In this document: piece after piece, positions 1-64,000 of the stretch | How positions within the stretch are numbered: position 1 is the stretch's first letter | How the letters are laid out: each line of letters starts with the position of its first letter | Source: Verrucomicrobiota bacterium | GTDB lineage: Bacteria; Verrucomicrobiota; Verrucomicrobiia; Limisphaerales; UBA11358 | Assembly: GCA_049510295.1 (NCBI GenBank) | Contig: JBEKZC010000012.1 | Coordinates: 5,492-69,491 of the forward strand | Direction: 5' to 3' | Length of the DNA: 64,000 nucleotides | Translations under genes and position numbers: made by a program | Notes under the pieces: model-generated | Told to the model about the DNA's origin: nothing | The model's database searches: none | What the model saw: only the letters and a program-made list of their open reading frames with translations

Positions 1-105
1 GTTGGCGACTGTCTTGGCCTGCTCTGCGGTCAATGATGCGCTTTGTCGCGTATTCGCGCAACCAACGAGAAAAAATGTGAAAATGAGAATGCACGATGTT
101 TTCAT
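1..105 (-). CDS. lipoprotein, N-terminal fragment (gene continues past the left edge)
   Basis: A reverse-strand ATG at 105-103 opens MKTSCILIFTFFLVGCANTRQSASLTAEQAKTVAN. This is a hydrophobic signal followed by the lipobox LVGC, and the frame stays open to the window edge. It is absent from the ORF track because it is truncated. Confidence 0.4.
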   Translation of the reverse strand, partial: MKTSCILIFTFFLVGCANTRQSASLTAEQAKTVAN

Positions 106-190
106 AAAACGCTCATAGCGGCCTAACGATCCAAAGCTGAGCCACGGCCACTGGCGGCTGGCTCACGACTGCAATCTGGACTCTCAAATC

Positions 191-619
191 TCATATCTCA
201 ACCGAAATCTCAAGGGGCAGTGGCTGTTGGCTGCAACGATTTGTTAGGCATTTTTCCAGACCACCTTGCCGGGCTCCGGCTTTTATGAGAATCTCTCCAA
301 TAATCCTCTTGTCCATGTCCGTAATACCCCCGTGAACAGGACGATCAAAGCTGACGGCAATTTTCGGAGCGATCAAAGGGAAGCGGCCTCCTGCTAATTG
401 TCTGAGCGCACTTAAGACGAGCGCCATGCTCTTATCGAAATCAGTCATGAGAAACCGCGGATGCCCAAAAACCTCTGGGTGCTCACGATAGGGGACGGAG
501 ACCGGCTCTCTTCCTTCTTGCGTGAAGGTCAAGGCGTCATCAGTGAATGAAGCGAGAATCGTGAATGGAGTTAGAAGACGGTGGAAGACGCCCTCCTGCG
601 TTGGTTGTGTCGGACCCAT
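191..619 (-). CDS. hypothetical protein (142 aa)
   Basis: ORF-track entry on the same strand as its neighbours. A TATAAT-N4-GTTAGGC motif lies just upstream. I recognised no diagnostic motif. The stretch PKIAVSFDRPVHGGITDMDKRIIGEILIKAGAR only vaguely recalls actin-like ATPase folds, so I make no functional call. Confidence 0.45.
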   Translation of the reverse strand: MGPTQPTQEGVFHRLLTPFTILASFTDDALTFTQEGREPVSVPYREHPEVFGHPRFLMTDFDKSMALVLSALRQLAGGRFPLIAPKIAVSFDRPVHGGITDMDKRIIGEILIKAGARQGGLEKCLTNRCSQQPLPLEISVEI

Positions 620-806
620 AGTAATGCCTAACAGTGATTATACGACGGCTCGTGCACGATTGGTTTTTGTAACCCTGCCTGTTACCATGCGTTTATGAAA
701 TCAGACCTGCAAATTACCATCAAGGCAAAGATTTTTGTTGACTGTCCGACAGCAAACATTGTGTGACCAGTTAGCGCAACCCAGCGAAGGCTGCGCGCAA
801 AGTTGC

Positions 807-2783
807 TCAGGGTTGTTTTCGGGTTGAGGTTCGAAAAAGGGGTGGCAACACGTCCCGGAAACATGGGTCCTCCGGATTGACACCCGCATTGGCCAGGAAT
901 TCCTTGCGCGGCCTTTCGAGGGCGAAGAGCGGCGACAGGGGCAGGGCCGGCTCCTGGAATGAGCGTGCACCAGCCTTCATCGCCAGCAACACGGGCTGGC
1001 TGTGACTGGAATTGTAACCCCAAATCTCTGCCGGGGCGGAACTGCCGACAAAGTTCGGTTTGCCATCCAAACCGACGAAGCCGGCATACCGGAGGCCGGA
1101 TTGCGCAGCGGCGCGCGACAGCGCGAACAAACCCGCGGCCTGCTTCGCGTAGGAAACTGATTTTTTAGAGTCAAAAAACTGCTCCAACTTTTTACCGTAG
1201 GAATTGACTCTCGAGGGAACAAACCAATCGCCACTGTCCAACGGTCCGCCGGTGATTTTTTCCATTTGAACCTGGTCCGCGCGGACGGCCGGGCAGAAGT
1301 AGAGTCCCCAGGCAGCCGGCTGGAGATTCATCAGATCCGTCAGGCGCAGAAAAAGCCAGGCCCGGAACAGAGGCGAGCCTGCCCGCGAATCCTTGATTGA
1401 ATCCAGGACTTCAAGCAGCGGGATGGCGTAGGAATTAGTGCCCGCTAATACCTTCTCCAGACCGACAGAATAGAAAGCGGCAGTCTCTTGTAGGTTGCCA
1501 AGAGCTTCAAGGCGATAGACAAGCTGGGTCGGGGACAGCCGGTATTGACCATCAAAGAAACCGTAATCCCGATCCTGAAACTGAACGATGGTCGAAAACC
1601 TGGATGGCGACCAGGCCTTGATCCGTTTCCAACCCAGCGTGTTGTAAAATGGGCCAACGATAATCCAGTCCAGGGTTTGCGTTCCATCCGGATCCAGCCA
1701 AAGGCGATAACGCCAGTGGTTCGAACTGATGGCGGGGTCATTATTGAGTTGCTGGAAAATCAACCGCTCGGCGGGCATCACCGTTTCCGGGACAAAACGC
1801 CCGGCCCTCCCCAGGCAGGTCCAGGTGCCCGCATTGGTCGCTCCCAGGAGAATGCGGAGGGTGGTTTCATCGCTCACCTCGAGGGATTGCACGGCTGAAG
1901 CAGCGGCCACCGGAGGCGAATTGGAAAATTCCGAGGAGGCAATCAGGTTGATGCCCTCGGAAAATTCCCTGACCGTGCCGGCCCTGCGCAATGCCGCCAT
2001 GCCGTCGTCGAGTTTTTCAAGCTCCCGCTCACAGGCTGCCAGCCTGGCGCGCACAGTGATCGAACGTTCCAGGAGGTCGCCACGAAAGCTTAAATAATTT
2101 GTAAATTCAGACTCGCAATCGTTGATTTTCCGCACCAGCCCGGAGAGTGCGGTCATTGGGGCGGCGGATTTTTCCAGAGGCGACCGATAATCCAATGCGT
2201 TGCACTGCTTTTCGGCGGTGGCAATCCACTGCTCGATGAGGTTGTTGACGGCCGTGCTATTTTGGGACAGGAATTTCTGCCACTGCGTCTCCAAAGCCTG
2301 AAAGCCCGGCTCGTTTTCTGTTTTCAAGTCCGGGGCCAGTGCGTTCAAGGCATTACGCACCGTGGCGAGCTGGCCGGCAATGCCGGCCAATTGGGCCGCA
2401 TCAGGATCGCCCGTGATTTTTTTGGGAATGTTGGCAAAGGCGGCTTCATAATTTTTTAACAAAGCGTGCTCCTTGAGCAAAAAAGTCCCGGCGGCGGCGA
2501 CCGCCTCCTGGACACTGCCCGCGTTTAACAAACGTTGTTCCGTGCGGACGCGTTCCAGCAACTTTTCCACTGTATGCGCCTGCTGTTGGGCAATGGCCGC
2601 CCGGAGTTGGCCGGCAAAATCGCGCGCCTCCCTGCGTGCCTTCATTGGGCCAAGCACAAGCCAGGCAATGACTGCGCCCACAATCAAGGTGGCCGATAAA
2701 AGGAGCAGTCCCGTGCGCGAGCGAATGAGGGCGGAACTATCCATGCGCGAAGTGTGGCCTATCGATCCAAAATTAGGCGTCAT
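807..2783 (-). CDS. hypothetical membrane-anchored protein (about 658 aa): N-terminal TM helix, long helical/coiled region, unknown C-terminal domain
   Basis: The ORF track gives 807..2810. I prefer the ATG at 2783, because it forms an ATGA start/stop overlap with the upstream lipoprotein gene (plus-strand tcat at 2780-2783). The TM segment is GLLLLSATLIVGAVIAWLVLG. No known catalytic motif was recognised. Confidence 0.6.
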   Translation of the reverse strand: MTPNFGSIGHTSRMDSSALIRSRTGLLLLSATLIVGAVIAWLVLGPMKARREARDFAGQLRAAIAQQQAHTVEKLLERVRTEQRLLNAGSVQEAVAAAGTFLLKEHALLKNYEAAFANIPKKITGDPDAAQLAGIAGQLATVRNALNALAPDLKTENEPGFQALETQWQKFLSQNSTAVNNLIEQWIATAEKQCNALDYRSPLEKSAAPMTALSGLVRKINDCESEFTNYLSFRGDLLERSITVRARLAACERELEKLDDGMAALRRAGTVREFSEGINLIASSEFSNSPPVAAASAVQSLEVSDETTLRILLGATNAGTWTCLGRAGRFVPETVMPAERLIFQQLNNDPAISSNHWRYRLWLDPDGTQTLDWIIVGPFYNTLGWKRIKAWSPSRFSTIVQFQDRDYGFFDGQYRLSPTQLVYRLEALGNLQETAAFYSVGLEKVLAGTNSYAIPLLEVLDSIKDSRAGSPLFRAWLFLRLTDLMNLQPAAWGLYFCPAVRADQVQMEKITGGPLDSGDWFVPSRVNSYGKKLEQFFDSKKSVSYAKQAAGLFALSRAAAQSGLRYAGFVGLDGKPNFVGSSAPAEIWGYNSSHSQPVLLAMKAGARSFQEPALPLSPLFALERPRKEFLANAGVNPEDPCFRDVLPPLFRTSTRKQP

Positions 2784-3121
2784 CGGAATAGCCTGGCTAT
2801 TTCTATCCAATAGCCTCTCGCCGCCGCATCTTTGCGTAACAATTCAACGGCCTCACGACTTCGGTCAGGCTCAACAGAAATCGAAGCCACACCTGAAGAT
2901 GACTCCATGAAATTCCGAATGCCAGCTCCGTTGAGGATGCTGCGGACATGATCCCATGTGTTTGGACGAGGCTCGCCATCAAGAGGCTCATTATGAACAG
3001 CAGCAACGTAAACGAACGTCTTCCAGTCTTCTATTTCAACGTGTTTAGGTGGCCTGTGGACACAAGAACACAAACCTACGAGCACGACGACGAGTAAATA
3101 GCTGCGCGCAATGCTGCTCAT
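2780..3121 (-). CDS. small lipoprotein (113 aa)
   Basis: The signal plus lipobox reads MSSIARSYLLVVVLVGLCSC. The gene is translationally coupled (ATGA overlap) to the downstream 658-aa gene. Confidence 0.6.
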   Translation of the reverse strand: MSSIARSYLLVVVLVGLCSCVHRPPKHVEIEDWKTFVYVAAVHNEPLDGEPRPNTWDHVRSILNGAGIRNFMESSSGVASISVEPDRSREAVELLRKDAAARGYWIEIARLFR

Positions 3122-3420
3122 GGTTGAAATGACGCCTAACTGTTATTATGCCGCAAAATTGCGGTCTGATTCTTTTCAAGATTTTGACCATACCTGCAAA
3201 ATTTCTGCAAGCGAGCGTTTTTGCATGGCCGGCAAATTAGCGGAGTGCGGCCGTCCCGGTCGTAGCCAAGTGGGGCAGGCGGGTGATTAGAAATGTTCCG
3301 TGACTCGAATGAAGCCAGTTGCTGCGCCCGAGGACGGGCGCACTCCGGCCTGGCCTCGTCCAATCCGCCACCACCGGCAATTTCGGAGTTCGGGTTAAAA
3401 GGGGCGCAACTTGACACACG

Positions 3421-3540
3421 CACTATTTTTTCTCCCTCGCTTCCCTCAAGGAGGAGAGGGCCGGGGTGAGGAGGCCAATGTTTACAAGCACGAACCCCTC
3501 GCCCCATCCCTCTCCCCGTTTGGACGGGGAGAGGGAGTTA
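3421..3540. repeat. palindromic repeat family H (CCCTCTCCC...GGGAGAGGG hairpin plus GGGTGAGG module)
   Basis: The hairpin ccctctccccgtttggacggggagaggg lies at 3508-3535, preceded by ggaggagagggccggggtgaggagg. Related copies occur at 18371-18415, 18531-18549 and 46765-46808. Confidence 0.6.
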
Positions 3541-3667
3541 TTCCCGTTCGGTGCGGGTGTTAAGATGCACCCGGTTAAAAGCTCCCCTGCCCTGTGGGAT
3601 TTGCTTTAATCGGAACGATGCAGTTGGATTTGGGGAGCGCGCCCGGGCGGAAAACATTTGTTCGGGC

Positions 3668-4450
3668 TTATTCCTTTGTGCGGTTGAATAATCCGGCCAT
3701 TTTACGCATGAACCGGCGCGGCATGAATCGAACCAGAAAAATGAGAACATGGTATTGCCAGCCGGGAATGGCCAGCAGTCTTCCCTTGCGAAAAGCGCGG
3801 TGGCCGTGGCGCGCAACGGCTGCCGCCGGCATTTTGGGCGTGTTAAGCCGCCGCATTTTTTGGCCGTGCGAGACGTTGCCGAAATTGGTTGTGGTTGGAC
3901 CGGGACAAAGCGCCGTCACCGTCAATCCGGCGCCGGCGAGTTCTTCCGCCAGCGCCTCGGTGAATGATAGCACGTAGGCTTTGGTTGCGTAATAAACCGC
4001 CATGCCGGGGCCGGGCAGGAATCCGGCCAGCGAACCGACGTTGAGCACGCCGCCATGCCGGCGTTCGATCATGCCCGGAAGAAACAGCCCTGTCAGGTTC
4101 GTGAGCGCGGTGATGTTGACTTGAATCATTTCCAGTTGACGCTCCAGCGGCAACCCGGCAAACGCGCCGTTCGCGCCGAATCCGGCGTTGTTGACCAAAA
4201 CGTCCACCCTGACTCCCCTGCCCTGCAATTCCTTGAACACGCGGGCCGGAGTCTCGGGCAGGGAAAGATCGGCGGTTAAAACGAGTGCTTCAATTTTGTG
4301 CGCCTGACGCAGTTCCTTGGCCAGCGTTTCCAACGCTTCGGTGTTGCGGGCGAGCAACACCAGACGGCATCCGTCCGCCGCAAAACACTGCGCCAATTCC
4401 AGCCCGATGCCTGACGATGCGCCGGTGATTAAAACCGTTTCACTTTGCAT
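3668..4450 (-). CDS. short-chain dehydrogenase/reductase (SDR family oxidoreductase)
   Basis: It has the N-terminal Rossmann motif TGASSGIG, the NNAG motif and a catalytic YxxxK (YYATKAY). The 260-aa length is typical of classical SDRs. Confidence 0.9.
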   Translation of the reverse strand: MQSETVLITGASSGIGLELAQCFAADGCRLVLLARNTEALETLAKELRQAHKIEALVLTADLSLPETPARVFKELQGRGVRVDVLVNNAGFGANGAFAGLPLERQLEMIQVNITALTNLTGLFLPGMIERRHGGVLNVGSLAGFLPGPGMAVYYATKAYVLSFTEALAEELAGAGLTVTALCPGPTTTNFGNVSHGQKMRRLNTPKMPAAAVARHGHRAFRKGRLLAIPGWQYHVLIFLVRFMPRRFMRKMAGLFNRTKE

Positions 4451-4631
4451 TTTTTTTATTTTGGTGGGGCGAGGCTACCGACGAGCCGCTTCCGCAAAGC
4501 TTCGGCGCGCTGGGTTCGGCTCGCGGGGATCGGTCTTCGTTTGACTTCGACCCGACGGGCGCTCGCCCCACCGAAAGGGAGTTACTACCAACCGTTTCGC
4601 TGTGCGCGGCGTTCATCTGGCTCCGGGTCGG

Positions 4632-5945
4632 TTATTGATTTCCCCACCCAAATCGTTTGGTGATGGGCCAATAAACGAAGAAACATTTGCCGATGACACT
4701 TGACTCGGGAAAATACCCCCAAAATCGCGAGTCCAGACTGTTCATGGTATTGTCGCCCATGACAAAAAGATGATTGGTGGCCACTTGAAATTCACGACCC
4801 GGCCCCAGTTCCCGGATCAGCGCATGACCGTAGTACTGGTTATCCTGGTATTGGATGGTCTTGGTTCCCGGCGGCACACCGGAAAATGAGTAAAGATTTT
4901 CGAAATGCGGAGTGGACGCGGACAGCGGCTGGCCGTTTACCAGGAGATGTCCGACCGGCACACCCGCGCCGCCGAATTGCGATGCGCCCACCACTTCGTA
5001 ATCCGGGGCCAGCGAGAGCGTTTCACCGCCCAATCCCACGAGGCGTTTGATGTAAAACTGGTCGCCCGGAATGCGGAAATTTTCCCGTTGTTCCTCGGGG
5101 ATTCCCGCGGTTGCGAAAACGACGATTTCCCCGCGTTGCGGTTTGCGGAAGTTGTAAGTGAGCCGGTCCACAAACAAATGGTCTCCCGCGCTGACCCGGA
5201 GGTTCACAACGTCAGCCCCTTTGTGGCATAACTGGCCTTCGCCAAAGTCGCTGTGCGTCCGCAATCCCGCGCGCATCTGCAAACTTTGCTCGCCGTAATC
5301 CGGCGGAAACCAGATTGTTTGCGGCTGGCCGCCGATCCAAAGGGTCTGCTTGATGTTAAAGATCAAAAAACGAACCGGCGGATCGATGGCCTGCAGTTCT
5401 CCGTCGTTTTGCGCGACAACATGCACGTAGGAAATTCCTTCAAACCATTCTCGAACCCGTTCCCAGCCGGTCGGCAAGGTCAGGGTCTTCCGCAACTTCA
5501 ACTGTTCATTCAACTGGGCCTGAATTTTGGATTTATCCTCCGCACTGAAAGCACTCCGGCTGAAGTCAGGCACGGATGTCACGCCAAACAGCGTCGGTTG
5601 CATCGAACCGGTCGGAATTTTGAATGGCTGCACGAAGAAGGTGCGAATGGCCATCGCCACGGCCACCGCCACGAGAATGACTTCAATATTTTCACGCCAC
5701 AGGGCGTGGGGATACGGCTTGAGCCACTTGTTCGCGGCGAAGTCCAGCTCGTCCATCTTGATCCGGATCTTGCCGATGTTTTCTCCCGCCGCGATGGTGT
5801 CCCGCAACTGGTTCATCGCCAGGGTCACTCCGCCAATCGCCGGGGGCGTGAGTACATCGCGTTGCGCGCACAGCAAATGGTACACGTGCTTCCGCATCGC
5901 GCATGCCTCGCGCACGGTTGAGGAAAAGAACCAGCGGATTGTCAT
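4632..5945 (-). CDS. lepB: signal peptidase I
   Basis: SPase I boxes are present: GSMQPTL (catalytic Ser box), GDHLFVDR, YIKRLVGLGGE (Lys box) and GDNTMNSLDSRFWG. It lies immediately downstream of lepA, the classic lepA-lepB arrangement. Confidence 0.9.
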   Translation of the reverse strand: MTIRWFFSSTVREACAMRKHVYHLLCAQRDVLTPPAIGGVTLAMNQLRDTIAAGENIGKIRIKMDELDFAANKWLKPYPHALWRENIEVILVAVAVAMAIRTFFVQPFKIPTGSMQPTLFGVTSVPDFSRSAFSAEDKSKIQAQLNEQLKLRKTLTLPTGWERVREWFEGISYVHVVAQNDGELQAIDPPVRFLIFNIKQTLWIGGQPQTIWFPPDYGEQSLQMRAGLRTHSDFGEGQLCHKGADVVNLRVSAGDHLFVDRLTYNFRKPQRGEIVVFATAGIPEEQRENFRIPGDQFYIKRLVGLGGETLSLAPDYEVVGASQFGGAGVPVGHLLVNGQPLSASTPHFENLYSFSGVPPGTKTIQYQDNQYYGHALIRELGPGREFQVATNHLFVMGDNTMNSLDSRFWGYFPESSVIGKCFFVYWPITKRFGWGNQ

Positions 5946-6042
5946 ATTTTATTAAAAGGTTTTGACACGGATTTCACGGATTTTCACAAATTAATGCATA
6001 AAAATCCGCGTAAGTCAGTGTAATCTGTGTCTGCATTTTTGC

Positions 6043-7833
6043 CTACGCCTTCAACACTTCAATAAATGCTTCCTGCGGGATATTGACCGTGCCGAACGCT
6101 TTCATGCGTTTTTTGCCTTCCTTTTGTTTTTCCAGCAACTTGCGTTTGCGCGTGATGTCGCCGCCGTAACATTTCGCCGTCACATCCTTGCGGAAGGCGC
6201 TGACCGTTTCGCGCGCAACAATTTTTCCGCCGATGGCCGCCTGAATCGCGACCTGATATTGCTGGTGCGGGATGACTTCCTTGAGTTTGGCCGCGAGCGC
6301 GCGTCCCCGGCCCTCCGCCTTGTCGCGATGCACGATGCACGAAAACGCGTCCACGGACTCGCCGTTGACGAGCAGGTCGAGCTTCACCATCGCCGACTCC
6401 CGATAATCGGCGTGTTCGTAATCCATCGAACCGTAACCGCGCGTCATGCTTTTGATGCGGTCGTGGAAATCTATCAAAATTTCATTCAACGGCAACAGGC
6501 TCGTAAGCATGACCCGCCGCGCGTCCAGCGTTTCCGTCTGGTCCACCGCGCCGCGCCGCTCGGAAATCAACGCCATCATGTCACCGATGTTTTCGTTCGG
6601 GCAAATCACAAAGGCTTTGACCATCGGCTCCTCGATTTTCCGGATGTAATTCGGTTCCGGCAAAAACGCCGGGTTGTCAATTTGCTTCACGACGCCGTCG
6701 CTCATCGTCACGCGATACACCACGCTCGGATACGTCGCGATGATGTCCATGCCGTATTCGCGGCGCAACCGTTCCTGCACAATTTCCAGATGCAACAAGC
6801 CGAGAAACCCGCAACGAAAACCGAAGCCGAGCGCGACCGACGTTTCCGACTGATACACAAACGCCGAGTCATTGAGCTGCAACTTGCCCATGTTCGCCTT
6901 GAGATGCTCGTAATCGCCGGTGTTGATCGGGTAAATCCCGCTGAACACCATCGGATGAATCTCCTTGAACCCCGCCAGCACCGGCGAGGGGTTCCGCGAA
7001 TCCGTCACTGTGTCGCCCATCTTCACTTCCTTGGGGCTTTTGATGTTCGCGGTGAAATAACCCGTCTCGCCCACTTCCAATTTCTCGCGCACGTAAGGCT
7101 TGGGATTGAAGCTGCCCACCTCCTTCACCTCAACCGTTTTGCCGGAGTGCAGCAGCTTGACCTGCATTCCCGCCTGCAACTCGCCGTTGAACACGCGCAC
7201 GTGCGTGACGACGCCCTTGTAAGTGTCAAAATAGGAATCGAAACCCAGCGCCTGCACCGACGGCGCGCCGGTCGGCTTCGGTGGCGGAATGCGCTCGATG
7301 ATCGCCTCCAGAATTTCATCAATGCCAATCCCCTCCTTGGCGCTGGCCAGAATCGCCGTGTCGCCCGGAATGGCCAGAATGTCCTCAAGCTGTTTCCGGG
7401 TCTCCGGGACATTCGCATGCGGCAGGTCAATTTTGTTGATGATGGGGATGATGGTGAGATTCTGCTTCATCGCCAGGTGAACGTTGGCAACCGTTTGGGC
7501 CTCGACGCCCTGCGCCGCGTCAATGATGAGCAGCGCACCTTCGCACGCGCTCAAGCTGCGCGACACTTCGTAGGAAAAATCCACATGCCCCGGCGTATCA
7601 ATCAGATTCAGCTCGTAAGTCTCGCCGTTCTTTGCTTTGTAAAGCATCGTGACCGGATGCGCCTTGATGGTGATGCCGCGCTCCTTTTCGAGGTCCATCG
7701 AGTCGAGCAACTGCGCCTCCATGTCGCGGGTGGCAATGGTGCCGGTGCGATGCAACAGGCGGTCGGAAAGCGTCGTCTTCCCATGGTCAATATGGGCGAT
7801 GATGCTGAAATTGCGAATATGCGCTGCGTCCAT
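6043..7833 (-). CDS. lepA: translation elongation factor 4 (LepA)
   Basis: The GTPase motifs are [23 protein letters not shown] and NKIDL. The 596-aa length and the LepA-type C-terminal region fit EF4. Confidence 0.97.
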
Positions 7834-8012
7834 CCGTGTTTCCTAATCGTAATCTTAATCGTAATCGCAGTGTCGAATTTTAAGTTGCGAATCCGAGCGC
7901 AGTAGGATAACCGGAAAACGGGTGAAGAAAAGGAAATTTGCCTATTACCAGGAATGAGCGTCCATCACCAATGGAAACGATCGAACGTGAACGGCGACGA
8001 TGATGTCGTCGT

Positions 8013-9620
8013 TCACATTTGTCCTCCCTTTGCTGACCTTGATTGCTGTCCACCACTTGCGACTTCAGACAGTTCCGCACTGTAGATGGTGCTGACTGTT
8101 TTCATCACCTCTGCCAGCGACGTTCTGCCTTGGGCTGCCCGGCGAATCCCGTCGCAAGCCAGCGTCGTCATGCCTTCGCTCACAGCGATGGCCCGCAAAT
8201 CCATGATCGTGGCGCCGCGGGTCAATGCCGCCGCCACCCGGGGCGTCACTTCCAGCGCCTCGGCGATGACTGTGCGGCCTTGAAATCCAATCAGGTTGCA
8301 CTCTTTGCACCCCACTGGTTCGCGAAAGTCTTTCGGGAGAGCATCCCAAGGGAGGCCGCCGAGGCGGGCGAGTTTTTGGGCCAGGGTCAGGAAAGGCTCC
8401 GCTGGTTTTCTTGCGACCGAACATTTTGAACAGAGCAAACGAACCAATCGCTGGGCGATGATCAGCCGGGTGGCGTCGGCGACTGTGAATGGATTGGCGC
8501 CCGCGTCAATCATCCGCTGCAAGGCCGTAACTGCTTCGCTGGTGTGCAGCGAGATGAGCACCCGATGGCCGGTCAACGCCGCCTGCAACGAAAGCGTGAG
8601 CGTTTCCAAATCACGGATTTCCCCTACCATGATTACATCTGGATTCGACCTGAGCACCGCGCGCAACACACTGCCGAAGTTCATGCCGGACTCCGCCCGG
8701 ATCGGCACCTGCGTGGTTCCAGGCAACAGGTATTCGACCGGATCTTCGACGGTCATCACCTTGGGCCTGACCGGCCCGGCGGTAATCTGGTTCAGGCAGG
8801 CATAGAGTGCGGAAGTCTTGCCGCAACCGGTTGGACCGGTAAAGACGACCGTTCCCCAAGGCGAACCGAGCCAGTGCTGGATTCTCTTCTTGTCCGCTTC
8901 GGCGTAGTCCATTTGCTCCAGGCTGATCCGCGCGGCCCTGGGGTCGAGCAAGACCGCGCTCAACGCCTCTCCCAGCACGGCTGGCAGGAATGTAACACGC
9001 ACGTCCAATTCCTCGCCAGCGGTCGAAGACTTCATGCGGATGCGGCCTTCCTGGGGCCGCGATGTCTCATGCACATTGCAAGCAGCCAAGGTCTTCCATT
9101 GCTTGACGATTGCCGGAAGCAAACGCATGTCCAGTTCAGCAATGGGTTGCAACACGCCGTCGAGCCGGTAGCGGAGAGTGGCCACACCTTTAGGTTGCGG
9201 TTCAATATGTAAGTCGGTGGCTCGCATCTGAGCCGCCAGACGAATTATCAGCTTGACCGCCCGGACCAACTCACTCTCGTGCGATTCCTCCTCTCCAACT
9301 CCGTTTCCTTTCAGGCGTTTACGCAGAGTGTCGAGCAATGGGGTAATATCGGCCACCAAATCGATCTGTGGTTCCTGTCCTTTGAGGAACCGCTCGACAT
9401 CCTCGCGACGGAAACGCCACTGCCGACCTATCTTGGTTCCCTTGAGCTTGCCGGCCCGCAACCAGCGATAAAAGGTCGGACGGGTGGTCCTGAGCATCGC
9501 AATGACCTCCCTCATGTCCAAGAGTTCACCAATGGGTGCCGGAACGGAAGACGGGATGGGTTGAATTTTGGCTACCGGGCTTTTGTTGAACCGCGAGCTT
9601 GAAGTAATTTTGGCTTTCAT
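8013..9620 (-). CDS. GspE/PilB-family secretion ATPase fused to an N-terminal excisionase-type helix-turn-helix
   Basis: The N-terminal HTH reads TFYRWLRAGKLKGTKIGRQWRFRREDVERFL. It is followed by a GspE N-domain, Walker A GPTGCGKTS, the Walker B / Asp box VIMVGEIRD and the tetracysteine motif CSKC...CKEC. Confidence 0.85.
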   Translation of the reverse strand: MKAKITSSSRFNKSPVAKIQPIPSSVPAPIGELLDMREVIAMLRTTRPTFYRWLRAGKLKGTKIGRQWRFRREDVERFLKGQEPQIDLVADITPLLDTLRKRLKGNGVGEEESHESELVRAVKLIIRLAAQMRATDLHIEPQPKGVATLRYRLDGVLQPIAELDMRLLPAIVKQWKTLAACNVHETSRPQEGRIRMKSSTAGEELDVRVTFLPAVLGEALSAVLLDPRAARISLEQMDYAEADKKRIQHWLGSPWGTVVFTGPTGCGKTSALYACLNQITAGPVRPKVMTVEDPVEYLLPGTTQVPIRAESGMNFGSVLRAVLRSNPDVIMVGEIRDLETLTLSLQAALTGHRVLISLHTSEAVTALQRMIDAGANPFTVADATRLIIAQRLVRLLCSKCSVARKPAEPFLTLAQKLARLGGLPWDALPKDFREPVGCKECNLIGFQGRTVIAEALEVTPRVAAALTRGATIMDLRAIAVSEGMTTLACDGIRRAAQGRTSLAEVMKTVSTIYSAELSEVASGGQQSRSAKGGQM

Positions 9621-9739
9621 GCTTATAGCATATCATAACGTCCATAATACAGTAAAGGAATTTTTCCCGGTCATGGTTGTTCCAAATTCTAAGCAAGGTT
9701 CTTAGATTCTATGAATCAGGCGCTTATGATTGAAATTGT

Positions 9740-10111
9740 GTGGCCGGAGATATTTGCCGGCGAGAATCATTGCCAATGATTCGCCATAAGATTTATACTC
9801 CAGCAAATCTCAGGAACGAACTTATGATTTCAAACGAACGACCATCGCCTTTCAAAGGCCTGCCTCAAAGGCAACCCCGTCCGCCGGTTCAGGAGGACAC
9901 TCTCAAATCCGAACAGGTGCAAATCGAGCGCAAGACGATTGCCTTCATCCTCAAGGAAAACCCGCGCGGCCGGTTTCTCCGCATCTCTGAAGATGCCGGA
10001 GGGCGTCGGAACGCCATCATCATTCCCTCCACCGGCCTGGCCGAATTCCAAAAGTTGCTGGACGAAATGATCAAGGCGTCAAACGAACTGCCGCCGAACG
10101 AGCGTTCCTGA
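9740..10111 (+). CDS. PUR-repeat (Pur-alpha-like) ssDNA/RNA-binding protein
   Basis: The segment LKSEQVQIERKTIAFILKENPRGRFLRISEDAGGRRNAIIIPSTGLAEFQKLLDEMI matches the PUR repeat pattern (v.I..K.fyfdlKeN.rGRFLrI.E...r..iiip..g..eF). The true start may be an internal Met, for example at 9824. Confidence 0.6.
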   Translation: MAGDICRRESLPMIRHKIYTPANLRNELMISNERPSPFKGLPQRQPRPPVQEDTLKSEQVQIERKTIAFILKENPRGRFLRISEDAGGRRNAIIIPSTGLAEFQKLLDEMIKASNELPPNERS

Positions 10112-10577
10112 AACCAGGAAGGGGAGCGACGCGCCCTGCTGGAAACATTGGGCACCTTTTATCCTCTCCCCTCCGCCTTCGCCTTTCGCTCCGGCGCGAT
10201 CGCGTCGAAGCACAACGAAGACGGACAGGAGAGGAAATGGCTGCTGGCCGGCTTTGGTTTTGCGGATAGCCGGCAAATCCAGTCGCGCGAATTTACAAGG
10301 GGACGGCGGACGATTCACAGCCAGCACCGTCGGCGCGAAATCTTTGTAACCCATGAAACCAAATGTTTCCAAGCTTCGTTCAGGAGCGACACCATTTGAA
10401 TATGCGGCCCAACGGGGAGGTTTCAGGTTATGCTGACCGTCCGGCAAATCCCGCACTGGGGTTTTCAATGGGACAATGAACGGTTTATGCCGATAGTTCT
10501 TGCTTATACAGCATTTATCCGAGCTAATAGCCTGAATCGAGCGCTGGGCCCCCTGGGCTCCCCAATAAAATAATTCC

Positions 10578-11687
10578 ATGAAAACTCACATTCGAAACCT
10601 GTTCGTAGCGCTGGCATTGCTCGCTGGCATTCATCAGGCCGCTGCCCAATTGCCCGTCATAAGCTCCTTCAGCCAGAACGGGGTATTGGTCTGCGACAAC
10701 CTGGCGACCGGCAGCGTGGCGTCGGTGGAATGGGCGTCGTCGTTGTCAGGGCCGTGGCAGACCAACTGGGCGGGGCTGGACGCGGTGACGGCGGATACGA
10801 ATGGGACGATCTCGGTCAGCGTGCCAATGTTCTACCGCGTGCGTGGGGTGGCCTATACCCCGCCCAACATGGTGTTGATTCCTGCGGGGACGTTCACGAT
10901 GGGGGACACTCTGGATGGTGAGGGCGATGCGATCCCAACTAACGTGACAGTGTCGTCGTTTTACATGGACACCAACTTGGTGAGCTACAGTCAATGGCAG
11001 TCGGTGTATAATTGGGCCACGAACAGCGGCTACGGCTTCGACAATGCCGGTGCTGGCAAGGCGGCGAATCAACCGGTTCACACGGTGAATTGGTATGACG
11101 CGGTAAAATGGAGCAATGCGCGGTCGCAGCAGGCAGGTTTGACGCCGGTGTATTACACAGATGCGGGTTTGACGCAGGTTTATACCAACGGGCAAACGGA
11201 TTCGCCCTATCCGAATTGGGCGGCCAATGGCTACCGGCTGCCGACGGAAGCGGAGTGGGAGAAGGCGGCGCGGGGCGGGTTGAGCGGGCACCGGTTTCCG
11301 TGGGGCGACACGATTTCCGAAAGCCAAGCCAACTACACCGGATTAGTCGGTTACTATAGCTACGATTTGGGACCGACCGGCAATAACGCAGTCGGCGTGA
11401 TCGGAGGTTCCCCCTACACGAGTCCGGTGGGGTCGTTTGCGCCGAACGGGTATGGGCTTTACGACATGGCCGGGAATGTATTGGAGCTTGTCTGGGATTG
11501 GTATGGGACGCCATATGGTCAACCAACCACTACTAATCCAACCGGAACAGCAACAGGGAGCGCCCGTGTGGCGCGCGGCGGCGATTGTGACGCCCTCGCC
11601 AACAGCGAGACGTGCGCCGCTCGCGACGGCAGCGTCCCGCACACCGCCTACGACGTCGTTGGCTTTCGGTGTGTGAGGGGGCATTAG
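10578..11687 (+). CDS. secreted formylglycine-generating-enzyme family (SUMF1/EgtB/PvdO-type) protein
   Basis: The signal peptide is MKTHIRNLFVALALLAGIHQAAA. FGE-sulfatase domain motifs follow: HTVNWYDAVKWSNARS, GYRLPTEAEWEKAARGG, RFPWGD, GLYDMAGNVLELVWDWY and RVARGG. Confidence 0.85.
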   Translation: MKTHIRNLFVALALLAGIHQAAAQLPVISSFSQNGVLVCDNLATGSVASVEWASSLSGPWQTNWAGLDAVTADTNGTISVSVPMFYRVRGVAYTPPNMVLIPAGTFTMGDTLDGEGDAIPTNVTVSSFYMDTNLVSYSQWQSVYNWATNSGYGFDNAGAGKAANQPVHTVNWYDAVKWSNARSQQAGLTPVYYTDAGLTQVYTNGQTDSPYPNWAANGYRLPTEAEWEKAARGGLSGHRFPWGDTISESQANYTGLVGYYSYDLGPTGNNAVGVIGGSPYTSPVGSFAPNGYGLYDMAGNVLELVWDWYGTPYGQPTTTNPTGTATGSARVARGGDCDALANSETCAARDGSVPHTAYDVVGFRCVRGH

Positions 11688-11777
11688 TTTTTACACCAGC
11701 CTCTTCGCAATCTGCTCGTCGAGGATTTCCTTCGCTGCCTGTTGCATTCCATGCCGCTGCGGGTTTAACGTTGTATC

Positions 11778-12191
11778 ATGCAAAGGGGCATCCGCGTCGC
11801 CACGCCGCCGGCCAGGCCGTTGCTGGTTTTTGACGGTGACTGCAATTTCTGCACGTTGTGGGTCCGCCGCTGGCAGCAAATGACCGGCGACAGCGTGGAC
11901 TACCTGCCCGCCCGGGCCCCACCCATCGCCGCGCAATTTCCCGAAATTCCCAGCCGGCAATTTAACACGGCCGTCGTGCTCATCGAAACCGACGGTCTGG
12001 TTTATTCCGGTGCGGAGGCCGTTTTCCGCACGTGGGCGCACAATCCCAACCGGCAATGGCCGCTGCGTGGTTACGAAAAATTGCCGCCGCTGGCAAACCT
12101 CGCTGAATGGGCCTACCGCCTGGTCGCCGAAGATCGAACCTTGTTCTCCCGGCTGACGAGCTGGTTCTGCAGACAGTCACCCAAGTATTGA
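11778..12191 (+). CDS. DCC-family thiol-disulfide oxidoreductase (DUF393)
   Basis: The N-terminal LLVFDGDCNFCTLWVRRW carries the DxxCxxC signature of the DCC1-like family, and the size is about 137 aa. Confidence 0.7.
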   Translation: MQRGIRVATPPARPLLVFDGDCNFCTLWVRRWQQMTGDSVDYLPARAPPIAAQFPEIPSRQFNTAVVLIETDGLVYSGAEAVFRTWAHNPNRQWPLRGYEKLPPLANLAEWAYRLVAEDRTLFSRLTSWFCRQSPKY

Positions 12192-12366
12192 CACAAGTTC
12201 ACTGATAAAAGACCTGCGGACAAGGCTGTCCGCAGTCCTGGTTTTTGCGCTGCTTGCAGCATTTTGTGGCCAACTTCCTCTCGCGTGGCCGGCGTGGTTC
12301 GCGGTCGAATTCAACATCTCTCCCCTGCCCTTTGCTTTCGTGCGATGATGTGCTAAATATGCCATT

Positions 12367-13413
12367 ATGTATAATGCCAAGGCTTATTCTGCACAGACAC
12401 AAACCTCGCCGCTTGCGCCGGCTTCCATTCAACGCCGCGATCCCGGTCCGCATGACGTGCAAATCAAGATTCTTTACTGCGGTGTTTGCCATTCGGATTT
12501 GCACACTGTTCGCAACGAATGGCGCGGTACCACTTACCCGTGTGTGCCCGGTCACGAAATCATTGGCCGCGTCGTAAAAGCTGGCGCGAAGGTCAAAAAG
12601 TTCAAGGAAGGCGACATTGCCGCGGTTGGTTGCATGGTGGACTCTTGCCACACTTGCGAGAACTGCAAAGATGACCTCGAACAATTTTGCACAAAAGGCA
12701 CAGTTTTTACCTACAATAGTCCGGACAAACACATCGGCGGCATGACCTATGGCGGTTATTCCGAAGGCGTTGTCGTGGATGAGGCCTTTGTGCTGCGCGT
12801 GCCCAAAAACCTTGATTTGGCCGCGGCTGCACCGTTGCTTTGCGCCGGCATCACCACTTACTCGCCCCTGCGCCACTGGAAAGTGGGCAAAGGACAAAAA
12901 GTGGGCATAGTCGGTTTGGGCGGCCTTGGCCACATGGGCGTGAAGTTGGCCAACGCTCTCGGCGCGCACGTGGTCGTCTTTACCACTTCGCCAGGCAAAA
13001 CGCAGGACGCCCTGCGGCTCGGCGCCCATGAAGTTGTTGTCTCCAAAAACAAGGATGAGATGAAGAAACACGCCAACAGCTTCCATTTCATCCTCGACGC
13101 TGTTTCGGCGCAACACGACGTCAACGCCTATCTGGAGTTGTTGAAACACGATGGCACACTCACGCAGGTGGGCGTTCCTCCCGATCCATTGCCCGTCCAA
13201 GTCTTCAATCTTATCTTTGGCCGGCGTCAATTTGCCGGCTCGTTGATCGGTGGCATTCGCGAAACCCAGGAGATGCTCGATTTTTGCGGCGAACACAACA
13301 TTACCTGCGACATCGAACTCATCCCCATCCAGAAGATCAACGAAGCCTACGAACGCCTCGTCAAGAACGACGTGAAATACCGTTTCGTGATTGATATGGC
13401 CTCCCTGAAATAA
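12367..13413 (+). CDS. zinc-dependent NAD(P)-alcohol dehydrogenase (cinnamyl-alcohol / YahK-like)
   Basis: It has the zinc signature GVCHSDLH...GHEIIG, structural-zinc cysteines CHTCENCKDDLEQFC and the nucleotide fold GIVGLGGLGHMG. Confidence 0.92.
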   Translation: MYNAKAYSAQTQTSPLAPASIQRRDPGPHDVQIKILYCGVCHSDLHTVRNEWRGTTYPCVPGHEIIGRVVKAGAKVKKFKEGDIAAVGCMVDSCHTCENCKDDLEQFCTKGTVFTYNSPDKHIGGMTYGGYSEGVVVDEAFVLRVPKNLDLAAAAPLLCAGITTYSPLRHWKVGKGQKVGIVGLGGLGHMGVKLANALGAHVVVFTTSPGKTQDALRLGAHEVVVSKNKDEMKKHANSFHFILDAVSAQHDVNAYLELLKHDGTLTQVGVPPDPLPVQVFNLIFGRRQFAGSLIGGIRETQEMLDFCGEHNITCDIELIPIQKINEAYERLVKNDVKYRFVIDMASLK

Positions 13414-13543
13414 ACGGGCGCAATGCAATCAAGTAAGAGGAAGTTTGCCAGCTGGAGCAGGAGCAAGGGCTTGCCTGTGGCATGGCGTTGCTCAAGCCGG
13501 ATATTTTTTGTTTTTCTCCAGCACAATGATACGATGGTTTCCG

Positions 13544-14635
13544 ATGAACAGGAACAGTGACAGTCCACCCCATCTCTTTCAACCGCTCACCATCAAATCG
13601 GTCACGTTGCGCAATCGCATCGGCGTGTCGCCCATGTGCCAGTATTCGTCGGATGACGGCGTGGCCACCGACTGGCATCTGGTTCATCTGGGGTCGCGCG
13701 TGGTCGGCGGCGCGGGTCTGGTCGTCGCCGAGGCCACGGCGGTTGCGCCGGAAGGCCGCATCACGCCGGGCGACGCGGGCATCTGGGCGGACAAGCACGT
13801 TGAACCGATTGCGCGCATCAATCGTTTCGTCAAAGCGCACGGTGCGGTGCCGGGAATCCAGATCGCCCATGCGGGTCGCAAGGCATCGGCGGCATGTCCG
13901 TGGGAAGGCGGCGCGCACCTGGCCGACAACGCAGGCGGCTGGCCAACGCTGGCGCCCAGTCCCCTGCCCTTCGGCGACGATTTGAACAAGGTTCCGCGTG
14001 CGATGAGCGAGACGGACATCGTCCGCGTGCAAAATGATTTTGTCGCGGCGGCCAAACGTTCGCTCGCGACCGGCTGCGAGTGGCTGGAATTGCATTCGGC
14101 GCACGGTTATTTGAGCCATGAATTTCTTTCGGTGCTCACCAACCAGCGCACGGACAGATACGGCGGCAGTTTTGAGAACCGCACCCGGTTTCTGCTGGAG
14201 ACGACGCGGGCGGTCCGCGCGGTGTGGCCGGATAAATTGCCGTTGACGGTGCGGATTTCCTGCACGGATTGGGTGGAAGGCGGCTGGGATATCGAACAAA
14301 GCATCGAGCTGGCGCGGCGATTGAAGGCGGAGGGCGTGGATTTGATTGATTGCAGTTCCGGCGGAACGGTGCCGGACGCGAAAATTCCCGTGGGCGCGGG
14401 TTATCAAGTGCCGTTCGCGGAACGGATCCGCCGCGAAGCGGGAATTGCCACGGCGGCGGTCGGCAGCATCACGGAGCCGACTCATGCCGACGAGATCATC
14501 CGCCATGGCCGGGCGGATGTGGTGCTGCTGGCGCGGGAATTTTTGCGGGAACCGTATTGGGCGCTCAAGGCCGCACGCGCTCTGGGGTGGAAAGATTCAC
14601 TGACAACGCCGGTTCAGTACGGCCGGGCGTGGTGA
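13544..14635 (+). CDS. NADH:flavin oxidoreductase, Old Yellow Enzyme family (YqjM/NamA type)
   Basis: The motifs LTIKSVTLRNRIGVSPMCQY, HAGRK and LHSAHGYLSHEFLS are present. The ORF track starts at 13445; the ATG at 13544 (MNRNSD...) gives the canonical N-terminus. Confidence 0.88.
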   Translation: MNRNSDSPPHLFQPLTIKSVTLRNRIGVSPMCQYSSDDGVATDWHLVHLGSRVVGGAGLVVAEATAVAPEGRITPGDAGIWADKHVEPIARINRFVKAHGAVPGIQIAHAGRKASAACPWEGGAHLADNAGGWPTLAPSPLPFGDDLNKVPRAMSETDIVRVQNDFVAAAKRSLATGCEWLELHSAHGYLSHEFLSVLTNQRTDRYGGSFENRTRFLLETTRAVRAVWPDKLPLTVRISCTDWVEGGWDIEQSIELARRLKAEGVDLIDCSSGGTVPDAKIPVGAGYQVPFAERIRREAGIATAAVGSITEPTHADEIIRHGRADVVLLAREFLREPYWALKAARALGWKDSLTTPVQYGRAW

Positions 14636-14651
14636 TTTTCCGGCGGGTGAA

Positions 14652-14876
14652 CTAGGCTGAAACCAGGACGGCCTTGTTTTTTTTCAGATATTTCTCAACG
14701 GTCGCTATGCCACTGCAGGAGTTGGAGCTTCTGATGGCGTCGGGTTTGGCGAGTTTGTAATGCACCAGCAATTTGCCAACCATTCCCACGCGGAGATTCA
14801 ATTCGGCCATTCGCCAGATTTGACCGGCTTCCAGTGGTTTTAGACTAATCCGGCGCGGCGGCTTATTATTCTTCAT
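14652..14876 (-). CDS. conserved small basic protein, paralogue A (74 aa)
   Basis: Taken from the internal Met of ORF 14652..14939, the product is MKNNKPPRRISLKPLEAGQIWRMAELNLRVGMVGKLLVHYKLAKPDAIR...EKYLKKNKAVLVSA. By hand alignment, 58 of 74 residues are identical to the product of 18658..18882. The roughly 40 nt upstream leader is also conserved. Confidence 0.6.
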   Translation of the reverse strand: MKNNKPPRRISLKPLEAGQIWRMAELNLRVGMVGKLLVHYKLAKPDAIRSSNSCSGIATVEKYLKKNKAVLVSA

Positions 14877-14941
14877 AACGGAGTTTGCGCCGGAACTTTC
14901 AATTAAACCAGTTAAATCGCAAGGTGATTTGGGGCGCAACC

Positions 14942-15084
14942 GGGCACTGCCCCGGAGCGCGACTATGTCCCGCTGAACGGGGTCAGCCGCAGCAACTTCT
15001 CAAAACCTGGCCTGTTAGAATACACTTGATGCGGTAGCGCTTTTCAACGTGCTGCGGCTGGTGCTTTGCACACAGCCGCGCTCC
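14942..15084. repeat. MITE-like palindromic repeat family A (termini GGAGCGCGRCTRTGT ... ACACAGCCGCGCTCC)
   Basis: The sequence runs gcactgccccggagcgcgactatgt ... gtcagccgcagcaac ... gtgctgcggctggtgctttgcacacagccgcgctcc. Near-identical copies lie at 62991-63133, and a shorter one at 40624-40711. Confidence 0.75.
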
Positions 15085-15122
15085 AATTTTGTTACCTTCG
15101 GGGGTCGCTCACGCTTTGCCCC

Positions 15123-16889
15123 TCAAAGGCACACCAAGGGCGCTGATCGCGGCAGCCTGACCACAACTGTCCCGGCGATTTTGTCGTGCCAACCCTGCTT
15201 CTCCCGGTCCCAACCGATCCAAAAGAAGCCAAGAAAAAGCACGACGGCGGAAAATGCCGCGGTCAATCCGCGCACGAGCGCCACGAGAAAAGTAAGCGGC
15301 CCGCCATCGTGGCGCACCACCTGCAACTTAAGCACAATTCCCCCAATCGTCGTTCCCTTCCATGCCCACAAGCCGGTGAAATAAGCCAGCACGATAATAA
15401 GTTTGAACGGGAGGTTGATGTGATGTTCAAACAATCTGCCGGCCACGGCGATGACAAGGCACACGAACACGATGTCCAGAAACGCCGCGCCCATGCGTTC
15501 CCAAAAGCCCGCCTTCGGAAATGACAGGATGTGAACGGACGGCGTGACGGGCGGTGTGCCAGCAACCATTTGAGCTTGAGGCGCAACGGGCGGTGGATTG
15601 CCCGGAGCCGAGGCGCCCGGTGATTCCGTCGCGCCTGCCGCCGGCACGGTTGGAACGACAGCCGGAGGGAGGCTTGGCGCACTGACCGTTGGCGCCGTGG
15701 CCGCTGCTGCCATTGCGGCCATGACGGGTGGTGGTCCCGAAGCCGGTGGCGGAGCCGTTGGTTTTTCCGGCATTTCCCGGCGCATGCTGCTGAAGGTGGC
15801 TGTGACCGCGCAACCCAAACCCCAAACGCTGAAAATCGTATAAGTCAGCATTCCAAAAATGGGGACCAAGTAAAGCAAAGTCAGGAGGATCGTGCCAATC
15901 AGAAATGCCACCAAAGGTTTTTGAAACTCGCTTCCAAACCGCCGTCCGATTTGCAATCCGAGCCATTCCAAAACAGCAACCTTGCCCACGACCGCGCCAA
16001 AGAACAAGGCGGCCATCAAAAACGGCACGACGATCAAGCCGATTCCCGTGACAGCCAGGATTAAAACCACCACCGGCACGAGTATTTTTGTCAGCAGTCC
16101 CATCAGGAACGTGGTGGCCGGCCGCTGGGTCAGACCATCAACACACACTTGAACCGGCCGTGGAAACACCGCCGCGACGAACAGGTAAAGCAGGAAGAAC
16201 ACGCCCGCAATGATCCACACAAAACCGACCTGTGGAGCCAGCGGTCGAAATTCAAACAAGCAATACTTCAACCATTGGGTCAGCCATTCAGCTTTTAGAA
16301 ATGGTATCGGCAAACCCACGTTCACCTTCTGACCATGGATCTTTGCCCCGTCCGCGACATTGAACTTGCCGCCGACCGACACCGCGTCGCCGCCTACCTT
16401 GACTCCCGGATCCACCGTGAGCGTGCCCATGACCGCCACCGCATCCTCGTGAATTCTGGCTCCCGGCTTCAAGTGAACGTTGCCCATGACCGCGACCACG
16501 CCTTCGCCCACCTCTCCATCCACCTCCGAGCTGCCGCCAATTGTGACGACCGCTTGCCGGACTTTCCCGTGAACTTTTGCCGAACCGCCGATGACCACTA
16601 TTACGTCAGCAGAATCTCCGGCTTTTAATTCCACATTCTGGCCGAACATCACTATTGGCTGCGGCTGGCCTCCGCTCTCGCCGGTTTCGTTTATCGCCAC
16701 TTCGTTCGTGACAGCAGCCGCTGGCGCGCTGGAAACGGCAGGAGTTTGCCCGTTGTCAGGGCGGTTCGTCGGCGCGGACGTTTGTGCATCTGCGGCGACA
16801 TCCGTTTCCTGGGCCGTTGCCAGTGGTGCGAGCAACAAGCTGCAAGTGACCGTCAATAAGACCAACCAGGTTCGTTTTGTTGTTTTCAT
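15123..16889 (-). CDS. multidomain membrane protein: signal peptide, bactofilin-like beta-helix repeats, polytopic TM block, Pro-rich linker, C-terminal RDD domain
   Basis: I chose the start at 16889 (MKTTKRTWLVLLTVTCSLLLAPLATAQ). The repetitive GG-x-V segment (VVVIGGSAKVHGKVRQAVVTIGGSSEVDGEV...) resembles polymer-forming bactofilin/DUF583 domains. The C-terminus (FWERMGAAFLDIVFV...GWHDKIAGTVVV) has the RDD pattern. It is the third gene of the ECF sigma operon. Confidence 0.75.
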   Translation of the reverse strand: MKTTKRTWLVLLTVTCSLLLAPLATAQETDVAADAQTSAPTNRPDNGQTPAVSSAPAAAVTNEVAINETGESGGQPQPIVMFGQNVELKAGDSADVIVVIGGSAKVHGKVRQAVVTIGGSSEVDGEVGEGVVAVMGNVHLKPGARIHEDAVAVMGTLTVDPGVKVGGDAVSVGGKFNVADGAKIHGQKVNVGLPIPFLKAEWLTQWLKYCLFEFRPLAPQVGFVWIIAGVFFLLYLFVAAVFPRPVQVCVDGLTQRPATTFLMGLLTKILVPVVVLILAVTGIGLIVVPFLMAALFFGAVVGKVAVLEWLGLQIGRRFGSEFQKPLVAFLIGTILLTLLYLVPIFGMLTYTIFSVWGLGCAVTATFSSMRREMPEKPTAPPPASGPPPVMAAMAAAATAPTVSAPSLPPAVVPTVPAAGATESPGASAPGNPPPVAPQAQMVAGTPPVTPSVHILSFPKAGFWERMGAAFLDIVFVCLVIAVAGRLFEHHINLPFKLIIVLAYFTGLWAWKGTTIGGIVLKLQVVRHDGGPLTFLVALVRGLTAAFSAVVLFLGFFWIGWDREKQGWHDKIAGTVVVRLPRSAPLVCL

Positions 16890-16900
16890 AAACAGGATTC

Positions 16901-17365
16901 CTAACGTTTTGCGAAGGCGAGGCGGAAATACACGGTGCCAAGCCCAACGCACATGGCGTAGCCGATCCCCGCCACGACCAGGCACGTGACGATGAAGCCC
17001 GTGCCGAGTTTTTTCACCACCAGAACTGCCGCACTCTCAAGCACGTTGAATGTATTCTCAATCATGCTGAGTCCGGAAAACCATTCCCCCACCCGGTGCA
17101 GCGCGAACGTGGTGGCTTCGGCCTGCGACAACTCCCAGCCAGCCAGGCAAAGTCCGCCAAACAACGCCAGCAACACAACGAGCACCGCCGCCTGCAGGAC
17201 CATCGGCCACATCTGCCACGAACGGCGATACCAGGGGACCCGGACGCGTTGCTCGAGCGCTGCCATTACGCGATTCGCCAGCACACCCGGCGCCGCCAAT
17301 TCCGGCAGCGCCTTCAGCTCACGGCTGATCGCCGCTTCCAATTGCTTGTCGTAATCCGGATTCAT
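16901..17365 (-). CDS. putative anti-sigma factor (membrane protein)
   Basis: It lies 5 nt downstream of the ECF sigma gene. A short cytoplasmic N-terminus is followed by TM helices (MVLQAAVLVVLLALFGGLCLAGW). The call rests on position and topology only. Confidence 0.55.
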   Translation of the reverse strand: MNPDYDKQLEAAISRELKALPELAAPGVLANRVMAALEQRVRVPWYRRSWQMWPMVLQAAVLVVLLALFGGLCLAGWELSQAEATTFALHRVGEWFSGLSMIENTFNVLESAAVLVVKKLGTGFIVTCLVVAGIGYAMCVGLGTVYFRLAFAKR

Positions 17366-17370
17366 GCGTT

Positions 17371-17925
17371 TTAGGTCAGGCGATTTTCCAGTTCCAATGT
17401 GAGGCGGAGCTTTTTGCGCAACGCTTCGCGGCCGCGGGAAATGTCCGTCTTCACCTTGCCCAGCGACACCCCGAGTTTCTCGGCGATTTCGTCGTAGCGC
17501 AAGCCTTCGAGGTGATAGAGCACCAGCGGCACCCGTTGCGCGGTGGGCAGTTTTTGCAGTGCCTGCTCAACCACCGCGTGCCGGTCCCTTGCCTCCAGTT
17601 CTTCGCCCGCATTACTTTCGTCGGCAAATTCCATTTCCCGCTCGCTGTCGGCGTCGGGGTCGCCGGTGAAAATCTCGGAAAAGAAACTCCAGCGCGAACG
17701 GTAGCGGGAAAGATGATTCAAACTGAGATTGGTGGTGACGGTTTTAAGCCAGCCGCCAACGGTCGGACTGCCCTGCAACTCGCCGAAGTGTTCATACGCG
17801 CGCAGAAACACTTCCTGGGTGACATCTGCGGCTTCGGCTTGATTGGTGAGCAAACGCATGGCCGTGCTAAATACCATGTTCTGGTAATTCCGCATGAACG
17901 CCTCGAATTGTTGCGCATCTGTCAT
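17371..17925 (-). CDS. RNA polymerase sigma-70 factor, ECF subfamily
   Basis: Region 2 reads FEAFMRNYQNMVFSTAMRLLTNQAEAADVTQEVFLRAYEHF. The region 4 HTH reads LVLYHLEGLRYDEIAEKLGVSLGKVKTDISRGREAL. Confidence 0.9.
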   Translation of the reverse strand: MTDAQQFEAFMRNYQNMVFSTAMRLLTNQAEAADVTQEVFLRAYEHFGELQGSPTVGGWLKTVTTNLSLNHLSRYRSRWSFFSEIFTGDPDADSEREMEFADESNAGEELEARDRHAVVEQALQKLPTAQRVPLVLYHLEGLRYDEIAEKLGVSLGKVKTDISRGREALRKKLRLTLELENRLT

Positions 17926-17972
17926 GGTCGGGCCGCAACTGCCGGCGGCTCATCCTACCCTCAAAACGTTGT

Positions 17973-18005
17973 GGAACGCAAAACCCTTGCATAACCGTTT
18001 GAAAC
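17973..18005 (-). promoter_or_regulatory. candidate ECF-type promoter (AAAC-N18-CGTTCC on the minus strand) upstream of the sigma gene
   Basis: The plus-strand sequence is ggaacgcaaaacccttgcataaccgtttgaaac. It is nearly symmetric, so it reads as GGAAC-N18-CGTT on the plus strand too. It sits 48-80 nt upstream of the sigma ATG. The spacer is one nt longer than the usual ECF consensus. Confidence 0.2.
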
Positions 18006-18657
18006 GATGCTGTGTCATTGGCTGCTCAAGTGATCACCGAAACAATGCCCGGGACAACCCCGGCGCTGCCGCCGCGTGCAGCAAGGCGGCGCTGACCAGG
18101 CCCTGCCCGCAGTCGGGCCGGAGTTTTGTCGCCGCCCGGTTTTTCAACTCGTTGGCGCATCCCGGCGGCAGTGCCTTCCCGCCCGCAGAAGTTGGATGGC
18201 CGGGCAACCTGGGCAGGGGCTGGGCCATTTTGAAGGCCGGATTCACATTTGTTCCCGCAGAAAAACTTTTCATATTCCAATTCCATAACCCGGCAGGCAC
18301 ACGGATTGTTTCAAAAAAGTTCCGCCTATGGATTACAACAATGCGCGAATTTTCAAGGCGACGGCGAATGATTCCCCCTCTCCTTGGAGGAGGAGGGTCG
18401 GGGTGAGGACGGTCGTTTAATCTAACCGAGGTTACCGGGCGCGTTGGATGTCGGCCATGACGCGAATTAAGGGAATGGAGATGAAACTGAAAAGTTAGTT
18501 TTTAGCTCGCCCTCATCCTGACCTTCTCCCCGGGAGAAGGAACAGCAATTGCGCGTTTTGGGTTTTGCGTAGGATTGTCCGGCAAATCCAGGCGCAGGTA
18601 ATTCAACGAGACGGCGAACGATTCTATTTCTTGTCCTTCGCTTGACGGCCTTGCAGG

Positions 18658-18882
18658 TTATTCTTGAATCAAGACCGCCTTGTTCTTTTTCAGATATTTC
18701 TCCACGACCCGCTTGCCGCTGACCGAAGTCTGGGTCCGGACGGCATCGGGCTTGGCAAGTTTGTAATGCACCAGCAATTTGCCAACAAGTCCCACCTTGA
18801 GATTTAACTCCGCCATCCGCCAGATTTGACCGGTTTCCAGCGGTTGAAGGCTGATCCGGCGCGTTGGCTTGTTATTCTTCAT
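18658..18882 (-). CDS. conserved small basic protein, paralogue B (74 aa)
   Basis: The product is MKNNKPTRRISLQPLETGQIWRMAELNLKVGLVGKLLVHYKLAKPDAVR...EKYLKKNKAVLIQE, a paralogue of 14652..14876. Confidence 0.6.
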   Translation of the reverse strand: MKNNKPTRRISLQPLETGQIWRMAELNLKVGLVGKLLVHYKLAKPDAVRTQTSVSGKRVVEKYLKKNKAVLIQE

Positions 18883-19365
18883 AACGGAGTTTGTACCGGA
18901 ACACTTAATTTAACCAGATAAAAATTATAACGCGCATAAAGCAATTTACCGGACAGGGGCAACGATTCCTGCCCTTTAGGCAGGAATCATCGAGAGCGCA
19001 TCACGAAAGCCTTCCTGCTGTGGAACAAAAATTTCCTGTTTGCAAGTCAAAGGCTGAGAACGCCCAAATTTGAGGCAGGTATGACAAAAAGTGGACATTT
19101 GAAGAATGTTTAGGGAGGTTGTTTTTGCCCAAAATGAAGCTCAACTCAGGGCAATTGAAGGATAAAAACAGCCATAAAAATACATTTTGCATGAATCAGT
19201 TGGGGTATTGACGACGCAGGCGGGTTAATATCTTATTTTTGCTCCCTCCATTGGCATTATTATCGCTGATAAAAAGAGGCTGGCCGAACTGTTCATTATG
19301 CGCACAGTCGTCGCCAGAATTTGGTTTGGTGGGTTCAGGTGGGTTGGAAGCGAAAGCTTCCAAGA

Positions 19366-19393
19366 GATCCCCGCAGCAATGCGGGGATTTTTT
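19366..19393 (+). terminator. rho-independent terminator-like hairpin (plus strand)
   Basis: An 8-bp stem (atccccgc / gcggggat) with a 6-nt loop is followed by a T-run (tttttt). It lies inside an AT-rich, ORF-poor stretch of about 620 bp. Confidence 0.45.
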
Positions 19394-19506
19394 ATGGTGC
19401 ATCCGGCAGCGTGCATAATGAGATAAAAATCCCCGGCGCTTGAGCGGCCTTGCCTCAATCAGGCGCTGAATTTGCCGGCGAGTTTTGTTTTGGCCAGCGC
19501 GCCGCG

Positions 19507-19764
19507 TTATGGGGAAGAATCCCGGTAAGCCAGTTTGACTATCCAGTCGGCCAGAAAGAAACAAGCGGCCCCCAACACCAGCGCCGGGACACCAAACGCA
19601 AAATAAGAAAGAGACGAAGGCAGATCGGCATCGCCGCTTTCATTCGTGGGCAGGATGTTTTCAAAGATGTTTTCAAAGCCCGCCCACACGTTCCACAGGC
19701 CATAGAGGATGACCAGAAAACCGATCATCCGGACGACCACGCCAAAAAGTTCGGAAGGTTTCAT
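19507..19764 (-). CDS. hypothetical small membrane protein (85 aa)
   Basis: There are two predicted TM helices (VVVRMIGFLVILYGLWNVWAGF and FAFGVPALVLGAACFFLADWIV). It is co-directional with the neighbouring zinc-ribbon membrane protein. Confidence 0.45.
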   Translation of the reverse strand: MKPSELFGVVVRMIGFLVILYGLWNVWAGFENIFENILPTNESGDADLPSSLSYFAFGVPALVLGAACFFLADWIVKLAYRDSSP

Positions 19765-19816
19765 GTTGTCAAAATGACGAATAGTTCACGGTTGCCTGCC
19801 GGCCCCGGGCTTGATT

Positions 19817-20155
19817 TCAGCTTTCAGGTTTGTCCGGTTCGAGCGGTGCTGACTTTCGCCAGTGATCATCCAACCAGCGGTCCAACGGCAATAACACGAC
19901 CGGGACGATGACCAAACCGCCGCCGACCGCCATCATCCGGGAATGGGTCCAGCGGGCGACCAGGAACGTTGCCAGTCCGGCAATGATCAACGCCATCAGC
20001 ACCGCGATGGCAAGATACGACCATGAGCATGACAGTTTGAACCGGCGCTTGCAGGCAACACAGTTATGGCGCCCCCAGATTTCTAGAAAATACTCCTTCC
20101 AGGTCAAAGCGAACGTATGATTGCAATGTGGACATTTCATCGTTTGTCGTAACAC
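19817..20155 (-). CDS. hypothetical zinc-ribbon membrane protein
   Basis: A CPHC...CVAC zinc-ribbon pattern is followed by two TM helices. The start could be the ATG at 20140 (MKCPHCNH). Confidence 0.5.
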   Translation of the reverse strand: MLRQTMKCPHCNHTFALTWKEYFLEIWGRHNCVACKRRFKLSCSWSYLAIAVLMALIIAGLATFLVARWTHSRMMAVGGGLVIVPVVLLPLDRWLDDHWRKSAPLEPDKPES

Positions 20156-20271
20156 CTGACAGCCACAGGTTCAACCACCGCCGTCGAAAGTCAAGCTCCG
20201 CGGAATTTTCAGGCGGTGGCACAGTGAGTTTTGTTTTGGCAAACGCGCCGTTCGTGGATTAACTGGGCGCC

Positions 20272-21651
20272 ATGCAAGTCGTGCTCGATTACTTGAAACG
20301 CAACCAGGCCCGCTTCGTCGCCGAGTTGTGCGATTACCTCCGCTTCCCCAGCGTCTCCGCGCAGCCGCAGCATAAAAAGGACATGCGCGCCTGCGCCGGA
20401 TGGCTCGTGAACCACGCCCGGCACATCGGCCTCGACGCGTGCCTGTGCCCCACCGCCGGCCATCCCATCGTCGTCGCCAAAACGCCCGCCTCCGCTGCGC
20501 TTCGGCGCGGCAAGCCGCAACCGCACTTCATGATTTACGGCCACTACGACGTGCAGCCACCGGAGCCGCTCGAATTGTGGAAATCGCCGCCGTTCGCGCC
20601 GCGCATCGTCGGCCGCTCAATTTTCGCCCGCGGCAGCATGGACAACAAAGGCCAGAACCTCGCGCACTTCAAGGCCGTCGAGGCCTATCTCCAAACCGGC
20701 ACTCCCCTGCCCTGCGACCTCACCTTCGTCATCGAAGGCGAGGAGGAAGTCGGCAGCGCGAACCTCGCAAAATTTCTTAAAACACACCGCGCGGAGTTGC
20801 GCTGCGACGCCGTGGTCGTCTCCGACACCGACATCCCCAGCCCCAAACATCCCGCGCTGACTTATTCGCTGCGTGGCATCATCGCGTTTGAAATTACGGT
20901 GCATGGCCCGTCGCACGATTTGCACTCCGGTATTTTCGGCGGCGCGGTGGAAAATCCGGCAATGGCCCTCAGCCGGTTGCTCGCGCAACTCCGCGATGCC
21001 AGCGGCCGCGTAACCATTCCGGGTTTCTACGATGACGTCGCTCCGCTTTCGGCTTACGAACGGAAACAATTCGCCCGGCTGCCCATCAAGGACCGCGATC
21101 TTCAAAAATTGCTCGGCGTCAAAAAATTATTCGGCGAACGCGGCTTTACGCCCACCGAACAGCGCAGTGCGCGCCCGACGTTCGAGATCAACGGTTTGAC
21201 GAGCGGTTATCAAGGCCAGGGCAGCAAGACGATTGTGCCCGCGTGGGCGCGCGCCAAAATCACCTGCCGCCTTGTGCCGAACCAAAGGCCGGCGAGGATT
21301 CGCGAACTCGTCTGCCGGCACATCGAAAAAATCTGCCCGCCGACGGTGCGGCTCGAAATCGAGGCCGGTCACGGCGCGGAGGCGTATCTGGTTTCGCCCA
21401 AGAGTGTGCGGGCGCGGGCGGCGTTGCGCGCGCTCCAAGCCGCATTCGGCTGCAAGCCGATATTGATGCGTGAGGGCGGCTCGATCCCCATCGTCAACGA
21501 TTTCAAAAAAATTCTCGGCGCGGATTCACTGCTGCTGGGTTTGGGCCTGCCGGACGACAACGCGCATTCGCCGAACGAAAAGTTCAATCTCGATTGCTTC
21601 GCCAAAGGCCAGGCGATGAGCGCGCATCTGTGGCAGGAATTGGCGAAATAA
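20272..21651 (+). CDS. M20-family dipeptidase / metallopeptidase
   Basis: M20 motifs are present: GHYDVQP, ARGSMDNKGQ and EGEEEVGS. The 459-aa length includes a dimerisation-domain insert. Confidence 0.88.
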   Translation: MQVVLDYLKRNQARFVAELCDYLRFPSVSAQPQHKKDMRACAGWLVNHARHIGLDACLCPTAGHPIVVAKTPASAALRRGKPQPHFMIYGHYDVQPPEPLELWKSPPFAPRIVGRSIFARGSMDNKGQNLAHFKAVEAYLQTGTPLPCDLTFVIEGEEEVGSANLAKFLKTHRAELRCDAVVVSDTDIPSPKHPALTYSLRGIIAFEITVHGPSHDLHSGIFGGAVENPAMALSRLLAQLRDASGRVTIPGFYDDVAPLSAYERKQFARLPIKDRDLQKLLGVKKLFGERGFTPTEQRSARPTFEINGLTSGYQGQGSKTIVPAWARAKITCRLVPNQRPARIRELVCRHIEKICPPTVRLEIEAGHGAEAYLVSPKSVRARAALRALQAAFGCKPILMREGGSIPIVNDFKKILGADSLLLGLGLPDDNAHSPNEKFNLDCFAKGQAMSAHLWQELAK

Positions 21652-21665
21652 TCCGGCGAATGAAT

Positions 21666-21733
21666 CCTGGGAGCACTGGCGTCCCGCCGGCGTGGTGTCA
21701 GAAACTGGCCGGTGAGACGCCGGCGCTCCCAGG
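21666..21733. repeat. palindromic repeat family G (CCTGGGAGCRCTGGCGTCCCGCCGGCG)
   Basis: The arm cctgggagcactggcgtcccgccggcg pairs with cgccggcgctcccagg. It lies between the convergent M20 peptidase and maf genes. Confidence 0.65.
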
Positions 21734-21778
21734 TCCGGACACATTACCGGCACTCTCCGCAAACAGTTTGCGCGTCAG

Positions 21779-22354
21779 TCAAATTGCCTCCCAAGCACTC
21801 AGTTCCGCCCGCAACCGTTCCAGCGGCAGGCCGACGACGTTGCTGCAAGAGCCGGAGATTTCCGCGATAATTTTTTCGCCGTGCTCCTGGATCGCGTAGG
21901 CGCCCGCCTTGTCCAGCGGGTTCACCTTCGCCAGATAATCGCGGATTTGTCCGGCATCGAGCGGATGAAACATCACGTCCGTGCTCACCGCAAAAATCCG
22001 TTCCCGGTGTGCGCGCAAATGAATCAGGCTGATGCCGGTGACGACTTGATGGGTCCGGCCTTGCAGCCGCGTCAGCATCCGTTCCGCATCGGCGGGGCTT
22101 ACGGGCTTGCCCATGATTTCGCCGCCGAGAAACACCAGCGTGTCCGCCCCGAGCACGAGCGAGTCGGGATTTTTCTTTGCCACCGCGCGCGCCTTGCGAT
22201 GGGCGTTGATCTGGCAAAGTTCGAGCGGCGACAGTTGTTCGTCCAGAATTTCAGTTGCGTCACTGGAAACAACCTGAAACTTCAGTTTCAATTGCCGCAA
22301 CAATTCCGCGCGCCGCGGCGAGGCCGAAGCAAGAATGAGCGGCGGCAGATTCAC
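21779..22354 (-). CDS. maf: Maf-family nucleoside triphosphate pyrophosphatase
   Basis: It has LILASASPRRAELLRQL at the N-terminus, GADTLV, GKP and GAYAIQ. The length is 191 aa. Confidence 0.9.
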   Translation of the reverse strand: MNLPPLILASASPRRAELLRQLKLKFQVVSSDATEILDEQLSPLELCQINAHRKARAVAKKNPDSLVLGADTLVFLGGEIMGKPVSPADAERMLTRLQGRTHQVVTGISLIHLRAHRERIFAVSTDVMFHPLDAGQIRDYLAKVNPLDKAGAYAIQEHGEKIIAEISGSCSNVVGLPLERLRAELSAWEAI

Positions 22355-22444
22355 GCGGCAAATTTAAGCAATGTCGGTTGAAGTGTCGAGCGGGGCGGAG
22401 CATGTTGAAGTTCAAGTTTCAGCTTGTCTTTAAGACGGCTTGAC

Positions 22445-22570
22445 TTGGGAGCGCTGGCGTTCCCCCTTCGTCCCGTATTACGAGACCACGGAGGACGGAC
22501 CCGCCGGCACTCCCGGCGAGGAGAAGAATGATCTAAAGCAATTTAAAGCGTGCATTGGGGCGGAAATTAC
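22445..22570. repeat. repeat family G copy with a conserved 3-prime tail, immediately upstream of the URO-D-like gene
   Basis: The repeat reads ttgggagcgctggcgttccc ... ccgccggcactcccggc. The tail is gaggagaagaatgatctaaagcaatttaaagcgtgcattggggcgg. The same tail follows the copy at 23699-23782. Confidence 0.6.
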
Positions 22571-22603
22571 ATTAATTCGTTTTGCAAACAAAAGAAACCT
22601 GAC

Positions 22604-23629
22604 ATGACCGACCGACAATGGAACGATCTGCTCGCCGTGTTGCGCGGCGAAGTGCTGCGCCCGCTGCCCGTGGGCTTCATCATTGACTGCCCGTGGCTGC
22701 CCGGCTGGGAGGGGCTGGACATTGCCGATTACCTGTCGAGCGAGACGCTCTGGTTCGAGACGAACCGCAAGGCCATCGAGACGTTTCCCGATGTCTGGTT
22801 CCTGCCGGGGTTCTGGTCCGAGTTCGGCATGTGCACCGAACCGTCCGCGTTTGGCTGCCGCTGCGTTTTTCCGCGCAATGAATTCCCCTTCGCCGACAAA
22901 ATCATCACCGATGCCGGACAGGTCGCCGAGCTCAAGGTTCCCGATCCCGCCACGGACGGTTTGCTGCCGTTCATGCTCAACCGCCTGCGCTGGGCGCGCC
23001 CGCGCATCGAAGACCTCGGCCACAAAATCCGCTTCTCCGTCTCGCGCGGCCCGCTGAACGTGGCGACGTTCCTCATGGGCACGACCGAATTCCTGATGGC
23101 GATCAAGACCGACCCGGAGCCGATGCACCGGCTGTTGCGGGTCATCACGGATTTCCTGAAGCAATGGCACGCGCTCCAGCGCGAGACGTTTCCCACGATT
23201 GACGGCATGTTGGTGCTCGACGACATCGTGGGCTTCATGGGCGAACCGGATTTCGTCGAGTTCGGCCTGCCTTATTTTCGTGAATTGTATGACGTGAAGG
23301 TCACGGTGAAATTTTTCCACAACGACGCGCCGTGCGCCGAATCCATCAAGTATTATCCGGACCTCGGCATCAATCTCTACAACCCCGGCATCCAGACCTC
23401 GCTCACCGAAATGCGGCGGCTTTCCGGCAACAAACTCACCATCCTCGGCAACATCCCGCCGCGTGACGTGCTGGCGCAGGGCACGCCCGACGACGTGCGC
23501 GCCGCCGTGAAAAAACTGCTGGCGGAGGCGAAGGACCCGTCGCGGCTCATTCTCTCGTGCGGCGGCGGTGTGCCTCCCGGCGTGACCGCCGCCAATCTCC
23601 AGGCGTTCCTCCAGGCGGCGCGGCTGTAG
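22604..23629 (+). CDS. uroporphyrinogen-decarboxylase-family protein (URO-D / MtaA-like fold)
   Basis: The overall pattern fits the URO-D superfamily (FIIDCPWLPGW..., LVLDDIVGFM, FHNDAPC, ILSCGGGVPPG). The start was chosen at 22604 (MTDRQWNDLL). The substrate is unknown. Confidence 0.7.
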   Translation: MTDRQWNDLLAVLRGEVLRPLPVGFIIDCPWLPGWEGLDIADYLSSETLWFETNRKAIETFPDVWFLPGFWSEFGMCTEPSAFGCRCVFPRNEFPFADKIITDAGQVAELKVPDPATDGLLPFMLNRLRWARPRIEDLGHKIRFSVSRGPLNVATFLMGTTEFLMAIKTDPEPMHRLLRVITDFLKQWHALQRETFPTIDGMLVLDDIVGFMGEPDFVEFGLPYFRELYDVKVTVKFFHNDAPCAESIKYYPDLGINLYNPGIQTSLTEMRRLSGNKLTILGNIPPRDVLAQGTPDDVRAAVKKLLAEAKDPSRLILSCGGGVPPGVTAANLQAFLQAARL

Positions 23630-23698
23630 CGGCGGTCTGTGACCGTCGCAAAATCCCACCAAGACAGCGTCGCGCGAGGATAACCTTGACCTGTTTTC

Positions 23699-23782
23699 CC
23701 TGGGAGCGCTGGCGTCCCGCCGGCGCTCCCGGCAGAGAAGAATGGTCTGAAACAATTTGAGGCGTGCGCCCCGCTTGAAAAT
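23699..23782. repeat. repeat family G copy with a conserved 3-prime tail, immediately upstream of aroK
   Basis: The repeat cctggggagcgctggcgtcccgccggcgctcccggc-like palindrome (23699-23733) is followed by the tail agagaagaatggtctgaaacaatttgaggcgtgcgccccgcttg. Confidence 0.6.
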
Positions 23783-23798
23783 CCGATAATCCGTTGCT

Positions 23799-24338
23799 GT
23801 GCAAAACGACCGCCGCATCGTCAATCTTGCGCTCATCGGTTTCATGGGCGCGGGCAAGACGTCCGTTGGCCGGCTCGTCGCCGAGCAGTTGCATTTCGAG
23901 CATCACGACACCGACGAAATCATTCAGGCACGCACGGGTCGGACCATTACTGAGATTTTCGCGGCCGAAGGCGAACCGGCCTTTCGCAAACTGGAATCGG
24001 AACTGGTGGAAGAACTTGCCGGCCGCACCCGGATCGTCATTGCGACCGGCGGCGGTTTGCCCGCCAATCCCCAAAACCTGGCCAGTCTCAAAACGCATGC
24101 GCTGGTCGTCTGCCTGTGGGCGTCGCCGGAAAAAATATGGGAACGGGTGAAAAACCAGACGCACCGGCCTTTGCTGCACGATGCCGATCCGCAGAAAAAA
24201 ATCCGCGAACTGCTCGCCGCGCGCGAACCGTTTTACCGCCAGGCCGACGTGCTGTTGAACACCGAGCTGCGCTCCATCCGCGAAGTGGCGCAGCAGGTGG
24301 TGCATCAATTTCGACTCGAAGCCTCCAGTCGGCGATGA
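23799..24338 (+). CDS. aroK: shikimate kinase
   Basis: It has Walker A GFMGAGKTSVGR, shikimate-binding D(T)D and GGG motifs, and a length of 179 aa. Confidence 0.9.
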   Translation: MQNDRRIVNLALIGFMGAGKTSVGRLVAEQLHFEHHDTDEIIQARTGRTITEIFAAEGEPAFRKLESELVEELAGRTRIVIATGGGLPANPQNLASLKTHALVVCLWASPEKIWERVKNQTHRPLLHDADPQKKIRELLAAREPFYRQADVLLNTELRSIREVAQQVVHQFRLEASSRR

Positions 24339-24454
24339 AAGCGGTAATGTCCCGTTTGAGAAAGTAGCGCAGGCGTCCCGCCTGCGAAAACCGGCAATCA
24401 TGCAGGCCAGAGGCCCGCGTCACCTTTAAATTTGGTGCAGTTTGAGACAACGCC

Positions 24455-25534
24455 ATGAAAGAAAAGATCCGACAGCGGGCGCGGGAATTGGGATTTGACG
24501 ATTGCCGGTTCACGACGGCCGATGTGCCTGCAAGTGCGCGACAATTTCAAAATTGGCTGGCCGAAAAGCGACACGGCGAGATGGCCTGGCTCGAACGCAC
24601 CGCGTCGAAACGGGTTGATCCGCAGCGCGTGCTGCCGGAAGCAAGGAGCGTGATTTGCCTGGCGGCAAGCTACGCAACAGGTGACGAGTGTCGAGAGACG
24701 AGTGACGAATTATCGTCTATGTCCGATTCCCGCCACCCGTCACCCGTCACTCGTCACGCTTCGATTGCCCGCTACGCTCAATTTGATGATTACCACGACG
24801 TTTTGGGCGAACGATTGAAGATGCTGGCGGAATTTGTCAATCAACTTGGTGGCGCGGACACGCGGTCGCTGTGGTACGTTGACACCGGCCCATTGTTGGA
24901 ACGCGATTTCGCCCAGCGCGCCGGGCTCGGTTTTGTCGGCAAACACACCAATTTAATCAGCCGGCGATTTGGCAACTGGATTCTGCTTGGCGAAATCATC
25001 ACGACCCTGGAACTCGAACCGGACGCGCCGGAGAAAAATCATTGCGGCAACTGCGCGCGCTGCATCACTGCCTGCCCGACGAATGCCATCACCGCGCCGT
25101 TTCAACTCGACGCGCGCCGGTGCATTTCCTACCTCACTATTGAGTTGACAGGTCCCATCTCCGTTGAACTGCGTCCGGCCATCGGCCATCGTATTTTCGG
25201 CTGTGACGATTGCCTGGCGGCGTGTCCGTGGAACCGGTTTGCCCGCGAAGGCCGGTTGATGAAGGCGCATGCGCGACCGGACCTGGCCGCGCCGGACTTG
25301 ATGGAATTGCTGCAACTTGGCGAGGCCGGTTTCAAATCGCGTTTTGCCGGCACGCCGGTTCTGCGCATGAAGCGACGCGGTTTGCTGCGCAATGTTTGCG
25401 TTGCGCTGGGCAACACCGGCGGTGGCTCCGCCCTGCCCGCTTTGAGCCAGGCGGCCAAAGATTCCGAACCGTTGATTGCCGAACACGCCCAATGGGCGAT
25501 GGAACGAATTCAAAGCAAGGAAAGACACAGTTGA
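24455..25534 (+). CDS. queG: tRNA epoxyqueuosine(34) reductase
   Basis: The QueG N-terminal pattern is ELGFDDCRFT. Two 4Fe-4S motifs are present (CGNCARCITACPTNAI and CDDCLAACPWN), along with C-terminal HEAT-like repeats. A repeat-derived insert lies at 24681-24757. Confidence 0.9.
   Translation: MKEKIRQRARELGFDDCRFTTADVPASARQFQNWLAEKRHGEMAWLERTASKRVDPQRVLPEARSVICLAASYATGDECRETSDELSSMSDSRHPSPVTRHASIARYAQFDDYHDVLGERLKMLAEFVNQLGGADTRSLWYVDTGPLLERDFAQRAGLGFVGKHTNLISRRFGNWILLGEIITTLELEPDAPEKNHCGNCARCITACPTNAITAPFQLDARRCISYLTIELTGPISVELRPAIGHRIFGCDDCLAACPWNRFAREGRLMKAHARPDLAAPDLMELLQLGEAGFKSRFAGTPVLRMKRRGLLRNVCVALGNTGGGSALPALSQAAKDSEPLIAEHAQWAMERIQSKERHS
24681..24757. repeat. palindromic repeat family F (inverted arrays of GTGACGR) embedded in-frame in queG
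   Basis: The sequence is gtgacgagtgtcgagagacgagtgacg ... cgccacccgtcacccgtcactcgtcac. A second copy lies intergenically at 47462-47523. Confidence 0.7.
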
Positions 25535-25698
25535 CCCATGGCCTGTCGCGCCGAAATCCGATGAAGGCGGAATGAACACGGATAAACACGGGTTTATTTA
25601 ACGTAAAGACCGAAATGAACGCCCCGGAATGGATTCAACCACCGGTTGAACACCACAACGCGCTCCCCCTTCTAAATTCTTTACGGCCGACCGGCTGT

Positions 25699-25833
25699 TT
25701 AGTGGAACAGCTTCTGAAATATCCCCACAAACCAGAGCCGGGTCCTCTTCAGATAGAAAAACATGCCAATAAATGCCGAGATGATTGTTTGCCAGACGAG
25801 CGACCCCGTTCCCGGGTCAATGTATGCGAGCAT
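25699..25833 (-). CDS. possible 44-aa membrane peptide (MLAYIDPGTGS...)
   Basis: From the internal Met of ORF 25699..25893, the product is MLAYIDPGTGSLVWQTIISAFIGMFFYLKRTRLWFVGIFQKLFH, with one TM helix. It is AT-richer than its surroundings. Support is weak. Confidence 0.3.
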   Translation of the reverse strand: MLAYIDPGTGSLVWQTIISAFIGMFFYLKRTRLWFVGIFQKLFH

Positions 25834-26145
25834 AATGATAGTTGCTGAATGTTTGTTACAAAGACAAAAATTACAGCAGTTTATATGCCCCAAAATTGCG
25901 AAATTATGCCCAAAAACAGGAAAATCTTCTTCAAATTAGCTTGCCTGGCACCATGGTTTGCCTGTTTCGTCGCGTCGTGGCTCGCAAAGGTGGGGCTGGT
26001 CAAGGCCCCGCAATTTGCCATACTGTTGACGGACTTCGCCATAGGCCATTGATTTAACCGCAGAGAACGCAGCGAACACAAAGATGGATGAAATCCGGTT
26101 CGGTTCGCTGTGCCCTTTGTGCTCTTTGTGGTTAAATGGAAAGCC

Positions 26146-28458
26146 ATGACGGAATTCCAAATCATGAAAGACCAGATCGTCCGTCTGTTGGGCCAAAAAG
26201 ATTACGTCCCGGCCAATGTGCCGGAGCTGCTCCGGCTGCTTCGGCTGCCGCCCCACCGCCAGCAGGTGTTGCAGGGCGCGCTCCGTGAACTGGAGCAGAC
26301 GGGCCGGGTCGCGCGCATCAAAGGCAACCGTTACGTCCAGCCGCGCGAGGCGGATTTGATTCCGGGCCGGATCCGGATGAACCGCCAGGGCAAGGGCTTT
26401 CTCCAGCCGGACGATGCCGGCCTCAAGGAAATCACCATCCCGGAGGACGCGACCGGCACGGCCTTGCACGAAGATCGTGTGCTGGTGCGGCGCGATGTCC
26501 GGCCCAAGGGCTTGCGCTCCGGCGCCGCTGAGCCGGACACGGGCACGGTGGTCCGCATTCTGGAACGGCGGCGCACGCAGATGGTCGGTACGCTGCAACG
26601 GGGACGCCGGTTTCTCTACGTCATTCCCGACGATCCGCGCATCCCGCACGATATTTATGTGCCGGAGCCGCGCGACCTGGGCCGGCCCGCGCGCATTGGC
26701 GACAAGGTGGTGGTCGAATTGCGCGAATGGGAATCGCGCCACACGAATCCAGAAGGCGAAGTCGTCGAAGTCCTCGGTGCGCCGGATGCGGAAGGCGTGG
26801 ACATGCTCTCGGTGCTGCGCCAATACGATTTGCCGCTGCATTTTCCCAAACTCGTCCTGCACGAGGCGCACGCCATCGGCACGACGGTTCACGCGCGCGA
26901 CGGGGCGGGTCGCGTGGATTGCCGCCGGCACCGGGTCGTCACGATTGACCCCGACGACGCGAAGGATTTCGACGATGCCATCTGCCTGGAGCGCGTTTCG
27001 CCGGAACAATGGCGGCTGTGGGTCCACATTGCGGACGTGTCACATTACGTGAAGCCCGGCACGGCGCTGGACGCGGAGGCGCGCAAACGCGGCAACTCGA
27101 CCTATCTCGTGGACCGCGTCATCCCGATGCTGCCCGAGGCGTTGAGCAACGAACTGTGCTCGCTCAAACCGGACGTGGACCGCCTGACCAAGTGCGTTGA
27201 GTTTCTCGTGTCGAGTGAAGGGCGGGTGTTGAACGCGAAATTTTATTCCGCCGTGATCCATTCGCAGCGGCGCTTCACCTATGGCGAGGTGCTGGAGATT
27301 CTTCAGCGCAAACCCGTGTCCGATCCCATCGAACAGATGCTGCATCAGGCGCATGAACTCGCCCAGCGCATCCGGCGATTGCGGTTCAAGGCCGGTTCGC
27401 TCGACCTCGATTTTCCCGAAACCAAAATCCGGCTGGACGAACGCGGGTGCATTTTGCGAATCGAAAAGACCGTCAACGACGTGTCGCACCAGTTGATCGA
27501 GGAATGCATGCTGCTGGCCAACGAGGCGGTGGCGACGCGGTTGATGAGCCAGCATACGCCGGCGGTTTATCGCGTCCACGAAGAGCCGGACGAGCGGCGT
27601 TTGCAGGAGTATCGCCAGGAGGTGTTGAGCCAGAACGTGCCGTGCGGCAACCTGCGCCAGACCACCGAGGTGCAGAAGTTGTTACACCGGCTCGGCACGC
27701 TGCCCATCGGCCCCGCGCTCAAGATTGGATTTCTCAAATCACTCATGCGCGCGCGTTACGCGGTCGAACCGCTCGGGCATTACGGCCTGGCCAAGGCGAA
27801 ATACACACACTTCACCTCCCCCATCCGCCGCTACGCCGACCTCGTCGTCCATCGGGCGCTCTTCGAGAAAAGCCACGTGCCGGCGTCCGCGCTCAAGGAA
27901 ACCGCCGAACACATTTCCGTCACCGAACGCAATTCCGCCGACGCCGAACGCGACAGCAAGGACGTCAAGCTGTTCGCGTTCCTGAAGGCGCAATTGCAAT
28001 CCGGCCGGCCGGAGCGTTATCCCGCGCTGGTGACCGATGTGCGCAACTTCGGCTTTTTTGTGGATGTGCCCGGGCTGGCGATGAGCGGACTGGTGCCATT
28101 GTCCACGATCGAGGATGACTTCTTCGTGTTCGATGCCGCGCGCAACAATCTCGTCGGACGCCGCACACGCCGCACGATTCGGCTGGGCGACCAGGTGACC
28201 GTGTCGGTGGCCAAGGTGGAAACATTCAAGAAGCAGGTGGATTTCCGTCTGGTGGAAGACCGCAAGCCGCTCGCGCGGCCTGCCGTGTGGCGACCTGTCC
28301 ATCGACTTGTCGCGCCGAAGCTTTGCGAAGGCGGAAGTCCCGCAACGCGGGACGAAGTTGGAAGCTTTACACGGCCTCCGGCCGGACGATGGAACCCGCC
28401 TCCGCGCGGAGCGCCGGGACGGCCGGCCAGAGGCAGGCGGCGCGGCAGAAGAAACTGA
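26146..28458 (+). CDS. rnr: ribonuclease R
   Basis: The RNB catalytic motifs are TIDPDDAKDFDDAI and HFTSPIRRYADLVVHR. There are N-terminal cold-shock-like domains, a C-terminal S1 domain and an Arg/Pro-rich basic tail. The start was chosen at 26146 (MTEFQIMKDQ). Confidence 0.93.
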   Translation: MTEFQIMKDQIVRLLGQKDYVPANVPELLRLLRLPPHRQQVLQGALRELEQTGRVARIKGNRYVQPREADLIPGRIRMNRQGKGFLQPDDAGLKEITIPEDATGTALHEDRVLVRRDVRPKGLRSGAAEPDTGTVVRILERRRTQMVGTLQRGRRFLYVIPDDPRIPHDIYVPEPRDLGRPARIGDKVVVELREWESRHTNPEGEVVEVLGAPDAEGVDMLSVLRQYDLPLHFPKLVLHEAHAIGTTVHARDGAGRVDCRRHRVVTIDPDDAKDFDDAICLERVSPEQWRLWVHIADVSHYVKPGTALDAEARKRGNSTYLVDRVIPMLPEALSNELCSLKPDVDRLTKCVEFLVSSEGRVLNAKFYSAVIHSQRRFTYGEVLEILQRKPVSDPIEQMLHQAHELAQRIRRLRFKAGSLDLDFPETKIRLDERGCILRIEKTVNDVSHQLIEECMLLANEAVATRLMSQHTPAVYRVHEEPDERRLQEYRQEVLSQNVPCGNLRQTTEVQKLLHRLGTLPIGPALKIGFLKSLMRARYAVEPLGHYGLAKAKYTHFTSPIRRYADLVVHRALFEKSHVPASALKETAEHISVTERNSADAERDSKDVKLFAFLKAQLQSGRPERYPALVTDVRNFGFFVDVPGLAMSGLVPLSTIEDDFFVFDAARNNLVGRRTRRTIRLGDQVTVSVAKVETFKKQVDFRLVEDRKPLARPAVWRPVHRLVAPKLCEGGSPATRDEVGSFTRPPAGRWNPPPRGAPGRPARGRRRGRRN

Positions 28459-28557
28459 AAAAATGGAGGCGCGTTTCCAACGGCAGGCAAGGCCTTTGCA
28501 GAAGGCGCCATCCACTTACGCTGCGCTTCGGCACGCCGCTCGTCCCGGAGGGACAAC

Positions 28558-28710
28558 CGGAAATTAGCCCGGCACAACGTGCCGGGTTCACCGTCCAAAA
28601 CAAAATCCGTCCTGAAGGGACGGTGGAAGTCCAACGTTCATTTCCATCGTCCCTTCAGGACGTGATTTTTTCTTCATATTCACCGGGGACGTTGTCCCCG
28701 GCTAATTTCC
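28558..28710. repeat. nested palindromic element downstream of rnr
   Basis: The outer arms are ggaaattagcccggcacaacgtgccgggttcac / gtgaa...ccggggacgttgtccccggctaatttcc. The inner arms are cgtcctgaagggacg / cgtcccttcaggacg. Each arm is itself a hairpin. Confidence 0.7.
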
Positions 28711-28741
28711 ATCCGTCGCTCCGCGACTAATTGACATGAAT

Positions 28742-29245
28742 TCAGCCCTCGCGGATATCCGGCCACAGCGGTTCCAGGTCCGGGTCTTGCAGGGCCATAT
28801 GTTTGATTTTGCGGGCGTCGCCCAGCGTGCATGCTTTATCCAGCCAGGCTTTGGCCGCGTCCAAATCGCCCAACTGACAGTCGTAGCATGCCAGGTTATA
28901 GGCGATGATTTTTTCCTTGGGAAATGTCTGTTGGGCTTGAATCAGAATCGCCCGGGCCTGGGGAATGCCCCCGCCGGTTTTCCGCCGGGTCGCATACGCC
29001 AGCGAAATCCATGCGCCCGGCTCTTCCGGTTCCAGCCGGGTGAGCGTCCCGGCAATTTCCGCCGCCGCTTCCCATTTCCCGGCTTGGGCGTGAATGTCGA
29101 ATTGAACGGCGAGCACGTCCGGATGGGACTGGAATTGCGGCGCGATTTTTTCCAGCTCCGCGCCGGCCTCCGCGATGTTGCCCAATCCCAGCCAGCCGAT
29201 GGCGGCTGACAGATGATGGCTGTCCGGTGGTTCCAGCGGTTTCAT
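28742..29245 (-). CDS. tetratricopeptide-repeat protein
   Basis: TPR-like helical repeats are visible (AIGWLGLGNIAEAGAELEK, LAYATRR, IAYNLACYDCQLGDLDAAKAWLDKA). The length is 167 aa. Confidence 0.65.
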   Translation of the reverse strand: MKPLEPPDSHHLSAAIGWLGLGNIAEAGAELEKIAPQFQSHPDVLAVQFDIHAQAGKWEAAAEIAGTLTRLEPEEPGAWISLAYATRRKTGGGIPQARAILIQAQQTFPKEKIIAYNLACYDCQLGDLDAAKAWLDKACTLGDARKIKHMALQDPDLEPLWPDIREG

Positions 29246-29386
29246 ACGTGGGGAAGAATACAGAATTCAGGAGCCAGAATCCATGATTCAGGAAATGAGG
29301 AAGCCAGGAATCGAGGAAAAATTATCTCCGGTATTCTAAGTTTCCTTGTTTGTCTGTGTATCCTGTCGTTTTTCGCGATACCCGAA

Positions 29387-30097
29387 CTATGGGGAGCCTT
29401 TCCTGTCCTCCATAAATTTTTTGATCTCGGCGATTTTCGGCCTAAAAGTTTGTTCCCGGATCACGCCGTTGGAATGCTCTCCGCCGAGCGGAATTTCACA
29501 AATGAACTGCGAACAGTCTTCGGTCACCACGGCCATGTTTGGCGCCCAGCCGCCTTCGTCCGGTCCGAAGAATCCCTTTTTCACGGCGTCAGGGACCTTG
29601 TCCAGTTCGCTCTTATGCCGCACAAAGACCAGGACCAGGGCTTTGTTGAACACCGTGTAGAAGCCGGCCAAATCGTTGCCGCCACCCTGGGCCATCGGCT
29701 CGAACTGCCCAAAAAATGAATCCCAGACCATGATGAAGCCGATCGGTTTCTTTTCTGCCTTCGCCTTTTTCTTGGCCGCTTCCAAATCTGCCAGCCGGAA
29801 GGCCCGGTTCAGTCCCATGATTATGGGGCGGTTCTGCCGGGCGATGTAAAATCCCTCTTCATAAGGGTCGTAATTGTATTTCTGCGCGAGGTCGTCGGGC
29901 AGGTTGCTGAAAAAAACTTTTGCCCGGCTGACACCGTTCGTCGTGGTATGGGAAAAAAGAATGGAATCCGGCAGCTTCTTCACGTCGGTAACATTCTCAT
30001 ATTTCTTTCCGTCCCGGGTTGTTATGTCATCGGCGTGGCAGGTCATCAAAACCAGACCGGCCACGATGAAGAGTCCCCGGCCGAACAGACATTTCAT
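29387..30097 (-). CDS. hypothetical secreted protein
   Basis: I prefer the start at 30097 (MKCLFGRGLFIVAGLVLMTCHADD, a signal peptide). The ORF track extends to 30289. No motif was recognised. Confidence 0.5.
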   Translation of the reverse strand: MKCLFGRGLFIVAGLVLMTCHADDITTRDGKKYENVTDVKKLPDSILFSHTTTNGVSRAKVFFSNLPDDLAQKYNYDPYEEGFYIARQNRPIIMGLNRAFRLADLEAAKKKAKAEKKPIGFIMVWDSFFGQFEPMAQGGGNDLAGFYTVFNKALVLVFVRHKSELDKVPDAVKKGFFGPDEGGWAPNMAVVTEDCSQFICEIPLGGEHSNGVIREQTFRPKIAEIKKFMEDRKGSP

Positions 30098-30372
30098 GGG
30101 TGACACGCCGCGAATCAAGAAGAATGGGTTCATAATGCCGACTTTGCCGCGTTGGGTATGGGCGTCAAGCGTAAAACGGGAAAAGGGAGAACATTTCATC
30201 GTCGCAATTTTGCCATGGAGAACAGGTGTGAGATGGAAAACGGCAGCATCGAATCCCGAGCAACACGGGACGGCTTCGGAAAGTCGCATTCAACGCTCAA
30301 CTTTGGACCCAGATTCCAGACCCAAACTTGCTATTCCGTCAGCATTTTTGATTAATCGCCACTCACATGGGC

Positions 30373-31155
30373 CTATGGCGCGATAGGCGCGCTGTACAAT
30401 GGCACGGTGGCGCGCAGGCTCAACAAATACGCCGCGAGTTCCACGGCTTCCGGCTTGGGCACGACTTCATAACCGGCGGGTGACGCGAATTCCTTTGGAA
30501 ATTGGAGCGCGTCCGGCGAAGGCATCGCGCCAGCCTTGCGGACTTCAAACAGGTAACGGAACGGCGGCATGGTCGAACCTTTCACCACGCTCGACGGTGC
30601 GTAAAGATGGACCAACTGCCAGTTTGCATCCGGCGCACGCACGCCGATGTTCGCCAGATCCGGCCCGGCGCGAAGGCTGCCCAACTGCACCGGCTGGCCG
30701 TAAAGATAATCCTCGGCCACGCTTTGGCGCATTCCCCACCCGCGCGCAATGTCCGGCCCGGTGGCCACGATGTGAATTTCAGCTTTTGCTCCAGCGGCGG
30801 TGATTTTGTCCACGGCTTTGTCGGCGTCTTCCTTGGTTAGATTGGTCAATGCCAGGGATGAAATCAGATTCGTCACTGCTTCCGGATTTTTCCCGGCATC
30901 AGTCAGCGTCACGTCACACGCGATGCCGGTCTGCCGGACCTGTTCGGTGTGGCAGGCGGCGCAGCCGTTGGCACGATAAACCGACAAACCCTGGTTCGCC
31001 TCGCCGGGGCGCCCAACCGGATAAACATCGGATGAATTGAGAATGATCGTCTGTTTTGCGCCACCCAACTGCAATTCCGGCGCGAGCACGAAGCCGCACC
31101 AGGAACCGCCCAGGGCGACGAACACCGCGAGAAAAATCCAAAAGCCGTTTTTCAC
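30373..31155 (-). CDS. CcoO-like monohaem cytochrome c (cbb3 subunit II homologue) with an internal insertion
   Basis: It has an N-terminal TM anchor, the haem motif CAACH in the context GLSVYRANGCAACHTEQVR, and the CcoO C-terminal pattern GSLRAGPDLANIGVR...W...HLYAP...STMPPF. A segment of about 60 aa (TGIACDV...GPDIARGWG) interrupts the canonical spacing. An ATGA overlap links it to the upstream CcoN-like gene. Confidence 0.7.
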   Translation of the reverse strand: MKNGFWIFLAVFVALGGSWCGFVLAPELQLGGAKQTIILNSSDVYPVGRPGEANQGLSVYRANGCAACHTEQVRQTGIACDVTLTDAGKNPEAVTNLISSLALTNLTKEDADKAVDKITAAGAKAEIHIVATGPDIARGWGMRQSVAEDYLYGQPVQLGSLRAGPDLANIGVRAPDANWQLVHLYAPSSVVKGSTMPPFRYLFEVRKAGAMPSPDALQFPKEFASPAGYEVVPKPEAVELAAYLLSLRATVPLYSAPIAP

Positions 31156-32690
31156 ACCTTCACCTCCCCGCCTTCGCCTCCGGCTTCGGCGCGGTCGCGC
31201 CGTAGCGAAGCGGAGGCGGACGGCTTCTCCAGCGGCGCGGTCACGACGGCAAACGCCTTTTTAACCAGCGACTTTTCCCAAACGAACGTCATCGCAAAAA
31301 GGTTCAGGGCGAACAGCGAATTGCCCAACAGAATCAACAGCAGGCCGATGGTGCTGGTGCGCAGGAATGGCAACATCGCCTTCGTCGCATCCATGAAGGC
31401 GATGTTGAAATTGTCCAGTTTCATCCCCTGCTCCACCCCGCCGATGGCCAGTGGCAGGACCAGCAGCACGACCCCGGCCGTCGAAATCCAGAATTGGGCG
31501 CGCGCAAGTTTCGGGAACGGGAGTTCAAACCCGACGGCGCGTGGCAACAAATAATAAATCGCACCGAACATCGTCATGGCGAAGAAGCCGTAGAGTTGCA
31601 GTTGGGTCTGCGCCGGGCCGAACCAGGTGAATTCCGTCACCCGGCTGATTCGCGGGCACGCCATCGCGATGAGCATCAGCGACGAGAGACCGAAGGACAT
31701 GAGACCGAACCGGATGAAACAAAACGGCCCGCCCCTCGGTTCGCAGTTGATCGAGCCACAAAGGGTTTGCCACGCGATGGTGGCAACGGCGAGCACGGGC
31801 ACAACAGTCAGCACGGCGGCGAAGGAACTGAGCACCGGCATCCAGGCCGGCACCGGCGCGCCCGGCGGAATGCCGCACCAGGTCCCGAAAAGAATCAGCG
31901 TCCAAAACGCGAACAGGGCGAGGTAATAACTTTGCAGCGGGCATCCGCTGAATTTCGGCAGGAAATAAAACGCCGTGCCGATGCCGGCCAGCGCGAGCCA
32001 GACGAACAACAGATTGCCGGCGAACCACCAGCCGATGATGGCCTGCACCACGCCGCGCACCGGCCAAGCGACCAGGAACAAATTGGCTGTCGAGTAAATC
32101 CACGGAAACCAGAACAGCGCGGCGACCAAAAACCAGTGCGACGGATACAACGCGCGTTCGCGGCGGGCGGCAAAATTCATCATCGCCCACAACGCCAGCA
32201 GCAAATAAGCGAAGAACAAAATGACCGAACCGGCGCGCGGAAATTCAAGCCACGCAAAGCCGGTGCTGTTGCCGGACAAAATGCCAGCCAGACCGACGAG
32301 CACGCCCAGATGCCAGAGTTTTGCCGCGACAACCGGCACCATGGCGCCCCGCAACGGCGCCTGGCCGAGTTGTGCGAACAGCCACAGCGCAACACCCAGT
32401 CCGGCGGGAATGCAGAAGCCGTAAAGCAGCGCGTCGTCGGCCGCCGCTTGAACCCGGCCATAAGTCAGCCACGGGCAATGGGCGGGAAAATCGGGCGCAT
32501 GAAATTTAATCGAGGCCATCAAACCCAGCACGGAACCCAGGACGAGCCACAGCGCCGCGCCGCCAAACAACGCGAGCAACGGCACGCGCAGGGAAGCGTC
32601 AATCGGTGGGGCGAGGCCACTGATCCCGCAATGCGGGACGGGGACGCTCGCCCCACCAATATTGTTATCAGATTTTTCGTTCACGATCAT
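31152..32690 (-). CDS. CcoN-like polytopic membrane protein (cbb3 subunit I homologue) lacking all haem/CuB histidine ligands
   Basis: The 512-aa product has about 12 or more TM helices. It is collinear with CcoN motifs, but GRVQAAADD replaces GRLRPLHTN, WWFAGN replaces WWYGHN, GIPPGAP replaces GPHHLHY, and EFTWFGPAQTQ replaces HYTDWTIGHVH. There is no His at all after residue 185. Confidence 0.7.
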   Translation of the reverse strand: MIVNEKSDNNIGGASVPVPHCGISGLAPPIDASLRVPLLALFGGAALWLVLGSVLGLMASIKFHAPDFPAHCPWLTYGRVQAAADDALLYGFCIPAGLGVALWLFAQLGQAPLRGAMVPVVAAKLWHLGVLVGLAGILSGNSTGFAWLEFPRAGSVILFFAYLLLALWAMMNFAARRERALYPSHWFLVAALFWFPWIYSTANLFLVAWPVRGVVQAIIGWWFAGNLLFVWLALAGIGTAFYFLPKFSGCPLQSYYLALFAFWTLILFGTWCGIPPGAPVPAWMPVLSSFAAVLTVVPVLAVATIAWQTLCGSINCEPRGGPFCFIRFGLMSFGLSSLMLIAMACPRISRVTEFTWFGPAQTQLQLYGFFAMTMFGAIYYLLPRAVGFELPFPKLARAQFWISTAGVVLLVLPLAIGGVEQGMKLDNFNIAFMDATKAMLPFLRTSTIGLLLILLGNSLFALNLFAMTFVWEKSLVKKAFAVVTAPLEKPSASASLRRDRAEAGGEGGEVKV

Positions 32691-33049
32691 TCAAAGGCGC
32701 TGGGTTTCTCCGGGGCTTGAGGTGCCGGGGCGGTCGCCTTTTCAACGCGCGCCGTCAGGTTCGATCGCGCGGCGGCGGGATCCTGCCCTTCGCATTCGGT
32801 GATTTGCATCGCCACCTCAATCGGCAGGCGCACGAGGCCGCGATCCTGGTTAATCCAGCCGGGATGGTTCAGCGCCTGGTTTTCGGCGGCGCGAATTTCG
32901 GCCAGGGCCTTGGCGCGCACGGCGGCGCGGTCGGCGTCAATGGCCGGGACCGACATGGACCATTTCACCTTCACCACGATCGCAGCAAACAAAAAGCACG
33001 CGATGAGGAAGCCGACGCCGGCGGGCCAGACGATGCGTTCGTTGTTCAT
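32687..33049 (-). CDS. small single-TM protein of the ACIII operon (120 aa)
   Basis: The N-terminal TM segment is WPAGVGFLIACFLFAAIVV. ATGA overlaps link it to both actF (upstream) and the CcoN-like gene (downstream). It may be an ActG-like accessory subunit (inference). Confidence 0.55.
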   Translation of the reverse strand: MNNERIVWPAGVGFLIACFLFAAIVVKVKWSMSVPAIDADRAAVRAKALAEIRAAENQALNHPGWINQDRGLVRLPIEVAMQITECEGQDPAAARSNLTARVEKATAPAPQAPEKPSAFE

Positions 33050-34296
33050 TGGCGACCTCCGGTGGTTGATGTCACGCCGGAAATCTCTTCACGCGCGACG
33101 TAACGGATTCCCATGGCTTCGAGCAGGCGCGGGTCCTTTTGCGGGAACGGTGCGTGGCGGTTAAAATTTTTCAGGAAAGCCCAACTGAGAAATCCCCCCA
33201 TGAACGCGAGACAACCGAGTTGCAGCCATATCCATTTGAACGGATAGCCGTTCGGATGTTGCGCCGGCAGGATGTTGAAGGACAAGTCCACAAAGTTCAT
33301 CGCCAGTGCCCACAGACAGACCGGCAGCATGATTTTGAAATCAGTTTTCGCCTTCACGGGCAGCAGCACGAAGAACGGCAGCAGGAAATGGCCGAAGATG
33401 AGGAGCAGGCCCATCCACCACCACGAGCCATGTTCGCGGATGAGATACCAGAAGGTTTCGCCGGGTGTGTTCGCATTCCAGATGACGAAGTATTGCGCGA
33501 ACTCGAGGTAAGCCTGGAAGATGGTGAACGCAAAGAACAGCAGGCCCAGGAAATAAAACTGGTTGTCGTGCAGCACGCGGTCGAGGATGCGCTGGCGTTG
33601 CAGGAGCACGGTGATGACATAGACCGCCGCCAGCGCCGCCCAGGCGCAACTGGCGAAAAAGTACACGCCGTAAATCGCCGAGAACCATTGGTATTGCACG
33701 GCCTGCATCCAGAGCACGCCGGAGAAGGTCAGTGTCAGCGCAAAGGCCACCATCCCCCACCCCGAATGGAAACGCATCCGCTGCGTACCAAGTGCACCGC
33801 TGGTTTCGTCCTGCTTGAGCGACCAGTAACGCAGCCGCGACGACAGCAGCCACCAGAGGCCGAAGAAAATCGCCGACGTGATGTAAAATCCGGGCATCGT
33901 GAACACCGGCCATTTCGCGCTCAACGAGCTGTTGGCATGCGGGTCGGCCATCGTCATCCACGAATAAATGTGTTTCGCGAAAAACGCGACTGGCAGAAAC
34001 AGAATCGCCAGCCAGGGAAACAACAGCGACGCGATATGCTCGCAAACGCGGCGTATGGCCACCGACCAGCCGGCGTCGCTCAAATGATGGACCATCACCA
34101 GGAACAGCGCCCCGAGGGCGAGGCTAAGGAAAAACATGAACGCCAGCAGCCACGAATAACCGAACTCCGCCGGATCTTTTACGGCGCCAATCGCCGACAA
34201 CACCGCGCCGACGACCATCAAGACGGCGGGCGCCTTCCGCCATCCGGACAAGTCCAGCGGCGGCGGCAAAGGTGTTATGTTGTTGGGCAAACTCAT
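33046..34296 (-). CDS. actF: alternative complex III subunit ActF (NrfD-like membrane subunit 2)
   Basis: A polytopic 416-aa membrane protein in the conserved position after actE. Confidence 0.8.
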   Translation of the reverse strand: MSLPNNITPLPPPLDLSGWRKAPAVLMVVGAVLSAIGAVKDPAEFGYSWLLAFMFFLSLALGALFLVMVHHLSDAGWSVAIRRVCEHIASLLFPWLAILFLPVAFFAKHIYSWMTMADPHANSSLSAKWPVFTMPGFYITSAIFFGLWWLLSSRLRYWSLKQDETSGALGTQRMRFHSGWGMVAFALTLTFSGVLWMQAVQYQWFSAIYGVYFFASCAWAALAAVYVITVLLQRQRILDRVLHDNQFYFLGLLFFAFTIFQAYLEFAQYFVIWNANTPGETFWYLIREHGSWWWMGLLLIFGHFLLPFFVLLPVKAKTDFKIMLPVCLWALAMNFVDLSFNILPAQHPNGYPFKWIWLQLGCLAFMGGFLSWAFLKNFNRHAPFPQKDPRLLEAMGIRYVAREEISGVTSTTGGRQ

Positions 34297-34302
34297 GTTT
34301 TT

Positions 34303-34402
34303 AAAGTAGGACAGGCGTCTCGCCTGTCTGCGAAGCGCACAAGCGCAAGCATTTATTCCTCGCTTCGCGAGGCTTGGGCAGGCGGGACGCTTGCCCTACT
34401 TT
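34303..34402. repeat. palindromic repeat family B (AAAGTAGGRCAGGCG...CGCCTGCCCTACTTT)
   Basis: The arms aaagtaggacaggcgtctcgcctgtc and gggcaggcgggacgcttgccctacttt flank a central gcgaagcg/cgcttcgc hairpin. It fills the actF-actE gap. A second copy lies at 37231-37327. Confidence 0.75.
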
Positions 34403-34419
34403 ATGGCAAATTCTGTTCT

Positions 34420-35076
34420 TCATTTTTTCAAGGCGGCCTGCTGGTCTGGCGGCAAGTCGTCCACCGAACCCAATTGGCTCAATTGCAACGCGCGCAGATA
34501 AGCGATGACCGCCCAGCGGTCGGCCACCGGCACCATCGGCCCATGCGCGCCCATCAAACCCTTGCCGAAAGTAATCGTGTTGAATATTTCGCCGTCGGCC
34601 ATTTCCACGATGCGCTTGTCCTGCAAATTGGCCACCGCCGGCATCACGCCAAGTTTTTTGCTGATGCCGTTGCCGTCGCCGAGCGCGCCATGACAGGGCG
34701 TGCAGTAAATATTGAAGCGCTCGCGTCCATGCTGGAGCAACGGACCGGTGACGGACAGCGGATTGGTCTCCACAAAATTTGTCGTGCCGGTGACGCGACC
34801 GGTGTTGACCGGCGCATCTTCAAAGGGCCAGACCTCGCCGCTGACGGTTTGCAGCAGCTGGCCGCGCGCAATCGTGCCGGGCGGCGGCAATTGCGAACTG
34901 AGTCCATTCGGGAAAAAGTCGTTGGGCTGTTGCGGGCGCAGTTTCAACTGCCGGTCCATGTCCGGGAAAACCTCGATGGGCGGCTGGCGCGACAACCGTC
35001 CCTGCCGCCCGGCGATGCCAACGCCCACGGCCACGCCCGTCAGCAAAATCAAAATGATGTATAAAAGTTGGCGCAT
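34420..35076 (-). CDS. actE: alternative complex III subunit ActE (monohaem cytochrome c)
   Basis: It has a single CTPCHG haem motif with a downstream Met, and an N-terminal hydrophobic anchor. Its start overlaps the actD stop by 1 nt (TGATG). Confidence 0.85.
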   Translation of the reverse strand: MRQLLYIILILLTGVAVGVGIAGRQGRLSRQPPIEVFPDMDRQLKLRPQQPNDFFPNGLSSQLPPPGTIARGQLLQTVSGEVWPFEDAPVNTGRVTGTTNFVETNPLSVTGPLLQHGRERFNIYCTPCHGALGDGNGISKKLGVMPAVANLQDKRIVEMADGEIFNTITFGKGLMGAHGPMVPVADRWAVIAYLRALQLSQLGSVDDLPPDQQAALKK

Positions 35077-35609
35077 CAGGCTTTCACCAGTTCGATGTGC
35101 GTGCCGCCGAGGGACTCCAGCAGCCTGCGGGTTTCGGTTTCGGAAAATTTCAGATCGTTCGCGCCAATCACGAGGAAAAACTTGTCGCGCGACGCCAGCG
35201 CGAAGCGTGCCTTCTGCAAAAGCGGATGATGCAAACGCGGGAGTCCGTTCAGGGCCAGCATCCCGACGAACGCGCCGACGGCGGCGCCCAGCACCATCAT
35301 GATGTAGGACGGCACGAAGGACATCGGCGGGCTGAACATCGGTTTGCCGCCGACGATCAGCGGATAATCGAACGCGTTGCTGAACCAGATCAAACCCATG
35401 GTCGCCACAAATGCGCCGCCGCCAAACAGGAACGCGAACCAGCCGACGAGCGAATTTTTGAAGCCGGCCACCTTGTCGAGGCCATGAATCGGAAACGGCG
35501 TGAACACCTCCCAGCGGCGATAACCCGCCGCGCGGATTTTTTCCGCCGCGTGCAGAATGGCCGCGGGTGAATCGAATTCCGCCATGAGGCCGTAATCTTT
35601 GTCGTTCAT
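35076..35609 (-). CDS. actD: alternative complex III subunit ActD (DUF3341)
   Basis: The N-terminal pattern MAEFDSPAAILHAAEKIRAAGYRRWEVFTPFPIHGL is typical of ActD/DUF3341 and is followed by two TM helices. Confidence 0.85.
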   Translation of the reverse strand: MNDKDYGLMAEFDSPAAILHAAEKIRAAGYRRWEVFTPFPIHGLDKVAGFKNSLVGWFAFLFGGGAFVATMGLIWFSNAFDYPLIVGGKPMFSPPMSFVPSYIMMVLGAAVGAFVGMLALNGLPRLHHPLLQKARFALASRDKFFLVIGANDLKFSETETRRLLESLGGTHIELVKA

Positions 35610-35651
35610 GAACGGCCTCCTTTCGCGATGGCGTAATCCGACATGGTTTTT

Positions 35652-35722
35652 GTTTGGTGTGCCGCCTTTAGGCGGTCCGGATGAAACACGACGAATTGCC
35701 GCCTAAAGGCGGGACACCGAAC
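35652..35722. repeat. palindromic repeat family C (GTTYGGTGTSCCGCCTTTAGGCGG inverted pair)
   Basis: The arms are gtttggtgtgccgcctttaggcgg and ccgcctaaaggcgggacaccgaac. It lies in the actD-actC gap. Confidence 0.7.
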
Positions 35723-35751
35723 GCGACTGGCCGGTTTTGACAAGAACAGTG

Positions 35752-37176
35752 TCAAGCTAGACCTCCTTTCGCGCCGCCCAAGGGATGGTGCGGGTCGGCC
35801 TGCGGCAGGGCGCCCTTGACCTCGGCGATGGCGACCAGCGACAGGAATTTTATGAACAGCAGATACATCGTGAAAAAGGCGCCGAGTGTGCCGAGATAGG
35901 TGCCGATGTCCACCCACGTCGGGAAATACACGCCCCAGTTCGCGGGCAGGAAATCCTGGTAGAGCGAACCGACGATGATGACGAAGCGTTCGAACCACAT
36001 CCCGATGTTGATGAGCACACCGAGGACGAAGACGAGTTTCAGGTTATGCCGGACGGTTTTGAACCAGAGCAACTGGGCGAGGCCCACATTGACCACGAGC
36101 ATGATCCAGCCGCCATACCAGTAGGTGTGACCGAACAACCGGTGGCCGAAAACCCAGCGTTCGTACGGATCGCCGCTGTACCAGGCGATGAAATATTCCA
36201 TCAGGTAAATATAGGCAATGACCAGGCTGCTGAGCAAAGTCAGCTTGCAGATGCGGTCCATGTGCCGGGGCGTGATAATTTCCTCGAGCTGGCACCACTT
36301 GCGCAGCGGGATGAGCAGCACCAGCACCATGCCGAAGCCGCAGTACACGGCGCCCACGACGAAATACAGCGGGAAAATCGTCGCATGCCAGCCCGCCAGT
36401 TGCGACGTGCAGAAATCCATACCGACGATGGAACTCACCGTGAACACCAGCAACGTGCACAAGCCGGACAAAACGACGTAGGCCTTTTCGTAATGGTGCC
36501 AGTGCCGTGCCGAGCCGACCCAGCCCATCGCCAGAAAACCGTAAATAAATTTCCGCACCCGCGTGGTCGCGCGGTCGCGCAGCACGGCGAGGTCGGGAAT
36601 CAATCCCAGGTACCAGAAGAGTATGGAAACCACCAGGTAGGTGTTGACGGCGAACACGTCCCACATCAACGGTGAACGAAACTGCGGCCAGAGGCCGTTC
36701 GAGTTTGGGATCGGGAACATGAACCAGGCAAACCACACGCGCCCGACGTGGATGGCCGGATACAGCCCCGCCATCATGACCGAGAACACCGTCATCGCTT
36801 CCGTTGCGCGGCCGATGGTGGTGCGCCAATGCTGCCGCGTCAGGAACAGCATCGCCGAAATCAACGTGCCGGCGTGCGCGACGCCGACCCACCACACGAA
36901 ATTGATGATGTCCCAGCCCCAGGCCACCGGTTGATTGTTGCCCCAGACGCCGACACCGGTGGAAACCTGGTAAATCAACATGACGGGTAATAATACCGTC
37001 GCTCCCAACACCGCCGGGCCGAACAGAACCCACCACCAAAGCGGTGTTTTCCCTTCGGCGAAGGCCGAGAGCTTGTCGGTCAGCCAGCCGGGGCCGCGGT
37101 TGTTCTCCACGACCGGCGCGCGCTGCAATTCCGCCGGCGGCGTGAAGGTTTTCAAGTTGGTCGCGGATTCAGCCAT
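35752..37176 (-). CDS. actC: alternative complex III subunit ActC (NrfD/PsrC-type quinol-interacting membrane subunit)
   Basis: A polytopic 474-aa NrfD-family protein in the conserved position after actB. Confidence 0.9.
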   Translation of the reverse strand: MAESATNLKTFTPPAELQRAPVVENNRGPGWLTDKLSAFAEGKTPLWWWVLFGPAVLGATVLLPVMLIYQVSTGVGVWGNNQPVAWGWDIINFVWWVGVAHAGTLISAMLFLTRQHWRTTIGRATEAMTVFSVMMAGLYPAIHVGRVWFAWFMFPIPNSNGLWPQFRSPLMWDVFAVNTYLVVSILFWYLGLIPDLAVLRDRATTRVRKFIYGFLAMGWVGSARHWHHYEKAYVVLSGLCTLLVFTVSSIVGMDFCTSQLAGWHATIFPLYFVVGAVYCGFGMVLVLLIPLRKWCQLEEIITPRHMDRICKLTLLSSLVIAYIYLMEYFIAWYSGDPYERWVFGHRLFGHTYWYGGWIMLVVNVGLAQLLWFKTVRHNLKLVFVLGVLINIGMWFERFVIIVGSLYQDFLPANWGVYFPTWVDIGTYLGTLGAFFTMYLLFIKFLSLVAIAEVKGALPQADPHHPLGGAKGGLA

Positions 37177-37230
37177 TTGTTATTTCATTTTTAACGCAAA
37201 GGCGCAAAGGCCCGAAGATGCATGAACCTC

Positions 37231-37327
37231 AGAGTAGGGCAGGCGTCTCGCCTGCCTAACGAGCGCGTAAGCGCGAACAATGTGTCGGCTTCGCCGCCGC
37301 GGGCAGGCGAGACGCCTGCCCTACTTT
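37231..37327. repeat. palindromic repeat family B, second copy
   Basis: The arms are agagtagggcaggcgtctcgcctgcc and gggcaggcgagacgcctgccctacttt. It lies in the actC-actB gap. Confidence 0.75.
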
Positions 37328-37345
37328 GAATCGTAAAGCTAGCCA

Positions 37346-40300
37346 TCAGCCCGCTCCTTTCTTTTCGGCCTGGAGTTCGCCGCCGCGGTTTTTGTATTCC
37401 TCAAAGCTGTAAGGCCATTTGCGGTAATCAGGCATGTTTGGGTTTTGATTGCGGATGCGCGCCAGATATGTCGTGCGCGGTTTCGTCAGCAAATCACCGA
37501 GCACCGAATAATTCCGTGTCTGTGCCTTGAGCCGCGAAACGTGGCTTTTCGGATCGCTGATGTCACCGAACGTAATCGCCTGTGCCGGGCACGCCTGCTG
37601 GCACGCCGTCTTTGGAATCGTGCCGGCGGCTTCCGTGAGCCGCACGTTGTCCGACGCGCCGGCCTTGACCTTCTGTGCAATCTTCGCCTGCTCGATGCGT
37701 TGCGTGCAGTAGGTGCATTTTTCCATCACGCCGCGCATGCGCACCGTCACGTCGGGATTCTTGACCATTTTGATCAAGTCCCATTCGTCCTCCTCGCGCA
37801 TGCCGCTGTCCGGATTTTTCCACCAGCTCAACAAATCCCATTTGCTGTCCGTCTTGTGCGTGAGTGGCGTGGGATAAAACGGTCCCTTGAGATCGGCCAG
37901 CGGACGTTTGTTGTAATCAAGATAATTGAACCGGCGGACCTTGTACGGACAGTTGTTCGAGCAATACCGCGTGCCGATGCAGCGGTTGTAAGCCATCACA
38001 TTCAAACCTTCCTGGTCGTGGACGGTGGCGTTGACCGGGCAGACGTTTTCGCACGGGGCGGCCTCGCACTGCTGGCAAAGCATCGGCTGGTTCACCGCCT
38101 GCACGTCGTCAATCCATTCGGCAAATTGCTGCTCGTCATCCTTCTGGAAGGCGTCCGACGGTTTTTTGAATATCGGATTGGCGGTGTAGTAGCGGTCAAT
38201 CCGCAGCCAGTGCATTTCTCGGCCGCGCAGCACCTGGTCCTTGCCAACGATGGGAATGTTGTTTTCGCTCTGGCAGGCAATCACGCACGTGCCGCAGCCG
38301 ACGCACGCGCTCAAATCCACCGTCATGCCCCACTGATGCAATGCGGTCTTCTTCGCCTCGTCCAGCGGGTTGGGATACAACGGCGCCACCACCGGTGGCT
38401 CGGTGCCGCGCATCTCAGTCGCAAAATCCGGGTCCTTGAAGAATTCCAGAAGGTTTGCCTCGCGCACCGCCGGCCGGCCTTCCATGGACCAGTGATTTTG
38501 TGTCGTGGCCAGCGGATATGTTTCACCGGTCTTGCGCACCGTCGCGCCGGTCTCGATGTATTGGCCGGTGAAAATCTTGCAGGCGTTGAAACCGACGCCG
38601 GTGCCGACGCGCCCTGCCCTTTCGCGTCCGTAACCGAGCGCAAGCCCGAGCGAATAATCCGCCATGCCCGGCTGCGTCCAGATGGGGCCCTTGACGCTGC
38701 GGCCGTTCAGAGTGATTTCGATGACGTCGCCGTTCTGCACACCAAGTTCGCTCGCCGTCTTGCGGCTGACAAGCACCGCGTTGTCCCAGGTCAGCTTGGT
38801 GACGGGGTCGGGCAGCTCCTGCAACCAGCCGTTGTTGGCATAACGTCCGTCGTCCATTTTCGCGTCGCGATGGAAAACGACTTCGAGGTTGTTCGCGGAA
38901 GGCGTGGGAACATTTTTAATGGAAGGCAAAGCTACGGCTCGGCTGTCTTCAAGGATCGGATTAAAAGTTTTGTTGGAACCTTCAAGATAACCGTCGAACA
39001 AAAACTTTTTCCATGCTGCTTCCGGGTTAATTTCATCCCAGACTCCAATAATTGTCTGACGAACAATTTCGTAAGGACTGGTCTGCGATTCACCCGCAAT
39101 GCGCGCAAGGAATTCCAGTTCCGTCAAGCCGCCGAACAGGGGTTGAATGAGCGGCTGGATCGGCACGAGCGTGCCGTCGCTGGTCGTGGCATCACCCCAC
39201 GATTCGAGATAATGCGCCAGTGGGAAATTCCAGTCTGATTTTTCTGCTGTTTCGTCTTCGTAATGGCCAAGCCGAACGACGGTTTCCGGTTTCTGCTTCG
39301 GCGACCAGTTCAAATTGTAAACCGGATTGCCGCCAAGAATGACCAGTGTGTCGGTTGCGCTTCTGTCGAAATTCTTCAAATCTGCGCCGGCAGTTTCCAT
39401 TGTCGGAAGCAAAGTGACTGTGTTGCCAATCGCACCGAGCGCCGAATTGAAGGCCCAAGCGAGCAAATGAACTTCCAACGGCTGGCGCTGACCAGCAACG
39501 ACCAAAACCTCGCCACGATGGGCAAGCAAGTCTTTCGCGCATCTCGCAATCCATCTCGCGAGCAAGGGCACCGGCTCCGAGAGTTGAGCGAAAATTTCAT
39601 CCGCAACTTTCGAAACCATGCTTCCCGGCACGCGCAAACGGTGGTCCGCATTTGCACCGGTAAGCGTGAACAGCGACTCCACGGCATAAAGCCGGCTCAT
39701 CCCCTCGCCCGGCCTCCGGCCCTCGGCAAATTGACGGATGTAATTATGCGGGTCCTCCTCGCCGCCGAGAAAATCGCAATCCAGCGACAGGATGACCTTC
39801 GCCTTGTCGAAATGGTAAACCGGACGCACCGGCTGGCCGAACGCCTGCGTTGCCGCGCGTTGATGGATGCCTGAATCAATCGCGTCGTAGGTGAACCACT
39901 GCGACTTCGGGAATTTGTCGGCGATGATTTTTTGCAGACGCGCACGCGATGGCGACGTGCTGCTTTCGGCGAGGAAGGCCAGGCCTTCGCCCTGGTTCGC
40001 CGCAAATTTCTTCGACAGCTCGTCAAGGAAACCCAGCGCTTCGTCGCGTGAAACCGTTTTGCCTTCCTTCGTGAACCGTTTGGCGCGGTCGGGATCGTAA
40101 AGATCCAGGATGGAAGCCTGCGCGTAGCGGTCGGTGCCGCCGTTGCTGCCGGGGAATCTGGCATTGCCCTCCAGTTTGATGGGCCGGCCTTCACAGGACT
40201 TGGCGACGAGCGGGACCGCACCGGTGCGCGTCGGCATGGCCGTCGCATAATATTCCGGTTCGCCGTAAACGTAATTTTCCGGCTGCTGGCCGAACGGCTC

Positions 40301-40546
40301 CAGTTTTTCCACCGGCCGGCGGCAGCCCGCGCCCATCACACCCAGGCCCGCGAGCGCGAACGACGCAGACATGATTTTGACGAAATGCCGGCGGGAAACG
40401 CCGTCCTCGAATTCGCTCGCACCCTGCGGAAACTCGCGATGCAGCCAGTCCTTGAACTCCGGCGTGTCGGCCAGTTCATCCAGGCTGCGCCAGTAACGGC
40501 GGCCAGTCAGGGCAGGCTGGGCGGGAGTTGGAGGATTTGGTTTCAT
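37346..40546 (-). CDS. actB: alternative complex III subunit ActB (molybdopterin-oxidoreductase-like domain fused to a 4Fe-4S domain)
   Basis: The twin-arginine signal is [20 protein letters not shown] large MopB-like N-terminal half is followed by a C-terminal ferredoxin-like half with several Cys clusters ([41 protein letters not shown]). The length is 1066 aa. Confidence 0.92.
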
Positions 40547-40550
40547 TCAG

Positions 40551-40742
40551 TTAAACCACGAAATACACGAAATACACGAAAAGAAATAAAAACGGGAACA
40601 ACGGCGTATTCGCTATTGCCGCCGGAGCGCGGCTGTATGCGAAGCATCAGCCGCAGCACGTCTGGCAATTTCAACCTGCTGCGGCTGGGTCTGCGACCAC
40701 AGCCGCGCTCCGAATTCGTGTCTTTTGTGTATTTCGTGGTTT
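40551..40742. repeat. composite element: repeat family D arms (ACGAAATACACGAAA / TTCGTGT..TGTATTTCGTGG) enclosing a short family A MITE (40624-40711)
   Basis: The outer left arm is ttaaaccacgaaatacacgaaatacacgaaaag and the outer right arm is ttcgtgtcttttgtgtatttcgtggttt. The inner element ggagcgcggctgt...acagccgcgctcc has the same termini as the copies at 14942-15084 and 62991-63133. It lies in the actB-actA gap. Confidence 0.7.
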
Positions 40743-40748
40743 TCATCT

Positions 40749-41417
40749 TCATCGGTGGCAGGCCGAGCAGCTTTGCAGCGATTCGATTTTCCAGTCGTGG
40801 ACGAAGGTGGTACCGTTGGTCCTCTGCATCCGCGCCGCCACGTCCGCATTCGTGCTCCATTGCCAGCCCAAATCCGTGACCTTGTCCACCGGCCGGACAA
40901 ATGCCGCTGGCTGGCGATGGCAATCGAGGCAAAAACTCATGCTGAACGATTTGGCATGACGGACCTCGTCCATTTGATCAACGCGTCCGTGGCACTCGAC
41001 ACAACTGATGCCGCGCGCGACGTGAACCGAGTGGTTGAAATAAACATAATCGGGTACGATGTGGATTTGCACCCACGGGATGGGGACATTGTTGGTGACG
41101 CTGGCGCGCACGAGGGCGAGGCGCGGGTCGTCCTTGAGCACTTGATTGTGGCAATTCATGCACGTGGACGCGGACGGGATGCTGGAGAACCACGATTTGT
41201 CCACCGTGTTGTGGCAGTAGCGGCAATCAACGCCCAGTTGCCCCGTGTGGATCGCGTGCGAAAATGGCACCGGCTGGACCGGCTGGTAACCGGCCCGCGT
41301 GTATTTGGGCGTGCAATAATAAGTGACACCCGCTGTCACCACACCGCCGACCAGCGCCAGCACGACGCCAATCTGCAGCGGCAACCAGTTTGTCCACCTC
41401 GGAAAAATCGCTGGCAT
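40749..41417 (-). CDS. actA: alternative complex III subunit ActA (pentahaem cytochrome c)
   Basis: It has an N-terminal TM anchor and five CxxCH motifs (CRYCH, CMNCH, CVECH, CLDCH, CSACH). Confidence 0.9.
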   Translation of the reverse strand: MPAIFPRWTNWLPLQIGVVLALVGGVVTAGVTYYCTPKYTRAGYQPVQPVPFSHAIHTGQLGVDCRYCHNTVDKSWFSSIPSASTCMNCHNQVLKDDPRLALVRASVTNNVPIPWVQIHIVPDYVYFNHSVHVARGISCVECHGRVDQMDEVRHAKSFSMSFCLDCHRQPAAFVRPVDKVTDLGWQWSTNADVAARMQRTNGTTFVHDWKIESLQSCSACHR

Positions 41418-41717
41418 TACGTGCGACCGCTCACTTGGTCAAAAATTGTCCATCACTCCGCAATTGTTGGGGTTATGTTTAGTCAGCACCCGCTTCGTCC
41501 GCAAGCCGCTTTATGAAAAATTTCACTTATTCGTAGCGGCGTCTCGGCAGAGCGCCGCTAAATATTTTTGTGTAACGCTCTGCGAGCCCCTGAAAAAAAG
41601 AATTGGCCGTCGTGACCACGATTCGCAAAGCGAACGTCCCGATTTGGGCAGCAAACTTGTGGCGGGCTTGGGAAGCCAAACTCCGCCTCTGATTTCCCTG
41701 CGTGCCACCCCGTTCGT

Positions 41718-42683
41718 TCAACACCGGATGCGTTTGTGGCTGACGAGCAGGAGGATTACCCCGCCCGCAATCGAGAGCAAAAACGCGCTGGGCTCGGGCA
41801 CGGGAAGGATGGAACCGGGAACAACAAACAGGTCCTCGGATGAAAAGTTGAAATTATTTGGAAAGTTGCTGGTCAACAATTGGTAACTGATATTCAGCGT
41901 CGAACCGTCCAGATTGGTCCCGCCGGGCTGGATGGTGTTCAGATCAATTCCCAGCAGGTTCTGCATGAGGGAGGACGCCGCGCCGAGTTGAATGCCCACG
42001 CCGTACATCTGCGAACCGGCATTTTCCAGGCACAACCCCGGAAAATTGGTCACCGTTCCCATCAGCGTGGCCGCCCCGGTGACCGTGCTGATCTGAAACA
42101 AGTGCGTGCTGGTGGCATTCACTCCGCCGTCCGTGTCGTAAAGGTTGCCGTCGTAACCGAAGCGGATGTTTTGTCCCGAATTGCCGATGACACTGTTGTT
42201 GAAGGAACCCACCAATGTCGCAATGCCGTTGACGGGATTGATCGTGTAAAGGGCGCCTTGGGTGGCCCCATAAAGGGTCCCATCGGGGGCAATGGCCAAA
42301 GACTCGAGGCCGCTCACGTTGAAAGAGACACTGCTCATGACCGCGCCGTTGTTGGGGTTCAGGGTCACAAATGAAGTCGAATTGATGATGCCGTACAGCG
42401 CGCCATCGGGCGCGGCGGCAATGTCATTGAAAAGGGTTCCCCCTTCGCTGCCCAATTGCGTGAAACTGCCGGTCAACAGGTTGATGGTGCCAAAAAGGTT
42501 GTTGACCTGGTTGAACTCCAGGGCATATGCCTGCTGGCCCAAAGCGGAGGTGGAGGTGAACAACATCAGCCCGGCCAGCGCACCAAATGCCGTTTTGAAC
42601 CACCGCCGGATGCCGGGTGCCGGGGACTGGATTTCGCACGCCTGCCGTTGACCGACATAAACTGCCGGACAGTCATTTTTCAT
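41718..42683 (-). CDS. PEP-CTERM-anchored secreted repeat protein
   Basis: The C-terminal sorting signal is VPEPSAFLLSIAGGVILLLVSHKRIRC. A signal peptide follows the Met at 42683. Internal repeats (APDGALYGI / APDGTLYGAT) suggest a beta-propeller. Confidence 0.75.
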   Translation of the reverse strand: MKNDCPAVYVGQRQACEIQSPAPGIRRWFKTAFGALAGLMLFTSTSALGQQAYALEFNQVNNLFGTINLLTGSFTQLGSEGGTLFNDIAAAPDGALYGIINSTSFVTLNPNNGAVMSSVSFNVSGLESLAIAPDGTLYGATQGALYTINPVNGIATLVGSFNNSVIGNSGQNIRFGYDGNLYDTDGGVNATSTHLFQISTVTGAATLMGTVTNFPGLCLENAGSQMYGVGIQLGAASSLMQNLLGIDLNTIQPGGTNLDGSTLNISYQLLTSNFPNNFNFSSEDLFVVPGSILPVPEPSAFLLSIAGGVILLLVSHKRIRC

Positions 42684-42940
42684 AGGAACAGCCTTCTTGA
42701 GTTGCTGTATCGCCGGATCGTTATCGAACAACCGCGCTTGTGTCGCATCCACAAACACAAGCGCAGTCCAAGTCAATAAAGCTCCCCGATCCGATTATCC
42801 CCGATTTCCGGACTAAGCAGCCATAATGCCACTAAACACCAACAGTTGTAAGTAGCTTCAATGGATGGCTTTACGCAGCGGCATCTTGTGGAAGGACTCT
42901 GCTGGCCGGAAATGGTTGGATAAAAAATGGTCTCTTCCCA

Positions 42941-43121
42941 GCGGACGCTGTCTCAAAAACCGATCTCCGGTCAAGACTGATAGACAAAATCGAGGATGGC
43001 TCTGGTTTCCAAATCCTGGATTGTGCGGACGCTGTCTCAAAAACCGGCTTCCCGGTCAAGACTGATACACAAAATCAAGGATGGCTCCGGTCCTCCCAGC
43101 CCCGGACTGTGCGGACGCTGG
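42941..43121. repeat. tandem direct repeat: two full units of 84 and 86 bp plus the start of a third
   Basis: The units begin gcggacgctgtctcaaaaaccg at 42941 and 43025, and the third start is gcggacgctgg at 43111. The units share ...ccggtcaagactgata.acaaaatc.aggatggctc.ggt. Confidence 0.8.
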
Positions 43122-43282
43122 ACACCGCTACGGCGACGGCCTGCCCCGCGCGGCAGTCAGCAACCACGAAAGAACTACACGAAATCTGTGCCGCACTTGT
43201 CGCGCCGAAATTGGATGAAGGCGGAAAGAGGCACAGAAGGCGCAAAAACCGTCGACGCGAATTCCGCGAATTCACACAAATT

Positions 43283-46200
43283 TTAGCCCAACACGTTGTC
43301 CCGCCACCGGCGCACGCTCATCACGTCGAACCGCTCGCCCTCAAAGACGATTTGCTTCACAGGTTTCTTGCCGTTGTTGCTTTCGCGATTCAGCCAGTCG
43401 CGAATTTCCATCCAGCGGACTTCGCCCTCGGAATTCCGGATCACCAGCAGCACCGGGAACGCCTGTGCCATCCAGTAGCGGGCGTGGCGCTCGTCCTTGA
43501 TCGTGAAGATCTCCGCGCCGTCGCCCTTGCGCTCGCGCAGGTAGGAATCGCCCGACTTGAGTTGCAGGTAGAGCTTTCGTCCGGTAGCCTCGCCGGCATC
43601 GCTCTTGAACTCGATCTCCATATCAATACCTTGGTCGCTCACGATTAACTCCCGGCTGATCTGCCCGGCCAGCGCGACCGTGGAAATCACCTCGCCCACC
43701 AGCGCACGCTCCTTGCTCTGGCTGTCGAGCACGATGGCGGATTGTTCCTCCAGTTCGCGGACCCGTTGTTTCATTTCTGGGCTGGCAAACAGTTCCTCCA
43801 TTTGATCCCAGAGCGGAATGCGCTTCTCGCAACTCACACAGAGGATGTCCTTCTTGCCTTCCTCCAACTTCTTCATTGCCACTTCCCGGTTCCCGACCGG
43901 CGTGCCGCAGTGCGGGCAGACATAGTGCCGCAGCCGCACGACATCCTGCCCCTTTTGCAGCAGGTGCTCGTGGACATACCGGCTGAAGATGATCTTTTCC
44001 TCCACCGGGATGGCCGGATCGAAATACACCTCCATCTCGCCCGCGCCCTCGGCCCGGCGCGTCAGCTTCACACCGAGTAGTCTGCCGGTCAGAGTCTTGA
44101 AGTCGGCGGCGTAGCGCCAGAGTTGGTCCTGCTGGAATGGCTTCGTGTGATGCAGCCGCACCACCAGCGTGGCGTAAATGTCGTCGAGGAACCCATTGAA
44201 TCGGTAGCTCACCAGCACGGCCGGGTGACCCACCAACTCGGGACGCTCGCGGCGGTAGAAGCTGGGGAATATCAAAAGCGGCCCCTTGTCCGTGTGCTCG
44301 CGCAGGCAAAGGCCGCGCTCGACCAGCGTCTGGTGCATGGCCAGCAGCACAAACCGCTCCTCCTCGGCCCCCAGGCGCTTCATCGAGGATTGATACGTGA
44401 GGTCGCCCTTCAGCACCCGTTCCTCCGGAAGGCACCCACGTTCGAGTTTGTCTTCGCGCATGGTTTGGATCACCGCTTGTGCGTAGGCGTTGATGCGCTC
44501 CGGCTGGAGCAGCACCCAACTGCCGAACGCCAGCTCCCACACCGCTCCGGGACCGGCCAGCAGGCCAACCACCGCCTTCAACTCCTCGTCCTTGAACTGC
44601 CCATCCTTTCCGGCCAAACGCAGGCGCAAGGCATCGCGCAGTTCGTTCAATCGCATCAGCACCCGGTCCTCATCCCTGAGCCGGACGATCTCTTCCTTGA
44701 GCCGCTTGAAGAGAAGCGGCGAGGAGCGCCACGGAATATTCTCCCACTGGATGCCGCGAAGAATGGCTTGTTTGAGTTCTTCGCAACGTTCCCCGGTCTT
44801 TGCGCTTGTTTCCAGAAAGCAGGTAAAACCACGTTCCTTCGCGAACGTCTCGACTTGGCTCCGGCTGACGCGCAGGCCGCCGGCATCCACGCGCCCGGCG
44901 ACCAACAGCTTGGCGAACTCCTTGCGCGAGGCGCGGGTGAGATCGCGATCCCACTGGCCCAGTGTCTCGAAGAGGTCTTCCTTCTGGCCGTCGAAGACCA
45001 GCACCGCCAACGCGGTTTCGTCCATGTAAAGCTGGTGGATCAACCGCTGGTCCGCCTGGCCGCCGAAATCCCAAAGCCAGATTTCCCGCTCGACGCCTTC
45101 GCCGGAAGACACGGGCAGCTTCCACTGCGTCGCCCACGCGCCGACCGTCGAGCCTTCGCTCGGTTTCCATTCACCAGTTGCCAACCGATACGAAAGTCCC
45201 GTTTTGCCTGCGCTGGTTTCGCCGACAAGAAGGACTTTGGCATTCGTGTATTGGACCTGATCAGGCACAAGTTTCCTGGTCATCCTAGTTGAAGAAGTCT
45301 GCAATTTCGGCGCGACGGTTTTCGGTACTCGTGCCTCGGTGACGAATTCCGACAAATCCCATACCCGGATGCCGCCTTTCTTGTCGCCTGAGAAAGCACG
45401 GCGTCCATCGACGCTCCACGCCACGGTCGTGACGTGGGCAGTGTGACCTTCGAGCACGCGCAGGCAGCGCCCCGTCTCCACGTCCCATAGCCGAAGCGTA
45501 TGATCGTCGGAGCCGGAGATAACGCGGTGTGCATCCGCGCTTAAGGCTATACACCAAATGCGGCCACTGTGACCTTCGAGGACGCGTAAGCAGCGCCCCG
45601 TCTCCATGTCCCACAATCGAAGGGTTTTGTCGGTGGCTCCGGACATCGCGCGGCGTTCATCGGCACTCAACGCTACGCCCCAAATGGGATTTTTGTGGCC
45701 TTCGAGCGTCAAGAGACATTGGCCCGTCTCCACGTCAAAGAGCTGAACAACATTCGCGGGATCGCCTGAACCAGCGATGACGCGGCGTTGGCCGCCACCC
45801 CACGCTAGGCTAAGAGCCCAGCTATTACTGTCGAGGACGCGCAAGCAACGCCCCGTCTCAAGGTCCCATAGCCGTAGCGTCTTATCGTGCGAGCTGGAAA
45901 GGGCCCTGCGTTGATCGGGGCTCCAAGCCACGCGCAGGACGTCAGTGGTGTGACCTTTGAGAACGCGTAGGCAATGGCCAGTCCCCACGTCCCACAGCCG
46001 GACGGTTTTGTCATTGGCACCAGAGAGGGCGCGGCGTTGATCGGCACTCCATGCCACGCCGTTGACATCACCGCTGTGGCCTCTGAGCACACGCAGGCAG
46101 CGCCCCGTTTCCACATCCCACAGCCGCATGGTGTTGTCATCGGCTCCGGTGAGAGCGCGCTTTCCATCCGGACTGAACGCGTAGGCATTGACGCTCGCGC

Positions 46201-46684
46201 CCTTGCAGTCGAGTTGGATTGCCTTTTCCACAACGTGTTCACCAGCGGCCTCTGCGCCCGTCGCCTTCGGCTCCGCTGGCGGTCGGCAAGCTTCGAGGAG
46301 CTTCGCATACTCCTGCTCGCGGTTCGCCGGCAGCCAGTTAATGTAAAGGAACTGGGTCAGGGAGCCTTTGATGGGGGCGTCGTCGAGCCGCAGGGGAACA
46401 AATCGACGATCTTTGTTCAGCGGATCGCGAAACCGGAACGTATGGCTCTCCAACTGCGCCCAGTCCGAGCCGAATGCATTCGCCGACATGCAGAGCACCA
46501 GCACGCGCGAGTACTCCAGCCCTTCCTCAATCTTCGCCGGGATGCTGTCGCCGGGCTTGATCTCCCATTCATCAAACCACACCTTCAACCCATCCTTCCG
46601 CAACCGCTCCGCGAGCGGGCGTATCACCGCCTTGTCCTTCGAACTGTGGCTTAGGAAGACATCAAATTTGAAATCATTTGCCAT
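43283..46684 (-). CDS. TIR - 7x WD40 - Roc GTPase - COR - zinc ribbon - DUF4365-like (PD-(D/E)xK-type) multidomain protein (1133 aa)
   Basis: I chose the start at 46684 (MANDFKFDVFLSHSS). The TIR domain has FDVFLSHSSKDK...SDWAQLE with the conserved Glu. Seven WD40 blades carry (T/V)(L/V)RLWD(V/L/M)ETGRCLRVLEGH. The Roc G-motifs are GETSAGKTG, DFGGQ, AGRVD and ETSAK. A COR-like region follows, then CPHC...CVSC, and a C-terminal ERALVGEVIS...DQGIDMEIEF...KLYLQLKSG segment typical of DUF4365. Confidence 0.85.
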   Translation of the reverse strand: MANDFKFDVFLSHSSKDKAVIRPLAERLRKDGLKVWFDEWEIKPGDSIPAKIEEGLEYSRVLVLCMSANAFGSDWAQLESHTFRFRDPLNKDRRFVPLRLDDAPIKGSLTQFLYINWLPANREQEYAKLLEACRPPAEPKATGAEAAGEHVVEKAIQLDCKGASVNAYAFSPDGKRALTGADDNTMRLWDVETGRCLRVLRGHSGDVNGVAWSADQRRALSGANDKTVRLWDVGTGHCLRVLKGHTTDVLRVAWSPDQRRALSSSHDKTLRLWDLETGRCLRVLDSNSWALSLAWGGGQRRVIAGSGDPANVVQLFDVETGQCLLTLEGHKNPIWGVALSADERRAMSGATDKTLRLWDMETGRCLRVLEGHSGRIWCIALSADAHRVISGSDDHTLRLWDVETGRCLRVLEGHTAHVTTVAWSVDGRRAFSGDKKGGIRVWDLSEFVTEARVPKTVAPKLQTSSTRMTRKLVPDQVQYTNAKVLLVGETSAGKTGLSYRLATGEWKPSEGSTVGAWATQWKLPVSSGEGVEREIWLWDFGGQADQRLIHQLYMDETALAVLVFDGQKEDLFETLGQWDRDLTRASRKEFAKLLVAGRVDAGGLRVSRSQVETFAKERGFTCFLETSAKTGERCEELKQAILRGIQWENIPWRSSPLLFKRLKEEIVRLRDEDRVLMRLNELRDALRLRLAGKDGQFKDEELKAVVGLLAGPGAVWELAFGSWVLLQPERINAYAQAVIQTMREDKLERGCLPEERVLKGDLTYQSSMKRLGAEEERFVLLAMHQTLVERGLCLREHTDKGPLLIFPSFYRRERPELVGHPAVLVSYRFNGFLDDIYATLVVRLHHTKPFQQDQLWRYAADFKTLTGRLLGVKLTRRAEGAGEMEVYFDPAIPVEEKIIFSRYVHEHLLQKGQDVVRLRHYVCPHCGTPVGNREVAMKKLEEGKKDILCVSCEKRIPLWDQMEELFASPEMKQRVRELEEQSAIVLDSQSKERALVGEVISTVALAGQISRELIVSDQGIDMEIEFKSDAGEATGRKLYLQLKSGDSYLRERKGDGAEIFTIKDERHARYWMAQAFPVLLVIRNSEGEVRWMEIRDWLNRESNNGKKPVKQIVFEGERFDVMSVRRWRDNVLG

Positions 46685-46764
46685 ACCCACTTCTGCTGAA
46701 CATGGCGAGACTGACGCATTTGCCGGGCAAAAGCAAAAATAAAGTTGGGGGCCGTAAGCCGCCC

Positions 46765-46808
46765 TCACCCGGCCTTCAGCCACCCTCTCCCGTCGGACGG
46801 GAGAGGGG
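46765..46808. repeat. repeat family H hairpin upstream of the TIR gene
   Basis: The sequence gccctcacccggccttcagccaccctctcccgtcggacgggagagggg includes the palindrome ccctctccc gtcgga cgggagaggg. Confidence 0.55.
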
Positions 46809-47052
46809 ATTTATTTGTGGGACAATTTACCCAGGGTGGCGTTCGCTTTGCGTCCTTACCTTGGGCTATTATCTGTCAGCCTTGCAGGCTTTTTTAATTT
46901 GTGTGAATTTGTGAAATTCGTGTCGAGTCGTGATTTTCCCCGGCGGCGCGCAGCGGAGTGCACGCCCTACCTGAAAGCGAAGGTAATTCGAGGACGAGGA
47001 CGAGAACGAGCCGTCTCCGTTACACTTCGCCGCGCCAAGGGACGAGGAGGAT

Positions 47053-47451
47053 TTAAAATGGCAGCTTGTCCTTTTTGCGGTAGGCCAGGCCCTGGAATTG
47101 CGCCACCAGTTCGCCCTGGTCGTCCTTTATCTCAATGGCATACGAACCGACCTTGAAGTTCTTGGATACTTCCCGGGCCTCAGCCCAGAGCGTGCCGGTG
47201 GTGGCGGGTTTCATGAAGGTGATGCTCACGTTGAGCGCCACGGCCACCGTCCCGTGCGAATTGCAGGCGGCGGCAAAGGCGAAATCCGCCAGCGTAAAAA
47301 TCGCCCCGCCATGGACGGTTCCCAGGCCGTTCAAATGGTGCGGATGCAGCGTCATCTTTGCCTTGGCATTGCCGTTCCCTGCCTCGAGCAGTTCAATGTT
47401 GTTGCGCGCGGCGAACTGGTCGCCTTTGAAAAATTCCTTGATGGCTTTCAT
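47053..47451 (-). CDS. PaaI-family hotdog thioesterase
   Basis: The motif LNGLGTVHGGAIFTLADFAFAAA is characteristic of PaaI/YdiI thioesterases. The start was chosen at 47451 (MKAIKEFF), because the longer ORF runs into repeat family F. Confidence 0.85.
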   Translation of the reverse strand: MKAIKEFFKGDQFAARNNIELLEAGNGNAKAKMTLHPHHLNGLGTVHGGAIFTLADFAFAAACNSHGTVAVALNVSITFMKPATTGTLWAEAREVSKNFKVGSYAIEIKDDQGELVAQFQGLAYRKKDKLPF

Positions 47452-47461
47452 GGCAAAATGT

Positions 47462-47523
47462 GTGACGCGTGACGTGTGTCGTGCGTTCCCCACCCTCGTC
47501 ACCCGCCACTCGCCACTCGTCAC
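47462..47523. repeat. palindromic repeat family F, intergenic copy
   Basis: The arms are gtgacgcgtgacgtgtgtcgtgcg and ctcgtcacccgccactcgccactcgtcac. It lies between the ACT-protein stop and the thioesterase start. Confidence 0.7.
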
Positions 47524-47530
47524 TCCTTCA

Positions 47531-47974
47531 TCACCCTTTGAGCCTCCGGCTCAACTCTTCGCTGCCGACGGTATTGATGTTCCGCTCCTTGAGCATCTGC
47601 AACGCCGCGTTCGGGTCGCTGAACCGGAACAACAGCAGCGCGTGGCCGCTCTTGGTCCGGCCGGTGAGCGAGTAGGCGTATTCGACGTTGATGCCCGTGC
47701 CTTCGAGCGCGTCGAGGATTGCCGCCAGACCGCCGGGCTTGTCGTCCACCTCCAGCGCGATGACTTCGGTGACTTTCACGGCAAAGCCGTTCCGCTGCAG
47801 GAGCCGCCGCGCCTTTTCGGTGTCCTCCACCACCAGGCGGAGGATGCCGAACTCGCGGGTGTCGGCCAGTGAGCAGGTCTGGATGTTGATGTCGGCCTTG
47901 GCCAGCAGCCGGCATGGCGCGCTCAACGCCCCCGGCTTGTTTTCCAGAAAAACGGAAAGTTGTTTGATTTTCAT
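47531..47974 (-). CDS. ACT-domain protein (tandem ACT)
   Basis: LSVFLENKPGALSAPCRLLAKADINI, plus a second unit (ALEVDDKPGGLAAILDALEGTGINV), gives the ACT fold pattern. It sits next to paaK, as in iorAB-paaK clusters. Confidence 0.8.
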   Translation of the reverse strand: MKIKQLSVFLENKPGALSAPCRLLAKADINIQTCSLADTREFGILRLVVEDTEKARRLLQRNGFAVKVTEVIALEVDDKPGGLAAILDALEGTGINVEYAYSLTGRTKSGHALLLFRFSDPNAALQMLKERNINTVGSEELSRRLKG

Positions 47975-47992
47975 AGCTTCACTTTCTCAGGG

Positions 47993-49318
47993 TTACATGA
48001 TGCGTTTGTCAATGACGCGTTTTGCCTTGCCTTCGCTGCGTTGCAGGGTGCGCGGGGCCACCAGTTTCACCGCCGGACGCAGGCCGGTGATGCTTTCGAT
48101 GGAATGGACCAGCCGTTTTTGCATCTGTTCCATGGCGCTCACGGTGTCGCTGAACGCGTCGGCGGTCACTTCCACCTGCACTTCCAACGTGTCGAGGTCC
48201 TTCTGGCGGTTCACGATGATCTGGTAGTGAGGCAGCGTGCCCTCCACCTTCAGCAACGCAGCTTCGATCTGCGACGGGAACAGGTTAACGCCACGGATGA
48301 TGAGCATGTCGTCGCTGCGCCGGCCAATGCGGCGGATGCGACGGAGCGTGCGGCCGCAGACGCACCGGGTGGGTTCGAGCGAAGTGATGTCGCGCGTCCG
48401 GTAGCGGATCATCGGCATGGCGCGCTTGCAGAGAGTCGTCAGCACCAGTTCCCCTTCCTCGCCGTCCGGCAACGGCTCGAGCGTTTTCGGATCAATGATT
48501 TCCGGGAAGAACATGTCCTCGAAGATGTGCGGGCCGGCCTGATGGACGCACTCCATCGCCACGCCCGGTCCCACGATTTCGGACAGTCCGTAAATGTCAT
48601 ACGCCTTGATGTCGCTGCCGGCCTCGATGCGCTCCCGCATGTCCTCCGTCCACGGTTCCGCGCCGAACACGCCGATGCGCAACGGGAGTTCCTTCATGTT
48701 TATTCCCATTTCGCCGGCGCGGTCAATCAGGTGCAGGAAGTAACTGGGTGTGCAACAGATGACGGTGACGCCGAAATCCTTCATGAGCATGATCTGGCGG
48801 TCGGTGTTGCCGCCGGAAATGGGAATGACGCTGGCGCCGAGCGCTTCCGCGCCGTAATGCAGGCCAAGACCGCCGGTGAACAGGCCGTAGCCGTAGGCGA
48901 CCTGGACGATGTCGCCGTTGTGCACGCCGCACGCCGCGAGGCTGCGAAGCACGGCCCGGGTCCAGTCGTCGAGATCTTCCTGGGTGTAGGCCACCACAAT
49001 GGGTTTGCCGGTGGTGCCGCTCGACGCGTGAAAACGCACGATCTCCGACATCGGGCTGGCGCAAAGGCCGAACGGATACGTGTCGCGCAAGTCCGTTTTG
49101 ACCGTGAACGGCAGTTTGACGATGTCGTCAATCGTTCGCAAATCGGCGGGCTTGAGCTTGCGTTCGTTCATGCGCTCACGAAACAGCGCCACGCGGTCGA
49201 ACGCGCGCTGGACCATCACCTTGAGCCGGGTGAATTGCACATCGCGCAACTGGGCCGGCGGCAGAAAATCCATCGTGCTGGCCGGATGAAGGGGAGGGAT
49301 CTCGCGGTTCTTGCTCAT
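47993..49318 (-). CDS. paaK: phenylacetate-CoA ligase
   Basis: The motifs SSGTTGKPIVV, YDIYGLSEIVGPG, IRYRTRDIT, GRSDDMLIIRGVN and SEGKAKRVIDKR are present. The start was chosen at 49318 (MSKNREIP), because the longer ORF runs into repeat family E. Confidence 0.92.
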   Translation of the reverse strand: MSKNREIPPLHPASTMDFLPPAQLRDVQFTRLKVMVQRAFDRVALFRERMNERKLKPADLRTIDDIVKLPFTVKTDLRDTYPFGLCASPMSEIVRFHASSGTTGKPIVVAYTQEDLDDWTRAVLRSLAACGVHNGDIVQVAYGYGLFTGGLGLHYGAEALGASVIPISGGNTDRQIMLMKDFGVTVICCTPSYFLHLIDRAGEMGINMKELPLRIGVFGAEPWTEDMRERIEAGSDIKAYDIYGLSEIVGPGVAMECVHQAGPHIFEDMFFPEIIDPKTLEPLPDGEEGELVLTTLCKRAMPMIRYRTRDITSLEPTRCVCGRTLRRIRRIGRRSDDMLIIRGVNLFPSQIEAALLKVEGTLPHYQIIVNRQKDLDTLEVQVEVTADAFSDTVSAMEQMQKRLVHSIESITGLRPAVKLVAPRTLQRSEGKAKRVIDKRIM

Positions 49319-49384
49319 AACTATTTGGGAGAACTTTCTGGTTTGACTGAAAAACTGCCGAATGCACAACCAAGAGGCAGACAA

Positions 49385-49493
49385 ACATCCAACATCCAAC
49401 ATCCAACATTCAACATCCAACCCATAGGCGTTGAATTTGTTCGGAGTTGGAAGTTCGATACCCGCTCGCGATCCATCGGAGTTGAATGTTGGG
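49385..49493. repeat. palindromic repeat family E (tandem CAACATY heptamers / inverted RATGTTG arm)
   Basis: The arms are acatccaacatccaacatccaacattcaacatccaac and ggagttgaatgttggg. It lies between iorB and paaK. Confidence 0.75.
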
Positions 49494-49496
49494 CGT

Positions 49497-49985
49497 TCAT
49501 TTCTTCTTACTTTGACCGGCGCGGCCGGCAACGAATGCCTGGCGGTTGGCGTCAAAGAATTCGGCGGGGAAACCTTCGCGCAAGGCTTCCAGCCATCCGG
49601 CTTCCGGCAACGGCAGATGCATGCTCAACGCGCCGAGCAGCGCCACGTTCAGTGTTTTCTTGTTCGGCAGCTTGCCGACATCGATCGCGTCTGGCGTGAT
49701 CAACATGCCGTCGGGTTTGAGATAATGTTTGTGCGGTTCCACCTGCGTCGGTTCGAGCACGAGCAGATAATTCGCCTCGCCCGGCGGCACCATGGGGCTG
49801 AGCACGATCTGGCCAAAACGCACGTCGCTCGTGACCGAACCGCCGCGCTGGCTCATGCCCTTGATTTCGCTTTTCTTCACGTCAAAGCCGGCGCGCAACG
49901 CCGCGTCGGCGAGAATGTCCGACGCCTTGAGCACTCCCTGGCCGCCGAGCCCGGCCACCACCACGTTGATCAGCCGGCCGCGCAT
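49497..49985 (-). CDS. iorB: indolepyruvate:ferredoxin oxidoreductase subunit beta
   Basis: NVVVAGLGGQGVLKASDILA is the typical N-terminus of the IorB/gamma-type subunit. The start was chosen at 49985, overlapping the iorA stop by 16 nt. Confidence 0.85.
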   Translation of the reverse strand: MRGRLINVVVAGLGGQGVLKASDILADAALRAGFDVKKSEIKGMSQRGGSVTSDVRFGQIVLSPMVPPGEANYLLVLEPTQVEPHKHYLKPDGMLITPDAIDVGKLPNKKTLNVALLGALSMHLPLPEAGWLEALREGFPAEFFDANRQAFVAGRAGQSKKK

Positions 49986-51589
49986 GGTGCCTCCTTTTTT
50001 TCGCACTCGCACGATTCCAGTTCGCGCAGCCGTTTGACGATGAGAATGCACGGCCGGCGGGCGATGATGACGCACAATTCCCGGCTCGCGAGGCATTCGT
50101 CCAAGGTGCGCTCAAACTCGTTTGAACCGACGCGCGGCTCGACCACGTGCACCCGCTTCACGCCGAGCGAACGGGCCAGGTCTTCCAGCACGAGTTTGTT
50201 GGTCGGCTGGTGGTTGAGCTTCCGGCCGGTCCCGGGATGTTCCTGGTGGCCGGTCATGGCCGTGGTGGCATTGTCCAGAATGATGAGCACGTGTCCGCTT
50301 GGCGGCGGGTTATAGACCATCTCCACCAGCCCGCTGATGCCGCTGTGCACAAACGTGCTGTCGCCAATGACACTGACCACGCGCCGCGCCTGTTCCGGCG
50401 GCAACACGTGACGCAACCCCAGTCCCACGCCGAGGCTCGCGCCCATGCAAACGCAGGAATCCATGGCCTCAAAAGGTTTCAGCACGCCCAGCGTGTAGCA
50501 GCCGATGTCGCCCGCCACAATGCAATCGCGCTGGCGCAGCGCCTCGAACACCAGGCGATACTGGCACGCGTCGCACAGTTGCGGCGGCTTGCCCGCCAAC
50601 TGCGCCAGTTCGGGGGTGATGTCGTTATTGAGAATCCGCCGCACGCGTGGCACGCTGAGTTCGCCAAAACGGTACATCTCCGCCTTGCCTTCAACCTTGA
50701 TTCCCGCCGCGCGGATGGCCTCCACGAGGTACGGATCGCCCTCTTCGATGACGATGCACCGTTTCACGCTCTTGACAAACGCGGCGATCTTTTTCATCGG
50801 CAGCGGATGGGTGAAGCCGAGCTTGAGCACGCTCGCTTCCGGCGCGGCTTCACGGACGTGCATGAAGGAAATGCCCGAGGTGATGATGCCCAGTTTTTTG
50901 TCGCCGGAGAAAACGCGGTTGAGGGAACAGGTTTCATTCCATTCCCCGATTTCGGCCAGCTTCTGCCGCAGCCGTTTGTGCGCCGGGCGGGCGTTGGCCG
51001 GAATCATCACGCGCGCACGGATATCGCGCTCGAATTTTGGCGCCTTCGGCGTTCCGCCTGGACCGCGCGGCTGCACGACGGTGTAACTGTGGCAGACGCG
51101 TGTCGTGGCGCGGAGGATCACCGGCAACTTCCAACGTTCGGAAATTTCAAACGCGGCAAACAGGAAATCATACGCCTCCTGCGAATCCGACGGTTCGAGC
51201 ATCGGCACGCTGGCGGCGACGGCATAATGGCGGTTGTCCTGCTCGTTCTGGCTCGAGGCCATTCCAGGATCGTCCGCGGAAATGACGACCAATCCCCCGC
51301 TCACGCCGGTGTAGGCCACGGTGAACAGCGGATCGGCGGCAACATTGAGGCCGACATGTTTCATGGTCGCCATGGCGCGGGCGCCGGCAAAAGCCGCGCC
51401 GATGGCGACTTCCAGGGCGACCTTTTCGTTGGGCGACCACTGGCCGTGTCCGCCCAGTTCAGAGAAACGTTCCAGGATTTCGGTGGAGGGGGTGCCGGGG
51501 TAACCGGCGCCGAGGGCCACGCCGGCATCACGCGCGGCCAGCGCAATGGCTTCGTTGCCGCTCAGGAGTTGTCGTTTGAGTGAAGGCAT
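49970..51589 (-). CDS. iorA: indolepyruvate:ferredoxin oxidoreductase subunit alpha (TPP enzyme)
   Basis: The N-terminal LLSGNEAIALAARDAGV, the TPP-binding region GDIGCYT...GDSTFVHSG and the pairing with iorB support the call. The C-terminus is shorter than archaeal IorA and I saw no clear 2x[4Fe-4S] domain. Confidence 0.85.
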   Translation of the reverse strand: MPSLKRQLLSGNEAIALAARDAGVALGAGYPGTPSTEILERFSELGGHGQWSPNEKVALEVAIGAAFAGARAMATMKHVGLNVAADPLFTVAYTGVSGGLVVISADDPGMASSQNEQDNRHYAVAASVPMLEPSDSQEAYDFLFAAFEISERWKLPVILRATTRVCHSYTVVQPRGPGGTPKAPKFERDIRARVMIPANARPAHKRLRQKLAEIGEWNETCSLNRVFSGDKKLGIITSGISFMHVREAAPEASVLKLGFTHPLPMKKIAAFVKSVKRCIVIEEGDPYLVEAIRAAGIKVEGKAEMYRFGELSVPRVRRILNNDITPELAQLAGKPPQLCDACQYRLVFEALRQRDCIVAGDIGCYTLGVLKPFEAMDSCVCMGASLGVGLGLRHVLPPEQARRVVSVIGDSTFVHSGISGLVEMVYNPPPSGHVLIILDNATTAMTGHQEHPGTGRKLNHQPTNKLVLEDLARSLGVKRVHVVEPRVGSNEFERTLDECLASRELCVIIARRPCILIVKRLRELESCECEKKEAPCAAG

Positions 51590-51953
51590 GTGATTCGCAG
51601 TGGCTCAAGGTTTGGTTGAGTGCAACAAAAAGCGCCGATGATGACAAGCGCGGTTTTTACGATGTCAGGACCGGGCCGAAGGCCGGCGTTCAAAACCCGA
51701 TTTTCCCACAATTTTGACGCCCCTTTTCCGAAAATTACGAGCAGGAATTTTGTGCATTAAATCACCTGCATTCTGTAAAAATGGCCTTATGCGGGCTGGA
51801 CACGCTGGAAATTGTTTCTAATTCTAATCCCAATTCCGCGAACTGGATGTCTGTAATTGCAACCGGCGCGTCGCCGGGATTCAGGAACAGTCGCGGAAGC
51901 GGAAAATCACAATCAAGTCTTCAATCGTTAATCAGACCGGAGATTCGAATCTT
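51590..51953. promoter_or_regulatory. divergent promoter region between iorA (minus) and the porin-ABC operon (plus)
   Basis: This is a 364-bp AT-richer non-coding gap between divergently oriented operons. It contains a direct repeat TGCATT-N9-TGCATT. No consensus promoter was confidently identified. Confidence 0.3.
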
Positions 51954-53522
51954 ATGTTGAACACCAAACTGAAACTGACGTTGGGTCTTGCCGTGCTGGC
52001 CGCGGCGACCGCCCTGGCTCAAACTCAAACCAACGCGCCTGCCGGTGCACCTTCTGCCCCGCCAGCCGGGGCGTCGGCTGCCACACCGGTCGCGGCCACT
52101 CCGGCGCCGCCGCCGCCGACCACCTTCGACCAGTGGGCGAAAGAGGTCAAGAACCCGGTGGACTGGTTGAGTTGGGGGGGTGATATCCGGGTGCGCAATG
52201 AGTACTTCAACAATGCGTTGAGCCTGGGTTCGGGTCCCAGCAGCGGGCCGTTTGGCCCCGTGCATGAACAGGACTATTTCCGTTTTCGTGGCCGGATTGG
52301 GGCCAGCTTTTTCCCGGCAGTATATACGGGCATTACAAACGACCTGAGTTTGAACGTCCGTCTGGCCGCTGAACCGCGGGAGTTCTTGAAAAACTCGACC
52401 ATGGACACATACTTCGAAAAATCGGGCATGCAGTGGCGCTACGGGATTATTGACACCCTCAACGTGCAATGGAAGAAACCGCTGGACCTGCCTGCCACCA
52501 TGACGGTTGGCCGCCAGGATATTAACCTGGGTGACAACTGGCTGTTTGGAGACGGCACGCCCGAGGACGGGTCCTTCACATCTTTCCTCGATTCCGCCCG
52601 CGTCACCGTCGATCTGAAAGATCAGCACACCACCATTGATGCCATCGGCATTGTCCAGTACGGGCGGCCCGACGCCTGGCTGCCCACCATAGGCCCCTCC
52701 ACCACACAGGGTGAAAACCCGAACGCGTATCTCCTGACCGACCAAAACGAAAAGGGCGCGGTTCTGTATATCGCCAACAAGAGCCTGCCGGCAGCCAACC
52801 TGGACGGCTTCTTTATCTACAAACACGACTCGGCCATCAACAACCATCCATACTCGATATTCTCTGACAACGCGGACATCTACACGTTTGGCGGCCGCGT
52901 TTCGGGTTTGGTGGAGGAGCATTTTCAGTATTCGGCGGAGGGGGCGTATCAGTTCGGGAGGAAACAATATCAGTATAATCTTGTGCCACCCCCGTTGGAC
53001 GCAAACTTCCACAACCTCAACGCTTTTGGAGTGAAAAGCAAAATCAGCTACCTGTTCAAGGACAAAATGAACGACCAGTTGAGTATGGTTTTTGAGTTTC
53101 TTTCCGGGGATAATCCAAAAACGGGAAACGATGAAATGTTTGACATATTGTGGGGCCGGTACCCGCAGTGGAGCGAGATGTACAACATTTACAGCTACGT
53201 TAACGAGACGCGCGTAGGGCAAACGGCCAATCTCATACGATTCGGCCCAACTTGGAGTGTGGACCCGATCAAGGACATGAATTTCAGCCTTACCTATAAC
53301 GCGTTGTTTGCGGATCAGGATGTGCCCACTCAAGCGACTGTACCTAGTGATTTCACGGGGACGGGGGACTTTCGCGGCCATTACCTTCAGGCGGTCCTCA
53401 AATACAAATTCACCAAGCATCTGAGCGGCCACCTTTGGAGCGAATTCCTCTTTCCGGGCGACTTCTACGCCAGCCGGAGCATGATGGATTTCCTGCGTGC
53501 GGAAGTTATGTACACGTTCTAG
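51954..53522 (+). CDS. outer-membrane beta-barrel protein (porin-like, alginate-export-type)
   Basis: The signal peptide is MLNTKLKLTLGLAVLAAATALAQ. An Ala/Pro-rich linker and alternating-hydrophobicity strands follow, and the C-terminus ends ...AEVMYTF. It is the first gene of the ABC-transporter operon. Confidence 0.7.
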   Translation: MLNTKLKLTLGLAVLAAATALAQTQTNAPAGAPSAPPAGASAATPVAATPAPPPPTTFDQWAKEVKNPVDWLSWGGDIRVRNEYFNNALSLGSGPSSGPFGPVHEQDYFRFRGRIGASFFPAVYTGITNDLSLNVRLAAEPREFLKNSTMDTYFEKSGMQWRYGIIDTLNVQWKKPLDLPATMTVGRQDINLGDNWLFGDGTPEDGSFTSFLDSARVTVDLKDQHTTIDAIGIVQYGRPDAWLPTIGPSTTQGENPNAYLLTDQNEKGAVLYIANKSLPAANLDGFFIYKHDSAINNHPYSIFSDNADIYTFGGRVSGLVEEHFQYSAEGAYQFGRKQYQYNLVPPPLDANFHNLNAFGVKSKISYLFKDKMNDQLSMVFEFLSGDNPKTGNDEMFDILWGRYPQWSEMYNIYSYVNETRVGQTANLIRFGPTWSVDPIKDMNFSLTYNALFADQDVPTQATVPSDFTGTGDFRGHYLQAVLKYKFTKHLSGHLWSEFLFPGDFYASRSMMDFLRAEVMYTF

Positions 53523-53555
53523 CCCGCCCTGACATCCATCGGGCAAAAACAGCTT

Positions 53556-54719
53556 ATGAAAAAGAATCTGCTGATTATGGCGGGCGCCTGCTGGCTCGCC
53601 GCCCAATTGTCCGCCCCAACCGGTTCCGCGGCGGACGAAACCAAACCCATCAAGATCGGCGCCATCTTTTCCGTCACCGGCCCGGCATCCTTCCTCGGTG
53701 CGCCGGAGGCGAAGACGGCACAAATGCTGGTGGACAAGATCAACGCCTCGGGCGGCGTGCTTGGCCAGAAGCTCGAATTGATCATCAAGGACAGCAGCGG
53801 CAGCCCGGAGAAGGCGGTCTCGTTTGCCAAGCAGTTGATCGAAGAAGACAAGGTGCTGGCCATCATCGGTCCGTCCACCAGCGGCGAGACCATGCAAATC
53901 AAAAAGCTCTGTGAAGAGAACCAGATGATCCTCGTCTCCTGCGCCGCGGCGGATGCCATCGTCAATCCCCTGGCCAAATATGTCTTCAAGACCCCGCAAA
54001 AGGACAGCCAGGCGGCGACCTGGATTTACCGCACGATGAAGGAAAAGGGCATCACCAAGATTGCCGTGCTGACCGGCAATGACGGCTTCGGCGCCTCCGG
54101 CAAAAAACAGCTTGAAGAACTGGCCAAAACGGAAGGCATCGAAATTGTCTGCAATGAAGTCTATGACAAACAGGCGACCGACCTGACGGACATCCTGACG
54201 AAGGTCAAGGGGACGCCGGGGGTCCAGGCCGTGGTGAACTGGTCCATCGTTCCCGCCCAATCCATTGTGGCGAAGAACATGAAGCAACTCGGCATGACCA
54301 TTCCGCTGTTCCAAAGCCACGGGTTCGGCAACCGCAAGTATGTCGAGCAGGCGGGCGTGGCGGCGGAAGGCATCCTGTTCCCGGCAGGCCGGCTGCTGGT
54401 GGTGGAGGAACTGCCCGACAGCCATCCGCAAAAGAAGCTGTTGGCCACCTACAAGAAGGATTACGAAGCCGCCTACAAGGAGGATGTGAGCACCTTTGGC
54501 GGGCATGCCTACGATGCGATTTTGATTGTGACCGAGGCGCTCAAGAAGGCCGGCACAACCGATCGCGCGAAGGTGCGCGACGCCATCGAGGGCCTGCACG
54601 GCCTGGTGGGCACGGCGGGCATTTACAATTTTTCCGCCACCGACCACACGGGGCTGGACCTGAATGCGTTTGAAATGCTGACGGTCAAGGACGGCAAGTT
54701 CACGATTTATAAAAAATAA
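53556..54719 (+). CDS. Liv-type ABC transporter substrate-binding protein
   Basis: After a signal peptide comes the type-I periplasmic binding pattern IKIGAIFSVTGPASFLGAPE...AIIGPSTSG. It lies upstream of the livHMGF-like genes. Confidence 0.9.
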   Translation: MKKNLLIMAGACWLAAQLSAPTGSAADETKPIKIGAIFSVTGPASFLGAPEAKTAQMLVDKINASGGVLGQKLELIIKDSSGSPEKAVSFAKQLIEEDKVLAIIGPSTSGETMQIKKLCEENQMILVSCAAADAIVNPLAKYVFKTPQKDSQAATWIYRTMKEKGITKIAVLTGNDGFGASGKKQLEELAKTEGIEIVCNEVYDKQATDLTDILTKVKGTPGVQAVVNWSIVPAQSIVAKNMKQLGMTIPLFQSHGFGNRKYVEQAGVAAEGILFPAGRLLVVEELPDSHPQKKLLATYKKDYEAAYKEDVSTFGGHAYDAILIVTEALKKAGTTDRAKVRDAIEGLHGLVGTAGIYNFSATDHTGLDLNAFEMLTVKDGKFTIYKK

Positions 54720-54800
54720 CCGGATTGGTTTGGTTGTAGAAGGTTCCTCCAAGGCCCCGGCGGGAAACCGACCGGGGCCTTTTGTCCGGAAGGCCTGACG

Positions 54801-55694
54801 ATGGAAAACGGAAGTCTGGCATTACAGTATTTGTTGTCCGGTGTCACCAAGGGCAGCATCTATGCCGTGGTGGCCATCGGCTTCAACCTGATTTACAGCG
54901 CCACGGGGGTCCTGAATTTCGCCCAGGGCGAATTCGTAATGCTGGGCGGGATGGTGGCGGTGACGCTGGCCTGTTTCGTTCCGTTGCCCGTGGCAATTGC
55001 CGGCGCGGTGGCCATCGTGGCACTCGTCGGATGTCTGCTCGAGATCCTATTCTTCCGAAAGCTGCGGCGGCATTCCGTGCTGCACCTCATCATCATCACC
55101 ATCGGGCTTTCCATCGTCATGCAGGAGGCTGCCCTGCACATCTGGGACGAAAAGGTCCGTTCCCTGCCCTACTTCACCGGCAACGAAGTGTCGTCCATCA
55201 AATTCCTCGGCGCGGCGATTTCACCGCAGGTGTTGTGGGTCCTGGGAACGGTCGCAATCACGGTGGCCCTGCTGCACATTTTTCTCAAATACACCCTGCG
55301 CGGCCGCGCCATGCGCGCGTGTTCGTCGAATCCCGCCGCCGCCATGCTCGCGGGCATCAACATCTCCAACATGCGCACGCTGTCGTTCGGCCTGAGCGCC
55401 GCGCTGGGCGCGCTGGCGGGTTGCGTCATCTCGCCCATCACCATGACGCACTACGAAATGGGCGCACCGCTGGCCATCAAAGGATTCGCCGCGGCCATCC
55501 TCGGTGGCATGGGCAATCCGATGGGTGCGGTGGTGGGCGGGTTGATGGTCGGCATTCTGGAGGCGTTCGCCGTGAGCTGGCTGCCCGCGGCCTACAACGA
55601 CGTCGCCGCCTTCGCCGTGTTGTTGCTGGTTTTGTTTGTCCGCCCGCACGGCCTGTTTGGCCGGCCCGGTGGAGAAAGCGTGAGGGAACATTGA
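54801..55694 (+). CDS. livH: branched-chain-amino-acid-type ABC permease (LivH family)
   Basis: The N-terminus LLSGVTKGSIYAVVAIGFNLIYSATGVLNFAQGEF is typical of LivH, and the length is 297 aa. Confidence 0.9.
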   Translation: MENGSLALQYLLSGVTKGSIYAVVAIGFNLIYSATGVLNFAQGEFVMLGGMVAVTLACFVPLPVAIAGAVAIVALVGCLLEILFFRKLRRHSVLHLIIITIGLSIVMQEAALHIWDEKVRSLPYFTGNEVSSIKFLGAAISPQVLWVLGTVAITVALLHIFLKYTLRGRAMRACSSNPAAAMLAGINISNMRTLSFGLSAALGALAGCVISPITMTHYEMGAPLAIKGFAAAILGGMGNPMGAVVGGLMVGILEAFAVSWLPAAYNDVAAFAVLLLVLFVRPHGLFGRPGGESVREH

Positions 55695-55741
55695 GTAAAT
55701 GATGATGAATGAGATGAACACTCGCCCTCCCCATGAACCTC

Positions 55742-55811
55742 GCAGCCGCGGACGTCAGTCCGCGCACTCTTATTCTAATGAAAGTCAGCGCCGACTCACG
55801 TCGGCGGCTAC
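55742..55811. repeat. palindromic element in the livH-livM gap
   Basis: The arms gcagccgcggacgtcagtccgcgc and gcgccgactcacgtcggcggctac form an imperfect inverted repeat around a 22-nt AT-rich loop. Confidence 0.6.
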
Positions 55812-55862
55812 AGTTCAAGGGTTGAACGCGCGAAAGGTAATTCCTGAATTCCATTTCCGTCC

Positions 55863-56966
55863 ATGATGAACCACCGTCTCAAAACCTTGCTGCCCTTCGC
55901 GCTCTTCGCGCTCGTGCTGGTCGCGGTGCAATCCATCCTGGGCGCAGCGGGAAGGGAATACTGCCTGACGCAGCTCACCATGTCGCTTTACTACGCCATT
56001 GTGGTGATTGGCCTGTGCTTGGTGATGGGCTACGCGGGGCAGGTGTCGCTCGGGCACGGCGCGTTCTTCGCCATCGGCGGCTACACATCAGCCGTGCTGA
56101 CGACTCATGACTTCTCCCGCTTCAACGCCGCCGCCTGGGCTGGTGCATTCCGGCAGGCGCACCTGTTGGTGACGAACGACGACCTTTACGGCAACCCGAT
56201 CGTCACCGCCTCCCCGTGGGCCGCTTTCCTGGCGGCCATGCTCGCGACGTTGATCATCGCGAGCCTGATCGGCTATCCCGCGCTCCGGCTCAAAGGCCAT
56301 TACCTCGCCATGGCCACGCTCGGCTTCGGCCTGATCGTCTACAAAACCGTCCTTGGCACCGCCCTCTTCGGCGCGGCGGACGGCATCAACGGCGTGCCGG
56401 AATGGAAGCTGGGCTTTGGCCTGACGGTGTCGGGCCGGAGTGCCTTGCGCGTTGAAAACTACTACCTCGCCGGCGCCCTGGTGCTGGTGCTGCTCGTGCT
56501 GTTGCGCAACCTCATCCATTCCCGCGTCGGCCGCGCGTTGCAGGCCATTCACGACCGCGAGACCGCCGCCGGTGCGATGGGCATCAACACCGCCGCCTAC
56601 AAACTGCGCGCCTTCGTGTTGAGTGCGCTGCTCGCGGCGATGGCCGGCGTGTTTTTCACGCATTATACCGGTGGCATCGGGCCGTCGGAAGCCAGCGCAT
56701 TCAAATCGGTGCGCTACGTCGCGTTGGCCGCGTCCGGCGGCATGGCGAGCCTCTGGGGCGTCACCGGCATGAGCACCCTGTTGAACTACCTGTCGCTCCG
56801 CGGACTGTTCGGCAGTTACGACAACGCCGTGTTCGGCGCAATTCTCATCACCATCGTTTCACTCGCGCCGGAAGGACCGCTCAAGCCGTTGGGGCTGTTG
56901 ATGCAAAAGCTGATTAAAAAAGTTTTTGGTGCCCGGCAGATGAAAGCTGCCATGGAAAACAAATGA
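55863..56966 (+). CDS. livM: branched-chain-amino-acid-type ABC permease (LivM family)
   Basis: GYAGQVSLGHGAFFAIGGYTSA is the LivM signature region, and the length is 367 aa. Confidence 0.9.
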   Translation: MMNHRLKTLLPFALFALVLVAVQSILGAAGREYCLTQLTMSLYYAIVVIGLCLVMGYAGQVSLGHGAFFAIGGYTSAVLTTHDFSRFNAAAWAGAFRQAHLLVTNDDLYGNPIVTASPWAAFLAAMLATLIIASLIGYPALRLKGHYLAMATLGFGLIVYKTVLGTALFGAADGINGVPEWKLGFGLTVSGRSALRVENYYLAGALVLVLLVLLRNLIHSRVGRALQAIHDRETAAGAMGINTAAYKLRAFVLSALLAAMAGVFFTHYTGGIGPSEASAFKSVRYVALAASGGMASLWGVTGMSTLLNYLSLRGLFGSYDNAVFGAILITIVSLAPEGPLKPLGLLMQKLIKKVFGARQMKAAMENK

Positions 56967-56967
56967 G

Positions 56968-57056
56968 CCAACATTCAACATCCAACATTCAACATCCAAC
57001 GCCGAAGCGGCGTGGGTTCACGTACGCACTCATTCGATGTTCGCCGTTAGATGTTG
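56968..57056. repeat. repeat family E copy (livM-livG gap)
   Basis: The arms are ccaacattcaacatccaacattcaacatccaac and ttcgatgttcgccgttagatgttg. Confidence 0.75.
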
Positions 57057-57090
57057 CCTGCTTCACGTTTGTCAGAAAGGAGGCCGGAAC

Positions 57091-57897
57091 ATGGCGCTGC
57101 TTGAAGTAAACGATGTCCGGCGCAATTTCGGCGGCCTCGTGGCGGTGAACCAGGTTTCGTTCCAGGTCAACCCCGGCCGGATCAAGGCTGTCATCGGCCC
57201 AAACGGCGCGGGCAAGACGACCCTGTTCAACATCATCTCCGGCCTGCTCAAGGCTGACACCGGCCGGATCACCTTCAAAGACCGCTCCATCACCGGCTTC
57301 AAGCCGTATCAAATCGCCCGCGCGGGAATTTCGCGGACGTTCCAGAACCCGAGCCTGTTCTTCCAAATGAGCGTCCTGGAAAACGTGATGGTGGGCCGGC
57401 ACCGCCGTTCGCGCTGCGAATTCGCCGCCTGCTGCCTGCGCCTTCCCGGCCAGCCGAAGGAGGAACGTTCCATCCGAGAAGCCGCGCTGGCGCAACTGGA
57501 TTACGTCGGCCTCGCCCATCTCGCCGGGTTCCCGGCCGGCGGTCTCTCTTTCGGGCAGCGCCGCATGGTGGAACTGGCCCGCGCGCTGGCCACCGATCCC
57601 GAACTGCTGCTGCTCGATGAACCCGCCAGCGGACTGAACACCCGGGAAAAGGAAAATCTTGGCGCGCTCATCCGCCGCATCCGCGCCCGCGGCGTCACCG
57701 TGCTCCTGGTCGAGCACGACATGACCCTGGTGATGGATTTATCGGACGACATCCTCGTGCTGCACAACGGCACGGTCATCGCCGAAGGTTCGCCGGCAAC
57801 GATTCAAAGCGATCCGAACGTCATCAGCACTTACCTGGGCGGGGAATTCCGCCCGCCCGGGGAAGTTGAACTGGCCCTGCTGAGCGGCCGCTCCTGA
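57091..57897 (+). CDS. livG: ABC transporter ATP-binding protein (LivG family)
   Basis: It has Walker A GPNGAGKTT, the signature LSFGQRR and Walker B LLLLDEP. The start at 57091 is preceded by aaggagg. Confidence 0.9.
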   Translation: MALLEVNDVRRNFGGLVAVNQVSFQVNPGRIKAVIGPNGAGKTTLFNIISGLLKADTGRITFKDRSITGFKPYQIARAGISRTFQNPSLFFQMSVLENVMVGRHRRSRCEFAACCLRLPGQPKEERSIREAALAQLDYVGLAHLAGFPAGGLSFGQRRMVELARALATDPELLLLDEPASGLNTREKENLGALIRRIRARGVTVLLVEHDMTLVMDLSDDILVLHNGTVIAEGSPATIQSDPNVISTYLGGEFRPPGEVELALLSGRS

Positions 57898-57898
57898 A

Positions 57899-58618
57899 AT
57901 GTTATTGCAGGTCAAAAATTTGAGATGCAGTTATGGCAGCCTTGAGGTTGTCCATGGCATCAGTCTCCACGTGTGCGCCGGCGAGATCGTCGGCCTGCTC
58001 GGCGCGAACGGCGCGGGCAAGTCCTCGCTGCTCAAGTCCATCATCGGCCTGCTGCCGCCGCGGCAGGGCGACATCTTCATTGACGGCCGGCCCACGCACG
58101 GCCAGCCCGCCTGGCGCAGCATCAGCAATTCCACCGTGCTCGTGCCGGAAGGCAAAATGATTTTTGCCGACATGACCGTGCGCGAAAACCTGCTCATCGG
58201 CGGTTACCACAACCCCGACCGCAACCTGCAGCTCGACATCGTGCTCGACCGTTTCCCGCGGCTGCGCGAGCGGATCCACCAGTTGGGCGGCACGTTGTCC
58301 GGCGGCGAACAGCAAATGCTGGCCTTGGGCCGCGCGCTGATGGCCCGGCCAAAACTGTTGTTGCTCGACGAACCTTCGCTGGGTCTCGCGCCGCTCATGG
58401 TCCGGGACGTATTCAACGAAATCCGCAAGATGAAGGACCTGGGCATGACGGTGCTGCTCGTGGAGCAAAACGTCACCGGCACCCTGCAGATCGCCGACCG
58501 CGCCTATGTGATGGAAACCGGCGAAATCATCCTGGAAGGCGAAGCCGCCGATCTCCTGCACAACCCGGAAGTCAAACGCGCCTACCTCGGCAAAGGCGGC
58601 CAGGAGCTCTGGCTGTGA
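57899..58618 (+). CDS. livF: ABC transporter ATP-binding protein (LivF family)
   Basis: It has Walker A GANGAGKSS, the signature LSGGEQQ and Walker B LLLLDEP. The length is 239 aa. Confidence 0.92.
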   Translation: MLLQVKNLRCSYGSLEVVHGISLHVCAGEIVGLLGANGAGKSSLLKSIIGLLPPRQGDIFIDGRPTHGQPAWRSISNSTVLVPEGKMIFADMTVRENLLIGGYHNPDRNLQLDIVLDRFPRLRERIHQLGGTLSGGEQQMLALGRALMARPKLLLLDEPSLGLAPLMVRDVFNEIRKMKDLGMTVLLVEQNVTGTLQIADRAYVMETGEIILEGEAADLLHNPEVKRAYLGKGGQELWL

Positions 58619-58630
58619 AACGAACCGAAT

Positions 58631-58738
58631 ATCCAACATTCAACATCGAACATCCATTGCCCAATGTTCCTGCAATGTCCGAACGCCAGCCATTGGATGT
58701 TGAGCGTTGGATGTTGGTTGTTGGATGTTTTCCTTTTG
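58631..58738. repeat. repeat family E copy (livF-paaK2 gap)
   Basis: The arms are atccaacattcaacatcgaacatcc and ggatgttgagcgttggatgttggttgttggatgtt. Confidence 0.75.
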
Positions 58739-58793
58739 ACCACCTTTTTCGTGTGTTCAATGTGTTCCGCAATTTCTCAACCCCATCCTTTTT

Positions 58794-60011
58794 ATGAACG
58801 TCTTTGACCGCCGTTACGAAATGATGCCGCGCGCCGAATTGGAACAGCTCCAGCTCGAACGCCTGCAGGCCCTCCTCGTCCGTCTCAAACGCAACGTCCG
58901 CCGCGCCCGCGAAAAAATCGGCGACACCCGCGTCGAATCGCTGGCCGACCTCGCGCATCTGCCGTTCACCACGCCGGAAGATATGGTGGAAAGTTTTCCC
59001 TACGGCATGTTCGCGCTGCCCATGCGCGAAATCATCCGGCTTCACACCACCGTCGGGCCGCAGGGCAAACCGCTCGTCATTGGCCACACGCGCAATGACC
59101 TCGCCCAGTGGGGCCGGCTCGTCGCCCGCCAGCTCGTGGCCATTGGCGTGACCGCCAACGACGTGGTTCAGATGTGTTTCGGCGGCGGCGTCTATGGCGC
59201 GGCCGGTTATCTATTCGGCGCGCAGGTCATCGAAGCGTCCGTCATCGCCGAGGATTCCGCCCACGTGGATTACCAGATTGCCACGCTGCAAAACTACCGG
59301 CCCACCGTCCTCATCACCACGCCGGGCAATGCCCTTGACCTCATGCAGGTGATGGAACAACGCCGCCTGGACCCGCAATCGCTCCACATCCGCACCGTCC
59401 TGCTCTCACGCCCGGTGGACCACGAAACCCGCGAACGGCTGGCCGCCGGGTTGTTCGCCAGGGTGCAATGCAACTTCGGCCTCGGCGAAATCCTCAATCC
59501 CGGCCTGTGCGTGGAATGCGGAGCCGGACATTTTCACGTCCACGAAGACCATTTTCTCGCCGAAGTGCAGGACGGCGAACTGGTGTTGACCACACTCTGC
59601 CGCGAAGCCCTGCCCCTCCTCCGTTACCGCACCCGCGTCCGCTGCGAACTCACCCGCGACAAATGTTCCTGCGGCCGCACCGGCGCCAGAATCGTGCCCG
59701 GCGAGCGGCTCGATGGCCGTCTGCGTGTCAACGAAACCCCGCTTTACGAAGGCCAGATTGCCGGAGTCCTCGCCCGGACCAGGGCCGCCGGGCAGCCTTT
59801 CACCGTCACCGTGTCCGAGCGGCGCATTGTAGTTTCCGTTGAAATTTCCGACGACCTGTTCGCCGATGCCGTCGGGCTTATCGAAGAACTTACGCGCGAA
59901 ATCGAGTCCGAGTTCCTGGCGCGGCTCGGCATCGAAGCGGACGTGCGCTTCATTTCGCCCTGGTCCCATCTCCATCCCGGACCCGGGCCTGATGCCGGCA
60001 GCAAGGTTTGA
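58794..60011 (+). CDS. PaaK-family adenylate-forming ligase paralogue with degenerate catalytic motifs
   Basis: It is collinear with the two paaK genes in the window. However, its P-loop is TTVGPQGKP (against SSGTTGKP), it has FGLGE (against YGLSE) and YRTRVRC (against YRTRDIT), and it lacks the C-terminal GKAKRV lysine motif. Confidence 0.8.
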   Translation: MNVFDRRYEMMPRAELEQLQLERLQALLVRLKRNVRRAREKIGDTRVESLADLAHLPFTTPEDMVESFPYGMFALPMREIIRLHTTVGPQGKPLVIGHTRNDLAQWGRLVARQLVAIGVTANDVVQMCFGGGVYGAAGYLFGAQVIEASVIAEDSAHVDYQIATLQNYRPTVLITTPGNALDLMQVMEQRRLDPQSLHIRTVLLSRPVDHETRERLAAGLFARVQCNFGLGEILNPGLCVECGAGHFHVHEDHFLAEVQDGELVLTTLCREALPLLRYRTRVRCELTRDKCSCGRTGARIVPGERLDGRLRVNETPLYEGQIAGVLARTRAAGQPFTVTVSERRIVVSVEISDDLFADAVGLIEELTREIESEFLARLGIEADVRFISPWSHLHPGPGPDAGSKV

Positions 60012-60264
60012 AGCCCGGGGTGGTGGAGTGCTGGAATAGTGGAAAGTAGAGGGCCATCACTGAAAAATTCCTTTGCTCCTTCCACCCGCCACCGCGCGTG
60101 TATGGCTGATTTGGGTTATAGTGTCGGCGCTGTGTGCCGATTCATTCGAGCCACAGGCTCGACGCTACAGCAAATCAGGCCGCCGCCGCCAAGCAGTAAA
60201 ACTTGACGTGCTTTTCATTTTGGGGTGGAGTAGTGGTCACAATCATCAAATCAGGCATTTAGTC

Positions 60265-61557
60265 ATGTTTTGGGACCAAAAAAGCGAAACCCTCGATCGC
60301 GCCGCGTTGGAGCGGCTGCAGCTTAAACGGCTGCAGGAAACCGTCTGGCGCGTGGCCGGGCGCGTGCCGTTCTACCGGCTGAAATTCGCCGAACTGGGCT
60401 TGAAACCGGAGGCTATCCGGTCGCTCGCCGACCTGCGCCGCCTGCCCTTCACCACCACCGCCGACCTGCGCGCGAACTATCCCGCCGGCCTGCTGGCCGT
60501 GCCCTACGACGCCACCCTCCGCCTGCATACCTCCAGCGGCACCACCGGCAAACCCAAGGCGCTGTTCTTCTCGCGTCAGGACGTGGACAACGCCGCCGAA
60601 CTGTGCGCGCGTTCGTTTGTTATGACCGGCATCACGCAGAAGGACGTGTTTCAAAACATGATGACCTATGGCATGTTCACCGGCGCGCTGGTCACCCACT
60701 ACGGCGCGGAAAAAATCGGCTGCCTCGTCATCCCCGCCGGCCCGGGCAATTCCGAGCGGCAGTTGATGCTGATGCAGGATTTTCGGACGACATTCATCCA
60801 CCTCACGCCCAGCTACGCGCTCTACCTTGCGACCTTCCTTGAAAAACACGGCGTTGACCCGCGGCGCGATCTCGCGTTGCGCAAGGCATTTGTCGGCGCC
60901 GAGCCGTACACCGAGGAAACCTGCCGGAAGATCGAGGAGGGCCTCAGCGTGGACGTTTACAACTCCTACGGCCTTTCGGAAATGAACGGCCCGGGCATCG
61001 CGTTCGAGTGCGGGCAAAAGCACGGCATGCATCTGTGGGAGGACCATTTCCTCATCGAGATCATTGACCCGCAGACCGGCGAACCGCTGCCCGACGGCGA
61101 GGCCGGAGAACTGGTGATGACGACGCTCACCCGCGAAGCCATGCCCCTGCTCCGTTACCGCACCCGCGACATTACGTCCATCATCACCAAGCCCTGCCCC
61201 TGCGGGCGCACGCATCGCCGCCTGAACCGCATCGCCGGCCGTTCGGACGACATGCTCATCGTGCGCGGCGTGAACATCTACCCGCAGCAGATCGAGCGCG
61301 TCCTGATGGCGCAGTCGGGAGTGGGCAGAAATTATCTGATCGCGCTGGAGGGTCTCGACGAGATGACGGTCAAGGTGGAACTGGCGGAAGCCGGTTTCGA
61401 GGGACAGGTGGAGCAGCTCATGAAATTGCAAAACCATCTGGCCGAGAAATTACGCACGGAAATCCTCATCAAACCACAGGTCCAACTCCTGCCGCCCGGT
61501 TCGTTGCCGGTGAGTGAAGGCAAGGCCAAACGTGTGATTGACAACCGCAAGCTTTAA
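60265..61557 (+). CDS. paaK: phenylacetate-CoA ligase family protein
   Basis: The motifs SSGTTGKPKALF, YNSYGLSEMNGPG, LRYRTRDIT, GRSDDMLIVRGVN and SEGKAKRVIDNR are present. The start was chosen at 60265 (MFWDQKSETL). Confidence 0.9.
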   Translation: MFWDQKSETLDRAALERLQLKRLQETVWRVAGRVPFYRLKFAELGLKPEAIRSLADLRRLPFTTTADLRANYPAGLLAVPYDATLRLHTSSGTTGKPKALFFSRQDVDNAAELCARSFVMTGITQKDVFQNMMTYGMFTGALVTHYGAEKIGCLVIPAGPGNSERQLMLMQDFRTTFIHLTPSYALYLATFLEKHGVDPRRDLALRKAFVGAEPYTEETCRKIEEGLSVDVYNSYGLSEMNGPGIAFECGQKHGMHLWEDHFLIEIIDPQTGEPLPDGEAGELVMTTLTREAMPLLRYRTRDITSIITKPCPCGRTHRRLNRIAGRSDDMLIVRGVNIYPQQIERVLMAQSGVGRNYLIALEGLDEMTVKVELAEAGFEGQVEQLMKLQNHLAEKLRTEILIKPQVQLLPPGSLPVSEGKAKRVIDNRKL

Positions 61558-61785
61558 GGCAACCGGATGAAAAATTTCCACGATCCCGGAATCGCACACG
61601 ACCGCCTTGAATCCACTGTTGTTGGTAGGGCGGGCAGTCCCCTGCCCGCCGCAGGTCAACATATCTGTCACGGCGCGCACGGCTTGTCTCGCCGTAGCAT
61701 TGCGAAGGCGGAAGTGACGCGCCCTGCCTTGGGGAACGGAATGCGTCCGAGCACCTCAGCTTAAATCCCAAGAAAGGAATCTCAA

Positions 61786-62211
61786 ATGAACGACGTCAAA
61801 CTGGTGGCTGCTTTTGCCGAGAACAAACCCGGGCAGGTCGCCCACTTCACCAAAATCCTTGCCAAAGCCAACATCAACATCCGCTGGCTCGCCGTGGCCA
61901 GCACCGGCCCGTTCGGCGTGATGAAGTTTCTGGTCAGCGATCCGGAGATGGCCTGCCAGGCCCTCAAACATGAAGGCTTCGTCGTTAAATTGGTGGACGC
62001 GCTCGCCATTGAAGTCCCGGACAAGCCCGGCGGATTGCATGCCGTGGCCGATTGTCTGGCCAGCCACAACATCAACCTCGACAACGCCTCCGGTTTCATC
62101 GCCAACAACCGTGCCATCATGGTCCTCGAAGTCCCCGACGTGGCCAAGGCCCGCGATGTCCTGCAAAAGCAGGGCTTTCGCGTGTTGGCGCAAAAGGAAC
62201 TGCCGGTATAG
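61786..62211 (+). CDS. ACT-domain protein (tandem ACT), second copy
   Basis: The units VAAFAENKPGQVAHFTKILAKANINI and AIEVPDKPGGLHAVADCLASHNINL mark it as a paralogue of 47531..47974. Confidence 0.8.
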   Translation: MNDVKLVAAFAENKPGQVAHFTKILAKANINIRWLAVASTGPFGVMKFLVSDPEMACQALKHEGFVVKLVDALAIEVPDKPGGLHAVADCLASHNINLDNASGFIANNRAIMVLEVPDVAKARDVLQKQGFRVLAQKELPV

Positions 62212-62231
62212 CGGTCGCTCCGCGACCATTC

Positions 62232-62272
62232 GAAGTTGGATGTTGAGTGTTGAATGTTGAATGTTCGATGTT
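62232..62272. repeat. repeat family E, single-arm copy
   Basis: The sequence is gaagttggatgttgagtgttgaatgttgaatgttcgatgtt, downstream of the second ACT gene. Confidence 0.7.
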
Positions 62273-62360
62273 AAACCGCGTGGCGACCTGTCCACCAGAG
62301 TCCCGCTTTGCAGACGACGGTGGAAGCCTTACGCGGACTTGCCGCGTGAGGCGAAGTCTT

Positions 62361-62774
62361 TTACGCGGCCTTTCCCAGCAACGCCACAAACCATGCCGGC
62401 GGTCGGATCGGTTTGCCCCGGGTATCGGTGAACGCGTGGACCGTGTAACCACGAACCACCGGGCTGCCGGTCTCGTTCCGGGTGATTTCCACGTCGAAAC
62501 GCAACCGCGCCCGCCCGTGCAATTCCGCCGTTGAAGTGATGCGCAGCAGGTCGTCATACCGCGCGCCGCCCTGGAATTCGAGATGCGCCTCCACCAGCGG
62601 CAGGAAAACGCCCTTTTCCTCCAGCGCCGCGTAAGTCATCCGCAACCGGTTCCGCATTAATTCCGTCCGCCCGCATTCAAACCATTCCAGCGCGCGCGAA
62701 TTGTAGAACGTCCCCATCTGGTCCGTTTCACTGTAACGAACGCGCAACTGAAGCACATCTTTGAGTTTGTTCAT
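62361..62774 (-). CDS. acyl-CoA thioesterase (4HBT / YbgC family hotdog)
   Basis: The N-terminus LRVRYSETDQMGTFYNSRALEWFECGRTELM is the YbgC/4HBT pattern with the catalytic Asp. The length is 137 aa. Confidence 0.85.
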   Translation of the reverse strand: MNKLKDVLQLRVRYSETDQMGTFYNSRALEWFECGRTELMRNRLRMTYAALEEKGVFLPLVEAHLEFQGGARYDDLLRITSTAELHGRARLRFDVEITRNETGSPVVRGYTVHAFTDTRGKPIRPPAWFVALLGKAA

Positions 62775-62990
62775 GGCTCACCACCGGATGCAGCGCATAC
62801 CATAGCGAAACAGCGGCCCCGCTTCCATCGCAAAGTGTAGCGGCAGCCATCCCTGGCTGCTGTATCGCCCGGCTTCCAGCCGGGTGGTCTGCCGTGGAAG
62901 CGAGGTCATGATGTGGATTCGGTTTAATCGCCCAAGCGGCAAGATGCCGCCGGATACGGCCGGCAGGATGCCCGCCGCTACAGATCGGTA

Positions 62991-63133
62991 GCACTGCCCC
63001 CGGAGCGCGGCTGTGTCACGCAAAGCGGGACCAGCCGCAGCAACTTCGCAAAATTGCCTGCTCGAATACGCCTGATGCCCGCAGAGCTTTTTATCGTGCT
63101 GCGGCTGGTGCTTTTTGTACACAGCCGCGCGCC
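62991..63133. repeat. MITE-like repeat family A, third copy
   Basis: The sequence runs gcactgcccccggagcgcggctgtgt ... ccagccgcagcaacttc ... gtgctgcggctggtgctttttgtacacagccgcgcgcc. It is collinear with 14942-15084. Confidence 0.75.
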
Positions 63134-63137
63134 CGCC

Positions 63138-64000
63138 TCACTTTCCTTTCCACCATGCCCGGATGTCGTCCGCAGCTTGATGCGCGAGCGAAGGGAAGCT
63201 CCGAACCGCCTCGCGCAACTCCGGGAAATAATGGACGGCCAACCATAGGAGAGCGGCGACAACCGCGAGCCAGACCACCGCATCCAGAACAAACACGAAG
63301 GACCAGGCCCATCTCGGCCGTCCCAAACCTCGATAGCACGCGCGTCGCGCTACTTTCAGCGGCCCCACGAGAATGCCGTAGGCGATGAACAGCAACAGTG
63401 CCGCGACCCACACCGGCACGTTTGCCGGCAGGGCCAGCCCGAACACGGCGCCGGTCGCCAGCAGCGAGATCAAAGCGCAGATCCACAGGACCTTCGCCGC
63501 GCCGTGCAGCAACGAGAGCAAGGGCAGCGCGAAGCCCATTCCGGGATGAATGGGAGCCTGCTCCTTCCAGTAGCAATGCCAATTATGCCGCCACTGATCC
63601 GCGTTCGCGCGCATATCCCGCTTGAACCGGCGCTTCCATTCGCGGCGCGCCTTGCGGTCCGGGAAACCCTTCATCGCTTCGTAATACCCCTCTTTCGCGC
63701 GTCGAATGAATTCTTGCGCCGTCGATGGGTCGCCAGACGCCGCCGCCTTTTCTTCCGGTGAACGTGCCTCGGGCACCACGATCGCCATCACCAGATAGAC
63801 GAGCACCCCGGTGCCCCAAAACATCGTCAAAACAACGAAGGCGAGCCGCACGAGGGTCGGATCGATGTTCACATAGGCGGCAATCCCGTTGCAGACGCCG
63901 GCGATCATCGCGCCCTCGTGGATTCTATAGAGCCGCCTTGGCGTCCCGCCGCACCGCGCGGCTCGTTCTTCTCCCGCCGCCCCGTGTCCACTCGCGCCGC
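63138..64000 (-). CDS. PspC-domain membrane protein (5-prime end probably outside the window)
   Basis: The PspC domain reads RRLYRIHEGAMIAGVCNGIAAYVNIDPTLVRLAFVVLT. The frame is open from 63908 to the window edge and the domain starts upstream of the first in-window ATG. Several C-terminal TM helices follow. Confidence 0.7.
   Translation of the reverse strand, partial: GASGHGAAGEERAARCGGTPRRLYRIHEGAMIAGVCNGIAAYVNIDPTLVRLAFVVLTMFWGTGVLVYLVMAIVVPEARSPEEKAAASGDPSTAQEFIRRAKEGYYEAMKGFPDRKARREWKRRFKRDMRANADQWRHNWHCYWKEQAPIHPGMGFALPLLSLLHGAAKVLWICALISLLATGAVFGLALPANVPVWVAALLLFIAYGILVGPLKVARRACYRGLGRPRWAWSFVFVLDAVVWLAVVAALLWLAVHYFPELREAVRSFPSLAHQAADDIRAWWKGK

What the first reader, a model, noticed from the sequence alone, without database searches (positions are those of the whole stretch)
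30373..33049. Alternative complex III operon ends in a cbb3 CcoN homologue with none of the six metal-ligand histidines, plus a haem-competent CcoO
Seen in the sequence: actF, a 120-aa single-TM gene, a 512-aa polytopic gene and a 260-aa cytochrome c gene are chained by three consecutive ATGA start/stop overlaps (at 33046-33049, 32687-32690 and 31152-31155). They are therefore co-translated with ACIII.

The 512-aa protein is collinear with CcoN as I remember the Pseudomonas stutzeri sequence, but every ligand position is substituted:
- GRLRPLHTN becomes GRVQAAADD (haem b ligand).
- WWYGHN becomes WWFAGN (CuB ligand).
- GPHHLHY becomes GIPPGAP (two CuB ligands).
- HYTDWTIGHVH becomes EFTWFGPAQTQ (haem b3 and haem b ligands).

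The protein has only five His (residues 20, 64, 71, 127, 185) and none in its last 327 residues; this can be checked directly from the translation. The partner CcoO-like protein keeps its CAACH haem site and the CcoO C-terminal motif.

Established knowledge: ACIII operons are often followed by genes for a functional haem-copper oxidase, usually caa3 and sometimes cbb3, and ACIII-oxidase supercomplexes exist.

Inference: this subunit I cannot bind haem b/b3 or CuB in the canonical way, so it cannot reduce O2. It may be a retained scaffold that docks the CcoO-like cytochrome onto ACIII as an electron exit. It might also keep a proton or ion pathway. I do not know of a described histidine-less CcoN.
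Basis: partly seen in the sequence, partly recalled or inferred. Interest (0 to 1): 0.8.

Follow-up and report, generated by a model that had tools for sequence, protein, structure and literature searches.

The report
Cofactor-less cbb3 oxidase remnant in ACIII operon
The last genes of this respiratory (alternative complex III) operon encode a well-conserved copy of the catalytic subunit of a cbb3 oxygen reductase that has lost every haem and copper ligand, so it cannot be an oxidase although databases call it one; it most likely survives as a membrane scaffold for a still haem-binding cytochrome c that carries electrons out of the complex.

Summary
On the minus strand actABCDEF is followed by a 120-aa single-TM gene, a 512-aa CcoN homologue and a 260-aa CcoO homologue, joined by 4-nt start/stop overlaps. 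Two are ATGA; the third is GTGA.

The 512-aa protein has a confident CcoN fold (AF2 pLDDT 89.5; Foldseek TM 0.80/0.88 to 3MK7). It has no His at any of the six ligand columns, and the cross-linked Tyr is also gone.

It is not a decaying gene:
- dN/dS is 0.18-0.31, with one pair at 0.49, about that of its act neighbours.
- The nine-gene order is kept in all 80 related genome loci that were fetched.
- All 119 close relatives lack the ligands.
- Of the 150 best 50%-identity cluster representatives, only 2 keep the full ligand set.

Degenerate copies occur in at least three verrucomicrobial orders, always behind ACIII. Intact ACIII-linked cbb3 operons (Telmatocola, Opitutaceae TAV1) also carry a CcoS-like maturation gene that every degenerate operon examined lacks. 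In two distant loci a genuine oxidase (aa3 or cbb3) follows the dead module directly.

Best reading: a retired oxidase kept as a scaffold and cytochrome c relay of ACIII. The function is inferred, not shown. I found no published description, and databases label the protein "cbb3-type oxidase".

The parts
40749..41417 (-). ActA, pentahaem cytochrome c subunit of alternative complex III (222 aa)
   Evidence: Pfam Cytochrome_C7/c3 hits. Five CxxCH motifs are visible in the translation. It is the first gene of the conserved nine-gene order.
37346..40546 (-). ActB, Fe-S / molybdopterin-like subunit of ACIII (1066 aa)
   Evidence: Pfam Fer4_7 and Fer4_11 hits. Syntenic in 59 loci that reach this far.
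35752..37176 (-). ActC, NrfD-type quinol-interacting membrane subunit (474 aa)
   Evidence: Pfam NrfD E=1.5e-17.
35076..35609 (-). ActD (177 aa)
   Evidence: Pfam ActD E=1.3e-57.
34420..35076 (-). ActE, monohaem cytochrome c (218 aa)
   Evidence: Pfam Cytochrome_CBB3 E=4.4e-10. One CTPCH motif is visible in the translation.
33046..34296 (-). ActF, second NrfD-like membrane subunit (416 aa). Its stop overlaps the next start (ATGA).
   Evidence: Position and conservation in all 80 loci. No Pfam hit. Overlap shown.
32687..33049 (-). Small single-TM subunit (120 aa), specific to ACIII-cbb3(-like) operons. It has an N-terminal TM helix and a conserved '(G)W(I/V)(N/D)QD.G.VR(L/I)PIE.AM' motif.
   Evidence: It is homologous to the 92-181-aa gene at the same position in both intact and degenerate operons: TAV1 111 aa E=5e-11, L083 E=1e-13, Telmatocola 153 aa E=2e-5. 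No Pfam or NCBIfam family.
31152..32690 (-). Cofactor-ligand-free CcoN homologue ('pseudo-CcoN', 512 aa, 12 TM helices).
   Evidence: Pfam COX1 1.5e-37. AF2 pLDDT 89.5, pTM 0.89. Foldseek 3mk7 CcoN TM 0.80/0.88, rmsd 2.3 A. No His at the ligand columns. dN/dS 0.18-0.31 in nine comparisons and 0.49 in one (L004).
32439..32441 (-). Codon of A84, the column of the haem b ligand His60 of P. stutzeri CcoN
   Evidence: Alignments. In the family this column is A in 65/128, with F, Q, S and G also seen.
32016..32018 (-). Codon of G225, the column of the CuB ligand His207
31884..31886 (-). Codon of G269, the column of the His-cross-linked Tyr251
31863..31868 (-). Codons of P275-P276, the columns of the CuB ligands His257/His258
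   Evidence: phmmer alignment. MAFFT places a gap here. Under either alignment there is no His.
31602..31610 (-). Codons of Q361-T362-Q363, the columns of His345 (haem b3) and His347 (haem b)
30373..31155 (-). CcoO-like membrane-anchored monohaem cytochrome c (260 aa). GTG start overlapping the pseudo-CcoN stop (GTGA).
   Evidence: Pfam FixO 66.6 bits against cut-off 29.6. PDB CcoO chains at ~1e-10. CxxCH in 74/74 and MP[PSA][FYW] in 71/74 orthologues.
30949..30963 (-). CAACH haem c attachment motif of the CcoO-like protein (residues 65-69)
30568..30570 (-). Met196 in GSTMPPF, aligned with the CcoO 'MP.Y' motif that I take to hold the distal haem ligand
   Evidence: Alignment to 6xkw CcoO. Motif conservation. 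The ligand assignment is from general knowledge of CcoO.
30757..30924 (-). Clade-specific ~55-aa insertion in the CcoO-like protein (residues ~78-133), between the haem motif and the FixO core
   Evidence: Present in subdivision-3 orthologues and absent from Telmatocola, Opitutales and other distant operons. Weak, sub-threshold Pfam Ribosomal_L12 C-terminal-domain hit, E=0.0047.

Best explanation
The 512-aa protein descends from the catalytic subunit (CcoN) of a cbb3 oxidase that was once encoded, active, directly behind ACIII. That arrangement still exists in Telmatocola and Opitutaceae TAV1. In this lineage, and in much of the Verrucomicrobiota, the subunit has lost haem b, haem b3, CuB and the catalytic tyrosine, so it is a pseudo-enzyme and not an oxygen reductase.

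It is retained under purifying selection, translationally coupled to actF and to a small single-TM subunit. Its 12-helix body most likely still serves as the membrane platform that assembles and positions its old partner, the CcoO-like cytochrome. That partner keeps its haem c.

Together the three proteins would form an accessory 'exit module' of ACIII. In this scheme electrons from menaquinol pass through the ActA and ActE haems to the CcoO-like haem, and in other clades also to a monohaem CcoP-like protein. From there they go to a genuine terminal oxidase or other periplasmic acceptor encoded elsewhere.

Shown: homology, fold, loss of all ligands, selection, synteny, and retention of the haem c site. 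Inferred: physical association with ACIII, the direction of electron flow, and the identity of the acceptor.
For: (1) Homology and fold. Pfam COX1 1.5e-37. Collinear alignment to solved CcoN chains. AF2 model pLDDT 89.5, with 3mk7 CcoN as top Foldseek hit at TM 0.80/0.88.

(2) Ligand loss. All six His ligands and Tyr251 are replaced. There is zero His at these columns in 119/119 close relatives. Only 2 of the 150 best 50%-identity cluster representatives keep the full set.

(3) Not a relic.
- dN/dS is 0.18-0.31 in nine of ten comparisons (0.49 against L004), against ActF 0.15-0.21 and the CcoO-like protein 0.16-0.26.
- The order ActABCDEF-small-N-O is kept in all 80 fetched loci; the scan reported 222 confirmed genome matches in all.

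(4) Always ACIII-linked, including members only 30-35% identical to the window protein. These come from Opitutae/Puniceicoccaceae, Chthoniobacterales and unnamed marine contigs.

(5) The ancestral state is visible. Intact ACIII-cbb3 operons in Telmatocola (L085) and Opitutaceae TAV1 (L089) have the same small subunit plus a FixS/CcoS-like gene. That gene is absent from every degenerate operon examined and from the window. An Opitutales MAG shows an intermediate state, with the haem ligands kept but Tyr and two CuB His lost.

(6) The partner cytochrome is intact. CxxCH is present in 74/74 and the Met motif in 71/74.

(7) Real oxidases lie next door in other clades.
- L091 (Chthoniobacterales): ActA-F, small subunit, pseudo-N, O, monohaem P, a 125-aa ORF (x125), CoxB (CuA), intact A-type CoxA, CtaA, CtaB, CoxC. 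All are co-directional, and the genes from pseudo-N through CoxB overlap one another.
- L083: an intact fused CcoNO cluster with ccoP, ccoG and ccoI follows the module.

(8) Periplasmic loops, the face that carries CcoO in cbb3, are more conserved than cytoplasmic loops: 2.19 against 1.51 bits, and 9/60 against 1/38 highly conserved positions.
Against: - There is no direct evidence that the three proteins are expressed, bind ACIII or carry electrons.
- The CcoO-like protein has its own TM anchor, so anchoring alone does not explain why a 12-TM partner is conserved so strongly.
- In the window's own clade no oxidase is adjacent and the monohaem P subunit is missing, so the acceptor is unknown.
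- ActE is reported to be dispensable for electron transfer to aa3 in Flavobacterium (title of PMC8552683). An extra haem relay is therefore not obviously needed.
- The ligand columns mostly hold small residues (A, G, N, S) rather than bulky ones. This leaves open that the cavities are used for something else.
Confidence: 0.6

Rival explanations
1. Neofunctionalised membrane protein. The cofactor-less CcoN shell has a new job of its own inside or beside ACIII, for example binding quinone or lipid in the vacated cavities, acting as an ion or proton conduit, or acting as an assembly or stability factor. The CcoO-like haem would then be incidental or serve another partner.
For: - Strong conservation of a 12-TM protein beyond what a simple anchor needs.
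- The ligand columns are filled mainly by small residues (A, G, N, S, Q) rather than bulky hydrophobic ones.
- Several charged or polar positions stay conserved family-wide: R79, E149, R176, Q216, Q421.
Against: - The conserved residues are almost all shared with intact CcoN and look structural (W, G, P and the same R/E positions).
- No new family-specific polar motif appears inside the membrane.
- The residues recalled as the cbb3 proton path are hydrophobic or small here.
- The haem site of the partner is strictly kept, which argues that electron transfer is still the point of the module.
Confidence: 0.25
2. It is still a redox enzyme (O2 or NO reductase, or similar) that binds haem and/or metal through non-canonical ligands.
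For: - The fold is fully preserved.
- In the window's own clade a few potential ligands are conserved: H64 is invariant, and H127, C93, C324 and C345 are invariant or nearly so.
Against: - None of these is conserved across the wider family. H127 is N in 88% of members and C93 is A in the consensus.
- The six ligand columns hold non-ligand residues that vary freely.
- The CcoS-like maturation gene and the Cu-ATPase found next to intact operons are absent.
- The arginines recalled as pairing with haem propionates (R57, R437) are Q81 and S446 here.
Confidence: 0.05
3. Non-functional relic: a dead oxidase gene drifting towards loss and carried along by the operon.
For: All catalytic residues are lost. 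A graded series of decay exists among relatives.
Against: - dN/dS is 0.18-0.31 in nine of ten comparisons, like the neighbouring act genes.
- The reading frame is intact and the protein is 53-91% identical across 80 species-level genomes.
- Start/stop overlaps recur: HSP boundaries of adjacent genes coincide in many loci.
- The family reaches more than 2000 90%-identity clusters.
Confidence: 0.03

Closest known systems
CcoN, catalytic subunit of cbb3-type (C-family) haem-copper oxidase, e.g. Pseudomonas stutzeri PDB 3MK7/5DJQ
   Same: 12-TM COX1 fold, collinear over ~430 residues (21-22% identity, TM 0.80/0.88, rmsd 2.3 A). It shares the structural W/G/P/R/E core positions and is encoded immediately upstream of a CcoO homologue.
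   Different: All six His ligands and the cross-linked Tyr are absent. It scores far below the TIGR00780 equivalog cut-off (118.7 against 583). No ccoP, ccoQ or ccoGHIS genes are nearby, and it is embedded in the act operon.
Intact ACIII-linked cbb3 operons of the PVC group: Telmatocola sphagniphila (WP_213498146.1, locus L085) and Opitutaceae bacterium TAV1 (locus L089). This is the 'C-type oxidase with ACIII' arrangement attributed to Refojo et al. 2010 in PMC8498564.
   Same: Same gene order: ActA-F, homologous small single-TM subunit, CcoN, CcoO. These are the closest intact relatives by sequence (34-40% identity, against 22% for Pseudomonas).
   Different: They keep all ligands (HHYHHHH) and carry a FixS/CcoS-like gene directly upstream of ccoN and a monohaem CcoP-like gene. 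Telmatocola also has a Cu-ATPase. The window operon has none of these.
ACIII-aa3 supercomplex of Flavobacterium johnsoniae (Sun et al. 2018, cited in PMC8498564)
   Same: ACIII is hard-wired to a haem-copper oxidase-type membrane partner through c-type haems, and the act genes are clustered with the partner's genes. The Chthoniobacterales locus L091 places an intact aa3 operon right behind the module.
   Different: There the partner is a working oxidase. Here the HCO-like subunit next to ACIII is cofactor-less, and any real oxidase is a further, separate component. No structure exists for this arrangement.
Catalytically retired enzymes kept as structural subunits of respiratory complexes, e.g. 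the core 1/2 proteins of mitochondrial bc1, which are homologues of the matrix processing peptidase (general knowledge)
   Same: An enzyme fold is retained under selection after loss of its catalytic residues, as part of a larger electron-transfer complex.
   Different: Different fold and different complex. The analogy concerns evolutionary logic only and was not tested here.

Membership tests
cbb3-type cytochrome c oxidase subunit I (CcoN; C-family haem-copper oxidase) | Homologous 12-TM COX1 fold | tested here: met
   Pfam COX1 E=1.5e-37. AF2 model with 12 TM helices, pLDDT 89.5. Foldseek top hits are cbb3 CcoN chains, TM 0.80/0.88.
cbb3-type cytochrome c oxidase subunit I (CcoN; C-family haem-copper oxidase) | Six invariant His: two for low-spin haem b, one for haem b3, three for CuB | tested here: not met
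   The columns hold A84, G225, P275/P276 (or a gap), Q361 and Q363. 0 of 119 close relatives has a His at any of them.
cbb3-type cytochrome c oxidase subunit I (CcoN; C-family haem-copper oxidase) | Active-site Tyr cross-linked to a CuB His (Y251 in P. stutzeri) | tested here: not met
   G269 in the window. G or A in 107 of 128 family representatives.
cbb3-type cytochrome c oxidase subunit I (CcoN; C-family haem-copper oxidase) | Score above the curated equivalog threshold (TIGR00780) | tested here: not met
   118.7 bits against a cut-off of 583.15.
cbb3-type cytochrome c oxidase subunit I (CcoN; C-family haem-copper oxidase) | Maturation and partner genes (ccoS/fixS, Cu-ATPase ccoI, ccoP) in the vicinity | tested here: not met
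   No FixS-like or CcoP-like match in the 64-kb window, whereas intact PVC operons have them adjacent. The rest of the genome could not be searched.
cbb3-type cytochrome c oxidase subunit I (CcoN; C-family haem-copper oxidase) | O2 (or NO) reductase activity | not testable with these tools
   Needs biochemistry. Predicted absent from the ligand loss.
CcoO / FixO monohaem subunit of cbb3 oxidase (for the 260-aa protein) | N-terminal TM anchor, CxxCH haem c site, distal Met motif, FixO core | tested here: met
   Pfam FixO 66.6 bits against cut-off 29.6. CAACH at 65-69 and GSTMPPF at 193-199. Both motifs are conserved in orthologues. It scores below the TIGR00781 equivalog cut-off (56 against 200) and carries a ~55-aa insertion.
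Alternative complex III (ActABCDEF) - accessory subunit | Encoded within the act operon, co-directional and translationally coupled | tested here: met
   4-nt overlaps actF/small, small/N and N/O. The same order is found in 80/80 loci and in all nine other ACIII-linked loci.
Alternative complex III (ActABCDEF) - accessory subunit | Physical presence in the purified complex | not testable with these tools
   No proteomic or structural data were found for this clade. As far as I know, the solved ACIII structures are from other phyla and contain no CcoN-like subunit (general knowledge).
Pseudo-enzyme (catalytically dead homologue under selection) | Loss of catalytic or cofactor residues together with purifying selection and wide conservation | tested here: met
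   Ligand loss. dN/dS 0.18-0.31 in nine comparisons and 0.49 in one. More than 2000 90%-identity clusters. The genome scan reported 222 confirmed matches.

The most novel reading that the evidence does not exclude
Across much of the Verrucomicrobiota a complete cbb3 oxidase has been converted, possibly more than once, into a cofactor-free structural core plus cytochrome c relay. This module would be an obligatory, previously unseen part of alternative complex III. It would form a new ACIII architecture that plugs the complex into interchangeable terminal oxidases: aa3 in Chthoniobacterales, cbb3 in one marine lineage, and an unknown acceptor in subdivision 3. A further possibility is that the emptied haem and copper cavities have been re-used, for example for quinone or lipid binding. 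If this holds, the many 'cbb3 / high-affinity oxidase' calls for these bacteria would be wrong.
Probability: 0.4. Interest if true: 0.85.

Novelty: new variant of a known kind. Interest (0 to 1): 0.72.

Why it matters
1. Annotation and ecology. These proteins are labelled 'cbb3-type cytochrome c oxidase subunit I' by NCBI and JGI. Genome papers on Verrucomicrobiota read ACIII-adjacent 'cbb3' genes as a high-affinity oxidase and as evidence for microaerobic life. For the subdivision-3, Chthoniobacterales and some Opitutae lineages that inference fails for this gene.

2. A blind spot. The standard census of haem-copper oxidases discarded sequences lacking the six histidines (PMC3084760). A family of this size could therefore go unnoticed.

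3. ACIII biology. The data point to three extra, conserved subunits and a new way of wiring ACIII to terminal oxidases. The prediction is clear and testable: a 12-TM HCO-fold subunit without haem b or Cu in the purified complex.

4. Evolution. The family offers a graded natural series, from intact, through CuB-less with haem ligands kept, to fully ligand-free. That series shows how a core bioenergetic enzyme is retired into a scaffold.

Tried and rejected
- Metagenome scan with the diverse alignment A2 failed because no stretch was conserved enough.
The single-sequence model is useless (pLDDT 38.9), so the L7/L12-like reading of its insertion rests only on a sub-threshold Pfam hit.
- No terminator or promoter of note was found downstream of the last gene.
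- I looked for a second CcoN-like gene or a real oxidase in the window and in the 10-kb flanks of 90 loci. Only L083/L084 have one, and that scan could not detect A-type oxidases such as the one in L091. The window has none.
- Eight literature searches and several full-text look-ups found no description of ligand-free CcoN homologues. The Limisphaera paper's supplement is not held.
- Single versus multiple loss is unresolved. An NJ tree with Fitch parsimony gives one loss. Several degenerate lineages, however, are closer in identity to intact CcoN than to each other, so long-branch attraction is likely.
- Rejected readings: pseudogene (selection); sequencing or frameshift artefact (same state in 119 relatives); clade-specific His64/His127 as replacement ligands (not conserved family-wide).

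Full report
**What is in the window.** On the minus strand a nine-gene cluster runs from 41417 to 30373.
- ActA: pentahaem cytochrome c.
- ActB: Fe-S subunit.
- ActC: NrfD-type.
- ActD.
- ActE: monohaem cytochrome c.
- ActF.
- A 120-aa single-TM protein.
- A 512-aa polytopic protein.
- A 260-aa cytochrome c.

The last four genes are joined by 4-nt start/stop overlaps. The overlaps at 33046-33049 and 32687-32690 read ATGA. The one at 31152-31155 reads GTGA because the last gene starts with GTG. The His census (residues 20, 64, 71, 127, 185; none in the last 327 residues) and all quoted motif strings are exact.

**Homology and ligand loss.** The 512-aa protein is a genuine CcoN homologue.
- Pfam COX1 gives E=1.5e-37.
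- phmmer finds solved cbb3 CcoN chains at 1e-22 to 7e-24, collinear over residues 46-471.
- An AlphaFold2 model built on 79 family sequences has pLDDT 89.5 and pTM 0.89 with twelve TM helices.
- Its best structural matches are cbb3 CcoN chains: 3MK7 at TM 0.80/0.88 and rmsd 2.3 A. NOR and A/B-type oxidases come next.

It nevertheless scores only 118.7 bits against the 583-bit equivalog cut-off of TIGR00780.

In residue-by-residue alignments every metal ligand of P. stutzeri CcoN is replaced:
- H60 -> A84
- H207 -> G225
- the cross-linked Y251 -> G269
- H257/H258 -> P275/P276
- H345/H347 -> Q361/Q363

Residues that I recall as forming the cbb3 proton path (T215, Y223, S240, Y317) or pairing with haem propionates (R57, R437) are A, F, A, F, Q and S here. 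The residues are; the functional assignment of those positions is from memory.

**It is a conserved family, not an accident.**
- The protein database holds more than 2000 90%-identity clusters related to it. The best 120 are 65-100% identical and come from Verrucomicrobiota/Limisphaerales MAGs. Where they carry a name it is 'cbb3-type cytochrome c oxidase subunit I'.
- All 119 full-length members of that set have zero His at the six ligand columns.
- A search of 1.84 billion 50%-identity representatives gave 363 representatives at E<=1e-30. Of the best 150 (down to 30% identity) only two keep the full HHYHHHH signature.
- The genome scan reported 222 confirmed matches. In all 80 fetched loci the order ActA-B-C-D-E-F / small / N / O is preserved wherever the contig allows.
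- Pairwise dN/dS for the CcoN-like gene is 0.18-0.31, with one outlier at 0.49. This compares with 0.15-0.21 for actF, 0.08-0.12 for actC and 0.16-0.26 for the CcoO-like gene.

The gene is therefore under purifying selection of the same order as its act neighbours.

**No replacement ligands.** Across 128 degenerate representatives the ligand columns hold A, G, N, S, Q, F, L and R in varying mixtures. The positions conserved at 80% or more are nearly all W/G/P and a few R/E/Q that are shared with intact CcoN, which marks them as fold determinants. His64 and His127 are conserved only in the window's own clade; His127 is Asn in 88% of the wider family.

**The evolutionary context explains it.** The closest intact CcoN proteins are PVC-type, at 34-40% identity to the window protein against 22% for Pseudomonas.
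- In Telmatocola sphagniphila (Planctomycetes) the intact ccoN lies directly behind ActA-F, together with ccoO, a monohaem TM-anchored CcoP-like gene and a Cu-ATPase.
- In Opitutaceae bacterium TAV1 the arrangement is the same, without the Cu-ATPase. The literature knows this as 'ACIII with a C-type oxidase' (PMC8498564).
- Both intact operons contain two small genes between actF and ccoN.
- One of these is the homologue of the window's 120-aa protein (E=5e-11 to TAV1).
- The other is a FixS/CcoS-like protein. The TAV1 and Telmatocola copies are 43% identical to each other (E=1e-13).
- That second gene is missing from every degenerate operon examined and from the window.
- An Opitutales MAG (L086) shows an intermediate state. 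The haem ligands H60, H345, H347 and also H207 are kept, but Y251 is A and H257/H258 are Q/Y.
- 116 of its 119 listed closest relatives are fully intact.
- Fully degenerate, ACIII-linked copies occur in Opitutae/Puniceicoccaceae (L087), in Chthoniobacterales (L091), and in unnamed contigs (L081 with a TARA Oceans homologue, L083, L090, L092).
- A subdivision-3 MAG carries a stand-alone, intact ccoNOP-ATPase cluster. Real cbb3 oxidases therefore exist in the same order, outside the act operon.

Whether the metals were lost once or several times is unresolved. An NJ tree gives one loss, but the identity patterns suggest several.

**The partner and the small subunit.** The 260-aa protein has an N-terminal TM helix, CAACH at 65-69 and the GSTMPPF Met motif. 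It passes the Pfam FixO threshold. Among 74 orthologues CxxCH is present in 74 and the MP motif in 71.

In the window's clade the protein carries a ~55-aa insertion just after the haem motif. The insertion gives a weak hit to the ribosomal L7/L12 C-terminal domain (E=0.0047, below threshold). The monohaem P gene of other clades is absent from the window.

**What it most likely does.** The catalytic subunit is dead, but its haem c partner and the operon-specific small subunit are kept. All three stay welded to actF by overlapping codons.

Two distant loci place genuine oxidases immediately downstream.
- In Chthoniobacterales L091 the order is ActA-F, small subunit, pseudo-N, O, P, a 125-aa ORF (x125), CoxB (CuA site, no haem c), an intact A-type CoxA (WFFGHPEVY, WGHHMF, AHIHY), CtaA, CtaB and CoxC. 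All are co-directional. The genes from pseudo-N through CoxB overlap one another.
- In L083 an intact fused CcoNO with ccoP, ccoG and ccoI follows the module.

Periplasmic loops of the pseudo-CcoN, the face that carries CcoO in cbb3 oxidase, are more conserved than cytoplasmic loops.

The best-supported reading is therefore a retired oxidase that survives as the membrane platform of a cytochrome c relay. The relay would take electrons from the ACIII haems to a separate terminal oxidase or other acceptor.
- Shown: homology, fold, ligand loss, selection, synteny, and haem c retention.
- Inferred: physical association with ACIII, the electron path, and the acceptor. In the window's own clade the acceptor is unknown, since no oxidase lies within the 64 kb.

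**Rivals.**
- A new function of the emptied shell, such as quinone or lipid binding, an ion path, or an assembly role, cannot be excluded. It is favoured by the small residues at the ligand columns. Against it, no new conserved polar motif appears.
- Non-canonical metal binding is unlikely.
- A drifting relic is contradicted by the selection data.

**Novelty.** Eight full-text searches and targeted reading found no description of ligand-free CcoN homologues. Verrucomicrobial genome papers treat ACIII-adjacent 'cbb3' genes as working high-affinity oxidases. The reference HCO census explicitly discarded sequences without the six histidines. NCBIfam has no model that claims these proteins.

I rate this a new variant of a known kind: a pseudo-enzyme derivative of the known ACIII-cbb3 arrangement. 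It has practical consequences for annotation and gives a clear structural prediction.

Noticed in passing
window 30757-30924 (-), residues ~78-133 of the CcoO-like protein: A clade-specific insertion follows the haem motif directly. Its secondary structure looks beta-alpha-alpha-beta and it gives a sub-threshold Pfam hit to the ribosomal L7/L12 C-terminal domain (E=0.0047). It is conserved in subdivision-3 orthologues, longer in some, and absent from all other clades.
   Followed up: partly
L091:1345-18715 (Chthoniobacterales metagenome contig): A single co-directional superoperon: ActA-F, 181-aa small subunit, ligand-free CcoN, FixO-like protein, monohaem P, a 125-aa ORF (x125), CoxB (CuA), intact A-type CoxA, CtaA, CtaB, CoxC. 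The dead cbb3 module sits between ACIII and a real aa3 oxidase.
   Followed up: partly
L083:10001-21096: A ligand-free CcoN/FixO/P module behind ACIII is followed within 350 bp of the end of the P gene by an intact fused CcoNO (794 aa), then ccoP, ccoG, a DsbD_2-type gene and a Cu-ATPase. Dead and live cbb3 lie side by side on one contig.
   Followed up: partly
L086:5791-7251 (Opitutales MAG, protein P0156): An intermediate decay state. The haem b and b3 ligands and one CuB His are kept, but the catalytic Tyr is Ala and two CuB His are Gln/Tyr. Four of its 119 listed relatives show similar partial losses, and 116 are intact.
   Followed up: partly
L085:9729-9989 and L089:9692-9937: A FixS/CcoS-like small gene lies directly upstream of ccoN only in the intact ACIII-cbb3 operons. 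It is absent from every degenerate operon inspected and from the window.
   Followed up: yes
protein P0562 (Chthoniobacterales, 90% cluster of L091 CoxA): NCBI names an A-type cytochrome oxidase subunit I 'cbb3-type cytochrome c oxidase subunit I'. In that case at least, the name does not match the oxidase type.
   Followed up: no
window 43283-46783 (-): A 1166-aa protein combining an N-terminal TIR domain, a WD40 propeller, a Ras-like GTPase domain and a C-terminal DUF4365. This architecture resembles anti-phage or signalling NTPase systems.
   Followed up: no
window 31152-32690 compared with L001 and L002: Synonymous divergence of the CcoN-like gene (dS 0.15-0.16) is lower than that of most neighbouring genes in the same genome pairs (0.15-0.62; only ActD is comparable). 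No explanation was tested; recombination or nucleotide-level constraint are possibilities.
   Followed up: no
L018, L020, L023, L031, L039, L044, L050, L053, L054, L057, L058, L060, L072, L079 (record titles): Contigs carrying this verrucomicrobial operon sit in genome records titled Bifidobacteriaceae, Acidiferrales, Acidoferrum, Sulfopaludibacter, Aquilonibacter, Sulfotelmatobacter or Methylomirabilota. These are probably mis-binned or mislabelled.
   Followed up: no

Follow-up and report, generated by a model that had tools for sequence, protein, structure and literature searches.

A Verrucomicrobiota TIR-WD40-Roc-COR-zinc ribbon-DUF4365 protein as a candidate NLR-like conflict sensor with a Roco GTPase as its predicted switch

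An uninterrupted open reading frame of 1133 amino acids plus stop codon lies on the minus strand at 43283..46684 (ATG at 46684, stop codon at 43283-43285) of a 64,000-nucleotide stretch of Verrucomicrobiota DNA (the window), and it raises the question of whether an NLR-like immune receptor can be built around a Roco GTPase. The original prediction, which gave these coordinates without the strand, placed six modules in this one protein; all are recovered, in the order TIR, seven-blade WD40 propeller, Roc, COR, Cys4 zinc ribbon and DUF4365 (DREN nuclease), with the Roc-COR tandem recovered by predicted structure only. Pfam curated cut-offs are passed by TIR_2, WD40, Ras, Roc and DUF4365, and the ATG start agrees with the N-termini of homologues (MxDDFxYDVFLSHS). 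Conservation counts among divergent relatives, given below, refer to representatives at 50% identity. The N-terminal TIR domain (aa 6-130; 46295..46669, minus strand) is a putative NADase effector. Its TIR_2 match covers aa 9-130 (E 1.6e-26). Among solved structures the domain comes closest to AbTir, an NAD+ hydrolase (E 6e-15), whose DWTNYE aligns with the DWAQLE motif, placing the predicted NADase-type glutamate (E79, retained in 51/57 divergent relatives) on the catalytic Glu. A TIR_2 domain with a catalytic Glu in a DWxxxE context is shared with AbTir, Thoeris ThsB and other TIR NADases, but here the TIR forms part of a larger, receptor-like protein of 1133 aa. Membership in Thoeris was rejected, since several ThsB models (PADLOC) match at the level of the TIR domain only, no neighbour is conserved, and no ThsA-like signal receptor is encoded nearby.

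The predicted switch begins with a Ras-like Roc G domain (aa 479-646; 44747..45250, minus strand) containing G1 GETSAGKT, switch-I T513, G3 DFGGQ, a G4-like GRVD that keeps its Asp, and G5 TSAK. The call of a G domain from GETSAGKTG, DFGGQ and ETSAK was correct: Pfam Ras (aa 483-645, E 2e-21, 80 bits) and Roc (PF08477, E 1e-18, 68 bits versus a cut-off of 27) both match above cut-off, and the motifs are retained in 89-95/95 relatives (P-loop Lys in 93/95, DxxGQ in 94-95/95), except for the G4-like Gly597 and the last Lys of TSAK (62/95 each). By sequence, the G domain is closer to Rab GTPases. The COR-like region that follows (aa 647-915; 43940..44746, minus strand) is predicted to form two winged-helix-like units and then an alpha/beta domain. 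Pfam COR has no match in this region even at E<=10, and a search of PDB sequences with a family profile of the region retrieves no Roco protein, only spurious zinc-finger matches. However, the top 29 Foldseek PDB matches of an AF2 sub-model of aa 470-1000 (pLDDT 82.8, pTM 0.78) are all Roco proteins (E 4.5e-19 to 6e-11, aligned over 342-601 columns); the COR domain of C. tepidum on its own (3dpt) matches the sub-model at E 9e-10. The claimed Roc-COR tandem therefore stands by fold and not by sequence, and the modelled structure supports a COR domain directly C-terminal to Roc. The predicted aa 470-1000 superposes on Roc, COR-A and COR-B of C. tepidum Roco (3dpu, 6hlu, 8r4b), M. barkeri Roco2 (4wnr) and human LRRK1 and LRRK2, but with an identity of 14-20%, no detection of the region by Pfam COR models, no LRR or kinase, and TIR, WD40, zinc ribbon and nuclease as flanks. 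No Pfam or PADLOC match to NACHT, NB-ARC or AP-ATPase is found in the protein, in which Roc-COR had been proposed to take the place of NACHT/NB-ARC. Membership among STAND/NLR NTPases was rejected, the NTPase being a TRAFAC-class Ras-like GTPase with no STAND ATPase alongside; the protein may work like an NLR, yet is not one.

Between the TIR and the G domain lies the putative ligand sensor, a seven-blade WD40 propeller (aa 154-446; 45347..46225, minus strand). Pfam detects six significant WD40 repeats, and the AlphaFold model contains all seven of the blades first proposed (aa 154-443, pLDDT >90). The underlying DNA has a 126-nt periodicity, with repeats only ~75-77% identical to each other, such that recent concerted evolution is not evident. 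Across 47 orthologues, five surface positions per blade are nearly random (blade positions 2, 23, 24, 26 and 42; 3.09 bits versus 0.99 for the framework, p 1e-16), while Roc and COR have a mean pairwise identity of ~84% among the same 47 orthologues, which come from several phyla.

The C-terminal part of the protein comprises a Cys4 zinc ribbon (aa 916-968, with C923, C926, C949 and C952; 43781..43939), a long predicted linker helix (aa 969-1005; 43670..43780) and a DUF4365/DREN nuclease domain with GID...EIE...QLK motifs (aa 1006-1133; 43286..43669), all on the minus strand. Pfam zinc-ribbon matches are weak, and the four cysteines of the CPHC...CVSC ribbon described originally are retained in 110-116/116 divergent relatives. 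Assignment of the last module to DUF4365 as a PD-(D/E)xK-type nuclease is upheld by the Pfam match (aa 1007-1130, E 1.6e-21, 77-81 bits) and the intact QxK motif, which corresponds to the active site mutated in TmuRE (PMC10810196); the domain also aligns with the solved DUF4365 proteins 9qbq/9qbp, and the D, E, E, Q and K residues are kept in 70-85/90 relatives (D1021 in 85, E1025 in 83, K1043 in 70). A DREN (DUF4365) domain with QxK is also the collateral DNase/RNase of SPARDA, where the monomer is inactive until switched on by tetramerisation (PMC12205087). In contrast to SPARDA (short Argonaute with DREN-APAZ), DREN is fused here to a Roco protein and not to a guide-RNA sensor; pAgo and APAZ are absent from both protein and neighbours, and membership in SPARDA/short pAgo systems was rejected. 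PADLOC Aga_REase models match the nuclease part only (aa 986-1103).

The gene occupies a variable accessory hotspot in this lineage. In the related genome L095, window positions 46935->46684 run directly into 43131->41716 (blastn), and the segment missing from this empty site (43132..46683) comprises the gene, beginning no more than 1-2 nt from the start codon, and a further ~150 nt downstream. None of 60 loci at the same site in related genomes carries the gene. Instead, the slot is empty or contains a RelE-like toxin with HTH, ImmA/IrrE with XRE, an MqsA-like protein, an RlaP nucleotidyltransferase, or an unannotated RxxxxH-motif protein with an AAA_16 ATPase; two relatives keep TIR stubs of 45-53 aa at the slot, and an aldo-keto reductase (recognised by eye from the translated sequence) is also among the cargo. 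The upstream region (46685..46935), conserved in empty-site and other-cargo relatives, contains a weak promoter-like site and, on the + strand, a match to the Acido-Lenti-1 RNA that falls below threshold. The gene was described as standing between repeat elements. Taken literally this is correct, the elements being an 85-bp tandem repeat and hairpins, but they are part of the conserved flank and not of a mobile element carrying the gene. Its interpretation as a single-gene system agrees with the 80 loci surveyed, where no partner is conserved and no neighbour family recurs in more than five. The association of homologues with defence genes, suggested as a check, is weak: neighbours are housekeeping here (an ACIII-like/cytochrome cluster, aromatic-acid catabolism) and mostly so in other genomes, a handful of the 148 nearest neighbours match PADLOC models, and no classical defence island was found at six annotated loci. 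The family itself is widespread and horizontally spread, with at least 271 loci among 185,579 species representatives in more than 10 phyla or major lineages (61-85% identity); 1875 clusters at 50% identity match the COR-zinc-ribbon region. Distant relatives (33% identity) keep WD40-Roc-COR-zinc ribbon and carry TIR or Metallophos+CHAT(+NACHT) in the C-terminal slot, and other relatives have tandem DREN copies (up to five) or extra ATPase modules.

None of the full-length system models in PADLOC-DB (version 2023) matches the protein; the best matches are domain fragments (PDC-S66 on aa 5-82, HEAT-ARM_XIII on the WD40), and the TIR-NLR model matches the TIR domain only. The features in common with STAND/NLR-like systems (Avs, bNACHT, PADLOC TIR-NLR) are a repeat sensor, an NTPase switch, a presumed oligomerisation-activated effector, a single gene, and effectors of TIR or nuclease type. 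To our knowledge, every experimentally characterised NLR-like immune receptor, bacterial or eukaryotic, uses a STAND ATPase. A Roco-GTPase counterpart of the NLR has so far only been predicted: Kaur, Burroughs, Iyer and Aravind (eLife 2021) used computation to predict conflict systems of prokaryotes built around AP-GTPase (Roc) and COR; in the source data for their Figure 6, members of the present family appear as 'TIR+BetaPropeller+AP-GTPase' (e.g., NIM12342.1, NIM12946.1, HCS91914.1) and effector-swapped relatives as 'BetaPropeller+AP-GTPase+TIR' (PMC8195603). Its fusion of AP-GTPase(+COR) with a repeat sensor and variable effectors, together with the members in those source data, places the family among the AP-GTPase-centred conflict systems, with which it shares the Roc/AP-GTPase and COR switch, the repeat sensor, variable effectors including TIR, and the reading as an NLR analogue. 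However, the text of that study describes LRR sensors and C-terminal effectors, whereas the protein here has WD40, an N-terminal TIR, and a C-terminal zinc ribbon and DREN; the architecture strings for the family do not annotate COR or DUF4365, and hypervariable blade positions, cross-phylum conservation and hotspot context are not described. The original statement that no characterised defence system has this composition thus holds for experiment, as searches of the literature turned up no experiment that ties this family, or a bacterial Roco protein of any kind, to defence, but not for the concept, which had already been predicted with family members listed (PMC8195603).

The explanation that we regard as probable, although well short of assured, is a stand-alone NLR-like conflict sensor, most likely acting in anti-phage or anti-mobile-element abortive infection, with a Roco Roc-COR GTPase as its switch. 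We infer the defence function and mechanism, including what triggers the protein and which way the GTP switch runs, as well as oligomerisation and both enzymatic activities. The top face of the WD40 propeller, which differs between orthologues, would bind an invader-derived ligand, probably a protein; binding would release autoinhibition and alter the nucleotide and oligomeric state of Roc-COR, and the rearrangement would bring together the N-terminal TIR and C-terminal DREN domains of several protomers. NAD+ would then be degraded and nucleic acids cut indiscriminately, stopping the infected cell. Effectors of the TIR and DREN types are known to act only as oligomers, their monomers being inactive. 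The NLR-like logic put forward in the original prediction is supported by the hypervariable WD40 face, the conserved switch, the swapped effectors, the lack of a partner, the patchy spread and the presence/absence hotspot. The explanation is also favored by the confirmed domains, the conserved catalytic-type residues, the similarity of the TIR to AbTir, the oligomerisation-dependent DREN of SPARDA, a sensor face that diversifies while Roc-COR does not, and a general model proposed independently for AP-GTPase+COR proteins (PMC8195603). Several observations count against it: a cross-phylum identity (70-85% with the WD40 face set aside) that is unusually high for a gene of immunity; the mostly housekeeping neighbours with few PADLOC matches; cargo unrelated to defence in the hotspot of some relatives (the aldo-keto reductase, a two-component system, a transglutaminase-like protein); DREN motifs that are degenerate in ~15-20% of distant relatives; the absence of a full-length PADLOC model; and the unreliable inter-domain geometry of the full-length AlphaFold model (pTM 0.48). 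In addition, the solved C. tepidum Roco is reported to monomerise when GTP binds (PMC11052575, PMC5714945), which is hard to square with effector oligomerisation driven by Roc-COR.

A more ambitious reading, offered tentatively, is that this is the first tractable Roco (LRRK2-type)-switched bacterial immune receptor, in which WD40 senses a phage protein, Roc-COR licenses assembly, and the TIR NADase and DREN fire from opposite ends. If true, the Roc-COR switch of LRRK2/DAPK would descend from, or parallel, an immune switch, and GTPases could stand in for STAND ATPases in NLR-type immunity. As a compact, abundant single gene with a conserved switch and a diversifying sensor face, the protein lends itself well to a first experimental test. 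A true defence role would establish a new class of defence system, demonstrate one receptor controlling two different death effectors, and provide a bacterial model of how Roc-COR couples ligand sensing to output, with a bearing on LRRK2 biology.

The same molecular logic could instead let bacteria tell self from non-self (for kin discrimination, or for programmed death within aggregates) or respond to effectors injected into them, which we consider unlikely. The signature of fungal allorecognition NLRs such as Podospora HNWD is a series of 42-aa WD40 repeats that are nearly identical apart from a few hypervariable positions on the surface, and fungal HET-E/HNWD proteins govern allorecognition, not antiviral defence. 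The propeller here has the same regular 42-aa repeats, conserved framework and few hypervariable surface positions, but in a bacterial protein with a Roco GTPase, whereas the fungal proteins are eukaryotic and use a NACHT ATPase. In favor of this alternative, no IMG/VR viral contig was found to carry the family, the gene is not tightly linked to phage-defence islands, and Kaur et al. tie related systems to multicellular or social bacteria (PMC8195603). However, many carriers are uncultured soil Acidobacteriota MAGs without evidence of social behaviour, and most genomes have a single copy (one two-copy genome among the 80 loci listed), unlike the polymorphic multigene families of fungal allorecognition NLRs. 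In addition, the bacterial TIR and DREN effectors characterised so far belong to anti-phage or anti-plasmid systems.

It is also very unlikely that the zinc ribbon and DUF4365 form an Mrr-like sensor of foreign or modified nucleic acid, with TIR as the sole effector and WD40 as a scaffold or regulator. PD-(D/E)xK domains and zinc ribbons often bind nucleic acids, the tandem or degenerate DUF4365 copies of some relatives fit binding or scaffolding better than catalysis, and TIR-less variants are hard to distinguish from truncated fragments in metagenomic data. Nevertheless, the catalytic D/E/QxK residues are kept in most members, hypervariability is on the WD40 face and not on DREN (77% identical between orthologues), and replacement of DREN in distant relatives by clear effectors (TIR, or calcineurin-like phosphoesterase with CHAT protease) indicates that this position behaves as an effector slot. 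A Roco protein with a housekeeping or regulatory role in signalling (e.g., stress or developmental), with TIR as a protein-interaction or signal-producing domain and no death effector, would suit the housekeeping neighbours, the very high conservation of Roc-COR-DREN, and the closest solved TIRs (the AbTir/TcpB group, which produce cADPR isomers that could act as signals), but is improbable given the patchy distribution, the absence from all 60 close-relative loci, the hypervariable sensor face, the swapping of effector slots for nuclease, protease or phosphoesterase domains, and the lack of a dedicated signal-receptor domain in the protein or its neighbours. Even if the defence role proves false, this would still be a clearly defined Roco protein that is horizontally mobile and conserved to an unusual degree. 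The identical protein was found on 19 metagenome contigs, in the same context every time.

The open reading frame originally predicted at window positions 43283-46684 is present as a single unit on the minus strand, with its ATG at 46684 and a product of 1133 aa (the Roco protein). Homologue N-termini (MxDDFxYDVFLSHS) start at this ATG; in principle translation could begin further out, at a GTG at 46783, but this is opposed both by these N-termini and by the conserved upstream nucleotides, which are kept in relatives without the Roco gene, so that the stretch is best read as non-coding flank. The domain architecture of the protein is near certain. Four of its six modules exceed the curated cut-offs in a Pfam profile search, which upholds the TIR, WD40, Ras-like G and DUF4365 domains of the original prediction: TIR_2 at aa 9-130 (E 1.6e-26), six significant WD40 repeats, Ras and Roc (PF08477) at aa 483-645 (E 2e-21 and E 1e-18, respectively), and DUF4365 at aa 1007-1130 (E 1.6e-21). 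The AlphaFold model resolves the WD40 repeats as a seven-blade propeller at aa 154-443 (pLDDT >90). The proposed zinc ribbon (C923, C926, C949, C952) gives weak Pfam matches and holds up on its four cysteines, which are retained in 110-116 of 116 divergent relatives.

The COR region that had been proposed to follow the G domain is borne out by predicted fold and missed by sequence profiles. Within aa 640-1000, Pfam COR models fail to match even with the cut-off relaxed to E<=10, and a profile of 20 family sequences (aa 647-915) searched against PDB sequences recovered no Roco protein, only spurious zinc-finger matches. Foldseek searches with the full-length AlphaFold model (pLDDT 81.5, pTM 0.48) were swamped by WD40 proteins, and aa 470-1000 were hence modelled separately (pLDDT 82.8, pTM 0.78). 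In the predicted structure, the G domain is followed C-terminally by two winged-helix-like units and then an alpha/beta domain. The top 29 matches of this sub-model in the PDB are all Roco proteins, with alignments of 342-601 columns spanning Roc and COR (e.g., LRRK1, 8e05, E 4.5e-19; C. tepidum Roco, 6hlu and 3dpu, E 6e-19 and 2e-17; many LRRK2 entries; M. barkeri Roco2, 4wnr). The sub-model also matches the COR domain of C. tepidum Roco solved on its own (3dpt, E 9e-10), and plain Rab GTPases first appear at rank 30, over ~168 columns. Because the matches extend over both Roc and COR, the protein is assigned to the Roco class by predicted fold, with a COR that is too divergent for present sequence models.

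Motif conservation was scored in 50%-identity representatives, down to ~32% identity, with the COR-zinc-ribbon region as query. Within Roc, the P-loop Lys (93/95), switch-I Thr (90/95), DxxGQ (94-95/95), the G4-like R598 and D600 (89/95 and 91/95) and the TSA part of the G5 TSAK motif (93-94/95) are all retained. The TIR Glu79 is kept in 51 of 57 representatives; among solved TIR structures, AbTir, an NAD+ hydrolase, is nearest (E 6e-15), and its DWTNYE motif, which contains the catalytic Glu, aligns with DWAQLE of the query. TIR NADases require oligomerisation. In the C-terminal DUF4365 domain (aa 1006-1133), D1021 is retained in 85, E1023 in 78, E1025 in 83, Q1041 in 75 and K1043 in 70 of 90 representatives (with Arg in a further 9), and the GID...EIE...QLK stretch aligns with two solved DUF4365 proteins. 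DUF4365 corresponds to the DREN nuclease of SPARDA systems; in TmuRE, Q62/K64 (QxK) form the active site that was mutated (PMC10810196), and the DREN of NbaSPARDA is monomeric and inactive until tetramerised by filament formation (PMC12205087). By analogy, the oligomerisation needs of TIR and DREN suggest that both ends of the Roco protein bear assembly-switched effectors.

In a set of 149 of the 150 best-scoring representatives, the commonest architecture is TIR-(WD40)n-Roc-COR-zinc ribbon-DREN, and variants include a 14-blade propeller, a TIR placed directly N-terminal to Roc without a propeller, DREN in as many as five tandem copies, and C-terminal extensions with P-loop (GKST/GKTS-type) motifs. 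One homologue (P0018) has AAA_15/AAA_21/AAA_23-type Pfam entries on record; the P-loop extensions of the remaining homologues are ABC-like or STAND-like by eye only. Plasmid carriage was found only for distant, effector-swapped relatives in Nostocales, which share 33% identity and keep the WD40-Roc-COR-zinc ribbon core (L153 3011-7342, L154 2999-8194 and L155 2579-6028). In these plasmid loci DREN is replaced by TIR (Calothrix), by a calcineurin-like phosphoesterase (Metallophos) and a CHAT protease (Nostoc sp. C057), or by Metallophos, CHAT and NACHT (N. flagelliforme). Such swaps indicate that the C-terminal position is probably a slot for interchangeable effectors, and they favour a role of DREN as an effector over one as the sensor. 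The form with Metallophos, CHAT and NACHT also places a Roco GTPase and a STAND ATPase within one polypeptide.

The propeller consists of very regular 42-aa units with a nearly invariant framework (238 regular blades pooled), in which unit positions 2, 23, 24, 26 and 42 have entropies of 2.9-3.9 bits. Following the standard WD40 rule, these positions (before the conserved Asp and at the start of strand a) are presumably the top-face ligand contacts. When orthologues were compared blade by blade, entropy averaged 3.09 bits at the five positions versus 0.99 at the other 37 (re-aligned propeller, 47 seven-blade orthologues; Mann-Whitney p 1e-16). Among the same 47 orthologues, mean pairwise identity is 84% for Roc, 84% for COR, 77% for TIR, 77% for DREN and 61% for WD40. 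An immune or non-self receptor would be expected to show just such a pattern, with an apparently orthologue-specific receptor face on a switch that is frozen.

The Roco protein belongs to the class of AP-GTPase (Roc) conflict systems predicted computationally by Kaur et al., who described LRR, AP-GTPase and COR combined with any of at least 24 C-terminal domains, TIR among them, and read these proteins as NLR analogues (PMC8195603). Their source data hold the present family as 'TIR+BetaPropeller+AP-GTPase' (e.g., NIM12342.1, a 1000-aa 'DUF4365 domain-containing protein' from Aminicenantes) and the effector-swapped form as 'BetaPropeller+AP-GTPase+TIR'; COR and DUF4365 are unannotated in the entries for the present family (PMC8195603). 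Originally, no characterised defence system of this composition was known; a literature search likewise turned up no experimental work on a defence role for any bacterial Roco protein. The class itself had already been predicted and its members listed. A PADLOC run, also proposed originally, gave only domain-level matches to the Roco protein (2023 version). Membership of STAND/NLR, SPARDA or Thoeris systems is rejected because their defining parts, when tested for, were absent. The best-supported explanation, and one that we consider moderately probable, is a conflict sensor encoded by a single gene, with a Roco switch and with two effectors that depend on oligomerisation; the protein plausibly works like an NLR. 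How such a sensor would be triggered, and how a GTP cycle would drive its assembly, is uncertain in detail, partly because the solved C. tepidum Roco turns monomeric on GTP binding (PMC11052575, PMC5714945). The protein is therefore a well-delimited new form within a computationally predicted class, not a categorically new system, and its value is that it renders the AP-GTPase conflict-system prediction experimentally testable.

A word-indexed search found more than 100 full-length homologues at 70-79% identity, whose annotations go no further than 'TIR domain-containing protein' or 'small GTP-binding protein', and exhaustive HMMER searching with aa 647-1000 matched 1875 clusters at 50% identity (E<=1e-3), 443 of them at E<=1e-30. 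When each GTDB species was represented by one genome, scanning recovered at least 271 family loci. Among the 80 of 271 matches listed, carriers include Acidobacteriota (many), Thermoanaerobaculia, Zixibacteria, Nitrospira, Verrucomicrobiota, Planctomycetota, Armatimonadota, Binatia, Glassbacteria, Bacteroidota, Deferribacteres, Cyanobacteria, and Alpha-, Beta- and Deltaproteobacteria, and identity over Roc, COR and the zinc ribbon is 61-85%. This patchy distribution, combined with high cross-phylum identity, suggests that the gene has been transferred horizontally on repeated occasions while under strong purifying selection. No member was found on the viral contigs of IMG/VR. A single copy is the rule in genomes of the 80 loci listed; the complete Thermoanaerobaculaceae MAG OY970330.1 has two, at ~1.65 Mb and ~4.24 Mb.

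Within the window, the neighbours of the Roco gene are housekeeping genes. An ordinary alternative complex III-like and oxidase cluster (31152-41417, minus strand), of a kind that suits an acidobacterial host, encodes a 1066-aa Fe-S protein, a multihaem cytochrome c7-like protein, an NrfD-like membrane protein and COX1, and other neighbours encode a 4HBT thioesterase, phenylacetate-CoA-ligase-like enzymes, an indolepyruvate-oxidoreductase-like enzyme, an ABC transporter and RNase R. A 943-aa open reading frame (51921-54752, minus strand), with no Pfam match at E<=1e-3, lies between the indolepyruvate-oxidoreductase-like gene and the ABC transporter cluster. Six other annotated genomes each show a different set of neighbours, chiefly housekeeping genes; in some of them toxin-antitoxin pairs, an IS21 helper or a Y1 transposase lie near the gene. 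No neighbour family recurs in more than 5 of 80 loci, and those that recur come from syntenic close relatives; the survey thus marks the Roco gene as a stand-alone unit, as the original prediction had it. On the enrichment beside defence genes for which a survey had been suggested, association with classical defence islands is weak, with PADLOC matches in few of the 148 nearest neighbours (DpdF, type IV restriction enzymes, PbeA, others) and conjugation genes or PIN/DUF433/DUF5615 modules at a few of the 80 loci.

The site of the gene was compared across 60 related metagenome loci anchored on the downstream DUF4394-like gene (46-88% identity, 58 of 60 at >=63%), and the Roco gene is absent from all 60. 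One of these (L095) is an empty site in which the thioesterase flank is joined directly to the DUF4394 flank (window 46935->46684 contiguous with 43131->41716), so that window 43132-46683 is extra DNA beginning within 1-2 nt of the start codon. Behind the same conserved upstream sequence, and at the same start-codon position, further relatives carry differing genes. The cargo includes a RelE-like toxin with an HTH protein and an ImmA/IrrE-type peptidase with an XRE regulator (L093; motifs by eye), an MqsA-like HTH protein (L151), an RlaP nucleotidyltransferase (L100), and, outside defence, an aldo-keto reductase (by eye from sequence), a transglutaminase-like protein and a two-component system. 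In L101 (1750-4844), a 270-aa unannotated protein with RNALCH (RxxxxH, HEPN-like) overlaps a 761-aa AAA_16-type ATPase; only the first six codons (MATDFK) are in common, PADLOC gives a weak PDC-M34B match (E 7e-5), and the pair may be a two-gene defence system. TIR stubs of 45-53 codons (MANDFKYDVFLSHSSKDK...) follow the same upstream sequence in L100 and L151, which suggests that these lineages once had a TIR gene here and that it was later lost or overwritten. This lineage has a flexible cargo hotspot between the 4HBT thioesterase and DUF4394-like genes, enriched in, and not confined to, toxin-antitoxin and defence-like cargo.

The repeat elements between which the gene was originally placed do exist, but the upstream inverted-repeat arm and an 85-bp tandem repeat belong to conserved flank. 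An imperfect 31-nt inverted repeat brackets the Roco gene (43252-43282 and 46896-46926, 27/31 complementary), with one arm ending 1 nt before the stop codon and the other 212 nt upstream of the ATG; its 14-nt core (AATTTGTGTGAATT) is found nowhere else in the 64-kb window. A reading as transposon ends is rejected, as the empty site L095 also has the flank that contains the upstream arm, and as the gene lacks comparable flanking repeats in three other genomes; nor is a target-site duplication visible. Pairing of the 5' and 3' ends of the mRNA or a recombination scar is possible. The 85-bp tandem repeat (42941-43120; 2.1 copies, 85% matches), downstream of the gene, is conserved flank in related genomes and folds no better than shuffled sequence (z -0.69). 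Upstream of the Roco gene, an intergenic stretch (46830-46891, plus strand) matches the Acido-Lenti-1 sRNA below the Rfam threshold (33 bits versus a gathering score of 37; E 8e-5). Six related loci gave no such match, which in the window ends at a terminator-like hairpin and T-run (46878-46900).
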